A stretch of DNA of 64,000 nt from Ignavibacteriota bacterium (GCA_963801355.1 CAWDEM010000004.1:1593279-1657278); one strand, 5' to 3'. Positions 1 through 64,000 are shown, numbered from the stretch's first letter. Numbers and translations are program-made. Notes: generated from the letters alone by a model not told the origin.

Positions 1-182
1 CGTCCATCCCGTGTCGCTCTCCCTGAGGCCGCGCCGAGGGTGCATCCCTCCCATGAACCATCGAGCCCGCTTCTGTAGGACAGCTCTTGCGGGAGAGACG
101 TGACTCCAGGATCACCCTGGGATGAGGCGGCAGCCGCGAAGACGGTGAAGGCAAGGGAAAGCTGGATACACCGTAGCGTCAT
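1..182 (-). CDS. Partial (runs off left edge) putative secreted protein, MTLRCIQLSLAFTVFAAAASSQG...
   Basis: Not in ORF track. AAGGAGG 5 nt upstream of ATG at 182, open to window edge, signal-peptide-like N-terminus. Confidence 0.55.
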   Translation of the reverse strand, partial: MTLRCIQLSLAFTVFAAAASSQGDPGVTSLPQELSYRSGLDGSWEGCTLGAASGRATRDG

Positions 183-553
183 AGTTGCCTCCTTGGAGGA
201 TGTGGGGACAGGGGTGGCCGAGGCAGATGCAGGAGGGTCGTCGGGGTGGGCTCTACAACAGAAGAACTGGAACAGGGTCCAGGGCGGCGGCCCGATGGCC
301 GAAAGTGGTTCACCAGTATGCACGAATGTACACGGAACATACGGCATTGTCAATCAGCCAGCTGCTGAAACCCCAACTCTGAAACCCCAACTCACAGCCG
401 AGTTTCCGGCCTATCTCCCCCAGACCCCTCTCCCCCAATGCCCTCTGGTGGAGATCGCCCGGGAAATGCCCACTCACGTGCGGATTTCGGGCCGTAGAAC
501 GCATCCTGCAGACCTCTCCAGCCCCAATTGGGCCGCTCCAGGATCCTCAACGG

Positions 554-1582
554 TCAGTTCAGTTCGATCTGAATCCTGTTCACCGTGCTGTGCAGCTGCT
601 CTGGCTGCAGGTGGGCGTAGATCTCGGTCACCTTTGATGAGGAATGTCCCAGGAGTCGCTGTACTTCGTACAAAGTCGATCCACTCTGGACCAACAAACT
701 CGCAAATGAATGCCTCAGGCTATGAAAGTGAAGCCGATCATCCAGACCTGCTTTCGGAACGTACCATTTGAACAAATGGGTGATGTACTGCGGATCTATC
801 GCCTTGTCGTCAAACGTGAAGACATACTTCCCAAGACTTACCGGGATCCGTGATGCCAACACATGCATGGCTGCATCATTGAGCGGGACCGTTCGGTGCT
901 TCTCCGCCTTTGTCTTGAAGGTTGGGGTAGAATGAACAAGAACAATCCTCTTGATCATCTGCACGTCTACCCATCGCAGATTGGCGATCTCTCCTCGACG
1001 CAACCCGGTAGTAGCGGCAAAGACAATGACCTCGCGGAACCACTGTTCCTCTACACATGCGAGCAGCCGCCCGAGTCCGTCGAGAGAGAAGAATACGGGA
1101 AGCTGTTCTGAGACCAGTGCAAACTGCACATCCTCAAATGGGCTCTGCGGAATGAGCTTCCACTTCCGCGCAGTGTTGAACGCCGCACGCAAGGTCCTCA
1201 GCTCAATGTTCACCGAGATGGGCTTGACTTGACCAAGGCGATAGGTCTTGTAGCGGTCGAAATGTTGCGCGGTGATGTTGCCCAAGCTGATGTCTCCGAT
1301 CTGGCACAAGAAGTTCCTCAGACATCGGCGATAGATGTCAAAGGTCGCGGGAGAGTAGTTCTTCTCTGCATAGGCAAGGAAATCCGCAGCGAAGACCCTG
1401 AGAGGGATAGGTCGGGCCTTCTCCCGAATGAGTTCCTGGAAGTGTGCGAGGGCTTTGAGCGCTCCAGATTTGGTCGTTGCCCCGGTGGACTTCCAATGGC
1501 GCCTGCCATCGCGGTAGAAGCCGATGTAATAGATCTGGTTGGGACGTTTGTAGAGGGAGAATCTTGAAGGAAGGACAGACAT
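554..1582 (-). CDS. Tyrosine recombinase/integrase
   Basis: Catalytic motifs GLRRGEI, HSLRH, LLGHS, IYAH; N-terminal arm-binding-like segment; GGAGG before ATG 1582. Confidence 0.93.
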   Translation of the reverse strand: MSVLPSRFSLYKRPNQIYYIGFYRDGRRHWKSTGATTKSGALKALAHFQELIREKARPIPLRVFAADFLAYAEKNYSPATFDIYRRCLRNFLCQIGDISLGNITAQHFDRYKTYRLGQVKPISVNIELRTLRAAFNTARKWKLIPQSPFEDVQFALVSEQLPVFFSLDGLGRLLACVEEQWFREVIVFAATTGLRRGEIANLRWVDVQMIKRIVLVHSTPTFKTKAEKHRTVPLNDAAMHVLASRIPVSLGKYVFTFDDKAIDPQYITHLFKWYVPKAGLDDRLHFHSLRHSFASLLVQSGSTLYEVQRLLGHSSSKVTEIYAHLQPEQLHSTVNRIQIELN

Positions 1583-1594
1583 GTTGACCTCCAA

Positions 1595-1616
1595 CTGTCA
1601 ACAGATCTGTCTACAG
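1595..1616. repeat. Tandem CTGTC(A/T)ACAG repeats, putative integrase arm-type sites
   Basis: CTGTCAACAG-AT-CTGTCTACAG between tRNA end and integrase RBS. Confidence 0.5.
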
Positions 1617-1665
1617 CAAGCGGATCAAGGGATGCGGAAGATCAGAATACCCTTGATTTTACAAG

Positions 1666-1740
1666 CGGGGTAGACGAGACTCGAACTCGCGGCCTCCTGC
1701 GTGACAGGCAGGCGCTCTAACCAAACTGAGCTACTACCCC
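1666..1740 (-). tRNA. tRNA-Asp (GTC), CCA not encoded
   Basis: GGGGTAG acceptor stem, anticodon arm CCTGC-CTGTCAC-GCAGG, TTCGAG T-loop. Confidence 0.96.
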
Positions 1741-1853
1741 GAACTATCCACTAACGAAAGGATCTGCAATTCACAACCAAGTACCATAAAGATAAGGATA
1801 AGGCACAGAATAATCAAGAGAATGATGATTTTTCGATGCGCTCGACGTGGAGG

Positions 1854-3908
1854 CTAGTGAAACAAGGCCTCCGCCGGAATCGGGCCCTTCCTAACGCCAC
1901 TTCTCTCCCAGGAAACCTTCAGCCCCTCTCCCCCTGAACTTTGAAAGAAAACCACACGGATCGGATGAAATCCCTCGGCAAGCGCAATCACGCCCGAAAC
2001 CTCCTGCATGCCGTGCTGCCCGTCGTTGTCAACGATCATTGACTCACCGATGTACAATCGGCTGCCATCGTCCGACTCGGTGATGAACCGGTACACTGCA
2101 GTCGCGGGGACACGAACGTAGCCGGTGTACTCCAAACCGTAGTTTTCCCCCTGCATTGTCGGCGGAAGGAAAAATGACGCGGCTATTCCGTTCTTGACTG
2201 CAGTGAGGGATGCGAAATCAGGTAGTTGATCCCACTTGCCCTGAAACCAACGGAAACCCACACCGGCCTCGCGCCCGGAGAGCGAAAGAGACGGCCGTGG
2301 CTCCACTTTTTTGAGTTCGATCCGCGACGAGTCGCTGACCGGACGGCCACTCACGAAACAACGGGCACTCACAGTCGAAGACGAGTGGAGGATCACGGGT
2401 CCATCGACGCGCGGCGACCTCACCGTCGGCGTGGAACCATCCGTGGTGTACCTGATTTCCGCCCGTTTACTATTCGAGGCAATTGTCACAGCCGCGCTGT
2501 CTATGAAGATGGGAAACTCGGATCCGATATCCGGTGGATCGGCGATGTCGGGCCGGCCGGGAATCTCGAGTACAACTACAGAGTTGATGGGATCCGGCGG
2601 CGCCGGCGGAAGACCAATCACCAGCGCGTCATCATGACGGTTCACTTTCAAAGAACGCCTGCGGGAATCCGCCAGAAGATATGCCTTCCGCGCGTTGTTA
2701 AGGATTCCGGGCACAACCAACTGCCGGTTCTGCGGCCAGTCGAACACGTGGAGATACAAGCGCGTTCCGCCATTAGCTTTCTTTTGCGTACATCGTCCCC
2801 AGGCAAGTGACTTGAACGGACTCGCCTGCGTGCCATAGATTGCTTCACTGTTTACCTTCATCCATTTGCCGATGGCCTGCAACCGTTCAATGCTCGGGCC
2901 CGGAAACTCACCGTCTGCCGTCGGCCCGATATTCAGCAAGAGATTCCCGCCCTTCGATGCAATGTCGGCAAGCATCCGCACCAACTCGCTCGAAGACTTC
3001 CATTTGTCGTCGTGACTATTGTAACCCCAATGGTCGTTCATGGTTATACAGGACTCCCAGTCAACGCCGGGAAGACCGGTCGCGGGAACCTGCTGCTCGG
3101 GTGTCCCGAAATCGCCGGCGAATTCTTCTCCCTGGGAGAACCCCTGCATGCCCGACCGTCCTGCTCCCACACGGTTGTTGATGATGATGGAAGGCTGCAG
3201 AGAGCGCACATAGTCGTAGAGCTCACGCCCCATCTTCTGGTTCCAGGTGTTCTCCCATTCGCCGTCAAACCAGAGCACGCCGATGTCACCGTAGTTTGTC
3301 ACCAACTCCCTCAATTGCTCTCTCATGTAATGAAGATATCGTGCGGAGTCTGCTCCTTCCGTCGGACGGTCCTTTTCCCAATCCCTCCTCGGAAGATAAT
3401 CGGGATGATGCCAGTCCATTATGGAGTAGTACCAGCACATCTTCATCCCCTGCCGCCGGCATTCTTCAGCGAGAGACTTCATAATGTCGCGACGAAACGG
3501 AGTGGACATGACGTCGTAGTCCGTTTGCTTCGAATCGAACAGGCAGAAACCATCGTGGTGTTTTGTTGTGATGACGATGTATTTCATACCGGCTTCTTTT
3601 GCGGCACGGACCCATGCCCCCGGGTCGAACCGGGTAGGGTTGAACTGGCTGACGAATTCATCGTACTTCGCCAGAGGGATGTGAGCGGTCGTGCGGATCC
3701 ACTCGGCATGGCCGGTCTCCTCCCCCCAGGTCCCCGCAGGAATGGCATACAACCCCCAATGGATGAAGAGGCCGAATCGCGCCTCACGCCACCACTGCAT
3801 GCGGGCGTCGTGTTGTGAGGGAGTCTCGGGTTGCCCGAGCGCTGCAAAGGGATGCGTGCAAAAGAGAGCGAACAGGACGGGCAGAGCGATGATTCTTCGT
3901 GCGTTCAT
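1854..3908 (-). CDS. Secreted alpha-L-fucosidase (GH29) with chitobiase/FN3-like and PA14 domains
   Basis: FGLFIHWG, TKHHDGF, LWFDG, GGNLLLN motifs; IRYTTDGSTP and SDDGSRL segments; signal peptide. Confidence 0.93.
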   Translation of the reverse strand: MNARRIIALPVLFALFCTHPFAALGQPETPSQHDARMQWWREARFGLFIHWGLYAIPAGTWGEETGHAEWIRTTAHIPLAKYDEFVSQFNPTRFDPGAWVRAAKEAGMKYIVITTKHHDGFCLFDSKQTDYDVMSTPFRRDIMKSLAEECRRQGMKMCWYYSIMDWHHPDYLPRRDWEKDRPTEGADSARYLHYMREQLRELVTNYGDIGVLWFDGEWENTWNQKMGRELYDYVRSLQPSIIINNRVGAGRSGMQGFSQGEEFAGDFGTPEQQVPATGLPGVDWESCITMNDHWGYNSHDDKWKSSSELVRMLADIASKGGNLLLNIGPTADGEFPGPSIERLQAIGKWMKVNSEAIYGTQASPFKSLAWGRCTQKKANGGTRLYLHVFDWPQNRQLVVPGILNNARKAYLLADSRRRSLKVNRHDDALVIGLPPAPPDPINSVVVLEIPGRPDIADPPDIGSEFPIFIDSAAVTIASNSKRAEIRYTTDGSTPTVRSPRVDGPVILHSSSTVSARCFVSGRPVSDSSRIELKKVEPRPSLSLSGREAGVGFRWFQGKWDQLPDFASLTAVKNGIAASFFLPPTMQGENYGLEYTGYVRVPATAVYRFITESDDGSRLYIGESMIVDNDGQHGMQEVSGVIALAEGFHPIRVVFFQSSGGEGLKVSWERSGVRKGPIPAEALFH

Positions 3909-3987
3909 GGGGGGATCCTTCATCTCCGTGGGTTCATGTATCCGAAGATAACCAAAAAGTCGGAATGGTGCCGCATGCTTTTTCCAC

Positions 3988-4015
3988 TTGACACTCACCC
4001 CCGATTTCTTATATT
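3988..4015 (+). promoter_or_regulatory. Sigma70-like promoter for ilv-leu leader
   Basis: TTGACA-N16-TATATT about 20 nt upstream of leader ATG. Confidence 0.55.
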
Positions 4016-4036
4016 CAGAACATACCTGTGAATCCA

Positions 4037-4168
4037 ATGGGAAACAGCCTCCATACCGGCATCAGCAGCACCGCACGGACACCCGTTGCATTCTCACGTA
4101 TTTCTGTCTCCTGGTTGGCTATTCTCCTCCTTATCCTTAACCTCCTGGTTCTGGGGCTACTTAACTAA
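4037..4168 (+). CDS. Putative ilv/leu operon leader peptide (43 aa)
   Basis: MGNSLHTGISSTARTPVAFSRISVSWLAILLLILNLLVLGLLN*; Ile/Leu/Val run before the stop, directly upstream of ilvD. Confidence 0.75.
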   Translation: MGNSLHTGISSTARTPVAFSRISVSWLAILLLILNLLVLGLLN

Positions 4169-4264
4169 CCCGGACGCCAGAGGTTAACCAAGCACACCAC
4201 AAAGCACTTCAGTTGATCTACCGGTAAGCAAGGTTCGCCTCTGGCAGGCCGAAATTGTTGTTTC
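4137..4264 (+). promoter_or_regulatory. Putative attenuator with mutually exclusive helices
   Basis: 4137-4148 pairs with 4177-4187; 4176-4183 GCCAGAGG pairs with 4238-4245 CCTCTGGC; weak hairpin 4234-4253 followed by U-rich tract. Confidence 0.65.
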
Positions 4265-4289
4265 ATGCGTCTGAGTGAGGATGAACCCA

Positions 4290-5975
4290 ATGCCGGAATC
4301 GTTTTCGTGGAACCGCCGCAGCCGGACCGTTACCGAGGGTATCCAGCGTACGCCCAACCGTGCAATGCTGCGGGCAGTGGGATTCGGTGACCCCGATTTC
4401 GCCAAACCAATCGTTGGAATTTCCAACGCCCACAGTAATCTCACCCCCTGCAACGTAGGTTTGAACGGCCTCGCGGATGCCGCAATGGCTGCCCTGAAGG
4501 CAGCCGGGGCGATGCCCCAGGTCTTCGGGACAATCACCGTCAGCGACGGCATATCCATGGGGACACAGGGTATGAAGTACAGCCTGGTCTCCCGGGAGAT
4601 CATCGCGGATTCCATCGAAGCGGTCTGCAGTGCCCAGTGCATGGATGGCATTCTGGCTATCGGCGGGTGTGACAAGAACATACCCGGTGCACTGATCGCC
4701 TTCGCACGCCTGAATATCCCCGCGATATTTGTCTACGGCGGGACCATCAAACCCGGGCACTACAACGGCCGGGATCTCACGATCGTGAGTGCGTTTGAGG
4801 CGGTTGGGGAGTTCAGCGCGCACAAGATCGGCGAGCACGAGCTGAAGGAAGTCGAGCGTCACGCATGCCCCGGTGCCGGCTCATGCGGCGGCATGTACAC
4901 GGCCAACACAATGTCCTCGGCTGTCGAGGCGATGGGCATGTCGCTTCCATACTCTTCGACGATGGCGGCGGAGGATGCCGAAAAAACCGGGAGTACCGCT
5001 GCATCTGCGGACGCTCTAGTAGGCGCCATCAAGAACCAGATTCTTCCCCGGGCAATCCTCACTCGCAAGGCCTTTGAGAATGCGATCGCCGTGACAATGG
5101 CTGTCGGCGGATCGACAAACGCCGTTCTCCACTTGCTGGCGATTGCGTATGCAGCCGGAGTGCCACTCACAGTGGATGACTTTGAGCCCATTCGCAAACG
5201 TGTCCCGGTGTTGTGTGACCTCAAGCCTTCGGGCAAATACGTCACAACGGAGTTTCACAGAGCCGGTGGAGTCCCCCAGGTGATGCGCATGCTCCTTGAT
5301 CATGGCGTGCTGCATGGTGACGCCTTGACCATCACAGGGCAGACGGTCTCAGAGGTGCTGGCCCCGGTCCCGTCGTCTCCGCCGGTAGGGCAGGAGGTCA
5401 TCCATTCCTGGGATACGCCGGTGTATGCGCACGGTCACCTGGTGATACTGCGCGGCAATCTCGCGACAGAAGGCGCGGTGGCGAAAATCACAGGGGTAAA
5501 GAAGGCCAGGATTACAGGTCCGGCACGCGTGTTTGATTCCGAAGAGACCTGTCTTGAGGCAATTCTCTCCGGTCTGATCCGCGCGGGGGACATCCTGGTG
5601 ATACGCTACGAAGGCCCGAAGGGAGGGCCGGGCATGCGCGAAATGCTTGCGCCGACCTCCGCCCTGATCGGCGCCGGGCTGGGTGATTCGGTCGGACTGA
5701 TCACTGACGGCCGCTTTTCGGGGGGAACCTACGGCATGGTGGTGGGCCATGTCGCTCCGGAAGCGGCCGTCGGAGGAACGATAGCACTCGTGCGGGAACA
5801 GGATATGATCACGATCGACGCTGAAACGATGCAACTCACATTGCATGTTTCGGATCCCGAACTTGACAAGCGGCGCGTTTCCTGGAAACCCTCCCCGCCA
5901 CCGCAGCGCGGCGTGCTGGCAAAGTATGCCAGGTCGGTGTCGAGCAGCAGCCTGGGGGCTGTGACAGATTTGTGA
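4290..5975 (+). CDS. ilvD: Dihydroxy-acid dehydratase
   Basis: [38 protein letters not shown] motifs. Confidence 0.97.
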
Positions 5976-6035
5976 AAACGAGGAACCCGGCATGCGTGTT
6001 GCCGGTTCTTAAGTCAAGCAAAGAGAGGAGCATCT

Positions 6036-7844
6036 ATGACACGGGAGTCAGACAGCGAAGAGGGATCGAAGCCCGGCACGGTGATGACGGGAGCGGAAAT
6101 TTTCGTGCGTTCGCTCATTGAAGAGAAAGTCGAGGTGCTCTTCGGATACCCCGGAGGAGCGACAATCGGCGTGTATGACGTGCTTCGTGATCTTTCCAAC
6201 ATCCAGCATGTTCTGACGCGGCACGAACAGGGCGCGACACATGCCGCCGAAGGATACGCCCGGGTGACAGGCAAACCCGGCGTGGTACTTGTCACTTCAG
6301 GCCCCGGGGCAACAAACACGGTCACAGGAATCGCGGATGCCTACATGGATTCCCTGCCGCTCGTCGTGTTCACGGGCCAGGTACCGTTGCGGCTCATCGG
6401 CAACGACGCCTTCCAGGAAGCAGATATCGTCGGCATCACACGTCAGATTACCAAGCACAACTACCTCGTGCGGGATGTGACAGAACTCGCGAAGACGATC
6501 AAAGAGGCCTTTCACATCGCCGGCAGCGGCCGGCCCGGGCCCGTGCTGGTGGACCTGCCCAAAGATGTCATGGCACACACCGCGCCGTTCCACTATCCAG
6601 CGACAGTGGAGATGAGGAGCTATAATCCCATTGTTGAAGGACACCAGAAGCAGTTGAAAAAGGCCGCGGATGTTATCAACGGGGCCGAGCGGCCCGTGCT
6701 CTATGTTGGCGGTGGTGTCATTCTGTCGGGTGCTGCAAAGGAGCTGACGGCCCTCGCGCGCAAGATGTCCTGTCCGGTCACCACTACTCTTCAGGGGCTG
6801 GGTGCTTTTCCGTCGAACGACCCCCTGTCAATGGGGATGCTGGGGATGCACGGCACCTGGTACTCCAACATGGCGGTGCATCATTGCGATGTCTTGATCG
6901 CCGTGGGGGCCCGCTTTGATGACCGGGTAACAGGGAAAGTTGAAGAGTTCGCGCCGGAAGCGAAGGTCGTTCATATCGACATCGATCCATCCGCAATCAG
7001 CAAAAACGTTGCGGTGGATGTGCCGATCGTCGGAGATGTGAAGCGGGTTCTCAGCAGTCTGCTCCCCCTCGTCAGAAAACTCGACACCGCCGGATGGCAA
7101 TCGAAGATTGCCGGGTGGAAACGTGAGCATCCGCTGCGGTATCAATCGGGCCGGGAAATCCGTGCACAACAGGTTTTCCACTGCCTGGGCGAAGTTACCG
7201 GGGGAGAGGCGATTCTGGTCACTGACGTCGGTCAGCACCAGATGTGGGCGGCGCAGTTCTTCCCCTGCATGGAGCCGCGGACGTTCGTCACTTCGGGAGG
7301 TCTGGGGACGATGGGGTTTTCGCTTCCTGCCGCAATGGGGGTGGCGTTCGCCCGTCCGAACCTGCCCATTGTTTCCGTCAGCGGCGATGGCGGCTTCCAG
7401 ATGAATTCCCAGGAACTGACGACGATTGTCCAGCACAAGCTCCCGGTGAAGATCTTCGTCATCAACAACGGGTTTCTGGGGATGGTCCGGCAATGGCAGG
7501 ACCTCTTCTGGAAAGGGCGCTATTCGCAGGTCGAAATGACAAGTCCGGATTTTGTGAAGCTTGCGGAAGCACACGGCTGTCCGGGTTTTCGTGCAACGAC
7601 CTCGTCAGAAGTAGAGCCGCTGGTACGTCGCGCGATGGGGTACAGCGATGGCCCCGTGCTGGTCGAATTCGTGGTGGCACCGGAAGACAACGTCTACCCG
7701 ATGATCCCGGCAGGCCAGACGGTGAAGGAAATGATTGACATCCCACTTGATCCGGGGGGTGAAGGTGTTACCGTATTCGTTCCAGGCAGTACCACGGCGG
7801 CACACATGAGAAAGGAGGAGCGCCATGGCGTCCGCATCCACTAG
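6036..7844 (+). CDS. ilvB: Acetolactate synthase large subunit
   Basis: FGYPGGA, RHEQGA, TSGPGATN, DVGQHQMW, GDGGFQM. Confidence 0.97.
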   Translation: MTRESDSEEGSKPGTVMTGAEIFVRSLIEEKVEVLFGYPGGATIGVYDVLRDLSNIQHVLTRHEQGATHAAEGYARVTGKPGVVLVTSGPGATNTVTGIADAYMDSLPLVVFTGQVPLRLIGNDAFQEADIVGITRQITKHNYLVRDVTELAKTIKEAFHIAGSGRPGPVLVDLPKDVMAHTAPFHYPATVEMRSYNPIVEGHQKQLKKAADVINGAERPVLYVGGGVILSGAAKELTALARKMSCPVTTTLQGLGAFPSNDPLSMGMLGMHGTWYSNMAVHHCDVLIAVGARFDDRVTGKVEEFAPEAKVVHIDIDPSAISKNVAVDVPIVGDVKRVLSSLLPLVRKLDTAGWQSKIAGWKREHPLRYQSGREIRAQQVFHCLGEVTGGEAILVTDVGQHQMWAAQFFPCMEPRTFVTSGGLGTMGFSLPAAMGVAFARPNLPIVSVSGDGGFQMNSQELTTIVQHKLPVKIFVINNGFLGMVRQWQDLFWKGRYSQVEMTSPDFVKLAEAHGCPGFRATTSSEVEPLVRRAMGYSDGPVLVEFVVAPEDNVYPMIPAGQTVKEMIDIPLDPGGEGVTVFVPGSTTAAHMRKEERHGVRIH

Positions 7845-8367
7845 TGTGCGACGATCGGTTTCCGCGCCTGTGACCAGCAGGCGGCATACGATTTCAGTCC
7901 TGGTGGAGAACAAGTTCAATGCGCTCTCGCGCATTGCGGGACTGTTTTCGGCCAAGGGATATAATATTGAGAGTCTGAGTGTCGGACCCACGGAGGACGA
8001 AACCGTCTCCCGCATGACCATCGTGACAGAGGGGGATGATCCCATCATCGAACAAATCACGAAACAGCTGCATAAACTGATTGATACCATTAAGGTAATC
8101 GATCTCACGTTTGAAAGCTTCGTGGAGAGAGAGCTGGTGCTGCTGAAAATCCAGACCACAGCCGCGACTCGTCCGGAGATCATGCAAATCGCCGAAATCT
8201 TCCGTGCCAAGGTCGTGGATATCAGTCCGCGCACGCTGACACTGGAGGCCACGGGCAGCCGGCAGAAAGTGGACGCAATCATCAAGATGCTCAAACCCTT
8301 TGTCATCAAAGAGTTGGCACGAACGGGGCAGGTGGCACTCAAGAGGGAATTCCACGGCGAAGTGTGA
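7825..8367 (+). CDS. ilvN: Acetolactate synthase regulatory subunit
   Basis: ACT domain HTISVLVEN...NIESLSVG, ELARTG. Confidence 0.95.
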   Translation: MASASTSVRRSVSAPVTSRRHTISVLVENKFNALSRIAGLFSAKGYNIESLSVGPTEDETVSRMTIVTEGDDPIIEQITKQLHKLIDTIKVIDLTFESFVERELVLLKIQTTAATRPEIMQIAEIFRAKVVDISPRTLTLEATGSRQKVDAIIKMLKPFVIKELARTGQVALKREFHGEV

Positions 8368-8424
8368 CCGTTGTGGCTGGTGGATCCACAGACGACACTA
8401 TGAAGAGAGAACGGAGAAGAAACG

Positions 8425-9984
8425 ATGGACGACGACCGGGTACACATTTTTGACACGACGCTTCGTGACGGTGAGCAGTCCCCAGGTTGCAGCATGAATC
8501 TGGAAGAGAAACTCCGGATGGCGCGTCAGCTGGAGCGGCTGGGGGTGGACGTGATTGAGGCGGGGTTTCCCATCGCGTCAGTGGGAGATTTTGAGGCGGT
8601 AAGAGCCGTGGCGGAAACAGTGCAGCGACCGATTGTTGCAGGTCTCTGCCGTGCGGTCGAGGCCGATATATCGCGGGCCTGGGAAGCACTCAAGGCAGCC
8701 TCCCGGCCGCGCCTGCACACGTTTCTGGCGACCTCCGACATCCACCTCAAATACAAGCTCCGGAAGGAGCGTCCGGAGGTATTGAAGGCGGTAGACGCAG
8801 CGGTCCGCTATGCGCGTTCACTTTGTGCCGATGTCGAATTTTCCTGCGAGGATGCATCGCGGAGTGATATCGGCTTCCTCTGTGAAGTAGTGGAGGTGGC
8901 CATCGAGGCGGGCGCAGGGGTGATCAACCTGCCCGATACCGTGGGATATGCGATGTCTTCCGAATACGGCGCGATGTTCCGCCAGGTGCGGGAACGCGTC
9001 CGGGGGATCGATCGCGCGGTGCTGAGCGCGCATTGTCACAATGATCTGGGCCTGGCTGTCGCCAATTCCATTGCCGCGATCGAGAACGGCGTGCGGCAGG
9101 TTGAATGCACGCTGAATGGGATCGGCGAACGTGCGGGAAACGCCGCTCTTGAGGAGATCGTGATGGCGATAAAAACGCGTGGAGAACTCCTGGGTGTGCA
9201 GACGGGTATAGTAACGGAAGAGATCATCAAATCCAGCCGCTTGCTGTCCAGCGTGACGGGCATGATGGTCCAGCGGAACAAGGCCATTGTGGGTGCGAAC
9301 GCTTTTGCACACGAAGCCGGTATTCATCAGGACGGCGTGCTGAAGAGCGCCATCACGTACGAGATCATGACCCCGCAATCCGTCGGGATCAAATACAACA
9401 CGCTCGTCCTGGGGAAGCACTCGGGAAGACATGCGCTGAAGCAACGGTATGCCGACCTGGGCTACACGCTGTCGCCGGAAGAGCTGGAGAGCGCTTACAC
9501 GGAGTTCTGTGCGATTGCCGATCAGAAAAAGGAGGTTGCCGACGAAGAGCTCGTGGCTATTCTGGAAGACCGGGCGACCTCGCCGGAAGAGTACTATCAC
9601 CTTGAAGAGCTTCACGTGAGTACGGGGACGCGGGTTCGCCCCACGGCCACAGTGGAGCTGAGGAAAGGGGATACGCGGTTCGTGGATTCAGCCACGGGTG
9701 ACGGCCCGGTGGATGCGGCATACCGTGCCATCGAGCGCATCACCGGCATCGCCGGAAAGCTGACGGAGTATGTCCTCAAGTCGGTAAGCTACGGACACGA
9801 CACGATCGGCGAAGCGTTTGTTCGCGTGGATTTTGACGGTGTGGTGTTCAATGGCCGCGCGGCAAGCACCGATGTCATTACAGGCAGCGTGAAGGCGTAT
9901 CTCGAGGCACTCAACCGTGCGCAGAATGCCATTCGCTTGAAACATGCCGCCGCGGCTGCGACACCGGCGGAGGCGGGGGCATAG
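8425..9984 (+). CDS. leuA: 2-isopropylmalate synthase
   Basis: DTTLRDGEQ, HCHNDLG, GERAGNA, regulatory GDGPVDA. Confidence 0.97.
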   Translation: MDDDRVHIFDTTLRDGEQSPGCSMNLEEKLRMARQLERLGVDVIEAGFPIASVGDFEAVRAVAETVQRPIVAGLCRAVEADISRAWEALKAASRPRLHTFLATSDIHLKYKLRKERPEVLKAVDAAVRYARSLCADVEFSCEDASRSDIGFLCEVVEVAIEAGAGVINLPDTVGYAMSSEYGAMFRQVRERVRGIDRAVLSAHCHNDLGLAVANSIAAIENGVRQVECTLNGIGERAGNAALEEIVMAIKTRGELLGVQTGIVTEEIIKSSRLLSSVTGMMVQRNKAIVGANAFAHEAGIHQDGVLKSAITYEIMTPQSVGIKYNTLVLGKHSGRHALKQRYADLGYTLSPEELESAYTEFCAIADQKKEVADEELVAILEDRATSPEEYYHLEELHVSTGTRVRPTATVELRKGDTRFVDSATGDGPVDAAYRAIERITGIAGKLTEYVLKSVSYGHDTIGEAFVRVDFDGVVFNGRAASTDVITGSVKAYLEALNRAQNAIRLKHAAAAATPAEAGA

Positions 9985-9987
9985 GCG

Positions 9988-11388
9988 ATGACACACCAGG
10001 CGCCCCGGACGTTGTTTGACAAGCTCTGGCAGGCACACGTGGTGCACGAAGAGCCGGATGCTCCGACGCTTCTGTACATTGACCTTCACCTGATTCATGA
10101 AGTGACCTCGCCCCAGGCGTTCGATGGTTTGAGACGGCGCGGACTCCGCGTGCGCCGTCCGGACCGCACCGTGGCGACCGTGGATCATAGCATTCCCACC
10201 GATCTGCGGCCGGTACGGGATGCTCTTGCGGCGAGTCAGATTGCCGCGCTCGAACACAATGCGCGCGAATTCGGTATCGCACTCTATGGATCCGGCCATC
10301 CGCAACGCGGCATTGTCCACGTCATCGGTCCAGAACTCGGGCTCACACAGCCCGGGATGACGATCGTGTGCGGAGACAGCCACACCTCGACGCACGGGGC
10401 ATTCGGTGCACTTGCATTCGGTATCGGCACGAGCGAGGTGGAGCATGTCTTTGCGAGTCAATGCCTCCTCCAGCAGAAACCACGGTCCTGCGAAGTGCGG
10501 ATCGAAGGCACGCTGGGCAAGGGTGTTGGTGCCAAAGATGTCATCCTCGCGCTTCTCGCACGAATCGGCGTGGGTGGGGGAACGGGTCGTGTTTTTGAAT
10601 ACACCGGCCCCGTCGTCCGCTCCTTTTCGATGGAAGAGCGTATGACCCTCTGCAATATGTCGATTGAGGGAGGAGCACGGGCAGGAATGGTCGCAGCTGA
10701 CGACACGACATTCTCATATCTCGCCGGCCGCGAGTTCGCACCGGCGGCATATGATGCTGCCGTGAAACGCTGGGGATCGTTCCGCAGTGATGACGGTGCG
10801 CGTTACGACATGACGATCGGTCTGGATGTGACGCGCCTTGCACCGATGGTGACGTTTGGAACGAATCCGGGGATGGGTGCACAGATCACGGCGACCGTGC
10901 CCGATCCTGCGGGTGTCGGTGATGCGTCGGAGCGTGCGTCGCTGCTCAAGGCGCTTGACTACATGGGGCTGAAACCCGGGAGCCGGCTGACCGGCCATCC
11001 GATCGATGTGGTATTTATCGGCAGCTGCACCAACTCAAGAATCAACGATCTCCGCCAGGCAGCATCGGTGATGCGAGGAAGAAAGGTGGCTGGTTCTGTG
11101 CGTACCCTCGTCGTGCCCGGCTCCTACGCAGTGAAACGGCAGGCGGAAGCCGAGGGCCTGGACCGGGTCTTCTTGGAAGCGGGCGCCGAATGGCGGGAGC
11201 CCGGCTGCTCGATGTGCATTGCGATGAACGGCGATGAAGTGCCTCCGGGGAAATACGCGGTGAGTACCAGTAACCGGAACTTCGAAGGTCGCCAGGGAAA
11301 AGGAAGCCGCACGTTCCTTTCGTCGCCGTTGACCGCAGCGGCCTCGGCTGTCACCGGGTGTCTTACGGACGTCAGGAGCATGCTATGA
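9988..11388 (+). CDS. leuC: 3-isopropylmalate dehydratase large subunit
   Basis: [38 protein letters not shown]. Confidence 0.97.
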
Positions 11389-12005
11389 GTGCCGGGACCA
11401 CGGAGTTTGGTCGCGAGCCGTTCCGAACGGTCACCTCGCGAATCGCTGTTCTTCCGCAGGACAACATCGATACCGATCAGATCATCCCGGCCCGGTTTCT
11501 GAAAGTCACCGACAAGGCGGGAATCGGAATGCACCTGTTCGAGGACCTGCGCCGCGGTCCGGACGGTGCATTGCGCGCGGATTTCCCCCTGAACAAGCCC
11601 GGGAACCGGGGGGCGGCAATCCTCCTGGCAGGCAACAATTTCGGCTGCGGGTCTTCGCGTGAGCATGCCCCCTGGGCACTTGCCGGCGCCGGCTTCCGTG
11701 CAGTCATCAGCACATCGTTTGCGGACATTTTCAAATCCAATGCGTTGAAGAATGGACTCCTGCCGGTCGTGGTTGACACCGCGACCTGGTCGGCATTGGC
11801 CGAGGTTGCCGCTTCGGGTGGGACCATTGATGTCGATCTGTCCGAAGAGGAAGTCAGATGGCCGGAAGGGAAGGCGGGGTTCTCGATCGATCCTTTTGCG
11901 CGAACATGCTTGCTGCACGGTACCGATGAACTCGGCTACATACTCGATCATGAGAAGGAAATCGCAGCGTTTGAACGGCGCCGGGAACAGGGGGAGCATC
12001 CGTGA
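11385..12005 (+). CDS. leuD: 3-isopropylmalate dehydratase small subunit
   Basis: [23 protein letters not shown]; ATGA overlap with leuC. Confidence 0.96.
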
Positions 12006-13063
12006 CTGCGCAGATCATCGTACTTCCCGGAGACGGCATAGGGCCGGAAGTGACGAAGGAGGCGGTGAATGTCCTGCGGGCTGTTGCCAGAAAATTCGGG
12101 CATGTGTTTGTGTTTGAAGAGCACCCGTTTGGCGGGGCCTCGGTGGACATGCACGGCGTTCCGATCACGGAGGGGACCCTTGCGGCGTGCAGAAGGTCTT
12201 CGGCAATCCTGCTCGGTGCGGTTGGCGGTCCACAATGGGACAGCCGGCCTGTGGACATCCGGCCCGAGCGCGGACTCCTCAGGCTCAGGAAGGAACTCGG
12301 GCTGTATGCGAATCTCAGACCCGTGCGGGTGCATCCGGCGCTTGCCGGTTCCTCTCCGCTGAAGGAACATCTCCTGCGTGATATCGACATGGTTGTCGTG
12401 CGCGAATTGACGGGGGGCCTGTACTTCGGGAAGCCGCGCTTCACCAGGGAGGAGGGTGGCACGGTGAGGTCAGTCGACACGCTTGAATATACGCGAACGG
12501 AAATCGCGCGTATCGTGGATCTCGCGTTCAGGCTTGCGTCAAAGCGGAAACGAAAAGTGACTTCCGTTGACAAAGCGAATGTGCTGGATACTTCGCGGCT
12601 GTGGCGGAAGACCGCCACGGAAATCTCGGCGTCGTACCCGGGGGTCGTGCTGGAGCACATGCTTGTCGACACCGCGGCAATGCGTCTGGTGTCCGCGCCT
12701 GCGTCGTTCGACGTGGTTGTGACCGAAAACATGTTCGGCGATATTCTCACCGATGAGGCTTCCGTGCTGGCCGGTTCGATGGGCATGCTTCCGTCAGCAT
12801 CACTCGGGGACGCTGGTCCGGGTCTCTTCGAACCAATCCATGGATCCGCTCCCGATATTGCCGGCCTCGGCGTTGCGAACCCCGTGGGTGCCATCCTGAG
12901 CGCAGCCATGCTGCTCCGCTATTCGCTCGGCAAAGAAGAGGAAGCGTGTGCTGTGGAGAGCGCGGTGTACGGAACGATCGAGGCAGGACTGCGGACCCCG
13001 GATCTCGGCGGGACGCAAACGACCCGGCAGGTCGGTGCCCGGATACTGCAAGGTTTCAACTGA
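12002..13063 (+). CDS. leuB: 3-isopropylmalate dehydrogenase
   Basis: GDGIGPEV, RELTGGLY, NMFGDILTD, EPIHGSAPDIAG. Confidence 0.97.
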   Translation: MTAQIIVLPGDGIGPEVTKEAVNVLRAVARKFGHVFVFEEHPFGGASVDMHGVPITEGTLAACRRSSAILLGAVGGPQWDSRPVDIRPERGLLRLRKELGLYANLRPVRVHPALAGSSPLKEHLLRDIDMVVVRELTGGLYFGKPRFTREEGGTVRSVDTLEYTRTEIARIVDLAFRLASKRKRKVTSVDKANVLDTSRLWRKTATEISASYPGVVLEHMLVDTAAMRLVSAPASFDVVVTENMFGDILTDEASVLAGSMGMLPSASLGDAGPGLFEPIHGSAPDIAGLGVANPVGAILSAAMLLRYSLGKEEEACAVESAVYGTIEAGLRTPDLGGTQTTRQVGARILQGFN

Positions 13064-13130
13064 GAAAGAAAGATGGCGAACCCAAAATTGTAATCGAAAC
13101 ACACAAGTATTCATGAGCAAGGAGAAACCA

Positions 13131-14186
13131 ATGGCAATCATGGATTTTGGCGGGGTCAAAGAGGAAGTCATCACCCGTGAAGAATTTCCCCTGCAGAAGG
13201 CGCAGGCTCTGTTGAAGAAGGAGGTCGTGGGGATTCTGGGTTATGGCCCGCAGGGACACGGTCAGGGTCTCAACCTTCGCGACAACGGCATCGACGTGAT
13301 CCTGGGTCAGCGCAAGGGTGGACGTGGATGGCAGGAAGCGGTGCGGGATGGGTGGGTAGAGGGCAGAACGTTGTTTGATGACATCGAAGACGTCGTGCGC
13401 CGTTCGACAATGGTGCTGTACCTGTTGTCCGATGCCGGACAGAAGGAACAGTGGCCGCTGGTAAAGAGGAACCTCCACAAGGGGCAAGCGCTCTGTTTTT
13501 CTCACGGCTTTTCCATTGTCTACCGAGATCAAACCGGAGTCGTGCCGCCGGACGACGTGGATGTCATACTGGTCGCGCCGAAGGGCTCGGGGCGCACCGT
13601 CCGGACAAACTACCTCGCAGGCAGCGGGATCAATTCCAGCTTCGCAGTGCACCAGGACGTCACGGGCAGAGCGCGCGAACGAGTGCTCGCACTCGGGATC
13701 GCGATCGGTTCGGGCTACCTCTTCCCGACTTCGTTCGAAAAAGAGGTCTACAGCGACCTGACGGGTGAGCGTGGAGTGCTGCTCGGAGCAATCGCCGGCC
13801 TGATGAAGGCCCAGTACGAACTCCTGCGCTCAAAAGGCCACACCCCGAGCGAGGCGTTCAATGAAACGGTCGAGGAGGCCACGCAGAGTCTGTATCCGCT
13901 GATGGGACAGAACGGTGTGGACTGGATGATCGGTGCCTGCAGCACGACCGCCCAGCGGGGGGCGCTTGATTGGGCGAAGAAGTTTGAAGAAGCAACCAGG
14001 CCGCTATTCTCCTCTTTATATGAAGCGGTGCATAACGGCACGGAAACGCGCCGGGTGCTGGAAACGTGCGGGGCTGCCGGCTACCGGGACCGCCTCGAAA
14101 GCGAACTGGACGAGTGGCGGAATTCCGAGATGTGGCGTGCCGGCGCTACGGTTCGCTCCCTGCGGCCCGAGAAGTGGAAAAAGTAA
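13131..14186 (+). CDS. ilvC: Ketol-acid reductoisomerase (Bacteroidota/fungal Ilv5-like type)
   Basis: GYGPQG, LLSDAGQ, FSHGF, APKGSG, SDLTGERG; GGAG before ATG 13131. Confidence 0.94.
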   Translation: MAIMDFGGVKEEVITREEFPLQKAQALLKKEVVGILGYGPQGHGQGLNLRDNGIDVILGQRKGGRGWQEAVRDGWVEGRTLFDDIEDVVRRSTMVLYLLSDAGQKEQWPLVKRNLHKGQALCFSHGFSIVYRDQTGVVPPDDVDVILVAPKGSGRTVRTNYLAGSGINSSFAVHQDVTGRARERVLALGIAIGSGYLFPTSFEKEVYSDLTGERGVLLGAIAGLMKAQYELLRSKGHTPSEAFNETVEEATQSLYPLMGQNGVDWMIGACSTTAQRGALDWAKKFEEATRPLFSSLYEAVHNGTETRRVLETCGAAGYRDRLESELDEWRNSEMWRAGATVRSLRPEKWKK

Positions 14187-14210
14187 AGGGGATCAGCTAT
14201 CTTGCTTGCT

Positions 14211-15095
14211 ATGATCTCGAGTGCCGGGCCATCTTACCAGTCATCGGTCAAGTCTGACGTCTCCGATGAACTGATCAATGTATATCTCCTCCGACCCATC
14301 GCCCACCAATTTGTCCGCGTTCTGTATCCAACCCGCGTGACTCCAAACCAGGTGACGGTGGCCTCAATCATTGCAGGGTTCGTGTCGGGAGGAGTCTATG
14401 CGTTTGGCGGTCCAATCTGGTACCCGTTGGCAGGGCTTCTGGTTACGCTCAAAGATCTTCTTGACTCCGCGGACGGTCAGCTAGCGCGGGCAAAGCAGCT
14501 GTACAGCCGGCGGGGGCGCTTTCTGGACTCGGTGGGTGATATTGCGGTGAACCTGGTCGTGTTCGGCGCGATATCATTTTCAGTGTATCAGGAAACAGGC
14601 TGGTTTCCGATATTCCTTTTCGGACTGATGGGTTTCCTGGGTATCTCGCTTCGTGTGTCCTACCATGTCTTCTACCAAACATCGTTTCTCCATTTGCAGA
14701 GCGCCTATGAGTTGAACCGGGTCACGGAAGAGGTTCAAACAGGGGATCTGGCGGGCGATCCACGCACCTTGCTGATGCAGAGGCTGTTCCTTGTTCTGTA
14801 TGGCTGGCAGGATAGACTCATGATGCGAATTGACAGCTGGTCATTGAAAGGCGTCAGCAATCCCCGGCCGGAATGCTGGTACGGAGACCGGACTGCGTTG
14901 AGACTCTCAGGATTTCTCGGGCTTGGGACTGAGTTGTTCATTCTCATGATCTTCTCGGTGTTTCGCAGGCTTGACTGGTATCTTGCGGTGAACGTATTGG
15001 GCCTGAACGCGGTGTGGGTACTCTGCATTGTGTACAGGAGAGTGTTTCTTGCGCGGCGACTGGAGAGAGAGGATTTCCTCAGGCGCCCGACCTGA
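14211..15095 (+). CDS. CDP-alcohol phosphatidyltransferase family protein
   Basis: TPNQVT and DSADGQLAR...GRFLDSVGD motif; start uncertain. Confidence 0.88.
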   Translation: MISSAGPSYQSSVKSDVSDELINVYLLRPIAHQFVRVLYPTRVTPNQVTVASIIAGFVSGGVYAFGGPIWYPLAGLLVTLKDLLDSADGQLARAKQLYSRRGRFLDSVGDIAVNLVVFGAISFSVYQETGWFPIFLFGLMGFLGISLRVSYHVFYQTSFLHLQSAYELNRVTEEVQTGDLAGDPRTLLMQRLFLVLYGWQDRLMMRIDSWSLKGVSNPRPECWYGDRTALRLSGFLGLGTELFILMIFSVFRRLDWYLAVNVLGLNAVWVLCIVYRRVFLARRLEREDFLRRPT

Positions 15096-15501
15096 ATCCC
15101 AGCCGCGTCCTCCGCTGCCCTCCCTCACCGGAGTCGATGAATTCCACGCTGACCGGCGAGCCGATGCGGATCGTTTCGGGATGACGCACATCCACACCGA
15201 GAATCTGCGCGCTGATCGCCGGTCCTTCCTCCAGCCGTACTATCCCGGTGCAGTAGGGGTTGTCGCGTCCGTAGCCCTCGCGGATCATCGCTGTCGGAGC
15301 GATGTAGATGATGGAGAATGCTGCGAGTGTGCCCCTGCCGCTCAGCGGTACCCATTCCAAATCACATTCCCGTTGTGCGGGTGCGAGCGGTTTCGGGGGT
15401 ACATAGACATCCTGTGAGGCGGCCGACCGGACTCCCATGAGCCTGTGCTCGCGGAGCAATTGCATGAAGGCCGAGTGCGTAAAGTCGGTTGTGGTGCTCA
15501 T
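15079..15501 (-). CDS. DUF35-type OB-fold protein (thiolase partner) with degenerate Zn ribbon
   Basis: LSGRGTL, PYCTGIVRLEEGP, IGSPVSVEF; directly downstream of thiolase. Confidence 0.85.
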   Translation of the reverse strand: MSTTTDFTHSAFMQLLREHRLMGVRSAASQDVYVPPKPLAPAQRECDLEWVPLSGRGTLAAFSIIYIAPTAMIREGYGRDNPYCTGIVRLEEGPAISAQILGVDVRHPETIRIGSPVSVEFIDSGEGGQRRTRLGFRSGA

Positions 15502-15502
15502 G

Positions 15503-16768
15503 CTATGACCTCCTCTCAAAAATGTGGACCACGCATGTTTGCCCGGTTCCTCCCACATTGTGCGTGAGTCCAAGTGCGGGTCCCCCGGGCACCTGCCGCG
15601 CACCCGCCTCGCCGCGCAGTTGCTTCCAGATTTCCACGACCTGCCCGACGCCGGAGGCCCCGACAGGGTGGCCTTTGGATTTCAATCCACCGGATGAATT
15701 CACCGGTCGGACACCATCACGACGAGTGCTCCCTTCCATTGCCGCTTTGCGACCCTCTCCGGCCTCGAAGAAACCCAGGTCCTCGGTAGCAATGATTTCG
15801 GCGATGGTGAAGCAATCATGGACTTCCGCCACCCTGATGTCGCGGGCGTTAATGCCGGCCATTGCGTAGGCCTCCGCTGCCGCCCGCCGTACCGCGCCAA
15901 TGGATGTGAAGTCGCTCCTGCTGTGAAGGGCCACATCGCTGGACTGTCCGCTCCCGGTGATATAGAGGGGGGTGGCGCTATAGCTTCTGGCGCGGTCTTC
16001 TGCGACGAGCAGGAGTGCAGCCGCGCCATCCGAGATGGGGGAGCAGTCAAACAGGCGCAGTGGCCATGCGATGGGAGGGTTCGCACGGTCATCGCTGAGA
16101 AACGCCCTTTCGTCCGCCCAGTCGGGCACCGGTTTCCCCTTTTGTCGTGCGGCCGTCTTTTTCGCGGCGATAATGTCGGCGATGCGCGTGCCGAATTGCG
16201 CTTTCGGATTGAGGCTGCCGTTGTCATGGTTCTTTATCGTAACCTGCATGAGTGCCTCTGCAACTGCCCCATGCCGGGCTATGTAGGCGGTTGCCATGGC
16301 TGCATAAAACCCGGGAAAGGTGAAACCCGCGGGTATCTCGTAGAGAACGTCGCCCGCAGTGGCGAGTGTGTCTGTGACGCGTTCAGTCGGCAGCGCGGTC
16401 ATCTTTTCAATTCCGCCTACGAGCACAACATCATACAGCCCTGAAGCGATGGCCAGGATGGCCTGTCTGATGGCGGCACCGCCGCTGGCGCAGGCATTTT
16501 CGATGCGCGTTGACGGCCGGGGCGTCAGCCCGACCCATTCGGTCATGATCGGAGCGGTGTGTCCCTGCCCCTCGAACAGTTCGCTGCTGAAGTTGCCGAC
16601 AAAGACCGCCTCGATGTCCGAAGGGGAGATGCTTTTGTCGACCGTCCCGAGCATATCCAGATAGGCCTGCACAAACAGATCCCTGGATGTCAATTTCGGA
16701 AATACGCCGAAGCCGCTCATGCCCGCGCCAACAAGTGCCACGCCGCGGCCGAGTTTACGATGAGCCAT
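15503..16768 (-). CDS. Thiolase (SCP2/archaeal-type acetyl-CoA acyltransferase)
   Basis: ENACASG, DCSPISDGAAA, EVHDCFTIAE, KGHPVGASG, HNVGG. Confidence 0.92.
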   Translation of the reverse strand: MAHRKLGRGVALVGAGMSGFGVFPKLTSRDLFVQAYLDMLGTVDKSISPSDIEAVFVGNFSSELFEGQGHTAPIMTEWVGLTPRPSTRIENACASGGAAIRQAILAIASGLYDVVLVGGIEKMTALPTERVTDTLATAGDVLYEIPAGFTFPGFYAAMATAYIARHGAVAEALMQVTIKNHDNGSLNPKAQFGTRIADIIAAKKTAARQKGKPVPDWADERAFLSDDRANPPIAWPLRLFDCSPISDGAAALLLVAEDRARSYSATPLYITGSGQSSDVALHSRSDFTSIGAVRRAAAEAYAMAGINARDIRVAEVHDCFTIAEIIATEDLGFFEAGEGRKAAMEGSTRRDGVRPVNSSGGLKSKGHPVGASGVGQVVEIWKQLRGEAGARQVPGGPALGLTHNVGGTGQTCVVHIFERRS

Positions 16769-16902
16769 GATGGTCCTCCTGGAATCCAGAACGCGTGTAT
16801 CTGCGAAGAAGTTCGGTCGGCCGGTGCATCCGGCAATGCAGTGAACGCCGGCGGGTATCGCGGTACACCGTTAATGCGAAATGGTTGTGCGGGTGTGGGC
16901 GC

Positions 16903-17871
16903 TCAGGTGTGATCCTCGATGAGATCGTCGATGCCCTTGCGAAGGTAGCGAGCGGTGACCCATCCGATCAGCATCCCGGCGAGCATTGTAGCAATGCAGT
17001 AGAGCGGCGTGAAAAAGAAGACCAGAGCACCTGTCGATTTCTCGTCTCCACGCACATCGTTGTAGATCGTTTCCCAGCCCATGTAGTACATCGGCACCAT
17101 GAGAGCGATGATGCCGGCAAGGCCGCCGATTGTGACTGACCAGAGCGTGAACAGTGACATGCGCCGGGCGTTTTTCATAGCGGTTCCGGCGAGAATGGCG
17201 AAAGGGATCATGCTGAACAGATCGAGCAAGAGGGCACGGCCCTTGAGATGTTCGATGAGGATATCCATCAATGCATCGCCCGCCGGGATATTTCCAACAA
17301 AACGTTGCACGGCGAACGCGGTCGCCGTGGGGACAATCGCACCTGCGACGAGCGGCATGATCCACGCCGCGCGGGCGGGGATGATGGGAGCCTGGTGTGA
17401 GGGGTGACCCGGGGAGCGGAGTTGCAGCTCACGGGTTTTCACCCAGCGGAAAATCGCGGGGTGGAGAACAGAGACGGCAAGCAGAACCGATGCGCCGATG
17501 GTGATAATCCGCCATGTTTGCTCAAACGCGCGGGCTTCGGCTTGCGGATCAGGATCCGGAATGACAAAGGGTCCCGTGACGATCTTCGGGAGTAGAATGA
17601 GCAACCCGCTTACGGTGGCCGCGAGTCCGGCGTATGCGAGTGCCGCCCAGAAGCCTGCAGCGGGAGAGCGGACAAACGTCACGGCAATAATTGCCGGAAG
17701 GAGCACCGCCGGAACCAGGAACGAAAGGAGACCCCAGGTGAAAGGGAGGGGAGCGTCGACGATGAGCCGTTGAAGAATTTCGCCTGCCACCGGAAGAACC
17801 GCTTTCAGGATCAGCAGTGCAAGAACGATTCTGACACTGGACGGCAGCGCAGAAGTCTTCGTATCGGCCAT
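16903..17871 (-). CDS. Hypothetical multi-pass membrane protein
   Basis: About 8 hydrophobic segments; no recognised motif. Confidence 0.7.
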   Translation of the reverse strand: MADTKTSALPSSVRIVLALLILKAVLPVAGEILQRLIVDAPLPFTWGLLSFLVPAVLLPAIIAVTFVRSPAAGFWAALAYAGLAATVSGLLILLPKIVTGPFVIPDPDPQAEARAFEQTWRIITIGASVLLAVSVLHPAIFRWVKTRELQLRSPGHPSHQAPIIPARAAWIMPLVAGAIVPTATAFAVQRFVGNIPAGDALMDILIEHLKGRALLLDLFSMIPFAILAGTAMKNARRMSLFTLWSVTIGGLAGIIALMVPMYYMGWETIYNDVRGDEKSTGALVFFFTPLYCIATMLAGMLIGWVTARYLRKGIDDLIEDHT

Positions 17872-18025
17872 GTGGGGTCCCTTTGGAGGAGAACACAACC
17901 CCCATAGATACCGAACTTCGCAACAAAATGCAAAGATCTTCCAATAGCACGCCTACTGGAGGGTCTCCATCGTCGAATTTTGCGAGCTATATCATGTTGA
18001 AAAATATAGCCTTACAAGATTTGCC

Positions 18026-18054
18026 TTGACTTCGTCGATCTTGTATCGTAAGTT
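18026..18054 (+). promoter_or_regulatory. Sigma70-like promoter
   Basis: TTGACT-N17-TAAGTT upstream of receiver gene. Confidence 0.4.
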
Positions 18055-18100
18055 ATTGCGGGTTTACGTTGAAACTTTTCGAGAAGACAGGGGATCGAGA

Positions 18101-18514
18101 ATGGCTACGCCGCAGTCAATTGTGATCGTGGAAGACGAATGCATCGCCGCCGAAGATGTTCGTCGCCGCCTGGTATCGTGGGGGTACCGGGTTGCAGCGG
18201 TGGTGTCGACGGGAGAGGACGCAATCAGGTCGGCGGAACAGGCGCAGCCGGACCTCGTTCTCATGGACATCCATCTCAAGGGAAAAATGGATGGTGTGGA
18301 GGCAGGAGAATGTATTCGTTCGCGCCTCCACGTGCCGGTGATTTACGCGACTGCTTATAGCGACAGCGAAACCCTGTCGCGGGCGGGCGTGGACGATGCA
18401 CTGGGGTATATCACCAAACCCTACGACGATGTTGAAATGCGCGGTGCGATAGAACATGCGCTGTCCCGGCGGGAAGTCGAACTTCGCCTCCTGAGAAGTG
18501 CCATCGCGGTATAG
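18101..18514 (+). CDS. Single-domain response regulator
   Basis: IVIVEDE, DLVLMDIHL, YATAY, YITKPY. Confidence 0.88.
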   Translation: MATPQSIVIVEDECIAAEDVRRRLVSWGYRVAAVVSTGEDAIRSAEQAQPDLVLMDIHLKGKMDGVEAGECIRSRLHVPVIYATAYSDSETLSRAGVDDALGYITKPYDDVEMRGAIEHALSRREVELRLLRSAIAV

Positions 18515-18526
18515 GCTGTGCAGAGC

Positions 18527-18578
18527 GGTGTGATCGAGCGGTGTGATCGAGCAGTGTGATCGGGCAGTGTGATCGGCC
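18527..18578. repeat. Four tandem 13-bp repeats (R)GTGTGATCGRGC
   Basis: GGTGTGATCGAGC x2, AGTGTGATCGGGC, AGTGTGATCGGCC. Confidence 0.9.
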
Positions 18579-18679
18579 GAACAGACGTCTTGTTTGTTCT
18601 CCCTCCTTTGTGTACATTCCGACGCTAATACGCTTCCATTCTCCACCATTGCACCCCACAATCCGGAGGTCTAACTGCC

Positions 18680-19327
18680 ATGAAGCGGATGCTGCTTGTG
18701 CTGCCGCTCGCGCTTGCCATGTTTCTTGTTGGATGCGGCAAGAGTGCCGAGCAGAAGAAACTTGAAGAAGCTGCCAAGGAATTGGGTCAGGCTGGAGGGA
18801 AACTGGCCGACGGCGCCCAGAAAATGGCCGACGCGATGAAAGACATCAACGATGGGAAAAAAGTTGAGCCTATCGATTTCCGGGAACTGAAGGCGCTGCT
18901 ACCGGAAACGCTTCCCGGACTGACCCGGGGAAACGTGGAAGGGGAACGTTCGGGCGCTATGGGGATCGAAGTGTCCCAGGCCTCTGCGGATTACACGGAC
19001 GAAAACGGTGCCTCCATCAGTATTAAAATCAGCGACATGGGCGGTCTCACGGGGGCCATGCGGCTGGCGACCCTCGGATGGACGATGGCGCAAATCGATC
19101 GTGAAACCAGTGAGGGCTACGAGCGGACCACCACCTTCAACGGGAACAAAGCCTGGGAACAATACTGGACATCGACACGGCGCGGGGAGCTGCACATTCT
19201 CGTCGGGGGGAGATATGTGGTCGAGGTTGACGGGAGCGAGTGTGACATGAACCGGATCAAGGACGCAGCGGGGAAAGTGGATATCAACAAACTCGAAGCA
19301 ATGAAAGATTTTGGAGTGACAGGCTGA
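18680..19327 (+). CDS. Hypothetical lipoprotein
   Basis: Lipobox LVGC after hydrophobic stretch; GGAGG RBS. Confidence 0.82.
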   Translation: MKRMLLVLPLALAMFLVGCGKSAEQKKLEEAAKELGQAGGKLADGAQKMADAMKDINDGKKVEPIDFRELKALLPETLPGLTRGNVEGERSGAMGIEVSQASADYTDENGASISIKISDMGGLTGAMRLATLGWTMAQIDRETSEGYERTTTFNGNKAWEQYWTSTRRGELHILVGGRYVVEVDGSECDMNRIKDAAGKVDINKLEAMKDFGVTG

Positions 19328-19366
19328 ACGCCTCCGCCACTATCAGCGGTGCAGGAACGGAGTGAC

Positions 19367-20632
19367 ATGCACACTGTTCGCTTTGTAGTGATCGGCCTCG
19401 GCGGTTACGGTCTGACGCATATCGATGCCGTACGCTGGCTTTCCCGGCAGAATCAGGGACGACTCGCGGGCGTGGTGGCGCTTGATATTGACCGGAAGGC
19501 CCGCCCCCGGCTCGCCGCTGATCTCGAGAAAGAGGGGGTGGTTCTGTACCGATCGGTGGATGATTTTTTCGATCGTGGAGTCGATACTACCGACGTGCTG
19601 ACGGTACCCATCGGCATTCATCGGCATGTTCCGGTATCGATCCGGGCGCTTGAGGCCGGACTTCACGTGTACTGCGAAAAGCCCGTCGCCGCGACAGTGC
19701 AGGAGGTGGACCGGCTCATTGAAGCTGAAGCGCGGTCGCACCGGAAAGTCGCCGTCGGGTTCCAGCATCTATACGGCGTCTCAATGCGGCGGCTAAAGGA
19801 ACTGTTGACCGCCGGCCGGCTCGGGACCGTGCGCGACATTTCACTGATGTGCAACTGGCCCCGGAGCGTGCAGTACTTTCAGCGGAACGACTGGAGCGGA
19901 CACCTGCGGGTTGGTGACGACTGGATACTCGATAGTCCGGCCAACAACGCGCATGCCCATTACGTGATGAACGCGTTGTATCTTGCCTCTCCCAGAGCAG
20001 CCGAGGCGTCATCGCCCGGGAGTGTCCGGGCTGAGCTCTGGCGCGCCCATCGCATCGAAAGCGCTGATACCGTGCAATGTCATATCACGACCGTCGACGG
20101 GGTCAGGGTCCACATACTCGTGACGCATGCCGGCGGCGCGCCAAACGGTCCGGTGATGCACATTACTGCCGACAGCGGCCGTGCCTACTGGCTGACAGAC
20201 GAAGGGTGCACGACGGTCCGGCACGCCGATGGGCGTCTCGAAATGTTCGATAACCGGAGTCACGCGCTCTGGCGGTATGACGCGTTCAAGAATCTGGTTC
20301 AGGCTATACACGGCGAAGCCGCAGTGATCTGTACGCCGGCGGTTGCGCGGGCGCAGACGCTGGCCGTGAACCTCATGCACGAAAGCTGCCGGTCGATTCA
20401 CACTGTGCCCGATGAGTGTGTGACGGAACTGGAAGATTGGGAGATGTTTCCGCCGGATACCAGAGGTCTCTTCCGGCGCATTACCGGGATCGATCCGGCG
20501 ATGCACGTGGCATTCCATGAGGGTGTGTTCCTGAGTCAGCTGGGATTGGGGTGGACCGCGGGGATGGTGTCGCGGAAGGTGTCGGGGGACGGGTACCGGT
20601 GGTTTCCGGCAAAGGAAGATATCACAGGGTGA
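19367..20632 (+). CDS. Gfo/Idh/MocA family oxidoreductase
   Basis: IGLGGYG Rossmann motif, HVYCEKP, VAVGFQ. Confidence 0.9.
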   Translation: MHTVRFVVIGLGGYGLTHIDAVRWLSRQNQGRLAGVVALDIDRKARPRLAADLEKEGVVLYRSVDDFFDRGVDTTDVLTVPIGIHRHVPVSIRALEAGLHVYCEKPVAATVQEVDRLIEAEARSHRKVAVGFQHLYGVSMRRLKELLTAGRLGTVRDISLMCNWPRSVQYFQRNDWSGHLRVGDDWILDSPANNAHAHYVMNALYLASPRAAEASSPGSVRAELWRAHRIESADTVQCHITTVDGVRVHILVTHAGGAPNGPVMHITADSGRAYWLTDEGCTTVRHADGRLEMFDNRSHALWRYDAFKNLVQAIHGEAAVICTPAVARAQTLAVNLMHESCRSIHTVPDECVTELEDWEMFPPDTRGLFRRITGIDPAMHVAFHEGVFLSQLGLGWTAGMVSRKVSGDGYRWFPAKEDITG

Positions 20633-20653
20633 CCCTGACGGGTCACCCCGTGA
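20622..20653. terminator. Hairpin between convergent genes
   Basis: CACAGGGTGACCC-TGAC-GGGTCACCCCGTG; no U-tract. Confidence 0.5.
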
Positions 20654-20662
20654 AGTGCAGGA

Positions 20663-22036
<1,374 letters not shown>

Positions 22037-22099
22037 TTAGCTGACATCAGCCGGGCGCGGGTCGTTCGACCTCGGGGAGTCCGGCTCTGGATCTGCGGG

Positions 22100-23263
22100 C
22101 TAGCGCCGGAAGAACTCTCCGACGATCATCTCATAGTCCCGGTCATCCATATCCTGGAGCAAGCCGGCATACACCTCGCCGCCGATCGGCGATGTACTGC
22201 CGTCGGGGTTGCGCCGGTTCATCCTGGCGGTCAATGCCGTCAGACGTTCGATTTCTTCCTGGAAAAACGCGACTGCCGACTTCCCGATTTTCAACGACGG
22301 GATCTCCACATCCAGATGGTCGGCGTCGAGGACGCACATCCAATGCTCGGCATAGGGCGTCGCCTGCAGATCCTCGGGGTGTTTCGAGAGCGCGTTGTTC
22401 ACCTGAATGACTTTTCCCGAGACCGGAGCGAGGAACGGTATGGAGTGTTTTCCCTGTCGCACGGTGAAGAGAGGGGCGCTGCGTTGCACCGTCATTCCCA
22501 GGTTCGGGAGTTCGATGGTGTCCACCGTGCCGATCAACCGCCGGGCGAAGTCGTCGATGCCGACGCGGACCGTGCCGTCTTCAAATGTCGACGCCCACGT
22601 ATGCCCGTCTGCGATGAAGACGCCCCCGGGGATGGCGAACTCATTGTTGCCGATCCCCTCCAGCGTCGCCACATGGGTAATGTGGACCTTCGGCTTCAGC
22701 TGTTTCGCAATCCGGTCCTGACGCTTCAGAAGGATCTTCTTCACGAATGCGAGGAGCTCATCTTCGGTGAACGGCTTCTGCACATAGTCCATGGCGCCGT
22801 GCTTCATGCATTCAACCGCCGTCTCGACCGTGGCGTAACCGGTGATGATGACAACATCAATGTCCGGACGTATGTGCTTCACCGATTTCGTGACCTCCAC
22901 ACCGTCCATGGCCGGCATTTTGAGGTCGGTGAACACGAAGTCGTAGTGGTGGGACTGCAGGAGGCCGAGGGCCTCCTGGCCGGTCTGCACCGTGTCGATC
23001 GAGTAGCCGTCGAGCACCAGAATCTTCCGGAAGCTGTCGAGGATTACTTCTTCGTCGTCGACGCAGAGGATCCGGGCCTTCGGCTGGTCGACTTCCGCCC
23101 GTTTCAGGCTCTTTGCTTCGCGGGTGAAGTCCAGCGAGAGGCTGACGGAGAGTGCATTCTCGCGTTCCTTCCGCAGCTTGTTCTCCTGCATGCGTCGTGA
23201 CACCACGCGGATGAGGATGTCCGCTATGACGAAGACAATGACGGCGATAACAAACAGTAACAT
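22100..23263 (-). CDS. Membrane-anchored receiver domain fused to GcvH-like domain
   Basis: N-terminal TM; REC (VDDE, FTDLKMP, ITGY, QKPF); HTWA..VRVGIDDFA..APVSGKVIQVN..PY..W. Confidence 0.85.
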   Translation of the reverse strand: MLLFVIAVIVFVIADILIRVVSRRMQENKLRKERENALSVSLSLDFTREAKSLKRAEVDQPKARILCVDDEEVILDSFRKILVLDGYSIDTVQTGQEALGLLQSHHYDFVFTDLKMPAMDGVEVTKSVKHIRPDIDVVIITGYATVETAVECMKHGAMDYVQKPFTEDELLAFVKKILLKRQDRIAKQLKPKVHITHVATLEGIGNNEFAIPGGVFIADGHTWASTFEDGTVRVGIDDFARRLIGTVDTIELPNLGMTVQRSAPLFTVRQGKHSIPFLAPVSGKVIQVNNALSKHPEDLQATPYAEHWMCVLDADHLDVEIPSLKIGKSAVAFFQEEIERLTALTARMNRRNPDGSTSPIGGEVYAGLLQDMDDRDYEMIVGEFFRR

Positions 23264-23284
23264 GGGAGGCCTCTCCTTAGTTGA

Positions 23285-24094
23285 TCACGTCAATGGATCA
23301 GAGCCGCATGGTTGCAGGCGTGCGAGTTCGTACTCAACGTCCGTCGGGATGGCGCGATACAGCCATCCGGTAAAATAGGGGTCCTTCTCGATGATGGCCG
23401 GGAAGGATTTCAATTCGGCGTTCACGTCCACCACCCGGCCGGAAATCGGCGAGAGTACCGGATGGAGCAGCCCGTCGGACGTCTGGATCTGGGCGCACAC
23501 GGTTCCCTGGATGATTTCACCATCGGGGTGAACGGTTTCCACCGCGGTGGGCTGTTCAATGGTCCGCACGAAGAGGTGGGTGACCCCGACGAGCGCCGTA
23601 CCGTCGCCCTGCGGGCATACCCAGCTGGTGTAACCCAGCCGCCGGTACTTCGGCGGGCAGGGGACCACGAGTGTTCCGTCCTCCGTCGTGCCGGAGACCA
23701 TGCGTGTTTGCTGCTCACGGATCTGCCGGAAACGCAGAGCACGCTGGATCGCCGACTTTAGTTCATCGAAGGTGAAAGGTTTCGGAATGTAGTCTACCGC
23801 TCCGACAGTAAGAGCCTGCACGGCGTTCTCGACCGTGGAAAACCCGGTGGCCATGATGACGGGTGTTTCCGGCGCCTTCTTCAGGGCAAGTTTCAGAAAC
23901 GAGAATCCATCCATCCCGGGCATCATGACGTCGCAGAGGATGAGGCCGAAGGACTGCCGGTCAAGCAGAGGAACGGCGGATTCCGCGTCAAGGGAGGTGA
24001 CAACACGGTATCCTTCCGATGTACAGATTTTCGTCACCGCGTCAAGAATGACTTGTTCATCGTCGATGACCAGGATGTCTGTGTGTGGCTTCAT
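23285..24094 (-). CDS. Receiver domain fused to GcvH-like domain lacking the lipoyl lysine
   Basis: REC (IDDE, LCDVMMP, ATGF, PKPF); SW..ALVGVT..SPISGRVVDVN..DPYFTGWL. Confidence 0.85.
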   Translation of the reverse strand: MKPHTDILVIDDEQVILDAVTKICTSEGYRVVTSLDAESAVPLLDRQSFGLILCDVMMPGMDGFSFLKLALKKAPETPVIMATGFSTVENAVQALTVGAVDYIPKPFTFDELKSAIQRALRFRQIREQQTRMVSGTTEDGTLVVPCPPKYRRLGYTSWVCPQGDGTALVGVTHLFVRTIEQPTAVETVHPDGEIIQGTVCAQIQTSDGLLHPVLSPISGRVVDVNAELKSFPAIIEKDPYFTGWLYRAIPTDVEYELARLQPCGSDPLT

Positions 24095-24100
24095 GCCTGT

Positions 24101-25969
24101 CTACCGTGGCTGCTGGAGGGGAAGACGGATGTGGAATGTCGTTCCCTTCTTCGGTTCGCTCTCTACAGTGATGGTGCCGTTATGGTTGTCAATAATGCCC
24201 CAGATGACGGAAAGCCCCAGGCCGGTGCCTTTCTGTCCCTTCGTGGAAAAGAACGGCTCGAAAATTTTTGGAAGCTCCTCGCGTGATATGCCGCTTCCCG
24301 TGTCGGCCACGGTGATCTCGACATAGTCGCGCACTCCATCTCGCTCCACCGACTCCCACCTCTGCCAGTCGCACCCGAACCTGCTGCAGGCTTCCCATTT
24401 GCCCTGTCCCGCGACTTCTATCCAGAATGTGGCCGCGGCGCATTTCGGGCAGCGGACCTGCGTATCCATCAGCGAGACGCCGCACTCAGGACATTGCACC
24501 GTCATCTCCTGGTCGGGGGAGAGAGGGATGCTGGTCATGTGCTGGTGGCGGCCGTACAAGGGGTCTAGGTGGAGAATACCTTCTTCGTTCCCCGCACGCA
24601 CTTTCACCCTGATCGACGGCAGACCGTTGATTTTCACGGCCGGGTCGATCAGCGCGTGCCGCTTGCTGCACGCAGCCTTCTTTACGGATGCGGTTCCCTC
24701 CGGGGAGAGCTTGAGCAATGAAGAGCCAATGGTGATTGTGCCGCCCGCCTGCGGCATCGCATCGATCGCGTTCACGATGAGGTTGACGAAGACCTGCTGG
24801 ATCTGGTTGGCGTCGACGGTGACCGGCGGAAGCTGCGGGTCAATATTCTTGACCAGATCCACATGCCGGAGCGTCAGCTGGTTGCTGACGACTGTCGTGG
24901 CACGGTCTATGACATCGTTGATCTGTGCTTCGGTCTTCTTGGGCACCGACTGCCGGGCGAAATCGAGCAGGCTCTTGACGATCTCCCGGCTCCGGAGGGT
25001 TTCCCGTACGATGACCTTGAGGTCTTCCTGCAGCTCCGGCTGATCCTGTGTGCGCTTCAGCAGAAAACTGCTGTAGGTCAGCACGCCGGTCAGCGGGTTG
25101 TTGATCTCATGAGCGACCCCGGCGGCAAGCCGTCCAAGGGACGCGAGTTTGTCCGATTGGAAGAGTTGCATCCGGGCTTCGGACAGTTTGGCGGTCATGT
25201 TATTGAACGAGCGTCCGAGCCGGCCGAGTTCGTCATTGCCTTCCCGGCTGATGTGGTAGCTGAGGTTGCCATCGGCGACCTGCTGGGTCCCCTTGACCAG
25301 TTCGGCCACCGGCCGGGCGACCCATCGCTGCACGAAGAAGGCGATGATCAGGCTCAGTGCAACAAAAGCACCTGCTGCGAAGAGCACCATCTCCAGCACA
25401 CGGTCGCGGATCTGGCGATCGACCTCTTGCAGCGGCATGGTTACATCAAGGACACCGAGCACCTTCACGTGTGCGGGGTGGACGTGGCAGTCGGCAGAGG
25501 AACAGGAGGTCTCGTTGTATATGGGGTTGATGACCGCCAGGTACCGGTCCGTCTCTCCTACCGGCTGGAGCAGCCGGGTTCTCTGGTCGATGGTCAGGTG
25601 CTGCAGCGGAGGTGTGCTGGCATGACAGGCGCGACAATTAGCAACCTCCTTCGGAAGAATGGTGCCCACGTCGGTCCCTACGGAGGAGAACATGACCTTC
25701 CCCTCCTTGTTCAGCACCCGCACGTCGCCGATGCCGGACTGCTGGCCGATAGCGCTGATGGTTTCCTGGATACGGTCACGCTCGTTGCGGAGCATATCCA
25801 GCCTGGTGCTGTGCTTGACCGTCTCGGTCAGCTGGTTTGCGTGACGTTCCACCTCCGCGGACAAACTTGCGTTGAGAGCACGGATGTTGAAGAACGCAAT
25901 GATCCCGATGATCACGATTGCCGTGATCCCGACCACGAGGATGAGTCTGACACCAATCCGCCGGATCAT
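24101..25969 (-). CDS. HAMP sensor histidine kinase with periplasmic heme-binding motif and Cys-rich insertion in HATPase domain
   Basis: Two TMs, CRACH and CSSADCH, HAMP, AHEINNPL, NLIVNAIDA, DTGSGI, GTGLGL. Confidence 0.92.
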   Translation of the reverse strand: MIRRIGVRLILVVGITAIVIIGIIAFFNIRALNASLSAEVERHANQLTETVKHSTRLDMLRNERDRIQETISAIGQQSGIGDVRVLNKEGKVMFSSVGTDVGTILPKEVANCRACHASTPPLQHLTIDQRTRLLQPVGETDRYLAVINPIYNETSCSSADCHVHPAHVKVLGVLDVTMPLQEVDRQIRDRVLEMVLFAAGAFVALSLIIAFFVQRWVARPVAELVKGTQQVADGNLSYHISREGNDELGRLGRSFNNMTAKLSEARMQLFQSDKLASLGRLAAGVAHEINNPLTGVLTYSSFLLKRTQDQPELQEDLKVIVRETLRSREIVKSLLDFARQSVPKKTEAQINDVIDRATTVVSNQLTLRHVDLVKNIDPQLPPVTVDANQIQQVFVNLIVNAIDAMPQAGGTITIGSSLLKLSPEGTASVKKAACSKRHALIDPAVKINGLPSIRVKVRAGNEEGILHLDPLYGRHQHMTSIPLSPDQEMTVQCPECGVSLMDTQVRCPKCAAATFWIEVAGQGKWEACSRFGCDWQRWESVERDGVRDYVEITVADTGSGISREELPKIFEPFFSTKGQKGTGLGLSVIWGIIDNHNGTITVESEPKKGTTFHIRLPLQQPR

Positions 25970-25985
25970 TGCGCAGGAGACCGTT

Positions 25986-27167
25986 CTATTTGTTGCCGAC
26001 CGCACGTACGGAGCTGATCATCGTGCCCGGCCGTGCCGCCGGATAGCTCTTGTCGTCGTGACATCCCGCACAGGATGGCGCTGCAGCAAAATTCATCTCC
26101 GCGTGACAGGACTCACAGTCCAGCCCGCTGTGCGATGCATCGAGCCGCAACCCTGTGATTTGATGCTTGAACGATGCCGGCGTCCACCCTTTGTGACACG
26201 TCGTGCACTTGCGGTCAACTTTCGTGAAGCGTTTCTTGTCGCCGTGGCACTTCTGACAGGAGAGGTCGCGGTGGAAGCGATTCAGGGCCCAGCCGGAACT
26301 CCGTGCATGGTCGAATGCCGTCATCGGCTTTGCGACGTGGCACGCCTCGCATTTGTCCGAACCATGGCAGGTGAAGCAGGGCTCATGCAGCTGCTCCATG
26401 GAAAGCTGTGTCTTCACTTCCCGCACCTTGGTGTCATCGGCTCTGCTCCTGTTCACGTCGTGGCACCGTACGCATCCTTCCTGCTGGTGGCAGTCGATGC
26501 ATTCCAGCCCGAACCGTGTCGCGTGGTCGTCGTGGAAAAACGTCACAAACGAACCGTCCTCATTGCGAGTTGCATAATCCACTTTTGTGGGGAGTGGAAC
26601 TCTGGGATGGGATTTGCCGGCCTCTGTGCGAGCACGCGTCATCTCCGCTTCAGTCTGCTCCTGGGATTTCTTTGTGTGACATCCGCTGCAGTCCGTTGTG
26701 TGTGTCCACTGCCGGTGACAATCTATGCACTGCCGGTGATATGCACCCTTGAGATCAGGCATGCTGAGATCGGCACGGGCCCTCGACTTCGGGTGGCACT
26801 CACGGCAGGAGAGGATCCCCTGGGAGGTGCTGTTGTAGTGGTGGCAGCCATAGCATCCTCCCGACATCTCCGACATCTCGGCGTGCGCCTTGTGCGCGAA
26901 GACCACCGGACCATACTGGCCCGCCATGTCTCCCATGCGCAAGACTTCCGGGCCTGTCTCCCCCGTGGCATGGCCGGGGAGCATGCGCACACGCGGACAG
27001 TTCACGAGGCACGGGTCTGTCTTTGTTGGTTTCGGGCAGGCATGGCACGTCTGGCATGGCACATCCGGACGCTTCGGCGGTGCATGTTTTTCCCATTTGG
27101 ATCCCTGGCCGAACGCGGACAGGGAAAGCAACGCGAGCGCTGTGAGACAATGAATCCAGAGTTTCAT
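25986..27167 (-). CDS. Periplasmic multiheme cytochrome c (13 CxxCH; cytochrome c3/HmcA-like)
   Basis: Signal peptide, 13 CxxCH motifs, c3-like VVFAHKAH and AYHRQC. Confidence 0.92.
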   Translation of the reverse strand: MKLWIHCLTALALLSLSAFGQGSKWEKHAPPKRPDVPCQTCHACPKPTKTDPCLVNCPRVRMLPGHATGETGPEVLRMGDMAGQYGPVVFAHKAHAEMSEMSGGCYGCHHYNSTSQGILSCRECHPKSRARADLSMPDLKGAYHRQCIDCHRQWTHTTDCSGCHTKKSQEQTEAEMTRARTEAGKSHPRVPLPTKVDYATRNEDGSFVTFFHDDHATRFGLECIDCHQQEGCVRCHDVNRSRADDTKVREVKTQLSMEQLHEPCFTCHGSDKCEACHVAKPMTAFDHARSSGWALNRFHRDLSCQKCHGDKKRFTKVDRKCTTCHKGWTPASFKHQITGLRLDASHSGLDCESCHAEMNFAAAPSCAGCHDDKSYPAARPGTMISSVRAVGNK

Positions 27168-28408
27168 GACTTTTCCGATCGAATGGCATATTTCGCTTGG
27201 ATAGCCGGTCGGTCTTCCGGCACGCTGATTACCGGGAATATCATGACGTATGCCCTGTACATAAGGGTCAGGAGAGAGATGAAGCCGACGGTCACCGAAA
27301 TTTCCCCTATCGACGGGAGGTAGGGATGCAGGGCGTAGGGGGGTTGATACGCGACAATGAAGTTGTTGATCCGGTTCAACGCCACGCCGAACACGACGAG
27401 TGCCGCCGCGGTGAACGTCAACGCAGGTGACCTGAGAACGGAAGGAGAGAGGAACATGCGCAACGGGATGACGACGCCTACCACCACTTCGATCGTCCAC
27501 ATCACACTTGCCGTATTCAGATCCGCGAGATAGACGAATGTCTCACGGATAAACATATCGCCGAGCTTGAACGCGAGGTACACGCCCAGGATCGGTGCGA
27601 CCATGCCGCCGAGTTTGCCCAGAATTTCGGTTTCCGGCTTGAGCTTGAATGACCGTGCGGCCAGGGTGGACTCGAAGATGACCATCGGGAATCCCACCGC
27701 TATGGCGGAAAGAAGAAAAAGCAGCGGGAGGATCGGAGTGAACCAGAGCGGGTGCATTTTCGCGCCGGAGATGACCATCAGCGTGCCGAGTGAGGATTGG
27801 TGGAGCGTCGAGAGAACGACACCAGCGATAATGAAGACGAACATGGTCGTGTTGAGTCCGCGGTCGAGCACGCGGAGCAACCGGTCCACGGAACGATTGA
27901 GCCCCCTGAGGATGCCCGGGAGGTTCACCTTGCCGATAAACCGTTCGGTCACGAGAGGGATGAATTCGATATAGAGCACCGTCATGTAGATCATCACGCA
28001 GATACCGACCTCGAACAGGGCCGAGTTGCCGTTCCACATGATGAGGGGGTGCCAGATAAAATACCAGCGCCCGATGTCCACACAGACACCGATGGCGACG
28101 AATGTGTAACCCAGCATGGCTGTCAGCAGCGCGGGGCGGATGATGGCGTGGTACTCTTCCCGGTGCATGACGTGGCCGAGGGCGGCGGTCGTGAAGCCGC
28201 CTGCCGCGAGGGCAACACCGGCGCCGACGTCGACGGCGATCCAGAGTCCCCAGGGATACTGATCATTCAAGTTGGTCACGGCGCCGAGGCCGAAAAAGAA
28301 TCGGCCGGCCAGGAACGCGATGCCGTTGACCGCCAGGAGGATCAAGACGATGACTCCCGGTGTGAGGAACTTGGCTTTGATCGGGGTTGGTGTCATGTGC
28401 GCTTCCAT
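27164..28408 (-). CDS. NrfD/HybB/HmcC-family integral membrane quinone-interacting subunit
   Basis: TNLNDQYPWGLWI, DIGR, SALFEVGIC, HQSSLGTL, HPLWF. Confidence 0.92.
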   Translation of the reverse strand: MEAHMTPTPIKAKFLTPGVIVLILLAVNGIAFLAGRFFFGLGAVTNLNDQYPWGLWIAVDVGAGVALAAGGFTTAALGHVMHREEYHAIIRPALLTAMLGYTFVAIGVCVDIGRWYFIWHPLIMWNGNSALFEVGICVMIYMTVLYIEFIPLVTERFIGKVNLPGILRGLNRSVDRLLRVLDRGLNTTMFVFIIAGVVLSTLHQSSLGTLMVISGAKMHPLWFTPILPLLFLLSAIAVGFPMVIFESTLAARSFKLKPETEILGKLGGMVAPILGVYLAFKLGDMFIRETFVYLADLNTASVMWTIEVVVGVVIPLRMFLSPSVLRSPALTFTAAALVVFGVALNRINNFIVAYQPPYALHPYLPSIGEISVTVGFISLLTLMYRAYVMIFPVISVPEDRPAIQAKYAIRSEKS

Positions 28409-28410
28409 GC

Positions 28411-29301
28411 CTAGGCCTCCTCTTTCCGGGTTTTCGTCATCCACATGATTGCCCCGAGTATTGCATAGAGTGCGACGGGCGGGACAAAATACGCAAAGAT
28501 GCCATGCTGGATGGCTTCCGACACGCCGGGAGCCGGAGTGGTACCGAGTTTTGGGAACTTCAGATCTGCAAAGTCGCGTCCGGCGAGGTACACCCATCCT
28601 GTTCCGCCGGCTTCGTACTCGCCGTACACGTGATTGACGTACTTGTCTCCGTATGTGATTAACCGCTGCTTGGCGATCCGGATAATTTCATCGCGGGGCC
28701 CGAACGTCAGGGCCTCGACCGGGCACGCATCCACACATGCGGGGAGTTTGTTCTCACTTGTCCGGACAATGCAGAAGTCACACTTCCGGATTTCGGGCTG
28801 AATGGCTTTATCGTATTCAAATGAAGGGATCTGGAACGGGCAGGCTACCATACAGTACCGGCAGCCGATGCACATGTCCGTGTCCCAGATCACCGATCCG
28901 TTTTCCTGTTTCGAAAACGCGCCCACGATGCATGCAGAAACGCAGGCGGGGTGATCGCAGTGCATGCACTGGACTTTGACGAAGTACGGAAGATCGGCCT
29001 TTCTGGGATTGTCGTACTGATTGACGACGGTAAGGGCTCCCGAATCCGGACGCCGCATCTCCTTGAAGACCGACCTGTCGCCGTACATCTCGAGGGGTGG
29101 CGACGGCAGGTCATGAGCGGTGCGACAGGCGTATTCGCAACTTCTGCAGCCGATACACACCGTCGTATCCACGAGGACGCCATTCCGTTCCGGAGACAGA
29201 ACGTTCTTCGGGTTTGCCTTTGCAGTTGCATTGAGCCCGGCAACAGTTCCGCCGGCCAGGGCAGCAGTCTTCAAGAAGGCCCGTCGACTCGGTAATTTCA
29301 T
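28411..29301 (-). CDS. Tat-exported 4Fe-4S dicluster protein (HybA/HmcB-like)
   Basis: SRRAFLK; CIGCRSCEYAC, CMHCDHPACVSAC, CIGCRYCMVACP, KCDFC; C-terminal TM. Confidence 0.93.
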   Translation of the reverse strand: MKLPSRRAFLKTAALAGGTVAGLNATAKANPKNVLSPERNGVLVDTTVCIGCRSCEYACRTAHDLPSPPLEMYGDRSVFKEMRRPDSGALTVVNQYDNPRKADLPYFVKVQCMHCDHPACVSACIVGAFSKQENGSVIWDTDMCIGCRYCMVACPFQIPSFEYDKAIQPEIRKCDFCIVRTSENKLPACVDACPVEALTFGPRDEIIRIAKQRLITYGDKYVNHVYGEYEAGGTGWVYLAGRDFADLKFPKLGTTPAPGVSEAIQHGIFAYFVPPVALYAILGAIMWMTKTRKEEA

Positions 29302-29344
29302 AGGTGGTCCTTGCAGGATTGAACAGCACTGACGCGCTCAACTC

Positions 29345-29359
29345 TCAAAACTTGAGCCA
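29345..29359 (-). promoter_or_regulatory. Possible sigma54-like promoter for the redox operon (non-canonical -12)
   Basis: TGGCTC-AAGTT-TTGA 44 nt upstream of start; -12 is GA instead of GC. Confidence 0.4.
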
Positions 29360-29587
29360 CAAACCAGTGAGCGAATGTGTTCAAATATCCAAGAAATCGG
29401 CGGAAAAACGGGCAAACCCGCAGCTCCCCTTTCCTAAAATGAGGAAAAAGTGAACAGCTATTCCCAGTTGTGGGAAAATTGGGCCATTTTCGCCTTCTCT
29501 TCTGCGGCATTCCCATGGCACGATTTGTGACTTCGCAAAGCTGAGTGATTTCAGCCGTTTGCAGTCTCAGACGATTGGAATGAGTGA

Positions 29588-30952
29588 ATGAAAAAAGAAG
29601 AACTCGGCATTCTGGTCGTGGACGACGAGTTCATTGTCCGCGAGTCGCTCACCAAGTGGTTCCGTGAAGATGGGTTCCGGGTCGATGCTGCTCCTGACGG
29701 GTTCACTGCGCTGAAGAAGCTCCAGACTGAACCGTGGAACCTGGTTCTCACTGATATCAGAATGCCCGGCATGGATGGACTGGAACTCCTGCATCGCGTC
29801 AAGCGGATAAGCCCCCAGAGCGTGGTCATCATTGTGACGGCGTTCGCCACGGTCGAAACCGCGGTGCGCGCATTGAAGGAAGGTGCGTACGACTACATCA
29901 CGAAACCGATAGATCCGGATTACCTCAACCATATTGTCATCAATGCGCTGGAGCAACAGCAGCTGGTGCTGGAGAACCAGCGACTGCGCAACGCCGTGAG
30001 CGAGCTGACGGCCGACTCCGCGATCATCGGTGAGTGCGCCGAGATGCGCCGCGCGATCGAGCTCGTGGAAACGGTCGCTCCGGCGGAGACCACGGTGCTG
30101 ATTACCGGGGAGAATGGAACGGGCAAGGAGTTCGTGGCGCGGGCCATTCACCAGGCGAGTGCGCGGCGCTTTTCTCCGCTGATAACCGTCAGCTGCGGTT
30201 CTCTCGGCGAGCTTCCTATGGTGGACGAACTGTTCGGCCACGAAGCAGGGGCCTATCCGGGCGCACAGCAAATGCAAAAAGGGAAGATCGAACTGGCCGA
30301 TGGCGGTTCTGTATTCCTGGACGACATCGGGAGGCTCGATCTGAAAGCCCAGGCAGAGCTCTTGCGCTCGCTGGAGATGAAGCACATTATCCGCCTCGGT
30401 GGTGTGGATCCGATCAATGTCAGCGTCAGACTGCTCTGCGCCAGCCAGGAAGATCTCGAGAAGGCGGTGCACGAGGGACGGTTCAGAGAAGATCTCTACT
30501 ATCGCCTGACGGTCTTTGAGATCATGCTCCCGCCGCTGCGGGCGAGGCGGGGTGATGTGGCAGCACTTGCTCACTTCTTTCTGGGCAAGTATGCGCGCGC
30601 TATGAACCGTAAGATGCAGGGGTTTTCACCGGAGGCAATGCTCGCTCTCAAGGCATATGCATGGCCCGGCAACGTGCGAGAACTCCAGAACGTCATCGAG
30701 CGTGCCCTGGTCGTGGCACGGGGTCCGATGATAGAACGGGAACACCTCATCCTGCACACAGATACCGCATCACCCACGACGGGAAAACGGCTCGAAGATA
30801 TGGAACGAGCGCATATTGCAGTCATCCTGCGTGAAACCGGATGGAATATCAGCCGCAGCGCCTCAATCCTGGACATCGACCGTGTCACACTCTACCATAA
30901 GATCGAGAGATACGGATTGAAACGGCAGGCGCAGCCGGCACCTCTCCGTTGA
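29588..30952 (+). CDS. NtrC-family response regulator (REC-AAA+-HTH) with degenerate GAFTGA
   Basis: REC, GENGTGKE, ELFGHEAGAYPGA, FLDDIG, FREDLYYRL, WPGNVRELQN, Fis HTH. Confidence 0.92.
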   Translation: MKKEELGILVVDDEFIVRESLTKWFREDGFRVDAAPDGFTALKKLQTEPWNLVLTDIRMPGMDGLELLHRVKRISPQSVVIIVTAFATVETAVRALKEGAYDYITKPIDPDYLNHIVINALEQQQLVLENQRLRNAVSELTADSAIIGECAEMRRAIELVETVAPAETTVLITGENGTGKEFVARAIHQASARRFSPLITVSCGSLGELPMVDELFGHEAGAYPGAQQMQKGKIELADGGSVFLDDIGRLDLKAQAELLRSLEMKHIIRLGGVDPINVSVRLLCASQEDLEKAVHEGRFREDLYYRLTVFEIMLPPLRARRGDVAALAHFFLGKYARAMNRKMQGFSPEAMLALKAYAWPGNVRELQNVIERALVVARGPMIEREHLILHTDTASPTTGKRLEDMERAHIAVILRETGWNISRSASILDIDRVTLYHKIERYGLKRQAQPAPLR

Positions 30953-31016
30953 TTTTCTGAGACGCATTGGGCATATTGCGTCACCTCAAACTGAACGCAT
31001 ACTTCTCGGGGAACGC

Positions 31017-32414
31017 ATGGCACAGTCACAGTACGACATCGTTGTGCTCGGGGGGGGGCCCGGGGGCTACACCGCAGCAATACGCGCCGCCCGGCTCGGC
31101 CTCCATACTGCTATCATCGAACGCGAACGCCTCGGTGGTGTGTGTCTCAACTGGGGCTGCATCCCTACCAAAGCCCTTCTTCGGAATGCGGAAGTGTACC
31201 GCCTGATCCGCTCAGCGGCGGATTGGGGGATCTCCGCAGAGAATGTCCGCCTCGACTTCCCGCAGGTGATCAAGCGCAGCCGCGGGATCGCGGACCGCGT
31301 CTCCAAAGGCGTCGAGTACTTGATGAAGAAGAACAAAATCGACTCCATCCGCGGATCGGGGCGCCTTCTTTCGGGCGAAACGGTTGAAGTGCGGGCGGAA
31401 GGGAAAGCGACGACGTCTGTCAAGGCAAGGCACATCATCGTCGCAACCGGCGCCCGACCCCGGTCCCTCCCGGGCGTTACTATCGACCGCAAGCGGATCA
31501 TTACCAGTACGGAGGCCATGGCGCTTCCGGAGCAGCCTGCTTCCATGGTGATTATCGGAGCGGGGGCGATCGGCATCGAGTTCGCCTCGTTCTACAACGA
31601 CATCGGGACAAAGGTCACCGTCGTGGAAATGATGCCGGCCATTCTGCCCATCGAGGACAAGGAACTGACCAAAGCGCTGGAAGCGAGTTTACGTAAGCAG
31701 GGGATTCAGTTCCTTACCGAGACACGCGTGGAAAGCGCGACCACCGGGCCCGACAAAGTCACCGTGACGGTACAAAATGCTGCGGGAACGCAAGAGCTGA
31801 CTGCAGATGTTGCACTGGTGGCCGTCGGCGTTCAGGGGAATGTGGAAAGCATCGGGCTCGAATCGCTCGGTGTGAAAGTGGAACGGGGGCATATCGTCGT
31901 GGACAAGAACTACCGGAGCTCCGTTCCCGGTGTGTTCGCCGTTGGTGATGTGATCGGCCCTCCCTGGCTGGCGCACGTTGCTTCCGCAGAAGGAGTGTTT
32001 TGCGTGGAGAGCATTGCCGGCCGCAACCCCGAGCCGCTGGACTACTCCACCATACCCGGTTGTACCTATTGCCGACCCCAGCTTGCAAGTGTGGGATTCA
32101 CCGAAGAGATGGCGGTGGCTGAGGGGTATGAAGTCAAGGTGGGCCGATGCCCCTTCCGGCCCATGGGGAAGGCGGTTGCGATGGGCGAGACCGAAGGGAT
32201 GGTCAAGCTTGTGTTTGACGCAAAGTACGGCGAGCTGCTCGGCGCACACATCCTCGGCTCCGAGGCGACAGAAATGATCGCTGAGCTCGTGCTCGCCAAG
32301 AAGCTGGAAGCAACGGGGCAGGACATTTTCCGGACGATCCACGCTCACCCGACACTGAGTGAGGCAGTGATGGAGGCGGCGGCTGCAGCATACGGCGAGG
32401 CAATAAACATTTGA
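31017..32414 (+). CDS. lpdA: Dihydrolipoyl dehydrogenase (E3)
   Basis: GGGPGGY, GGVCLNWGCIPTK, HAHPTLSE. Confidence 0.97.
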   Translation: MAQSQYDIVVLGGGPGGYTAAIRAARLGLHTAIIERERLGGVCLNWGCIPTKALLRNAEVYRLIRSAADWGISAENVRLDFPQVIKRSRGIADRVSKGVEYLMKKNKIDSIRGSGRLLSGETVEVRAEGKATTSVKARHIIVATGARPRSLPGVTIDRKRIITSTEAMALPEQPASMVIIGAGAIGIEFASFYNDIGTKVTVVEMMPAILPIEDKELTKALEASLRKQGIQFLTETRVESATTGPDKVTVTVQNAAGTQELTADVALVAVGVQGNVESIGLESLGVKVERGHIVVDKNYRSSVPGVFAVGDVIGPPWLAHVASAEGVFCVESIAGRNPEPLDYSTIPGCTYCRPQLASVGFTEEMAVAEGYEVKVGRCPFRPMGKAVAMGETEGMVKLVFDAKYGELLGAHILGSEATEMIAELVLAKKLEATGQDIFRTIHAHPTLSEAVMEAAAAAYGEAINI

Positions 32415-33139
32415 CGGCACAGTCGGAAGCGCACGGCATCGAGGTGGTACGATTGGGTCGGTCGGCGTACCGTGCATGCCTGGCGCTCCAGCGTCATCTG
32501 CAGGAGCGCCGGATCGCCGGCACCATCGGCGATGTCCTTCTGCTCACCGAGCATGATCCGGTGCTCACGCTGGGGACCACCGCAAATGCCGACCATCTCC
32601 TCTCTTCTCCGGAGGTGCTCTCCCGTGAAGGACTGGATGTTGTAGAAGTTGAACGGGGGGGCGATATCACCTTCCATGGACCGGGCCAGCTGGTCGGGTA
32701 TCCCGTTTTCGATTTGACGCAGCACACACCGGATCTTCACCGATACCTCCGCCAGCTCGAAGATCTGGTAATCGGGACCCTTGCGGCATTCGGCGTCCGC
32801 GCGTCTCGTGTCGAGGGATACACCGGCGTCTGGGTGGGAGGCGAGAAGATTTGTGCGATCGGCATACACGTGCGCCGCTGGGTCACGATGCACGGCTTCG
32901 CACTGAATATCAACACCGATCTGTCGTACTTCCGCCATATCATTCCCTGCGGGATTTTTGAACGGGGTGTAACGTCGCTGGCAGAAATTCTGGGACGGCG
33001 TGTCCCGTTGACCGAAGTGGAGGACGCGCTGCTGGGTGTGTGTGCGCGTGTATTTCTGAGAACCGTCCACGAGACTACATGTAAGGAACTTGGGATAGAC
33101 AGTGACTCTCTCCAACGACAGGATGCTGTGTGCCTATAA
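32411..33139 (+). CDS. lipB: Lipoyl(octanoyl) transferase
   Basis: EHDPVLTLG, RGGDITFHGPGQLVGYP, KICAIG, HGFALN, IPCG. Confidence 0.95.
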   Translation: MTAQSEAHGIEVVRLGRSAYRACLALQRHLQERRIAGTIGDVLLLTEHDPVLTLGTTANADHLLSSPEVLSREGLDVVEVERGGDITFHGPGQLVGYPVFDLTQHTPDLHRYLRQLEDLVIGTLAAFGVRASRVEGYTGVWVGGEKICAIGIHVRRWVTMHGFALNINTDLSYFRHIIPCGIFERGVTSLAEILGRRVPLTEVEDALLGVCARVFLRTVHETTCKELGIDSDSLQRQDAVCL

Positions 33140-35111
33140 GACGGTGCTCACCGCCCGTTTGATCGATACAAAGATCCTCGTCCTGCTGAAGCAGGGCAAA
33201 GCCTTCTTTCATATCGGCTGTTCCGGGCACGAAGTGGCACAGGTGGCCGCTGCCGCGGCAATGCGTCCCGGGCACGACTGGGCCTACCCGTATTACCGCG
33301 ATCTTGCGTTTGCCCTCCAGTACGGGTACACCATTGACGATGCGATACGCGAAGCCATGCACCGTCGCGGCGGTCCCGGCAGCAACGGCTTCAGCATGAT
33401 GGGCCATTATGGCAAGAGGGATCTTCGTATTGTTGCGCAATCGAGTCCGACAGGGACGCAATATCTGCAGGCGGTGGGAACCGCCATGGGAGCTGTTCTT
33501 GAAAAGAACGATGAAGTTGTCTATGTCTCATCCGGGGAGGGAGCAACCAGCGAAGGGGAGTTTCACGAAGCGGTGAATTGGGCGGCGCGTGACAGGCTGC
33601 CGGTGGTTTTCCTTATCGAAAACAACAGGTACGCGATCTCCGTACCGGTGACGGATCAGGTTGCAGGGGGGTCGGTGGCAAAGATGGTGCGGGGGTACGA
33701 AGGACTTGCCGCCCGCTGCGTGGATGGGTGCGATTACCCGGTCATGTTTCAGGCTGCGGAAGAGGCGGTCAACCGGGCCCGGAGGGGAGAAGGCCCGACA
33801 CTCATTGAAGCCCAGGTGGTGCGGCTCCTTGCGCATTCGTCATCGGATGACCAGAGGAAATACCGCGATGCGGGGGATCTGGAAGAGGATCTGCGTCGGG
33901 ACCCGCTGCCGCGTTTTGAGCGATTGTTGTTGGAGAGTGGAGCCGTTACTTCAAACGACATCGCGCGGCTGAAGGCGGAATTGCAGAGCGAGATAGACCG
34001 CGTTGCGAAAGACGTGGAAACCCTCCCTGTTCCCGATCCGGCGGAGGTTGATCGTTTCGTGTACTCTCCGGGACGCATCGTGGCCTCTGACGGGTTCGTT
34101 GAGCCCGAGCATACAGGTCCGAAAATCGTCCTCGTGGATGCCGTAAACCACGCGCTTGCCGAAGAGCTGGAGCGCAACCCCGGAATGCTCGTGTACGGCG
34201 AAGACGTCGGCCGCGGAAAAGGCGGCGTCTTTACCGCCACAAAAGGCCTCACGGAGAAGTTCGGCGAGGAGCGGGTGTTCAACTCGCCGCTGGCTGAGGC
34301 GAGCATCGTCGGGACGGCGTTCGGACTCGCGGTGCGCGGCACGTTCAAGCCGGTTGTGGAGATCCAGTTCGGCGACTACATCTGGCCGGCCTTCATGCAG
34401 ATCCGTGACGAGATCGCCATGTTGCGTTATCGCTCGTACAACACCTGGACATGTCCGATGGTGATCCGGGTGGCAGTGGGAGGATACATCCACGGCGGCC
34501 TCTATCATAGTCAGTCCATTGACGGCTTCTTCACGCACATTCCCGGTATCCGTGTGGTGTTCCCATCGACGGCGGCCGACGCAAAGGGACTCCTGAAGAC
34601 TGCCTGCCGGGAAGACGACCCGGTGCTCTTCCTGGAGCACAAAGGGTTGTACCGTCAGGGCTTTGCCTCTTCGCCGGAACCTTCCTCCGAGTATCTCCTG
34701 CCATTCGGCATTGCCAAGATCCGGAAACCGGGGGACGATATCACCGTCATCACCTGGGGCATGCTCGTGCAGCGTTCGCTTGATGCCGCGCGCGCGGTTG
34801 AGGAGCGGCTCGGCCTCAGTGTGGAGGTGATTGATCTCCGGACGTTGAATCCACTGGACAAGGACACGGTCTTGACTTCCGTGCGCAAGACCGGAAAAGT
34901 GCTGATCGTCCACGAAGATACGTTGACCGGTGGGTTCGGCGGCGAGATAGCGGCAATCATTGCGGAGGAAGCATTCGAACGGCTCGATGCGCCCGTGGTC
35001 CGGGTCGCCGCGAAGGATTCTCCCGTACCCTATGCGCCGCCACTGGAGTACGCCATGCTTCCCCAGGAAGCAGATGTCATGCGGGCGCTGGAAAAGCTCG
35101 CGCGGTACTGA
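33102..35111 (+). CDS. 2-oxoacid (probably branched-chain) dehydrogenase E1, fused alpha-beta
   Basis: TPP motif GEGATSEG..ENN, HSSSDD; beta part GEDV, PLAEASI, EIQF, HSQS. Confidence 0.9.
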   Translation: MTLSNDRMLCAYKTVLTARLIDTKILVLLKQGKAFFHIGCSGHEVAQVAAAAAMRPGHDWAYPYYRDLAFALQYGYTIDDAIREAMHRRGGPGSNGFSMMGHYGKRDLRIVAQSSPTGTQYLQAVGTAMGAVLEKNDEVVYVSSGEGATSEGEFHEAVNWAARDRLPVVFLIENNRYAISVPVTDQVAGGSVAKMVRGYEGLAARCVDGCDYPVMFQAAEEAVNRARRGEGPTLIEAQVVRLLAHSSSDDQRKYRDAGDLEEDLRRDPLPRFERLLLESGAVTSNDIARLKAELQSEIDRVAKDVETLPVPDPAEVDRFVYSPGRIVASDGFVEPEHTGPKIVLVDAVNHALAEELERNPGMLVYGEDVGRGKGGVFTATKGLTEKFGEERVFNSPLAEASIVGTAFGLAVRGTFKPVVEIQFGDYIWPAFMQIRDEIAMLRYRSYNTWTCPMVIRVAVGGYIHGGLYHSQSIDGFFTHIPGIRVVFPSTAADAKGLLKTACREDDPVLFLEHKGLYRQGFASSPEPSSEYLLPFGIAKIRKPGDDITVITWGMLVQRSLDAARAVEERLGLSVEVIDLRTLNPLDKDTVLTSVRKTGKVLIVHEDTLTGGFGGEIAAIIAEEAFERLDAPVVRVAAKDSPVPYAPPLEYAMLPQEADVMRALEKLARY

Positions 35112-35145
35112 GAGTACCTATTTCTCAACTTCATGGAGTCCGATG

Positions 35146-36633
35146 ATGGCACGGATCGAAGTGGTCATGCCACAGATGGGAGAGAGCATTACCGAGGGGA
35201 CGATTGTCAAGTGGCACAAGAAGGTGGGCGATCAGGTGAAACTGGATGAGACGCTCCTGGAAATCAGCACAGACAAAGTTGATTCGGAGATTCCATCGCC
35301 GGGCGCCGGTGTGCTTGCGGAGATCGTGGTCGGCGAGCAACAGACCGTGCCCGTTCGCACCGTGATCGCCTATCTCGAGAGCGAGGCCACCCAGGGTCAG
35401 CCGGTCCCGGTCGGGGCCCCACCGGCTCCTGCGAAGACTCTTTCGGTCCCGGGGGAAACCGCGCAGCCGGTCGTCCCCGGAGAAACCGCACCGCCGGTTG
35501 TCCCGGGGGGAACCGCACCGCCGGTCGTCCCGGGGGGAACCGCACCGCCGGTCGTCCCGAAGATTGTGCATCCGGAAGGGAGATTCTATTCCCCGCTGGT
35601 GTTAAGTATTGCGCGGACCGAGGGGCTTCCGCTCGAGGAACTCGGACGCGTGCCCGGATCCGGGGAGGGAGGGCGCGTCTCCAAGAGAGATATTCTGGCG
35701 TATCTTGCACAGCGGCGGCAGACTCCGGAAGTGAAATTGCAGGAACGCCCTGCGCCCGGGAGCGAGGCGGAGACACCGCAGGCGCCTCCGGTTGCGCCGC
35801 CTGATGCGTCCCCGGGTGCGCCGCCTGATGCGTCCCCGGGTGCGCCGCCTGATGCGTCCCCGGGTGCGACGCCTGATGCGTCCCCGGGTGCGTTGCCAGA
35901 CGCGTCCCGGGGTGCGCCGCCGGATGGAACGCAGGCCTCCGATGTTGAGCGAATCCCGATGAGTGTCCTTGTTCAGAAGATGGCGCAGCACATGGTGAAC
36001 AGTGTGCGGACCTCGCCTCACGTTGCCGCGGTGCATGAAGTGGATATGACCGCTGTTGTGCGCCACCGGGATATGCACGCGGCGGAGTTCGAGCGCCGCG
36101 AAGGGTTCAAGCTGACATTCACACCCTACATTGTCCATGCGGTGTCGCAGGCGCTGAAAAAGTATCCGTTGATGAACAGCTCAATCGATGGCACCACCAT
36201 TATCCGGAAGAAGTCCATCAATATCGGTCTCGCGGTGGCGGCCGAGAACGGTCTGATTGTTCCCGTGATTAAGAATACCGGAGACCAGGACATCACCGGC
36301 ATTGCCCGCTCCGTGCATGATCTTGTCGAACGGACACGAATCCGGAAGCTCAAGCCCGACGAGGTCCAGGGAGGCACATTTACGATCTCCAATTACGGAG
36401 TCTTCGGCACTCTCATTGGCACGCCGATTATCAACCAGCCGCAGATTGCCATACTTGGAACCGGAATGATTCAGAAGCGGGTGGTCGCGATCGATGACGG
36501 GATCGCGATCAGGTCGATGGCGTACTTCACGATGTCGTTTGATCACCGGGTGGTGGATGGCAACCTGGGCGGTATGTTTCTGGATCAGGTGGTGAAGAAC
36601 CTGCAGGGCATCGATCCTGCGATGACGATCTAG
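35146..36633 (+). CDS. Dihydrolipoamide acyltransferase (E2)
   Basis: Lipoyl domain STDKV, E3-binding GSGEGGRV, catalytic DHRVVDG. Confidence 0.94.
   Translation: MARIEVVMPQMGESITEGTIVKWHKKVGDQVKLDETLLEISTDKVDSEIPSPGAGVLAEIVVGEQQTVPVRTVIAYLESEATQGQPVPVGAPPAPAKTLSVPGETAQPVVPGETAPPVVPGGTAPPVVPGGTAPPVVPKIVHPEGRFYSPLVLSIARTEGLPLEELGRVPGSGEGGRVSKRDILAYLAQRRQTPEVKLQERPAPGSEAETPQAPPVAPPDASPGAPPDASPGAPPDASPGATPDASPGALPDASRGAPPDGTQASDVERIPMSVLVQKMAQHMVNSVRTSPHVAAVHEVDMTAVVRHRDMHAAEFERREGFKLTFTPYIVHAVSQALKKYPLMNSSIDGTTIIRKKSINIGLAVAAENGLIVPVIKNTGDQDITGIARSVHDLVERTRIRKLKPDEVQGGTFTISNYGVFGTLIGTPIINQPQIAILGTGMIQKRVVAIDDGIAIRSMAYFTMSFDHRVVDGNLGGMFLDQVVKNLQGIDPAMTI
35449..35559 (+). repeat. In-frame 27-nt tandem repeat x4 (PG[E/G]TA[P/Q]PVV) in E2 linker
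   Basis: CCGGGGGGAACCGCACCGCCGGTCGTC-like units. Confidence 0.9.
35794..35925 (+). repeat. In-frame 24-nt tandem repeat x5.5 (APPDASPG) in E2 linker
   Basis: GCGCCGCCTGATGCGTCCCCGGGT-like units. Confidence 0.9.
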
Positions 36634-36657
36634 AGTATCAGCGGTGCAAATGAGGAG

Positions 36658-37527
36658 GTGTGGAGCGTGGCATACGCAGGAGATGGAGTGCGGCGGCCGG
36701 AATGGTTGAAGGTGAAGATTCCCTCCGGACAGAATTACCTCCGGCTGAAGGAATTGATGGACCGGCACCGGTTGCATACGGTGTGCGAGGAAGCGCGCTG
36801 TCCGAACATGGGAGAATGCTGGAGCGCGGGCACGGCAACGTTCATGATTCTGGGTGACGTGTGTACGCGGTCCTGCGGTTTTTGTGCGGTGCGGACCGGG
36901 CTCCCGCAAACGCTCGATCTCGAAGAACCGGCACGGGTCGCGGAGGCGGTCCGCATCATGGAAGTGCGTCATGCGGTGATCACTTCGGTGAATCGGGACG
37001 AGCTTGAGGACGGCGGTGCCTCGGTCTTTGCGGCGACCATCCATGCGGCTCGGGAAGCACGTCCGGGCATGACGGTCGAGGTTCTGATTCCGGACTTCCA
37101 GGGGGATGCCGCTGCCCTGCAGATCGTCGTCGATGCGAAGCCGGATATTCTCAATCACAATACGGAGACCATCCCCCGTCTCTATCCCTCTGTGCGTCCG
37201 CAGGCAAAGTACGCGCGAAGTCTGGCGCTCCTGGATCGGGCGAAGGGAGCAGGGATGGTCACGAAGAGCGGTTTGATGCTGGGTCTGGGGGAGACAAATG
37301 ACGAGGTGCTGGAGGTATTATCCGATTTGCGGGCTGTTTCATGCGATATTGTAACGCTGGGGCAGTATTTGCAGCCCACGAAGGAGCACCTCCCGGTAGC
37401 GCGATATGTGACGCCCGGGGAGTTCGCCCTGTTGCGGGAACGGGGAATGATGATGGGTTTCCGGCACATTGAATCAGGCCCGTTGGTGAGGAGTTCCTAC
37501 CATGCCGGTATGCACATCGGTGTCTGA
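36658..37527 (+). CDS. lipA: Lipoyl synthase
   Basis: [26 protein letters not shown]; start uncertain. Confidence 0.96.
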
Positions 37528-37532
37528 TTTTC

Positions 37533-37561
37533 TTGACAAAGTGCCGCGGATTGCGTAACTT
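37533..37561 (+). promoter_or_regulatory. Sigma70 promoter of rplM operon
   Basis: TTGACA-N17-TAACTT. Confidence 0.65.
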
Positions 37562-37616
37562 TAAAATCTGAAACACTTTCCCCCGGTGTCAATACCCTTT
37601 TCAAGGAGTGTTTTTC

Positions 37617-38051
37617 GTGGAAAAGACAACGCGGTTCTTCACGGCCAAGGACGTAGAGCAGAAGTGGCATCTGGTGGACGCAGATGGCAAGACTCTCGGG
37701 CGTGTGGCCACAGAGGTAGCCCGCCTGCTGCGCGGCAAGCACAAACCGGAATTCACGCCGAACGCCGACCTTGGCGATTTTGTGGTTGTCGTCAACGCGT
37801 CAAAGGTGAAGATCACCGGTAAACGGGCCGAACTCAAGGAGTATTTTCACTATACGGGGTATCCCGGCGGCGCAACGTACGAGAAGGTGCAGGATGTCCT
37901 CCGGAAGAATCCCCAGCGCGTCATCGAGCGGGCGATCAAAGGGATGTTGCCGCACAACCGCCTCGGGACAAGAATCTTCAAAAAACTCAAAGTGTATGCC
38001 GGGCCGGAGCATCCGCACGCCGCCCAGCAACCGCAACCATTTTCCGTGTAA
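37617..38051 (+). CDS. rplM: 50S ribosomal protein L13
   Basis: [28 protein letters not shown]; GTG start after AAGGAG. Confidence 0.97.
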
Positions 38052-38081
38052 CGATCTTTCTGGCAGGAGACTGAACGCAGC

Positions 38082-38474
38082 ATGCACGCACACACGACGA
38101 CAGCAGTCGGCAGACGAAAGACTTCGGTCGCCCGGGTCATTCTGCTGCCCGGCACAGGCAAAATCACCGTTAACCATCGCCCGCTCGAGGAGTTCTTCCC
38201 GATTGAGACCCTTCGCGCCGACGTACTGAAGCCGCTGGATGCGACGCAGACGGCGGGCAAGTATGATGCCCGCATCAATGTCGAAGGCGGCGGAAGCACG
38301 GGCCAGGCCGGTGCCATCAAGCTGGGCATCGCCCGGGCGCTGGTGGATCTGAGCGAGGATCACAAGCCCGCGTTGCGCGCCGCCGGTTTGCTGACCCGCG
38401 ACCCGCGGATGGTCGAGCGGAAGAAATACGGTCAGAAAAAAGCACGCAAGAGATTCCAGTTCTCCAAACGCTGA
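38082..38474 (+). CDS. rpsI: 30S ribosomal protein S9
   Basis: [26 protein letters not shown]. Confidence 0.98.
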
Positions 38475-38499
38475 CACTGTACGTGCTGTATCGGTAAAT

Positions 38500-38575
38500 A
38501 CGCATACTCTTGGATTTCGGCGGCAGTGTCCTGGCAGTGCCGGGATTCCGCCGGAAGATGAAGAGAGTAGAAGAT
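38500..38575 (+). promoter_or_regulatory. Structured rpsB 5' leader (possible S2 autoregulatory RNA)
   Basis: Nested stems TACTCT/AGAGTA, CGGCGG/CCGCCG, TCCTGGC/GCCGGGA upstream of rpsB. Confidence 0.5.
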
Positions 38576-38597
38576 CAACTATAGAAGGAATACTGCT

Positions 38598-39359
38598 ATG
38601 CCCCGCGTCGAAGTCGCCGAACTTCTGGCAGCCGGCTGCCATTTCGGACATCTTACCCGCCGTTGGAATCCCAAAATGCGTCCGTACATCTTCATAGAGC
38701 GGAACGGGATCCACATCATTGACCTCATGAAAACGCGTCAACTCCTCGAAGAGGCAGCCAATGCAATTGCCAACGTCGCAGCAGAAGGCAAACGCATCCT
38801 CTTCGTCGGCACGAAAAAGCAGGCAAAGGAAGTGATCAAGAGTGAAGCGTTGCACACGGGCGAGTTCTACGTGAGCGAACGCTGGCTCGGCGGCTCCCTC
38901 ACAAACTTTACGACCATCCGCAAGAGCGTGAAGCGGCTGACCAATATCGAAAAGATGGAGACCGACGGGACGTTCGACAAGATCACCAAGAAGGAAGCCC
39001 TCTTCCTCGTGCGCGAAAAAGACAAGCTGAACAAGGTGCTCTCCGGCGTGGTCGACATGACGCGCCTGCCGGGAGCGATCTTTGTCGTGGACGTGAAGAA
39101 CGAGGCTATTGCGGTGAAGGAAGCCCGGCGGCTGGGGATCCCGGTGTTCGCCATCGTGGACACCAACTGCGATCCCGACGGAATCGACTACGTGATTCCG
39201 GCCAACGATGATGCCATCAAGTCCGTCCAGGTCATTTGCAAGGCGATCGCCGAGGCGGTGCTGGAAGGCAAACAACGTGCAACATCGGTACGGATAGAGC
39301 AGGCGGCGGAAGCCGAGAACCGCGGCAAAGATGCTGCGGCTGAAGTCAAGGCATCATAG
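38598..39359 (+). CDS. rpsB: 30S ribosomal protein S2
   Basis: [34 protein letters not shown]. Confidence 0.98.
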
Positions 39360-39383
39360 GACGCACACGAAAGAACAGGCAGA

Positions 39384-40250
39384 ATGGAAATCACCAGCGA
39401 ATTGATTAAGACTCTCCGCGAAAAGACCGGTGCGGGGATGATGGATTGCAAACGTGCCCTGGAAGCTTCCAAGGGCGACATGGAAGGAGCAATCGAATTC
39501 CTGCGCAAGAAGGGTGCGGCGGTCGGACAGAAGCGCGCCGATCGCTCGGCCAAGGAAGGGATGATTGTCACCCGCGTGAGCGCGGACGGTAAACTGGGCG
39601 TGATTGTGGAAGTCAACTGTGAAACCGACTTCGTCGGCAAGAGCGAAGACTTCGTGTCGTTCGCAGGTCTCGTTGCGGAAGTGGTTGCCAAACACCGTCC
39701 GGCGTCCATCGATGCCCTGCACGGTCACTCCACCAACGCCGGCAAAAAAGTGATCGAGCACCTGAACGACCTGCTCGCGAAGGTCGGTGAGAAAATTGAA
39801 GTGCGCCGGTTTGACATTGTGGAGGCGGGCGACGGCGTTGTCAGTTCGTACACCCATCTCGGCAACAAGATCGGCGTGCTTGTGGAGTTCTCCGGATTGT
39901 CGCTGGACGCCTCGGTGAAAGGTGCGGGACGGGATATCGCGATGCAGGTGGCCGCCATGAATCCGACGGTCATCGGCCGCGACCAGATTTCCAAAGCCAC
40001 GATTGAGCACGAACTGGAAATCTATCGCACGCAGGCGAAGAACGAGGGGAAGAAGGAGCAGGTGATCGACCGGATTGCCATGGGCAAGCTGGAGAAGTTC
40101 TATCAGGAAGTGTGTCTCCTCGAACAGACGTTCATCAAAGACCAGGGAAAGACCATCAAAGATGTTTTGCTGGAGGCGGGGAAGGCTGCCGGAACTGTAC
40201 CCACGGTGCGCCGGTTCCTCCGTTTCCACCTGGGCGAAGAACAGAATTAG
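39384..40250 (+). CDS. tsf: Elongation factor Ts
   Basis: LREKTGAGMMDCK, EVNCETDFV. Confidence 0.98.
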   Translation: MEITSELIKTLREKTGAGMMDCKRALEASKGDMEGAIEFLRKKGAAVGQKRADRSAKEGMIVTRVSADGKLGVIVEVNCETDFVGKSEDFVSFAGLVAEVVAKHRPASIDALHGHSTNAGKKVIEHLNDLLAKVGEKIEVRRFDIVEAGDGVVSSYTHLGNKIGVLVEFSGLSLDASVKGAGRDIAMQVAAMNPTVIGRDQISKATIEHELEIYRTQAKNEGKKEQVIDRIAMGKLEKFYQEVCLLEQTFIKDQGKTIKDVLLEAGKAAGTVPTVRRFLRFHLGEEQN

Positions 40251-40256
40251 ACCGCC

Positions 40257-40985
40257 ATGGAAATGACCCGCTACAAGCGCGTGCTTCTCAAGCTCAGCGG
40301 CGAAGCGCTGATGGGGGATCAGCAATTCGGGATCGACCCGGTCCGGCTCCGGCAGTACGCCGAGGAGGTGCGGACGGTCAGCGAACTCGGTGTGCAACTG
40401 GGGATCGTGATCGGCGGAGGTAACATCTACCGTGGTGTATCGAACTCCACGAGCGGGATCCACAAGGCCACCGGCGACAACATGGGCATGCTTGCGACCG
40501 TGATCAATGCGCTCGCCCTGCAGGCCTCGTTGGAGAACGTCGGATTGGTGACGCGGCTCATGAGCGCAATCCGGATGGAAGTTGTGGCCGAGCCGTTCAT
40601 CCGCCGCCGCGCCATCCGCCATCTGGAGAAGGGCCGTGTCGTCATTTTCGGGGCAGGCACCGGCAACCCGTATTTCACCACAGACACCGCTGCAGCGCTG
40701 AGGGCTGTGGAGATTGAAGCCAACGTTCTCATCAAAGGTACGCGGGTAGACGGCGTCTTTGATGCCGACCCGGAACACAATCCCGCCGCCGTGCGCTTCG
40801 ACCGGATCACCTATAGGGATGTTATGAAGCGGGATCTGAAGGTCATGGACATGACCGCTATCACCCTGTGCCGCGAAAACGGTCTGCCCATACTCGTGTT
40901 CAACATGAACCAGCCGGGAAATCTCCGGCGCCTGCTGCTCGGCGAACCGGTCGGCACACTGGTTTCGGAACAGCTTTCATCCTAA
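40257..40985 (+). CDS. pyrH: UMP kinase
   Basis: [26 protein letters not shown]. Confidence 0.98.
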
Positions 40986-41005
40986 TTCACCATACGGAAA
41001 CCGCC

Positions 41006-41563
41006 ATGGTCAAGACAATTCTGAAGGATGCCGAAGACCGCATGCACAAGGCGAGCGAAGTGGTGCGTCAGGAGCTGGCGAAGATTCGGACAGGGAAGGC
41101 GACGACCGCACTGCTCGACGGGATCAAGGTCGACTACTACGGCTCAGCGATGGCTCTGAATCACATTGCCAATGTGAGCGTCATGGATGTGCACACGCTG
41201 GGCATCCAGGCGTACGACAAGGCCGCGCTCGAACCTATTCACAAAGCCATCCAGACCGCGAACATCGGTCTGAACCCGATCAGGGACGGGGAGATCATCC
41301 GCGTGCCGATTCCGATGCTCAATGAAGAGCGCCGCCGCGAGCTGGTGAAGCTCACCAAGAAGTTCGGTGAGGACGGGAAAGTCGCCGTGCGCAACATCCG
41401 CCGGGATACCATCGAACACCTCAAGAAAGCGGAGAAGAACGAGCACTTTTCGGAGGATGAGCGGAAACGCGGCGAGGTGGAAGTACAGAAAATGACCGAC
41501 AAGTGCATCAAGGATATTGATGCCATCCTTACACTGAAGGAAAAGGAAATCATGGAGGTGTGA
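41006..41563 (+). CDS. frr: Ribosome recycling factor
   Basis: IRTGKA, VDYYGS, EERRRELVK, AVRNIRRD, KEKEIM. Confidence 0.97.
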   Translation: MVKTILKDAEDRMHKASEVVRQELAKIRTGKATTALLDGIKVDYYGSAMALNHIANVSVMDVHTLGIQAYDKAALEPIHKAIQTANIGLNPIRDGEIIRVPIPMLNEERRRELVKLTKKFGEDGKVAVRNIRRDTIEHLKKAEKNEHFSEDERKRGEVEVQKMTDKCIKDIDAILTLKEKEIMEV

Positions 41564-41586
41564 GTCTGGCCTCATAAGGTGATTCT

Positions 41587-41626
41587 ACGGCCCCGTGCGG
41601 ATTCCGCAGCGGGGCCGTTCCTTTTC
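41587..41626 (+). terminator. Rho-independent terminator after frr
   Basis: ACGGCCCCG...CGGGGCCGT stem then TCCTTTTC. Confidence 0.75.
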
Positions 41627-41692
41627 GGGGCTGCAACACACGGGCGCGGACTCCGTACACTCTAGTAGAAACACAACGCAAGGGAGCTCGCC

Positions 41693-42430
41693 ATGGCATC
41701 GACAGAACGGCGGTTGCAGAAATCCCGCACCGATCGCATGATCGACGGTGTGTGCGGCGGCATCGCGGCGTATTTTGCGATTGACGCTACGCTTGTCCGC
41801 ATTGTCTGGGTGCTTATGACGTTGTTCGGCGGGTCCGGGGTGATACTGTACATCGCGGCTATGATTATCATGCCGAAGGAGGATTCGGCCTCCGCGCAAG
41901 AACCTCCCGCTGAAAAGAAGAAGCAAAACGATTCCAGGTTCTGGGGTATTCTCCTTGTCGTCATAGGCCTGTTCTGGCTGCTGGGCAATCTGGGAATTCC
42001 CGTCTGGCATCACTGGTGGGGGTTCCCCTGGCATTTTGCCTTTCCGCTTTTGCTGATTCTGGCCGGAGTGGCGTTCCTGTTTGGCGGCCGCTCCTACGTC
42101 TCGGCACAACCGGTGGTCTCCAACAGCCCGCAAACGGCATCCGGCGAAGCAGCCCCTTCCCCCGGTGAGGCAGCCCCTGCTCGCGGCGAAGCAGCGCCTT
42201 CCCCCGGTGCAACAGCGCCGGGTGAGGTCCGCCGCCTGTATCGTTCAATCACCGAAAAGAAGATCCTTGGCGTCTGCGGCGGGATCGGGGCGTATGTGAA
42301 TATCGATCCGGTGATTGTCCGTCTCCTGTTTGTTGTCGGCGCACTTGCTACATCCGGATTTGCCTTTATCGTCTATCTGTTGATGGGCCTCGTAGTCCCG
42401 AAAGAGCCGGCCCCTCTCGCAACGACGTGA
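41693..42430 (+). CDS. Membrane protein with two PspC domains and central LiaF-like TM region
   Basis: RLQKSRTDRMIDGVCGGIA and RLYRS..KILGVCGGIG; GEAAPSP repeat x3. Confidence 0.88.
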   Translation: MASTERRLQKSRTDRMIDGVCGGIAAYFAIDATLVRIVWVLMTLFGGSGVILYIAAMIIMPKEDSASAQEPPAEKKKQNDSRFWGILLVVIGLFWLLGNLGIPVWHHWWGFPWHFAFPLLLILAGVAFLFGGRSYVSAQPVVSNSPQTASGEAAPSPGEAAPARGEAAPSPGATAPGEVRRLYRSITEKKILGVCGGIGAYVNIDPVIVRLLFVVGALATSGFAFIVYLLMGLVVPKEPAPLATT

Positions 42431-42460
42431 TGTCAATAACAACCCGATGAGGAATGCGCG

Positions 42461-42973
42461 GTGAAAACACGGCCAGTCTGGTTGGGTATTGCTTTGATCG
42501 TGGTCGGGGCAGCCATGCTGCTCGACCACCTGCATTTCTTTGCGTTGAGCTGGTGGTTGGTCTTCTGGGCAACCGTGACGTTGGGTAGTGCGGTCATGGT
42601 CATCCGGAACACCCGGCGGCGGGAGGGAGGCATATTCTGGCTCACCATTTTGTTCTTCTTTGCCCTGTACAAAACCCTCCGGCAAATTGGCGCACTGGAG
42701 ATCCATGAGGAATGGGGGTTTCCGCTGCTCCTGGTGATTGCCGGCATCGGGATCGGTATCGTGGTGGCGGCACATCCTCAGCGATGGCATCTTCTTGTGC
42801 CGGCACTGACTCTCATCGCCGCCGGCGGCGCCATGCTGCTTGCGGAATTCGATGTTCTTCCCGTGTGGGAGGTGCGGAGCGCGGTGAGCAGCTACTGGCC
42901 TGTGGCGGTTTTGCTGTTCGGTGCGGCGATGCTGCTGAATGGCTTCCAGTGGAAGAAGGGTGGGACTGCCTAA
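42461..42973 (+). CDS. LiaF/DUF5668-like membrane protein
   Basis: Repeated 'GIALIVVG..LL / WPV.VLLFG' TM pattern; follows PspC gene. Confidence 0.65.
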   Translation: MKTRPVWLGIALIVVGAAMLLDHLHFFALSWWLVFWATVTLGSAVMVIRNTRRREGGIFWLTILFFFALYKTLRQIGALEIHEEWGFPLLLVIAGIGIGIVVAAHPQRWHLLVPALTLIAAGGAMLLAEFDVLPVWEVRSAVSSYWPVAVLLFGAAMLLNGFQWKKGGTA

Positions 42974-42988
42974 AAGGGACGCGAGGCC

Positions 42989-45847
42989 TCAGTGCGCCTC
43001 GAGCCAGTTTTTCCCGATTCCCACATCAACCTTCACCGGAACACACAACGGAAGGGCTTGCTGCATCGCGGAGGTGATGAGTGCGACGCTCTTTTCGGTC
43101 TCACCCGCCGGAACCTCGAACACCAACTCGTCATGTACCTGCAGCAGCATCCGGCCGCGAAGACCTTCTTCCGGAAACTTCCGGTGAACGGTGATCATCG
43201 CCAGCTTGATCATGTCAGCCGCGGTTCCCTGGATGGGCATGTTGATAGCCTGCCGTTCTGCATTTCCCCTGGTGTTCTGATTCTTGCTGTTGATGTCGGG
43301 CAGAAAACGCCGGCGTCCGAGGAGTGTCTGGACATATCCGCGTGACTGTGCGCCGGCTATGGTATCAGAAATGTACTGCTTCACCTTCGGGAAACGCTGG
43401 AAATAGCGGTTGATGATCTCCCGTGCTTCGTTCTGGCTGATGCCCAGGCGATTGGCCAGACCGAACGGACCGATGCCGTACATGATCCCGAAGTTCACTT
43501 CCTTGGCCTTCCGCCTCATCTCTTTCGTCACCTCTTCAGCACGGACTCCGAACACCTTCGCCGCGGTGGAGGCGTGGATATCCTCATCGTGCAGGAACGC
43601 CTCCACCAGAGCCTCATCTTCACTGATATGCGCCATCACCCTCAGTTCAATCTGCGAGTAGTCCGCCGAGAGTATGCGCATGCCTTCGTCACGCGGGACA
43701 AACGCTCCGCGGATGGCGCGCCCCATCTCGGTCCGGATGGGAATGTTCTGCAGGTTCGGATCGCTTGACGAAAGCCGTCCCGTTGCCGTGACGGTCTGAT
43801 TGTAGGAGGTGTGCACCCGTCCGGTTTCGGGATGGATCAACGCCGGCAGTGCGTCCACATACGTCGACTTCAACTTGCTCATCTGCCGGTACTCAAGAAG
43901 GGCGTCGACGATCGGATGTTGCCCCTGAAGCGCCTCAAGCACGCCGACATCGGTCGAGAATCCGGTCTTGGTCTTCCTGAACGGGGGGAGTCCGAGCTTG
44001 TTGAACAGCACATCGGCAAGCTGCTGTGTGGAGTTGATGTTGAAGGGTGTACCGGCGTGTATGTGGATGTTCGAGACGAGCCTGCCGAGGATGCGGTCGA
44101 TTGCTACCGACATCTCCCGGAGTTTTGCGACGTCAAGCCGCACGCCGTCGTACTCCATGTCCGCGAGCACATCGATGAGCGGAAACTCCATGCGATCGCA
44201 GAGTTCATCGAGATGATTCGCCTGCAGCTGTGCACGCTGGTGATGATACAGGCGCATGGTAAAATCCGCGTCTTCGGCCGAGTAGTCGGCCAGCCGCTCG
44301 AGCGGCACCGCGGTGATCAGCTTACGATTCTTGCCGGTATCGACCAGTTCGTCGTACGATACCATGACATAGTTGAACGCGTCCAGCGCCAGGGCGTCAA
44401 GCGTATGCTGGGCGTCAGCGCGCAGGACGTAGCCCGCAACCATGGTATCGAAGTGCACACCTTGCACATGCACACCGTGCCGCCGCAACACGAGCATATC
44501 ATACTTGGCATTCTGGGCGATCTTGCGGACTGCCGGATTCTCAAGGATCGGCCGCAGATGGTCAAGAACCAGCGTGCGCTCCAGCGCACCCGCCGTGTTG
44601 TCGAATCCGGCCGTCCCCCCGTCGCCCGCAAAGAGCTCCGACGCCGATGCCGGTGGAGGTAATTGAACCGGGACATACCAGGCTTCCCGGGGGGCCACGG
44701 CAAACGAACAGCCCACAAGCCGGGCAGCCAACGGATCGGTGGAGGTTGTTTCAGTATCGAATGCGATGACGTCGGACTTCTCGAGTATGCGACACAGCGC
44801 TTGAAGGTCTGGCACGGTCGTCACACAATGGTACGCGTGCTGGTCGGAGCGGATACTCGTGGAAGACATGGGATGTGTCACCACCCCGGCGGGAGGTGCC
44901 GTGGTGGAATCTGCCATCTCCCGGGGAGCCGGCGCATCTTCGTTCCGGCCCGATGCCCAAATCTTCCGGACCCGCTCCGCAAGGCTCTTGAATTCGAGTT
45001 GTTCGAACAGACGCAAGACCGCCTGCAGGTCCGGTGCCTGGGCACGAAGATTGTGAAAATCCACGGCAAGGGGAACGGTAGTATCAATCGTGACAAGCTT
45101 CTTCGACAGCAGCGCCATCGTTTTGTCGCGGGCGAGTTTTTCCCGGATCCCTTTCTGGGGGATCCTGTCGATTGCCGCGTAAATCTCTTCGACAGACCCG
45201 AACTGTTGCACCAGAGGAATTGCGGTCTTCTCACCGATTCCGGCCACGCCCGGCACATTGTCTGTCTTATCGCCCATGAGAGCGAGCACGTCGATCACTC
45301 TGTCTGGAGCCACGCCGAACTTCTCCATGACGCCCCGTTCGTCCACCTCTTCCATCTCGGATACGTTCTTGCCGGGGCGGAGGAGATGGATATGCGGTGA
45401 GATCAGCTGCATCATGTCTTTGTCGCCGGTCACGAGAAACGTCTTCACCCCTTCCGACTCCGCGCGGCGTGCGAGTGTTCCCATGATGTCATCCGCTTCG
45501 AAGCCGGGGAGTTCGACGACTGGCGTGTTGAAGGCCCGGACCACGTCTTTCAGTTTCGAGAGTTGAGGAACCATGTCCTCGGGCATCGCCTCGCGATTGG
45601 CTTTGTAGTCAGGGTACGCCTCGTGCCGGAAGGTGGGTTCCTTTGTATCGAACGCGACGGCGATGTGATCGGGACGGTCCTCGGTGAGAATCTTCATCAG
45701 TGTCGTCGCAAATCCGTAGATGGCGCTGGTATTTTCCCCGCGGCTGTTACGCAGCGGTCGCGCGATCATGGAATAGTAGGCGCGGTACGCCAGCGCCATG
45801 CCGTCGAGCAGATAGAGCCGTTCCGGTGTTGCCATGCGGTCACTCAT
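42989..45847 (-). CDS. polA: DNA polymerase I
   Basis: 5'-3' exo LLDG..YRAY; 3'-5' exo FDTET; polymerase SADYSQIELR, AKEVNFGIMYG, QVHDELVF. Confidence 0.97.
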   Translation of the reverse strand: MSDRMATPERLYLLDGMALAYRAYYSMIARPLRNSRGENTSAIYGFATTLMKILTEDRPDHIAVAFDTKEPTFRHEAYPDYKANREAMPEDMVPQLSKLKDVVRAFNTPVVELPGFEADDIMGTLARRAESEGVKTFLVTGDKDMMQLISPHIHLLRPGKNVSEMEEVDERGVMEKFGVAPDRVIDVLALMGDKTDNVPGVAGIGEKTAIPLVQQFGSVEEIYAAIDRIPQKGIREKLARDKTMALLSKKLVTIDTTVPLAVDFHNLRAQAPDLQAVLRLFEQLEFKSLAERVRKIWASGRNEDAPAPREMADSTTAPPAGVVTHPMSSTSIRSDQHAYHCVTTVPDLQALCRILEKSDVIAFDTETTSTDPLAARLVGCSFAVAPREAWYVPVQLPPPASASELFAGDGGTAGFDNTAGALERTLVLDHLRPILENPAVRKIAQNAKYDMLVLRRHGVHVQGVHFDTMVAGYVLRADAQHTLDALALDAFNYVMVSYDELVDTGKNRKLITAVPLERLADYSAEDADFTMRLYHHQRAQLQANHLDELCDRMEFPLIDVLADMEYDGVRLDVAKLREMSVAIDRILGRLVSNIHIHAGTPFNINSTQQLADVLFNKLGLPPFRKTKTGFSTDVGVLEALQGQHPIVDALLEYRQMSKLKSTYVDALPALIHPETGRVHTSYNQTVTATGRLSSSDPNLQNIPIRTEMGRAIRGAFVPRDEGMRILSADYSQIELRVMAHISEDEALVEAFLHDEDIHASTAAKVFGVRAEEVTKEMRRKAKEVNFGIMYGIGPFGLANRLGISQNEAREIINRYFQRFPKVKQYISDTIAGAQSRGYVQTLLGRRRFLPDINSKNQNTRGNAERQAINMPIQGTAADMIKLAMITVHRKFPEEGLRGRMLLQVHDELVFEVPAGETEKSVALITSAMQQALPLCVPVKVDVGIGKNWLEAH

Positions 45848-47066
45848 TTGCCGTTCGTGGTTCCGGTGCCGTTGTGGGGGCGGCAGGTGTGGCGTCAAGG
45901 TATCGCCAGACCGCGGTACCCATGGCCACAAGCAGGATACTGTTCGCGATGAAGGCGGCGCTGATGCCGTAGTGGCCGGCGATGAACCCGCCGAGAGTGG
46001 GTCCAATAAGGTTGCCCAGAACAGACATGCTCGAAGCGATGGCCATCATGCCTCCCTGCCGATCGGCCGGAGCATACAGACCGGTGAGGGCATAAAGTGC
46101 CGGCAGGATTCCTCCGCGGGCAAACCCGAGAAACGCACGCAGGGCGCCAAGCTGGTAGAGGTCCTGTACGAGAAGATGTCCGGCATAACAAAGACCGACA
46201 ATGACGAAAGCGAGCGCGAGATTCTTCCGCTGGCCTTTCCGGTCATTGCGCTTCCCCCACCACGGTGCGGAAACGACCATGAACAACCCGGCAATCGAAA
46301 AAATGCCGCCGGCTATTGTTGAAATGTACTTCGAGTCGGTGCTGAACCCTTCGATAAAAAGTGCGAAGATCGGTTCCACCATCAGCACGGAAACCTGGCC
46401 GACGACGAGGCAGATGGCAATAAGGCGTAGTCTCCGGTCGGTCATCATGAGCCGGAGGTTTTCCCGGACTGTGTACGTCCTCTTTGTCTCTGTAGTAGGT
46501 GCCGGCTCGGTGACGAGGAAGATGACTATGAATCCCGCGATTGTGCAGAAAGCGGCGGTGATGAAGAATACCGGGCGGTAGCCGAACAGATCAGCCAGTA
46601 CTCCGCCGAAGAAAGGACCGAACACCATGCCTCCAGCCGACGCGGATTGCATGAGGCCCATCGCGTATCCCATCCGTTCCTTCGGCGTGGTCGTCGAAAC
46701 CAGGGCGAGCGTGGCTGCGATGAATCCGCTGATCGCTCCCTGCAAGACGCGGAACATCAACAGCTGCACCACATCCTGCGCAAATCCCATGAGTAGCTGT
46801 GAGAGTGCGAGTCCGAAGATCGCACGGATGACCATTGTCCTTCTTCCGTAACGGTCGCCCAGTGTTCCCCAGAGAGGGGTGGCGATGAAAGAGAGTACGA
46901 ACGGTCCGGCAAAGACCAGGCCGCTCCAGCGTGCAAGTTCGTTTGGATCGGTGATGCCGAGTGAGCGGATGAAAAAAGGGAGAAACGGGACAACGAGGTT
47001 CATGCCGAGCATGGCAAGGAACTGCGTGCCCCAGAGTACGTAGAGGTTCTTGCGCCAATGTTCCAT
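45840..47066 (-). CDS. MFS transporter (MdtG-like)
   Basis: WGTLGDRYGRR motif A, about 12 TMs. Confidence 0.92.
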   Translation of the reverse strand: MEHWRKNLYVLWGTQFLAMLGMNLVVPFLPFFIRSLGITDPNELARWSGLVFAGPFVLSFIATPLWGTLGDRYGRRTMVIRAIFGLALSQLLMGFAQDVVQLLMFRVLQGAISGFIAATLALVSTTTPKERMGYAMGLMQSASAGGMVFGPFFGGVLADLFGYRPVFFITAAFCTIAGFIVIFLVTEPAPTTETKRTYTVRENLRLMMTDRRLRLIAICLVVGQVSVLMVEPIFALFIEGFSTDSKYISTIAGGIFSIAGLFMVVSAPWWGKRNDRKGQRKNLALAFVIVGLCYAGHLLVQDLYQLGALRAFLGFARGGILPALYALTGLYAPADRQGGMMAIASSMSVLGNLIGPTLGGFIAGHYGISAAFIANSILLVAMGTAVWRYLDATPAAPTTAPEPRTANE

Positions 47067-47178
47067 GGATACAAAAGGTACCGAATATGACGGGGATTTC
47101 CAAGACTACGATTTGGAGTGGAACCTCTGACCTTCCGAATGGGTTCATACCTCAGACCTATTCTCAACGGGAGATACT

Positions 47179-47958
47179 ATGAAGACTCTGGCGGTAATGC
47201 TCGCATTGGTGTTTGTTGCTTCCGGCGTGAAGGCAAGTGTGAAGATTGAGCCGGTCGAATACAGGCAGGGTTCTACGGTTCTTGAAGGCTACATTGCTTA
47301 CGACGCGAGTGTCAAGACGCCGCGGCCGGGCGTGGTGATTGTGCACGATTGGATGGGCGTCAGCGATTATGTGAAAATGAGGGCGGAGCAGATTGTGAAG
47401 CTCGGGTACGTCGCGTTTGTTGCCGATATATACGGAAAGGGCGTTCGTCCGAAGAACCAGCAGGAAGCATCGGAGCAGGCCGGAAAATTCAGGGCTGATC
47501 GCAGCTTGATGCGTGCCCGTGCTCAGGCGGCTGTCGACGAGTTCAAGAAGCGGAGCGTGGTAGATCCGAAGAGGCTGGCGGCGATGGGGTATTGCTTTGG
47601 CGGCGGAGTGGCGCTGGAGCTGGCCCGGAGTGGGGCAGATCTCGCGGGCGTGATTAGTTTCCATGGCAACCTGGACACACCGAATCCGGAAGATGCGAAG
47701 AAGATCAAAGGGAGTGTGCTGGTATTGCACGGCGCCGATGACCCCTTTGTCAAGGCCGAAGTCGTTCAAGCGTTTCAGGACGAGATGCGAAATGCCAAAG
47801 TGGATTGGCAATTTGTCTCCTACGGGGGCGCCGTACACGCCTTCACGCAAGCAGGCGCGGGCGACGATCCCTCAAAGGGCGCTGCCTACAATGCACGGGC
47901 AGACAAACGTTCATTCGAAGAAATGACGCGCTTTCTCAGGGAGATTTTCGGGAAGTGA
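47179..47958 (+). CDS. Dienelactone hydrolase family protein, secreted
   Basis: GYCFGG nucleophile, HGADDP, HAFT; signal peptide. Confidence 0.92.
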   Translation: MKTLAVMLALVFVASGVKASVKIEPVEYRQGSTVLEGYIAYDASVKTPRPGVVIVHDWMGVSDYVKMRAEQIVKLGYVAFVADIYGKGVRPKNQQEASEQAGKFRADRSLMRARAQAAVDEFKKRSVVDPKRLAAMGYCFGGGVALELARSGADLAGVISFHGNLDTPNPEDAKKIKGSVLVLHGADDPFVKAEVVQAFQDEMRNAKVDWQFVSYGGAVHAFTQAGAGDDPSKGAAYNARADKRSFEEMTRFLREIFGK

Positions 47959-47961
47959 GGC

Positions 47962-48102
47962 GAGGGGTCAGACCCCTCATGCACGATTTGGGGACAAGGG
48001 TCTGACCCCACATGCACGATTCTGGGATGGGGGTCTGACCTCACATGTTCGATTTTGGGTATAGGGGTCTGAGATAAGGGTCGGAGGTAGGGGTCGGAAC
48101 CC
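47962..48102. repeat. Degenerate ~33-bp repeats with GGGGTC(A/T)GACCCC palindromic core (REP-like)
   Basis: Cores centred at 47970, 48003, 48036, 48070, decaying rightwards. Confidence 0.8.
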
Positions 48103-48212
48103 ACTGGGGTTGATAACTTGTGGCAATACTGCTATCTTAGGGTGTTCTTCAGGAACTCAACCCCCTGTAGTTTTGTTATATAAGTGCGCAAGGAAGCGCA
48201 TTTTTGTTGGCC

Positions 48213-48239
48213 TAAAGTCGGACTGATTTAGTCCTATTA
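48213..48239 (+). promoter_or_regulatory. IscR/Rrf2-type operator
   Basis: GGACT-GATTT-AGTCC inverted repeat at 48220-48234 just upstream of the Rrf2 ATG. Confidence 0.65.
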
Positions 48240-48245
48240 TCAAAT

Positions 48246-48650
48246 ATGGTACGCCTCTCAAAAAAAGTCGAATATGGGCTCATTGCTCTCCGTCACATGG
48301 CTGCAAGGCCTGCCGGGGAGATCTCTACCGCGAAGGAAGTCGCCGACCGGTATGGAGTTCCTTTCGATCTGCTCGCAAAGGTTCTGCAGCGTCTTGGGAA
48401 GGCAGGTCTCATCACTTCGCATCAAGGGATGAGGGGTGGTTATTCTCTTGCCAAAGACCCCCGTGAAATTCCGGTATCGATGATCATTCATGCGATCGAG
48501 GGGAGTGCCCCTGTCATAACGCAATGTCTGGCGGACGGGCCGCAGAGCTGTGAGGTGTTCGAGGCGTGCACCATCAAGTCACCGATGACCAAGGTACAGG
48601 CAAACATCGAACGCGCATTCCACGATATGACGCTTTCGGAAATTGTGTGA
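48246..48650 (+). CDS. Rrf2-family Fe-S regulator (IscR-like)
   Basis: LSKKVEYGL, GMRGGYSL, three Cys (C-x7-C-x5-C). Confidence 0.9.
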   Translation: MVRLSKKVEYGLIALRHMAARPAGEISTAKEVADRYGVPFDLLAKVLQRLGKAGLITSHQGMRGGYSLAKDPREIPVSMIIHAIEGSAPVITQCLADGPQSCEVFEACTIKSPMTKVQANIERAFHDMTLSEIV

Positions 48651-48654
48651 CACC

Positions 48655-49860
48655 ATGAGACTCCCTGTCTATCTCGACAACCACGCAACGACGCCGGTAG
48701 ATCCCCGGGTGCTTGACGCAATGTTGCCGTATTTCACGGAGCACTTTGGCAACGCCGCCAGCAAAACCCATGAGTATGGCTGGATGGCGGAAGCCGCAGT
48801 GGACGTCGCCCGCGGAGAGGTCGCCCGGATCATCGGCGCGGAGAGCGAGGAAATTGTATTCACGAGCGGAGCCACCGAGTCGGTGAACCTGGCGATCAAG
48901 GGTGTGGTTGAAGGGCACCGTCGCAGGACCGGCCGGGAAGAGATGCATCTTGTGACGGCGGCAACTGAACACCACGCAGTTCTCGACACCTGTACTGCCC
49001 TCGAACGGTCCGGCATCCGCTGTACGGTGCTCCCCGTCGACCGGTTCGGACTTGTCGATCCTGATGCGCTGGCCCGGGCCATCGAGGTGGACACGGTGCT
49101 CGTGAGCGTCATGTGGGCGAATAATGAGATCGGTACCATCGCACCGATGGCGGAGATCGCGGCAGTGTGCCGGGAGAAAGGCGTGTTGCTTCACACCGAT
49201 GCAACACAAGCCGTTGGCAAGATCGCAATCGACACCAAGAGTATTCCGGTGAGCCTTCTCTCCTTCAGCGCCCACAAGATGTACGGCCCGAAAGGGATCG
49301 GTGCGCTCTTTGTAAGAAGAAGTGGCGGCCGGATTGACGTTGCATCTCAAATGGACGGAGGTGGGCACGAACGGGGTATGCGTTCGGGTACTCTGAATGT
49401 ACCGGCGATAGTGGGATTTGGGAAAGCAGCGCGGCTGGCTATGAGCGAGATGGAGGACGATGCAAAGCGGATGACAGGCTTGCGGGAACTTCTCGAACGC
49501 CTGATCCTTAACGCGCTTCCCGGAATCCGAATCAACGGCCATCCTGTCGAACGACTGGCCGGCAATGCAAGCATCACATTCCCTGGCAAGCGTGCCGACG
49601 CCATGATTCTTGCGATGAAAGATGTCGCTGTATCCACCGGTTCCGCATGCAGTTCCGCGGTCCAGGAGCCTTCTCACGTATTGCGGGCGATCGGGTTGCC
49701 GACCGCCGATGTTGCTGCAACCCTGCGATTCGGGCTGGGCCGGTTCACCACCGAAGAAGAAGTGGTGTATGCTGCACGCCGCATTGCTGAGGTCGGAGGA
49801 CGGACCACTGCGGCAGGGGAAGTATTGTACGCATTCGCAAATCAGGGGAAATACCAATGA
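48655..49860 (+). CDS. iscS: Group I cysteine desulfurase
   Basis: YLDNHATTP, SAHKMYGPKG, STGSACSS. Confidence 0.92.
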   Translation: MRLPVYLDNHATTPVDPRVLDAMLPYFTEHFGNAASKTHEYGWMAEAAVDVARGEVARIIGAESEEIVFTSGATESVNLAIKGVVEGHRRRTGREEMHLVTAATEHHAVLDTCTALERSGIRCTVLPVDRFGLVDPDALARAIEVDTVLVSVMWANNEIGTIAPMAEIAAVCREKGVLLHTDATQAVGKIAIDTKSIPVSLLSFSAHKMYGPKGIGALFVRRSGGRIDVASQMDGGGHERGMRSGTLNVPAIVGFGKAARLAMSEMEDDAKRMTGLRELLERLILNALPGIRINGHPVERLAGNASITFPGKRADAMILAMKDVAVSTGSACSSAVQEPSHVLRAIGLPTADVAATLRFGLGRFTTEEEVVYAARRIAEVGGRTTAAGEVLYAFANQGKYQ

Positions 49861-50141
49861 AACCGGTAGAGACTGTACTGAACAATGAACGGGATGTGCT
49901 AGTACACTTGAAGGAACGCTTCCCGGTTTTTCATCTCTCGAACATTTTTTTCCGGGATATTCAGTTTGGCATTCAATCCTACCTGCAGGGGCGCAATCTG
50001 AAGGTCGATTACCGGCTCGCGGAAGATATTGCACATCAGTTCATCGCGCAACTTGAGCGGGAAAACATCCTCCGGCGGATTGACCGGCAGACCTGGATGG
50101 TGCACCTCGAAGAGTTCAAAACACCGCCGGTAAAGAAATGA
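49857..50141 (+). CDS. Hypothetical 94-aa protein, translationally coupled between iscS and sufB
   Basis: ATGA overlap with iscS stop and overlap with sufB start. Confidence 0.75.
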
Positions 50142-51583
50142 GCACCGAACAGTCGACAATAGAAGAACTCGCGAACCGGGAGTACAAGTACGGGTTCGTT
50201 ACTGACGTAGAGGCCGAGGCTGTACCGCGCGGGTTGAATGAAGACATCGTCCGGTTGATATCTGCGAAGAAGCATGAACCGGAGTGGCTGTTGGAGTGGC
50301 GCTTGAAGGCGTTCCGGAACTGGCGGACCATGACGGAACCCAGTTGGTCGAACGTCCATTATCCCGAAATCGATTATCAGGACATGATTTACTATTCGGC
50401 CCCGAAGCGGAAGGACCGCCTGAAGAGTCTCGATGACATAGATCCCGAGATCCTGAAAACCTATGAAAAGCTGGGCATCCCGCTATCGGAACGTGCGCAG
50501 CTTGCGGGTGTTGCCGTTGATGCGGTGTTCGACAGCGTTTCAGTTGCCACCACATTCAAAGGCAAGCTGAAGGAGCTGGGCATTATCTTCTGCTCATTTT
50601 CCGAAGCGGTGCACGAGCATCCAGATCTCGTGAAGAAATACCTCGGCTCGGTGGTTCCGTACAACGACAACTACTTCGCGGCGCTGAATTCGGCCGTATT
50701 CAGCGACGGGTCGTTTGTATACATCCCCAAGGGGGTAAGGTGTCCGATGGAGCTCTCGACGTATTTCCGCATCAACGCTGCGGAAACGGGTCAATTCGAG
50801 CGTACGCTGATTGTTGCCGATGAGGGCGCCTATGTGAGTTACCTGGAGGGGTGCACGGCCCCCATACGCGACGAGAATCAGCTCCATGCCGCGGTGGTGG
50901 AGCTCGTTGCCATGGATAATGCGCAGGTGAAGTACTCCACGGTGCAGAACTGGTATCCCGGCGACAAAGACGGCAAGGGTGGGATCTACAACTTTGTGAC
51001 CAAGCGCGGCAAGTGTGCGGGCGTGAACTCCAAGATTTCGTGGACGCAGGTGGAAACCGGTTCCGCAATCACCTGGAAGTACCCGAGCGTTCTGCTGATC
51101 GGCGACAATGCGGTCGGGGAGTTCTACTCCGTTGCGGTGACCAACAACCGCCAGCAAGCCGACACGGGGTCGAAGATGATACACATCGGGAAGAACACGC
51201 GTAGCACGATCGTCTCGAAAGGCATCTCCGCAGGGCACGGTCAGAATTCGTATCGCGGACTGGTCTCGGTCAAGAAGAATGCCGTCAACGCGCGGAATTT
51301 CTCGCAGTGCGATTCATTGCTCCTGGGCGACAAGTGCGGAGCACACACCTTCCCGTACATCGAGGTGAAAAACACCAGTTCGCGCGTCGAGCACGAGGCA
51401 TCCACTTCAAAGATCGGCGAAGACCAGATTTTCTACTGCAAACAGCGCGGACTTTCGACCGAAGATGCGGTGAACCTCATCGTGAACGGCTTCTGCAAAG
51501 AAGTCTTCAGGGAATTGCCGATGGAGTTCGCGGTCGAAGCGCAGAAACTTCTTGGCGTCAGCCTTGAAGGCAGCGTCGGATGA
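50138..51583 (+). CDS. sufB: Fe-S assembly scaffold SufB
   Basis: [28 protein letters not shown]. Confidence 0.98.
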
Positions 51584-51659
51584 GCAAGGGATAAATGGAA
51601 GATTGAGGAATGAAGGCTGAAGGTAGGGGGTTATTAACAGACTTGTAAGGAAAGTGCAC

Positions 51660-52415
51660 ATGCTTTACATCAAAGACCTCCATGCGGAGGTCAACGGCAA
51701 TCAGATCCTCAACGGCGTGAACTTGCAGGTAAATGCAGGTGAGGTGCACGCCATCATGGGCCCCAACGGCTCGGGAAAGAGCACTCTCGCGGGCGTGCTT
51801 GCGGGACGTGAGACCTATCACGTTACCGCAGGAGAAGTCCTCTACCAGGGGCAGAACCTCCTGGAGATGGACCCCGAAGAACGGGCGCGCGAAGGTCTGT
51901 TTTTGGCCTTTCAATATCCCGTTGAGATCCCCGGCGTGAGCAACACGTATTTTCTCAAGGCGGCGCTCAATGCCATCCGCAAACATCGTGGATTGGAAGA
52001 ACTGGACGCCGTGGAATTTCTGCAGCTCGTGAAGCAAAAGCTGAAAATCGTGGACCTGGATGCTGAATTGCTCAACCGTCCCGTGAATGAAGGCTTTTCA
52101 GGTGGCGAGAAGAAACGCAACGAGATTTTTCATATGGCGGTGCTCGAGCCCAAACTGGCGATACTGGATGAGACCGATTCGGGTCTTGACATCGATGCGC
52201 TGCGCATTGTAGCGGAAGGCGTGAACCGCATTCGCTCGAAAGAGAACGCCATCATTCTGGTGACGCATTACCAGAGACTGCTGAACTACATCGAGCCGGA
52301 CTTTGTCCACGTGCTCGTGGATGGCCGCATCGTGAAGTCGGGAGGAAAAGAACTGGCGTTGGAACTAGAGGAACGCGGGTACGATTGGGTCAAAGAACTC
52401 TCCATAGATAATTGA
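51660..52415 (+). CDS. sufC: Fe-S assembly ATPase SufC
   Basis: [28 protein letters not shown]. Confidence 0.98.
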
Positions 52416-52437
52416 CGGCGAAAAAAGAGAATCGACA

Positions 52438-53787
52438 ATGGGCGGTGAGGCACAGAATATTACGGAATGGTACCGGTCGCAGTATGAGGAGTTTCAGAAG
52501 GGACTGAACGGCGATGTGGGTGGGGCGGCTCAGAGACTGCGTACGAAGGCCATTGCCCGGTTTGCAGCGACAGGATTTCCAACAGGGCGCGATGAAGAAT
52601 GGCGGTTCACGAACACGGCGGCACTCGCACGCGTCAATTTCGTGCTGGCCGAACGGGAGAACGGCCAATACGTCACGCTGGAGACCATCAGGCCGTACCT
52701 GCTGAAGGATGACAAGATCCGGCGTGCGGTATTTGTCGACGGCCGGTTCGCACCCCATCTCTCATCGCTCGAGGGCCTGCCGGCCGGCGTCACAGTGCTT
52801 CCACTCGCGGATGCACTCAGAAAGGAACATCCGGTTGCGCTTGCGCATCTCGGGCTGCTGGCAGGCGTCGAGCAGAATGCGCTCACCGCACTGCAGTCGG
52901 CATTTCTGCTTGACGGACTGTTCGTGCATATCGCCGACGGGATCGCATGTGAAGATCCTATCCACCTCCTTTTCTATGCAGGAAAGGGGGCGCAACCGCA
53001 GGCCATTCACCCGCGCATCCTGGCCGTGACGGGAAACCGGAGCAGTCTTTCACTGATAGAAACGTATTGCGGTTCCGCAGAGGCGAGCTACTTCACCAAT
53101 GTGGTGAGCGAAGTGGCCGTCGGTGAAGAGTCGATGCTTTATTATGATATCGTGCAGGTGGAAAGCCGGTATGCGTTTCATAACGGCGCGCGTTACCTCA
53201 CGCAAGAAAGGTCAAGCACGGTGGTGGCGAACGCCCTGACATTGGGAGGAGGGTGGGTGCGAAACACCGTGCACGCACTGTTCACGGGGGAAGGCGGGGA
53301 GTGCACGCTGAACGGCCTTTCTCTGGCGGCGGGCGAACAGCTCGTGGACAATCACACCGTCATTGACCATGCCGTTCCCCGGTGCGCGAGTCACGAGCTC
53401 TACAAATCCATCCTCGACGGCAAGTCACGCGGCGTCTTTAACGGGAAAATCTTCGTCCGCCAGGACGCGCAGAAAACCGACGCGCGCCAGACGAACAAGA
53501 CACTATTGCTTTCCGACGAAGCGACCATCGACACCAAGCCCCAGCTGGAGATCTTTGCCGATGACGTGAAGTGCACGCACGGCGCGACGGTGGGGCAGCT
53601 GGACGAGGACCAGGTATTCTATCTCCGTGCCCGCGGCATCGATGTGCAGACTGCCCGGGATATGCTGACCTTTGCGTTTGCCGGCGATGTGATTGACCGC
53701 GTCCACGTTCCGGCGTTGCGTGCGACACTCGACTCGCTCCTGCATGCGCGGTTGAAGCAGGGGCGCATTACGGGGACACTCTCATGA
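52438..53787 (+). CDS. sufD: Fe-S assembly protein SufD
   Basis: [35 protein letters not shown]. Confidence 0.96.
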
Positions 53788-55046
53788 CTACTGCCTCTGT
53801 CCAGGCGGCCCCGGTGTCATTTCACGATTTCATGCGGATAGCGGGCTGCCACCATCATTTTCCGCTTCTGCGCCAGCTGGTCAACGGCAAACCCCTCGTG
53901 TATTTCGATAACGCCGCAACGAGCCAGAAGCCGCAAGTGGTCATTGATGCGATGGTGCGTTACTACGAGTCGGTGAACTCCAACATCCATCGCGGTGTGC
54001 ACTACCTGAGCGAGCGGGCCACGCAGGCCTACGAAGAGGTCCGCGTCAAAACACGGGACTACGTGCATGCGGTGGACCAGCGCGAGATTATTTTTGTCCG
54101 GGGAGCGACGGAAGCGATCAATCTTGTTGCACACAGCTTCGGTAGACGGTACGTCCGCGCGGGTGACGAGATCCTCATATCGACGATGGAGCACCATTCC
54201 AACATCGTTCCCTGGCAGATCCTGTGCGAAGAGCTCGGGACGAAACTCACCGTGATTCCGATGAATGATCGCGGGGAGTTGATTCTTGAGGAATTCGAGC
54301 GGTTGCTCACCGGAAAGACCAGGATTCTGGCTGTGACGCACGTGTCAAACGCCCTGGGGACTATCAACCCGGTGAAGGAGTTGATTGCCAGAGCGCATGC
54401 ACAGGGTATCCCCGTACTGGTGGATGGTGCACAGGCGGTGCCCCACATGCGCGTCGACGTGCAGGATCTGGATTGTGATTTCTATGCGTTTTCGGCACAC
54501 AAGATGTTCGGCCCGACAGGTGTCGGTGTGCTCTACGGGAAGAGCAAATGGCTGGAAGAGATGCCGCCGTACCAGGGCGGTGGCGATATGATCAAGTCTG
54601 TGACGTTCGAAAAGACCCTCTACAACGATATCCCGTACAAGTTTGAAGCCGGGACGCCGAACATCGGAGGTGGGATCGGTCTCGGTGCGGCGATCGACTA
54701 TCTCCATGAGATCGATCTGGATGCAATCCAGCAATTTGAGCATGAACTTCTTGTCTACGCAACAGAAAAGCTCCTGACCATTCCGGGTGTGAAAATCATC
54801 GGGACCGCGCAGAAGAAGGCGGGAGTGCTGTCATTTACCCTGGAAGGGATCCATCCGCACGATATCGGAACGATCCTCGATGTCGAGGGGATAGCGATCC
54901 GGACGGGCCATCATTGTGCGCAACCCGTCATGAAGTTCTTCGGTGTTCCCGCCACCGCCAGGGTCTCCTTTGCGTTCTACAATACCAAGGAAGAGGTCGA
55001 CGCATTCATCAAGGCGATGTACAAAGTCATCGAGGTCCTCGGCTGA
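53784..55046 (+). CDS. sufS: Group II cysteine desulfurase
   Basis: [28 protein letters not shown]. Confidence 0.96.
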
Positions 55047-55498
55047 TGTCGCACGTCAACGAGCTCTACCAACAGGTGATCCTGGATCACAACAAGTCCC
55101 CCCGCAACTTCCGTGCGATGGACAATGCGACGCGCCGTGTTGAGGGGTTCAATCCGCTCTGCGGGGATCATTACACCGTCTACGTGAAACTTGAGGGCGA
55201 ACGGATCGCCGACATTAGTTTTGAAGGAGCAGGGTGCGCCATCTCCAAGGCCTCCGCCTCGGTCATGAGCAGCATGGTGAAAGGGCGTACGATCAGAGAA
55301 GCCGAGGAACTTTTCCGGGACTTCCATCGGTTAGTAACAGGTGAGGCGGAGGGGGAAGGCTCGATCGAGCGTCTGGGGAAGCTTGCGGCGTTTGCGGGAG
55401 TGAGCGAATTTCCGGCGCGCGTCAAGTGTGCAAGTCTCGCATGGCATACGTTGCACGCCGCCGTACAATCAGATGCGACCACGGTATCCACGGAGTGA
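55046..55498 (+). CDS. sufU: SUF system NifU-like sulfur-transfer protein
   Basis: NPLCGD, GCAISKAS, ARVKCASLAW. Confidence 0.94.
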   Translation: MSHVNELYQQVILDHNKSPRNFRAMDNATRRVEGFNPLCGDHYTVYVKLEGERIADISFEGAGCAISKASASVMSSMVKGRTIREAEELFRDFHRLVTGEAEGEGSIERLGKLAAFAGVSEFPARVKCASLAWHTLHAAVQSDATTVSTE

Positions 55499-55500
55499 AC

Positions 55501-55848
55501 ATGTCGGAAACGACCAGCAGCGTCACGGAGATCAGCACGGTCGAGCAGAAATTGCTCGAAGGTCTGGCGGTGGAAGGAATCAGAAAGTGCTATGATCCCG
55601 AGATCCCCGTCAACATCTACGACCTGGGGCTGGTGTATGATGTGCGTGTCGATGCCAGGGCGGAGGCCACCATCACCATGACGCTCACATCGCCGTATTG
55701 CCCGGCGGCACAGACATTACCGAAGGATGTCGATGCGCGGGTGCGTGCAGTCCCCGGCATCCGCGATGTCCATGTGAACGTTGTATGGGAACCCACGTGG
55801 AATCCCAGCATGATGACCGAAGCAGCAAAACTGGAACTCGGATTCTAA
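55501..55848 (+). CDS. sufT: DUF59/SufT Fe-S maturation protein
   Basis: DPEIPVNIYDLGL, MTLTSPYCP, VWEPTW. Confidence 0.92.
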   Translation: MSETTSSVTEISTVEQKLLEGLAVEGIRKCYDPEIPVNIYDLGLVYDVRVDARAEATITMTLTSPYCPAAQTLPKDVDARVRAVPGIRDVHVNVVWEPTWNPSMMTEAAKLELGF

Positions 55849-55862
55849 ACAGAGAGGAATTC

Positions 55863-56232
55863 ATGAACGATACCATGACAACTCCGGCGGCAATCGTCAA
55901 CGATGAGATCACCCTTACGGAGAAAGCTGTGGCGCAGGTGCGTCTACCTCATGGCTCAGGAGAACATCCCCGAAACCCACGGGTTGCGCGTCAGCGTGAA
56001 AGGAGGCGGATGTTCGGGCCTCTCGTACGTGATGGGGTTTGACGCAAGCCCGAAGGAATCCGACAGGGTCATGCAGGTGTACGGCCTCCGGGTGTTTGTG
56101 GATCCCAAAAGCCTGTTTCACATTTCCGGAACCGTGTTGGACTACAGTGACGGATTGAACGGGAAGGGATTTATTTTCCAGAACCCCAAAGCCGCGCGGA
56201 CATGCGGCTGCGGCAGTTCATTCGGAGTGTAG
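55863..56232 (+). pseudogene. A-type Fe-S carrier (IscA/SufA/ErpA family) split by one extra base near 55945
   Basis: ITLTEKAVAQVR in one frame; LMAQE..GGGCSG..CGCGSSF in the next; may be a sequencing error. Confidence 0.8.
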
Positions 56233-56236
56233 CCCC

Positions 56237-56983
56237 ATGAGACGCAGAGCATTCGTCAAGAACATCGCTGCGGGCGGCCTGCTGACGCTGGCACCGCAAT
56301 TCAAGAGTGTTGCATCACTACTCTCTCAACCAGTACAACCAGAGGAGAACAAAACCATGTCGTACGAGTGGAAATTCAACCCCCGTCCCTATTCCGATGA
56401 AGAAGCGAAGAAGCTCCTTGCACCTGTGGTGGATGCGGAGACAACCGATTGGCATTACAACACGCATCACAAGGGATACGTGACAGCGTTGAACAATATC
56501 GAGAAAGCCCTGGAAACGGCGGACCGGGGAGCGGCGAACGGCAACTACAGCCAGATCGGCGAGCTCAAACGCCGCACCACCTGGAACCATGGCGGCACCT
56601 TGCTGCATGATGTGTACTGGGAGGTCATGGGGGGCGATGGCGATCCCTCGAAGGGACCTGCAGTCAAGGCCGCAATCGAAAAGGAATTCGGGTCTTTCGA
56701 TGCGTGGAAGGCCGACTTCAAAGCCTCTGCGCTTGCGGCAAAATTGAGCGGCTGGGGTGTGTTGACATTTGACATGCTCTACTCACGCCGCCTGCTCAAC
56801 GTGCTTGTCGACGAGCATCATTATGGCGCAATCTGGGGAGGTATTCCGTTGATCGCCCTGGATGTGTTCGAGCACGCGTACTATCACAAAGACGGCCCGA
56901 AGCGTGCCGCGTACATTGACAACTTCATTTCGCACATCCACTGGGGTCGCGTCAACGACCGCTACACGAAGTACGCCAGGTAG
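56237..56983 (+). CDS. Fe/Mn superoxide dismutase with Tat-like N-terminal extension
   Basis: WHYNTHHKGY, NHGG..LH, DVFEHAYY; MRRRAFVK; alternative start at 56357. Confidence 0.9.
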   Translation: MRRRAFVKNIAAGGLLTLAPQFKSVASLLSQPVQPEENKTMSYEWKFNPRPYSDEEAKKLLAPVVDAETTDWHYNTHHKGYVTALNNIEKALETADRGAANGNYSQIGELKRRTTWNHGGTLLHDVYWEVMGGDGDPSKGPAVKAAIEKEFGSFDAWKADFKASALAAKLSGWGVLTFDMLYSRRLLNVLVDEHHYGAIWGGIPLIALDVFEHAYYHKDGPKRAAYIDNFISHIHWGRVNDRYTKYAR

Positions 56984-56995
56984 ATGATACAGCTG

Positions 56996-57199
56996 ATGAA
57001 ATGGACATGGCAGGATATCGACGAATTGGCGCATGATCTCGCCGAGCGGTATCCCGGCGAAGATCCGTTGCGGCTCTCAACGAAAGACGTGCAGCGCCTC
57101 GTGGTGGCGATGCCGTCGTTCGGGGATGAACCGGATGCGGCGACCGAGAGCATTCTGGAATCCATTCAAGCGTCCTGGTACGAGGGTCGCGAAGGGTAG
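56996..57199 (+). CDS. iscX: Fe-S assembly protein IscX
   Basis: W.DI.ELA..L.E.YP..DP...F.D.P....E.ILE.IQ..W pattern. Confidence 0.88.
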   Translation: MKWTWQDIDELAHDLAERYPGEDPLRLSTKDVQRLVVAMPSFGDEPDAATESILESIQASWYEGREG

Positions 57200-57287
57200 G
57201 GCGGGCCGTTTGAGGCAGTCCGGATTCTGAAGGCTACGTGTGGAATCAGGATCGAGGAGAGGTTGAGTCACCAGGAATCGGCGGGTT

Positions 57288-57330
57288 GACCCGTCGTCAT
57301 CCGAAGAGGAGGCGACGGGTCTGTTTTTTC
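57288..57330 (+). terminator. Rho-independent terminator of Fe-S operon
   Basis: GACCCGTCG...CGACGGGTC followed by TGTTTTTT. Confidence 0.8.
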
Positions 57331-57359
57331 TTGAAGTTCTTCGTGCTTTTCGGTATACT
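57331..57359 (+). promoter_or_regulatory. Sigma70-like promoter
   Basis: TTGAAG-N17-TATACT. Confidence 0.55.
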
Positions 57360-57380
57360 TCGTTCAGCATCCGGGCTTCC

Positions 57381-58001
57381 ATGGACCTTACGCAGCTCCC
57401 TCTGTTTCCGCTGCAAGTCGTGCTCTTGCCGCATGCAGCGCTCCCGCTGCACATCTTTGAAGAGCGGTACAAGGTGTTGATCCGTCAGTGCATACGGGAG
57501 TCGTCCGAATTCGGCGTTGTGTTGAGCCGGGACAAGTTGTTTGCGACTATAGGATGCGCGGCAGGGATCACGGCGGTGTTACGGACCTACGACGACGGGC
57601 AGATGGATATTCTGGCGGAGGGGCGGGAGCGATTCCGGATTGTCGAGGTGCGGACGGCCGGGACACCGTATGCGGTCGCTGAAGTGGAGTTCTTCACCGA
57701 CGACGAACCCATGGCAGATCCGTCGTTGGTTGCAGAAACAGTCGGGTTGTACAACCAGCTCGTGCAGATTGTCTACGGCGAGAGGGTGAAGCAACTTGAC
57801 CCTGATGCTGTCACCCCGGGCATAGCATTCGTGATGGCGCAGAAGGCGGGACTCGAGCTGGAACAACGGCAGAGCATTTTGGAACTCAGATCGGAGCGTC
57901 AGCGGCTGGAAATGTTGCGGGAGTATTTGCTCGATGTTCTGCCGCGGCTCAAGAAATTCGAAGAAGTGGAGCGCATTGTCCGCTCGGATGGATATCTGTA
58001 G
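57381..58001 (+). CDS. Stand-alone Lon N-terminal (substrate-binding) domain protein
   Basis: LPLFPL, LPLHIFEERY, G.ERFRI. Confidence 0.9.
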   Translation: MDLTQLPLFPLQVVLLPHAALPLHIFEERYKVLIRQCIRESSEFGVVLSRDKLFATIGCAAGITAVLRTYDDGQMDILAEGRERFRIVEVRTAGTPYAVAEVEFFTDDEPMADPSLVAETVGLYNQLVQIVYGERVKQLDPDAVTPGIAFVMAQKAGLELEQRQSILELRSERQRLEMLREYLLDVLPRLKKFEEVERIVRSDGYL

Positions 58002-58035
58002 ACATCAATGCAACGAAGTGTAAAGGAGAATCGAG

Positions 58036-58131
58036 ATGAACAAGAAGAGAAAGGCTGCGCGGAAGAAGCACCGCAAAGCGGTCACCCGTTCCAAGGCAAA
58101 ACGCAAAGTGCAGATGAGCAAGCAGAAGTAG
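58036..58131 (+). CDS. Small highly basic protein (31 aa)
   Basis: AAGGAG RBS; MNKKRKAARKKHRKAVTRSKAKRKVQMSKQK*; below ORF-track cut-off. Confidence 0.65.
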   Translation: MNKKRKAARKKHRKAVTRSKAKRKVQMSKQK

Positions 58132-58187
58132 TGCTCTCAACGTCAAGGTGATCAATCCGGTCACCTTCTCTGTTTGAGGAGTCGGCG

Positions 58188-59042
58188 ATGATCTTCCGGT
58201 TCGGCAAGCGGGACGTCGATTTTGCCGCGCGAACGCATATCATGGGCATACTGAACGTGACCCCCGATTCGTTTTCGGACGGGGGGAAGTTTCTGGATCC
58301 CTCGTTTGCGATCGAGCGCGGGCTGATGTTGATCGGGGAGGGAGCGGATTTTGTCGACGTTGGGGGGGAGTCGAGCCGTCCGCGCGGGACGATGTATGGT
58401 CAGGGGGCGCAACCGGTGACCGCGGAAGAAGAGTTGCGGAGAGTGATTCCGGTGATCCGGGGCCTGGTGCGTCAAACCGATATACCGGTGTCAGTCGATA
58501 CGTGCAAGTCCGTTGTTGCCCGTGAGGCTCTCGAGGCGGGGGCTGTCATCGTCAACGATATCAGCGGGTTTGGCGCGGATGCGGAGATGCCGGGGGTCGT
58601 TGGTGCGGCGGGGGGGTCGGTAGTCGTGATGCACATGCGCGGTACGCCGCGCACGATGCAGCAACAAACCACGTATGCGGATCTCTTCGGCGAAATCCGC
58701 GAAGTGCTGGCGGCGGCAGTGGCGAAAGCGCGGGAGGCGGGGATTGCGCAGGTCATTGTTGATCCCGGAATCGGCTTTGCGAAAGGGCTCCAGGACAACC
58801 TGCGATTGATGTCCGGCGCAAAGGAGCTTGCCTCCCTTGGCTGTCCGGTGCTCGTGGGCCCCTCACGAAAAGCTTTCATCGGTGAGATTCTCGGACTTCC
58901 GGTAGGGGACCGGCTTGAGGGCACGATAGGTGCAGCGGTTGCCGCTGCCATGTGCGGTGCTCACATTGTCAGGGTACACGACGTGCAGCCTGTGCGACGG
59001 GCCCTGATGATTGCCGACGCCATTCACCAAGCACGCGGGTGA
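58188..59042 (+). CDS. folP: Dihydropteroate synthase
   Basis: MGILNVTPDSFSDGG, DPGIGF, SRK, RVHDV. Confidence 0.96.
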   Translation: MIFRFGKRDVDFAARTHIMGILNVTPDSFSDGGKFLDPSFAIERGLMLIGEGADFVDVGGESSRPRGTMYGQGAQPVTAEEELRRVIPVIRGLVRQTDIPVSVDTCKSVVAREALEAGAVIVNDISGFGADAEMPGVVGAAGGSVVVMHMRGTPRTMQQQTTYADLFGEIREVLAAAVAKAREAGIAQVIVDPGIGFAKGLQDNLRLMSGAKELASLGCPVLVGPSRKAFIGEILGLPVGDRLEGTIGAAVAAAMCGAHIVRVHDVQPVRRALMIADAIHQARG

Positions 59043-59046
59043 ACCT

Positions 59047-59862
59047 ATGGAACTTTTTCGCATTGGATTTCTCTCCGTCACGCTGATCGATCTCATCGAT
59101 ATCGCGCTGGTGTCCGCCCTTTCTTACAGGCTCTATCTGGCGGTTCAGGGAACCATCGCGATCCAGATTTTTGCCGGATTGGTCCTGGTGTTGGGATTTG
59201 CGTTTATCGCGCAGGCCCTGAACCTGAAGGCGATGACATCCATTCTCCGCACGATCACCGATATTTGGGTCATTGCATTCATCATCCTCTTTCAGCCGGA
59301 ACTGCGTCGTCTGCTTGTGCTCGTCGGGCGGACTCCGGTGGTCCGCCTCTTCCTCAAAATGAATGTGGACGAATCCATTGATGAAGTCACAGGAGCGGTG
59401 GCCGAGCTCTCCCGCAAGAAGTACGGGGCGTTGATTGTATTCGTGCGCGCGACCGGCATCCGGATGCACGCAGAAACCGGGACCCGGCTGGACGCCACGA
59501 TCAGCCGCACGTTGCTGCTCTCGATCTTCAACCCGCGTTCGCCGCTACACGACGGTGCGGTCGTCATCAAAGACCGGGTTGTTGAGGCCGCGCGGTGCAC
59601 GCTCCCGCTTTCGAGTATCACAACCTGGCAGGGACATCTTCTTGGGACCCGGCACCGGGCCGGGCTCGGTATTTCAGAGCAGGCAGATGTCATCGTGGTC
59701 ATCGTATCCGAAGAAACCGGGACAATTTCCATTGCCGAGAACGGTACGTTGTACCGTGAGATAGCTCCGGGCGCACTCCAGCGCGAGTTGCGGTCGCGGC
59801 TGGCCGTTGACAGTGACAGGTCATTTGCATCCATCTGGAAGGCATTGCGCGCTTCAGCCTGA
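59047..59862 (+). CDS. cdaA: Diadenylate cyclase (CdaA/DacA)
   Basis: Three TMs, FQPELR, PLHDGA, GTRHRA, VSEETG. Confidence 0.94.
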   Translation: MELFRIGFLSVTLIDLIDIALVSALSYRLYLAVQGTIAIQIFAGLVLVLGFAFIAQALNLKAMTSILRTITDIWVIAFIILFQPELRRLLVLVGRTPVVRLFLKMNVDESIDEVTGAVAELSRKKYGALIVFVRATGIRMHAETGTRLDATISRTLLLSIFNPRSPLHDGAVVIKDRVVEAARCTLPLSSITTWQGHLLGTRHRAGLGISEQADVIVVIVSEETGTISIAENGTLYREIAPGALQRELRSRLAVDSDRSFASIWKALRASA

Positions 59863-59878
59863 TTCCTTCTCAAACCTC

Positions 59879-60544
59879 ATGATCATTCCAATAAGTGGTG
59901 GGCGCACCGGTGTGCGTCGTTTTGCAGAAGAGCGCAACGAGATGGTGCGGTTGATACGTGAACGCGGCGTGACCGATGAGCGCGTTCTTTCTGCGCTGAA
60001 CACCGTTGAGCGGCATCTTTTCCTTCCGGAGCACTTTGCCGTCAGGGCGTATGACGATACGTCGTTGCCGATTGGCGAAGGCCAGACGATTTCGCAACCG
60101 TATACGGTGGCCTTCATGACGGAGGCACTCCGTGTCAGGAGCGGGGATAAGATCCTGGAGGTCGGCACCGGGTCCGGATATCAGGCTGCCGTGCTTGCGG
60201 TTCTCGGGGCGCATGTGTTCACGATCGAACGGAGTCTTGAACTGCTTGCGGGTGCCCGGAGGATACTTGAGCGGTTGCACTACAAGGTTGCTTCCCGGGG
60301 TGGCGACGGCACGGTAGGGTGGACCGCACACGCGCCCTACCAGGGGGTCATTGTCACTGCAGCTGCTCCTGATGTACCGCAGCCCCTGCTGGATCAGCTG
60401 GCGGATGGCGGGCGGCTGGTGATCCCCGTAGGGGGGAGGGAGATCCAGTCCATCGTTATCGTTGAAAGGCGTGGCGACTCGTTTGAACGGACGGAGGCAC
60501 CGGGCTTCAAGTTTGTTCCGCTCATAGGCAAGATGGGGTGGTGA
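59879..60544 (+). CDS. pcm: Protein-L-isoaspartate O-methyltransferase
   Basis: GQTISQPY, LEVGTGSGYQAA, FVPLIG; start uncertain. Confidence 0.94.
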   Translation: MIIPISGGRTGVRRFAEERNEMVRLIRERGVTDERVLSALNTVERHLFLPEHFAVRAYDDTSLPIGEGQTISQPYTVAFMTEALRVRSGDKILEVGTGSGYQAAVLAVLGAHVFTIERSLELLAGARRILERLHYKVASRGGDGTVGWTAHAPYQGVIVTAAAPDVPQPLLDQLADGGRLVIPVGGREIQSIVIVERRGDSFERTEAPGFKFVPLIGKMGW

Positions 60545-61602
60545 AGCAGACGATGGATTCGAAGTCTGGCGGTCGGGATACAGTCTCAAGCACAGTTGAT
60601 TCGGAATCTCGTGATAAGAATCCAGAATGCAGTATAGGTGATTCAGAATACAGTAAGGGGTGCTCGGAATCCATAAATGTCATAGTGTTGGTGGGGCCCA
60701 CTGCATCTGGGAAGACTTCTGTATCGCTCCCGCTTGCGGAGCGACTCGGGGCGGAAATCATCTCTGCTGACTCGCGACAGATTTACCGGTATATGGATAT
60801 TGGCACTGCGAAGCCGACGGTGGTAGAGCGCGCGCGGGTACATCATCATTTCATCGACATCCGGAATCCCGATCAGGACTACAGTGCCGGCGAGTTCGGG
60901 ATACGCGGGAGGGAAGAGATCGAGCGGATTTTCTCGAGGGGACATTTGCCTCTTGTGGTGGGGGGATCGGGTCTCTATGTACAGGCATTGATCGATGGTT
61001 TCTTTGATGGTCCGCCGGCGGATCCCGAAGTGCGGAACACGATTGAGGAGCGGTTCGCCCGGGGAGGAGTGGAAGAGTTGATTGGCGAGCTTCGTCGGGT
61101 AGATCCGGTGTTTGCGTCACGTGTGGATCCGACGAAGCCGCGGCGGATGATCCGGGCGCTTGAGGTGTTTCATGTGACCGGGGTGCCTATCTCGCGGCTG
61201 CATGAGGAGCAGAGGACCGAGATACCATTCAAGTCCAGGATATTCGGGTTGACGTGGCCCAAGCCCGATCTTCACAGGAGGATCGGGGAGCGGTGCACGA
61301 AGATGCTTGAGGGTGGGCTGCTGGATGAAGTAGAGGGACTGGTGCGGAGGGGGTATGGTCCGGAGTTGAACGCGTTGAACACCGTTGGATACGCCGAAGC
61401 ATTTGCGTTTCGGGAGGGGAGGATTTCGCGGGAGGAAATGGAGGAGCTGTTTTGCAGGAACACCCGGCGATACGCAAAGAGGCAGATGACATGGTTCCGG
61501 AGGAATGGGCGGATTGAGTGGTTGGAGATGGCGGAGGGGAGGAGTGCGGAGGATGTTGCGGGGGAGATCGTGGAGCGATTGGGAGACGGTTCAAGAAAGT
61601 GA
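60538..61602 (+). CDS. miaA: tRNA dimethylallyltransferase
   Basis: GPTASGKT, SADSRQIY, DIGTAKP, VGGSGLY, YAKRQMTWF; true start uncertain. Confidence 0.95.
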   Translation: MVKQTMDSKSGGRDTVSSTVDSESRDKNPECSIGDSEYSKGCSESINVIVLVGPTASGKTSVSLPLAERLGAEIISADSRQIYRYMDIGTAKPTVVERARVHHHFIDIRNPDQDYSAGEFGIRGREEIERIFSRGHLPLVVGGSGLYVQALIDGFFDGPPADPEVRNTIEERFARGGVEELIGELRRVDPVFASRVDPTKPRRMIRALEVFHVTGVPISRLHEEQRTEIPFKSRIFGLTWPKPDLHRRIGERCTKMLEGGLLDEVEGLVRRGYGPELNALNTVGYAEAFAFREGRISREEMEELFCRNTRRYAKRQMTWFRRNGRIEWLEMAEGRSAEDVAGEIVERLGDGSRK

Positions 61603-61735
61603 TGTCGGATTTTGTAGGTTCGGCTGGTTTTGAAGCTTGTGATGACGGGTTTCGGGTCCCCGGATGGGTTTGAGTCAGGGAATCCTCTTGCTTGGGAGTT
61701 GGATTCTTCGTAATTTTATGTCGCTGTAGAATCAT

Positions 61736-61832
61736 CGGGGCGTAGCGCAGCTCCGTCTCCGCCTTTTGGCGGAGACGAGAGTCTCGTCCCCACGCAGTCG
61801 GGGACGGACCCGGCTAGCGCTCGGTTCGGGGA
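61736..61832 (+). pseudogene. Interrupted 5' half of a tRNA-Pro copy with a 58-nt hairpin insertion in the D-loop
   Basis: 61736-61751 equals 61885-61900; 61810-61820 equals 61901-61911; then degenerate anticodon region, no T-arm. Confidence 0.75.
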
Positions 61833-61884
61833 TCGGAAGAGAGAAGCATGTTTGCGGTTCATCGAGTAACTGTTTGTATCAAAT

Positions 61885-61959
61885 CGGGGCGTAGCGCAGC
61901 CCGGCTAGCGCGCTTGGTTCGGGACCAAGAGGCCGGGGGTTCAAATCCCCCCGCCCCGA
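61885..61959 (+). tRNA. tRNA-Pro (CGG), CCA not encoded
   Basis: CGGGGCG acceptor stem, CTTGG-TTCGGGA-CCAAG anticodon arm, TTCAAAT T-loop. Confidence 0.96.
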
Positions 61960-62082
61960 CGAAAAAGGGCAGTTTTGAGGTGAGTCAATAATTGAGTGTG
62001 ACAGATTTGTGCTAGTACTTTTGTGTCTGGTACACCAAAATCGATCGCTGCTGCCCTGTTTTCGATGAGTGGGAAGGATGAA

Positions 62083-62179
62083 CTTGTCCCGGGACCAAGA
62101 GGTCCCGGGTAGCAATAATCGGTCATTGGCGCTTTGTTTTCGCGAGGCGTGAAAACTGCTCTTGTCCCGGGACCAAGAG
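62083..62179 (+). repeat. Exact 19-bp direct repeat CTTGTCCCGGGACCAAGAG (78-nt period) resembling the tRNA-Pro anticodon arm
   Basis: Copies at 62083-62101 and 62161-62179. Confidence 0.85.
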
Positions 62180-62944
62180 ATCCCGAAATGGGAAATCGGG
62201 CTGTTCCACCCAAAAGGAAGGTTTTGATCAGCGCTCTCCAAACAAGGAGGGCGCGCCTCTTTTCACCTTGACTTCCCCTCGAGCACGGTCGTTTCCCCTA
62301 CCCTTCTCCCTCCGCAAGGCCATCCTACCCAGAAGACCATTCTGAGCCATCCGAAAGCAGGGAGCGGTTTGCTTGGCCGAGAGTAGATTGAAAGAGGAAA
62401 AGCTGATGAAGAAACATCGATTTGAAATTGTAATTACTGTTTTGTCCGGGTGTTTAGAAGAGGCACAGGTGGAAAGGGTCCTTTCACTAGGTAACAACAC
62501 GTAGGACAATTCCTGCACGATCTTTCAGCATTTGTCCTACAGACATTTGACAATCTTCAGCGTATATTGCACGGCAAGTTTGGATAGGTCGAAAGCGGGC
62601 TTCCCGCGTCAGACCTGGAAGCGCACCTGATCTTTGCCTACATCTGCACTCCCTCCTCTTTCGCGGGTATTGTCTTCCGCGTTCACACAATTGTTCCGAA
62701 TAGAATCACTTACTCACATGATGGCTCCCCCGATCATCGAGCCGCAGCCCTGGACACTGTTCTAGTACCTCCGCTATAGAGCCTACCCGACGGCCTGCTG
62801 GCTGGTGATCTCTGGATTCATTGACCAGTCCGTGAAGCTACTGCTCTGCTCGCTGGCGGAGTATTCGGCCAACTTCTGAATGTTCAGTTGTCTCCTTTGT
62901 CGTAGTTCACCACCTTCATCGATGCGATCGAAAGGATACCTCCA

Positions 62945-64000
62945 ATGAAGCTCCTGCCACAGATTGCCAGCTGTACGCTCGTCCTGCTGCTTCCACTCCT
63001 CGGGTGTCAGCGCGCAAGTGACGAAGAAAAGCTCCGCGCGTTTATCACCACACACTTGGAACAAACTGAGCCGCTGATGAAGTCCGGGTTGCTGGCCGAG
63101 TGGAACTCAAACGCCACAGGTGAGAAGAAGTACTACGACGAGATGGCTGCGGCGGAGCTTCGTATCCGCACGATCCTATCAAACCCATCAGACTTTGCGT
63201 TCTTGAAAGCCCTCAAAGAGAAAGGATCGGTGAAAGACCCCCTCCTTCAACGCCAGCTGATCATCCTCTTCAACAACCTTGCACGGAATCAAGTTGATAC
63301 GGCAATGTTGCGTGCGCTGACAGACAAGCAGAGTGCAGTTGCGATGGCCTTCAATACAAACCGGGGTACTCTGGCCGGCGTTGTGAAGAGCGACAACGAA
63401 CTCCAGCAGATTCTTTCCGTTGAACGGAATCAGGACAGGCGTCGCGCGGCCTGGGAAGCACTGAAACAAGTGGGCAAAAAGGTCGCTCCCATGCTGATCG
63501 ATCTGGCCAAACTCCGCAATCAGATTGCCCGACAACTCGGATTTGAGAACTATTACATGATGATGCTTGCCACCGACGAACAGGACCCGGGCGAGGTCTT
63601 GAAGGTCTTCGACGAACTGGCAACGCTGACCGAAGCCCCTTTCCTTTCGGTGAAGCAATCGCTGGATGGGGAACTGGCAAAACTATTCGGCATCGCACCT
63701 GCGCGCCTCGCTCCTGGCACTACGAAGATCAGTTCTTTCAGGAAGCCCCAACGGGCGAGGGGATCAATCTGGATCTACTCGTGAAGGGGAAGAATGTCGA
63801 AGCGGTGGCCAGGGATTTCTTCGGTGGTATAGGCCTTCAGGCGGACGACATCCTGGATCGCAGCGATCTCACCCCCCGTGCTGGAAAGTACCAACACGCA
63901 TATGAGGTAGACATCGATCGCCAAGGCGATGTCCGCACAATGTGCAACTTGTCTGACAACATGTACTGGCTCGGCACACTTCTGCACGAGCTCGGGCATG
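62945..64000 (+). CDS. M2/M3-type zinc metallopeptidase lipoprotein, partial, with a frameshift near 63713
   Basis: Lipobox LLGC; LRNQIARQLGFENYY; after the shift WHYEDQFFQEAP...LLHELGH at window end. Confidence 0.8.

Follow-up and report, generated by a model that had tools for sequence, protein, structure and literature searches.

Gene organisation of the locus

The window analysed here is a 64,000-nucleotide stretch on contig C4 of an Ignavibacteriota genome (GCA_963801355.1). It carries six consecutive, tightly packed minus-strand genes, assigned by Pfam, NCBIfam, and motif reading and arranged FeS-NrfD-cytochrome-kinase-RG2-RG1, with 4-base overlaps of start and stop codons at both the FeS/NrfD and the NrfD/cytochrome junctions (Table 1). 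A sequence-only reading had described, between positions 22100 and 30952, a Tat FeS protein, an NrfD protein, a 13-heme cytochrome, a kinase with a CxxCH motif, and two proteins joining a receiver (REC) to a GCV_H domain; this gene set is present as claimed, and the NtrC-type gene does lie divergently from the minus-strand run (Pfam). That reading had also reported the window to be devoid of hydrogenase and molybdoenzyme subunits and of gcvT, and these absences hold: matches to the NiFe large subunit and to molybdopterin oxidoreductases are all located on contig C8, as are every GCV_T match of the genome and its canonical gcvH. The operon is real, conserved, and apparently undescribed so far; what is shown is its gene architecture, the fold of its barrels, the conservation of key residues, and its synteny and spread across genomes.

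Table 1. Features of the locus, with positions counted from the first nucleotide of the window.
Feature	Position	Strand	Matches and remarks
RG1, membrane-anchored response regulator (TM, receiver, GcvH-fold barrel)	22100..23263	-	Response_reg 5.6e-31, GCV_H 4.2e-19
RG2, soluble response regulator (receiver, GcvH-fold barrel)	23285..24094	-	Response_reg 4.7e-29, GCV_H 2.2e-14
Sensor histidine kinase	24101..26005	-	Pfam HAMP, HisKA, HATPase_c; start GTG 26005 or ATG 25969
Periplasmic multiheme cytochrome c	25986..27167	-	Signal peptide, exactly 13 CxxCH; Pfam Cytochrom_CIII, C7, c3_2
NrfD-family membrane subunit, HybB/HmcC-like	27164..28408	-	PF03916, 67 bits (cut-off 25.8)
Tat-exported, tail-anchored periplasmic FeS protein, HybA/HmcB-like	28411..29301	-	Pfam Fer4_11 and relatives
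Divergent intergenic region	29302..29587	.	Weak sigma54-like TGGCTC-N5-TTGA, some 40 nt before the FeS start
NtrC-type sigma54 activator, divergent	29588..30952	+	Pfam E: REC 1e-31, Sigma54_activat AAA+ 7e-58, HTH_8 3.7e-11

The electron-transfer core

Sequence reading of the FeS protein identifies a SRRAFLK Tat motif and a hydrophobic C-terminal tail; its 16 Cys make up four [4Fe-4S] motifs, and 102 of 288 aligned residues are identical to E. coli HybA. The available text of a review names the HybB residues for quinone binding and proton transfer, comprising a quinone-site Asp and Ser, a mid-membrane Arg, and N-side channel residues (PMC8076601). HybB residues R89, Y99, D109, S129, E148, H184, and R329 are all identical in the aligned NrfD protein (7/7), and the equivalent positions are kept in 20–21 of 21 family members. 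Orthologues of the cytochrome contain 12–13 CxxCH motifs at all 15 loci.

The best NCBIfam matches of this core are HmcB, HybA, HybB, and HmcC, and all three proteins fall short of the equivalog cut-offs. The FeS protein scores 317.3 bits against HmcB (cut-off 420) and 240.6 against HybA (263); NrfD reaches 341.5 for HybB (450), 266.5 for HmcC (550), and 110.3 for QrcD (570); and the cytochrome reaches 59.2 for HmcA (400) and 25.5 for 9HemeCytC (640). The description of the locus as an undescribed system therefore needs dividing: the cytochrome/FeS/NrfD trio is of a known, Nhc/Hmc/Hyb-like kind, and it is for the linkage to the kinase and the REC-GcvH proteins that no description was found.

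The sensor kinase

From its N terminus, the kinase comprises a transmembrane segment, a periplasmic part, a second transmembrane segment, HAMP, HisKA, and a HATPase_c domain split by a CPxC...CPxC insert. The motifs CRACH (CxxCH) and CSSADCH (Cx4CH) lie between the two hydrophobic segments, and the periplasmic part is predicted to bear covalent heme c. Among 17 homologues, Cx4CH and the CPxC pairs are invariant and CxxCH is at least 90% conserved. Both heme motifs are present in 18/18 type I kinases, in which the ATPase domain has a Zn-ribbon-like insert, and in 62/64 type II kinases, which belong to the REC-less clusters described below. Only two kinases in the genome possess this di-heme sensor.

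RG1 and RG2

Pfam domain layout bears out the claim that the sole output of both receiver proteins is a GcvH-like barrel, with GCV_H scores of 69.1 bits for RG1 and 53.8 for RG2 (cut-off 22.2). AF2 models (pLDDT 90 for RG2 and 82 for RG1) place in RG1 a helix at residues 2–42, the receiver at 64–188, the barrel at 209–314, and further helices at 317–351 and 374–384, this C-terminal helical extension ending in FF. The modelled RG2 barrel superimposes on E. coli H-protein (3a8i_E) with a TMt of 0.88 and an rmsd of 1.4 Å (Foldseek). The residues of the acidic receiver pocket, the phospho-acceptor Asp, the Thr, and the Lys do not vary within either family (D11, D12, D55, T83, and K105 in RG2; D69, D70, D113, T141, and K163 in RG1). 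In the RG2 family, H211 is likewise invariant, and C146 and C200 are nearly so.

The lipoyl position was set by alignment with the genome's own GcvH. No lipoyl Lys occurs at the hairpin tip in the RG2 family (alignments of 16 and 37 sequences), and a Lys is found at this position in only 3/23 members of the RG1 and A-type family; RG1 of the window has one, and its same-family relatives have T and Y. RG1 also falls short of the GcvH subfamily NF002270, scoring 73.9 bits where 117 are required. Because the lipoyl Lys is not conserved, the GcvH-like domains are read from their alignments as having the H-protein fold without being lipoyl carriers. Of the earlier description of a lipoyl-carrier fold, the fold stands (TM 0.88) and lipoyl carriage here does not. 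In the deltaproteobacterial A-type proteins, a Lys adjacent to the lipoyl site, displaced from it by one position, is invariant (11/11), and members of that subgroup may be modified.

The NtrC-type gene and its surroundings

The receiver of the NtrC-type activator shows 43% identity to the RG1 receiver and 40% to the RG2 receiver, and the kinase probably has this activator as its third substrate. At 4/15 loci (L107, L108, L112, and L113), the cluster is flanked by a homologous kinase/NtrC pair; in the window, the NtrC gene has no second kinase beside it. Nor is it a constant neighbour, being found by tblastn within 10 kb at only three of 25 RG2 loci (L011, L021, and L030). Several related loci have motifs resembling TGGYAY-N4/5-TTK ahead of their FeS gene. 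In the window, no canonical sigma54 promoter was found before that gene, and the canonical pattern is no commoner there than in shuffles.

On the plus strand, downstream of the NtrC gene, lie lpd, lipB, a fused E1, E2, and lipA, which the earlier reading overlooked. This neighbourhood recurs in one same-family relative (L107), and none of 25 RG2 loci has an lpd or lipB match.

Conserved linkage of the REC-GcvH genes

The proposed check, co-occurrence of REC+GCV_H proteins with NrfD, 4Fe-4S, and cytochrome genes, found the linkage kept at 16/16 RG2 and 15/15 RG1 loci. FeS, NrfD, and kinase genes are present at all 16 RG2 loci having at least 6 kb of upstream flank, and the 13-heme cytochrome at 12 of these; in the other four (L004, L014, L015, and L018), a smaller cytochrome gene precedes FeS and the genes are ordered differently. 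Within the same class, all six genes are kept at 15/15 RG1 places, with a receiver on both GcvH-like paralogues each time. At L030, the GcvH-like gene lies away from any FeS-NrfD pair.

Relatives of these GcvH-like proteins that have no REC domain are membrane-anchored or Cys-rich, the B-type proteins carrying a C-x12-C-x5-C-x2-C motif. In the same class, they are encoded beside FeS-NrfD at 19/20 places; in a second phylum, 13/20 lie beside FeS-NrfD and 19/20 beside a sigma54 regulator. Across 79 REC-less loci from about ten phyla, FeS and NrfD are found in 68, at least two GcvH-like genes in 72, and a kinase and a sigma54 regulator in 56 each. The kinase of these clusters belongs to the same di-heme family, and one such cluster, separate from that of the window, is present in this genome. 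Type II (REC-less) clusters encode FeS, NrfD, and di-heme kinase with neither cytochrome nor catalytic subunit, and Qrc-like versions with a molybdopterin-like subunit are also found. The module is distributed among Ignavibacteria, Syntrophales, Calditrichia, Gemmatimonadota, Acidobacteriota, Anaeromyxobacteraceae, and other groups.

As the REC-less relatives stand beside the same FeS-NrfD/kinase/sigma54 set, the operon of the window is, from these gene neighbourhoods, a derived variant of a wider module in which receivers have become fused to both GcvH-like proteins. The receiver-GcvH pathway postulated from the sequence hence survives as to its linkage but not as a free-standing pathway, being a derived form of a module with two or three REC-less GcvH-like proteins. 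GcvH-like genes also occur at a distance from FeS-NrfD (L087, 7/20 second-phylum loci, L228, and 8/79 loci, several of these on short contigs), and therefore, the complex cannot be their sole partner.

Fusions extend this picture. P0215 and P0233 have a signal peptide, an extracytoplasmic domain of about 330 aa, a transmembrane segment, and then the barrel. Other family members include a REC-barrel-Fer4 fusion, a Fer4-MvhD-barrel fusion, a Fer2-Fer4-barrel fusion inside a NuoEF/molybdoenzyme cluster, and one protein in which an HdrD-like CCG domain and an FAD oxidase accompany three barrels. These Fe-S, MvhD, HdrD-like, and one-pass receptor fusions suggest that the barrel may be a signalling or adaptor domain acting at redox complexes.

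Proposed mechanism and alternatives

The reading we favour, with the chances about evenly balanced, is that of a conserved operon for redox sensing and electron transfer whose kinase signals through GcvH-fold outputs. The FeS protein and the quinone-reactive NrfD would form a HybAB/Nhc-type module, lengthened into the periplasm by the 13-heme cytochrome. The redox state of this periplasmic chain and of the quinone pool would set that of the kinase hemes and, with it, kinase activity. The kinase would then phosphorylate the receivers of the soluble RG2 and the membrane-anchored RG1, and probably the divergent sigma54 activator too; phosphotransfer to RG1 and RG2 is suggested by the adjacency of the genes at 16/16 and 15/15 loci. 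The barrel would have a signalling or adaptor function, exerted either at the complex, on its cytoplasmic side, or on a redox partner with Fe-S clusters, and in this variant, phosphorylation would gate its action directly rather than through transcription alone. We infer from sequence that heme is attached and phosphate transferred, and likewise what the GcvH-fold domain acts on and does. The barrel is assigned this role because its REC-less forms are nearly always encoded beside FeS-NrfD and the kinase family. More tentatively, the barrel and its C-terminal extension may constitute an unrecognised signalling or adaptor domain, which with FeS-NrfD and the di-heme-c kinase would make up a widespread redox-sensing apparatus; the first response regulators with this output would then be RG1 and RG2.

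It is rather unlikely that the operon encodes an ordinary Nhc/Hmc-like menaquinol:periplasmic-acceptor oxidoreductase, with the GcvH-like proteins serving either as chaperones for assembly or Tat proofreading or as structural subunits on the cytoplasmic side, and the two-component system only tuning expression. In its favour, the functional residues of NrfD are retained; the Tat motif of the FeS protein and cofactors that need loading before export suit a chaperone, as do the REC-less GcvH-like genes directly adjoining FeS-NrfD, and such operons commonly encode dedicated chaperones, such as hybE in the E. coli hyb operon. However, a receiver on a chaperone is hard to explain, and both paralogues have one at 15/15 loci. 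The membrane anchor of one paralogue, the one-pass receptor-like barrel fusions, and the members that have a kinase and a sigma54 regulator nearby but no FeS-NrfD (6/20 second-phylum loci and L228) further argue against it.

We consider it unlikely, too, that FeS-NrfD, with or without the cytochrome, is not energy-conserving but a sensor input wire, equilibrating the kinase hemes with menaquinone so that the cluster would be a sensor of quinone-pool and periplasmic redox state. This would suit the type II clusters, which have FeS, NrfD, and the di-heme kinase and lack both a cytochrome and a catalytic subunit, and the constancy of the di-heme sensor as a companion (62/64). A 13-heme cytochrome and fully conserved HybB proton-channel residues nevertheless exceed what a sensor wire needs, and the Qrc-like versions with a molybdopterin-like subunit also speak against it. 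It is compatible with the favoured reading; only the purpose of the complex differs.

LbpA serves sHdr, and DsrC serves DsrK. A comparable role for the GcvH-like proteins, carrying a thiol, disulfide, or other covalent redox group for Hdr-like or Fe-S enzymes on the cytoplasmic side, would accord with the barrel fusions to HdrD-like CCG, MvhD, HdrC-like Fer4, and NuoG-N-like Fe-S domains, and candidate residues are at hand in RG2 (C146, C200, and H211), the B-type Cys motif, and the A-type Lys at -6 (11/11). This role is nonetheless improbable: CCG/Hdr genes are absent from the window cluster and from the type II clusters seen, the hairpin residue of RG1 is K or R, and a cofactor-less NrfD, as described in the available text of PMC8076601, cannot hand electrons to a cytoplasmic carrier. 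That the GcvH-like domains are true lipoyl carriers, tying the kinase to the adjacent lpd-lipB-E1-E2-lipA dehydrogenase genes, can be practically dismissed: those genes do lie beyond the NtrC gene both here and in L107, and RG1 of the window has a Lys at the canonical position, but that Lys is present in only 3/23 members (T and Y in same-family relatives), RG2 has none, 0/25 RG2 loci match lpd or lipB, and E2 has a lipoyl domain of its own.

Significance

To our knowledge, little has been established, beyond a handful of model organisms, about how anaerobes gauge redox poise in the periplasm and quinone pool and adjust their many cytochrome and NrfD complexes to it, and the GcvH fold has so far been known only as a lipoyl carrier. 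The module unites a recognisable electron-transfer core, a heme kinase, and this fold. If the barrel is a signalling output, it would represent a new class of response-regulator output, and several hundred clusters annotated 'glycine cleavage system H' (664 at E <= 1e-30) would gain a function. A periplasmic redox signal would then act by phosphorylation on a quinone-linked complex or on cytoplasmic Fe-S partners, offering a testable post-translational route for respiratory regulation at the membrane.

Comparison with known systems

The literature searched yielded no paper joining GcvH with NrfD and no description of a receiver-GcvH pathway, in agreement with the earlier statement that no characterised one was known. 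A regulatory likeness is found in Geobacter sulfurreducens, in which the CbcBA quinone-oxidoreductase operon, induced at low redox potential, is divergent from the REC-sigma54 regulator BccR and has hypothetical proteins and another response regulator among its products (10.1101/2021.04.15.440034, available text). Both are quinone-linked cytochrome operons divergent from a REC-sigma54 activator; CbcB, however, is a di-heme b cytochrome rather than an NrfD/FeS pair, and neither a heme kinase nor a GcvH-like protein is named in the available text of that study (10.1101/2021.04.15.440034).

The NhcABCD and HmcABC(DEF) cytochrome complexes of sulfate reducers and the HybA-HybB pair of E. coli hydrogenase 2 share with the operon a multiheme cytochrome or redox partner in the periplasm, a Tat-exported four-cluster FeS protein, and a cofactor-less, quinone-reactive NrfD. 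The review that lists NhcC in Bacteroidetes and Chlorobi mentions neither 'kinase' nor 'glycine' in its available text (PMC8076601), whereas the genes of the operon are firmly tied to a kinase with two heme motifs and to GcvH-like proteins. The operon differs further in having a cytochrome of 13 hemes, not 9 or 16, with no hydrogenase and no HmcDEF, and in missing every equivalog cut-off.

In Desulfovibrio vulgaris, the Rrf1/Rrf2 genes lie downstream of the hmc operon, a likeness—a response-regulator gene linked to an Hmc-type complex—that serves as a lead only. Periplasmic sensor domains with covalent heme c occur in the Geobacter chemoreceptors GSU0582 and GSU0935 and in Desulfovibrio DcrA; judged by descriptions, these are set apart from the sensor of the operon, which is a histidine kinase with CxxCH and Cx4CH motifs. 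LbpA of sHdr systems is a lipoate-binding GcvH-like protein. The operon family shares the barrel fold with H-protein and LbpA, scores above the GCV_H cut-off, and has some members fused with Hdr-like domains; unlike them, it has no conserved lipoyl Lys, is unlinked to gcvT, and adds C-terminal helices, a membrane anchor, or a Cys motif to the barrel.

Gene content and immediate surroundings

Six genes with near-zero spacing occupy positions 22100-29301 of the minus strand, and an NtrC-type gene diverges from them. The last two genes encode RG2, a soluble protein consisting of a receiver domain (REC) and a GcvH-like barrel, and RG1, its membrane-anchored counterpart. The sequence-only reading had described this architecture and had added that no hydrogenase, molybdoenzyme or gcvT gene accompanies it; its description holds, as the genes are present and every match in the genome to GCV_T, to NiFe hydrogenase or to a molybdopterin enzyme falls on a contig other than that of the window.

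Features of the gene cluster, its divergent neighbour and a second cluster of the same genome (G000)
Feature	Coordinates	Strand	Characters
Gene 1, four-cluster Fe-S protein (FeS)	29301-28411	-	SRRAFLK twin-arginine motif; 16 Cys in four [4Fe-4S] motifs; hydrophobic C-terminal tail
Gene 2, NrfD-family membrane protein	28408-27164	-	Domain match
Gene 3, multiheme cytochrome	27167-25986	-	Signal peptide; exactly 13 CxxCH
Gene 4, histidine kinase	26005 or 25969 to 24101	-	HAMP, HisKA, HATPase_c
Gene 5, RG2	24094-23285	-	Response_reg and GCV_H, both above Pfam cut-offs
Gene 6, RG1	23263-22100	-	Response_reg and GCV_H above Pfam cut-offs; N-terminal transmembrane helix
NtrC-type gene	29588-30952		Divergent from the six-gene run; domain match
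Second, Qrc-like cluster	G000 contig C8 2013570-2023743 (= L086 3570-13743)		

Among curated families, the FeS protein scores highest with HmcB, at 317 bits against a cut-off of 420, and HybA, at 241 against 263. The NrfD protein comes nearest to HybB, at 341.5 bits against 450, and HmcC, at 266.5 against 550. A search for RNA sequencing runs over 22100-29400 returned none.

Motifs of the form TGGYAY-N4/5-TT(G/T) recur upstream of the FeS gene, in the 29302-29587 spacer of the window and at the related loci L005-L008, L010, L013, L022 and L023. These resemble -24/-12 elements, with a spacing that is often one base shorter than in the canonical sigma54 promoter. The canonical pattern TGGYAY-N5-TTGC, with one mismatch allowed, occurs 10 times in the window where 11.6 occurrences are expected, and never within the 29302-29587 spacer; TGGCTC-N5-TTGA, some 40 nt ahead of the start of the FeS gene, was picked out by eye.

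Directly downstream of the NtrC-type gene, positions 31017-37527 carry lpd, lipB, a fused E1 alpha-beta gene, E2 and lipA, a complete 2-oxoacid dehydrogenase and lipoylation operon. The E2 acyltransferase gene contains in-frame tandem repeats at 35446-35559 and 35782-35926 (a 27-nt unit repeated 4.2 times and a 24-nt unit repeated 5.8 times, respectively), which code for Pro/Ala-rich linker repeats.

Conservation of the receiver-GcvH linkage

A search with RG2 returned at least 120 proteins with both a receiver and a GCV_H domain, which, where named at all, are called only 'response regulator' or 'glycine cleavage system protein H'. From contigs representing one genome per species, 80 loci were kept, and analysis was limited to the 25 in which the match extends past the receiver. 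FeS, NrfD and kinase genes adjoin RG2 in all 16 loci with at least 6 kb upstream of it, and the 13-heme cytochrome is also present in 12 of these. The remaining four (L004, L014, L015 and L018), three of which are labelled Gammaproteobacteria, begin with RG1 and a small cytochrome, continue with FeS, NrfD and the kinase and end with RG2; the small cytochromes of L014 and L004 were verified by Pfam. An independent sample of 201 genomes of the phylum shows the full six-gene order at 15/15 RG1-type places, with cytochromes of 12-13 hemes throughout. The co-occurrence of receiver-GcvH fusions with the complex genes, which the sequence-only reading had named as a check, is thus kept in both samples. 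One distant locus, L030, carries a kinase and a REC-GcvH gene without the FeS-NrfD pair. Carriers of RG2-like loci are labelled as Ignavibacteria/Bacteroidota, Elusimicrobia, Gammaproteobacteria and Gemmatimonas, the nearest relative seen (L024) being labelled Ignavibacteriota.

A wider module with receiver-less relatives

GcvH-like proteins also occur without receivers. FeS-NrfD pairs flanked by such genes lie upstream of the six-gene cluster in three other loci (L001, L006 and L007) and on contig C8 of the window's own genome. Two kinds are recognised: A-type proteins have a short N-terminus, a transmembrane helix, the barrel and an RG1-like C-terminal helical extension ending in FF, and B-type proteins have an N-terminal C-x12-C-x5-C-x2-C motif followed by the barrel and a DGG-containing extension. 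The C8 cluster comprises a 324-aa protein of no known kind, a cytochrome of c7/c3-like type, a molybdopterin-like protein that scores weakly in Pfam, the FeS-NrfD pair and a GcvH-like protein of the TM/Cys-motif sort. An NtrC-type gene, an M54 peptidase and a kinase that shares its sensor with the window kinase run divergently from this cluster. Clusters with REC-fused proteins are here termed type I and those with REC-less relatives type II.

Within the same class, 19 of 20 REC-less places adjoin FeS-NrfD, and in 16 the next genes encode a kinase and a roughly 450-aa REC protein. In a second phylum, that of the L030 genome, 44/121 genomes have a match at E <= 1e-25; among 20 regions examined, FeS-NrfD is present in 13, just a kinase and a sigma54 regulator adjoin a longer GcvH-like gene in six, and one has four tandem GcvH-like genes by themselves. 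In this last region, L145, the four genes lie at 8153-11112, and FeS, NrfD, kinase and sigma54 genes were not detected within 20 kb.

When species genomes were searched with an A-type alignment, 80 loci were kept, of which 79 were new. They are labelled as Syntrophales, Syntrophorhabdus, Deferrimicrobia, Calditrichia (including a Caldithrix abyssi MAG), Gemmatimonadota, Acidobacteriota, Eisenbacteria, Krumholzibacteriia, Planctomycetota, Anaeromyxobacteraceae, Chitinophagales and Ignavibacteria. FeS and NrfD are found together in 68/79, at least two GcvH-like genes in 72/79, a sigma54 regulator in 56/79 and a kinase in 56/79 (43 of these 56 kinases with CxxCH); several of the loci lacking FeS, NrfD, kinase or sigma54 genes are short contigs. 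A profile search of 1.84 billion representatives gave 664 clusters at E <= 1e-30. The cluster of the window is thus a derived variant of this widespread module: each of its two GcvH-like proteins has gained a receiver in front, and a large cytochrome has joined the genes.

A REC-fused cluster stands in tandem with a REC-less one in 5/79 A-type loci. Type I and type II clusters lie head to tail at L108 5517-19470, and likewise at L170, L184, L194, L175 and L204; this sharing of one locus suggests that the module was duplicated as a whole and then diverged.

The sensor kinase and its probable receivers

The motifs CRACH and CSSADCH of the window kinase lie between its two hydrophobic segments, and type I and type II kinases have this sensor in common: CxxCH and Cx4CH occur within the first 260 residues in 18/18 type I and 62/64 type II kinases, and Cx4CH is invariant among 17 aligned homologues. 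At residues 430-545 or so, the HATPase_c domain of the window kinase is split by a Zn-ribbon-like insert of about 115 residues, in which the CPxC...CPxC pairs are invariant. This insert is confined to type I kinases, CPxC being found in 0/64 of type II.

Two kinases with the di-motif sensor are encoded in the window's genome, one per cluster, and no second kinase adjoins the NtrC gene of the window. Four other loci (L107, L108, L112 and L113) have a kinase/NtrC pair in place of the lone NtrC gene. The receiver of the NtrC protein shares 43% identity with the RG1 receiver and 40% with the RG2 receiver. From the number of sensor kinases, the lone NtrC gene and the likeness of the receivers, we infer that a single kinase serves all three receivers (RG1, RG2 and NtrC-type).

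The membrane core

A review of NrfD proteins (PMC8076601) assigns HybB residues D109 and S129 to the quinone site, R329 to mid-membrane, and R89, Y99, E148 and H184 to an N-side proton path. All seven are kept in the NrfD protein of the window, and each in 20-21 of 21 family members, types II and III included. Owing to this retention, the FeS-NrfD core resembles a functional, quinone-coupled module of Hyb/Nhc type in which the cytochrome apparently replaces the hydrogenase. Prediction of a complex between NrfD and RG1 residues 195-387, run without controls, scored 0.01 (mark 0.32) and speaks neither for nor against an interaction.

Fold of the GcvH-like domain and the lipoyl question

The AF2 model of RG2 has a pLDDT of 90. 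Its N-terminal half superposes on receivers and its C-terminal half on the E. coli H-protein (TMt 0.88, rmsd 1.4 A, 24% identity); the fold is that of the H-protein. Foldseek found no PDB chain with both halves, and receiver domains alone are among the 60 matches listed from a solved-structure search with RG2. A protein atlas search with RG1 residues 195-387 gave generic 'glycine cleavage H' clusters alone, at 0.81-0.85, under the 0.9 lead level.

The sequence-only reading had compared these domains with lipoyl carriers, and here it does not stand. With the lipoyl position set by alignment to the genome's own canonical GcvH, the RG2 family has no lysine in the hairpin; it keeps instead an invariant H211 and nearly invariant C146 and C200. 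Among RG1-family proteins, the canonical lipoyl column holds Lys in 3/23 sequences, the RG1 of the window among them; same-family relatives of the latter have T and Y there, and the following position is K or R in 14/14. RG1 scores 73.9 bits against the GcvH subfamily (cut-off 117). The lpd/lipB neighbourhood is shared with one same-family relative only, L107 (arranged lipB-lpd-NtrC), and lpd or lipB matches occur in 0/25 RG2 loci, so a functional link of the GcvH-like proteins to these genes is rejected. The missing lysine, the subfamily score and the unshared neighbourhood together lead us to reject a lipoyl-carrier role.

Possible roles of the GcvH-like domain

The sole hints of another role are domain fusions. 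Proteins P0215 and P0233 start with a signal peptide and about 330 extracytoplasmic residues that match no Pfam family, and continue with a single transmembrane helix and the barrel, which is the layout of a one-pass receptor. At L228 4233-12001 (G238 C1 90233-98000), a heme-motif kinase and an NtrC gene precede four regulators with one receiver each, in order REC-GcvH, REC-STAS, REC-GcvH and REC-GcvH-Fer4, with no FeS-NrfD within the 12 kb examined. Fer2_4-Fer4-GcvH-like fusions occur at L124 10-9356 and L229 4809-6092; that of L124 is placed between NuoE/NuoF-like genes and a molybdopterin oxidoreductase, in a cluster that is cytoplasmic, NAD-linked and formate-dehydrogenase-like. One further protein joins Fer4, MvhD and molybdopterin-binding domains to a barrel, and another, of 1391 aa, combines three barrels with an FAD oxidase and an HdrD-like Fer4-CCG-CCG part.

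Taken with the membrane anchoring, the fusions point to a barrel that works in signalling or as an adaptor where Fe-S redox proteins and membrane complexes are found; the chances of this are about even. Among the rivals, the GcvH-like proteins might instead act as a chaperone or structural subunit beside the FeS-NrfD genes that they so regularly adjoin. The complex might also be a pure sensor wire, a reading to be set against its quinone-coupled look. A role as carrier for Hdr-like enzymes would suit the 1391-aa fusion. Were the barrel an adaptor or signalling domain, its activity would be set by a receiver, by an extracytoplasmic domain or by contact within the membrane. There is a real chance that the GcvH-fold family forms a new class of signalling domain. 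The redox-signalling interpretation offered from the sequence alone is partly supported: in its linkage of REC-GcvH proteins to the complex and kinase, and not in its comparison with lipoyl carriers.

Comparison with known systems

No description of receiver-GcvH proteins was found in the literature searched, which does not extend to some 1.7 million PMC articles, in agreement with the earlier statement that no such pathway had been characterised. Within the same scope, no paper was found that combines NrfD with GcvH or 'glycine cleavage system H', nothing on Melioribacter clusters, and nothing useful on rrf1 or DVU0530. Rrf1 of D. vulgaris, which we take to be a possible REC-GcvH protein, is a lead. 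Review PMC8076601 mentions neither glycine nor kinase. The GcvH-fold family and its fusion to receivers thus appear to be undescribed within the literature searched.

The cytochrome/FeS/NrfD trio of the window is of the same kind as Nhc, Hmc and Hyb, of which it is a new subfamily. As described for Geobacter BccR-CbcBA (10.1101/2021.04.15.440034), a sigma54 regulator there likewise diverges from a quinone-oxidoreductase cytochrome operon.
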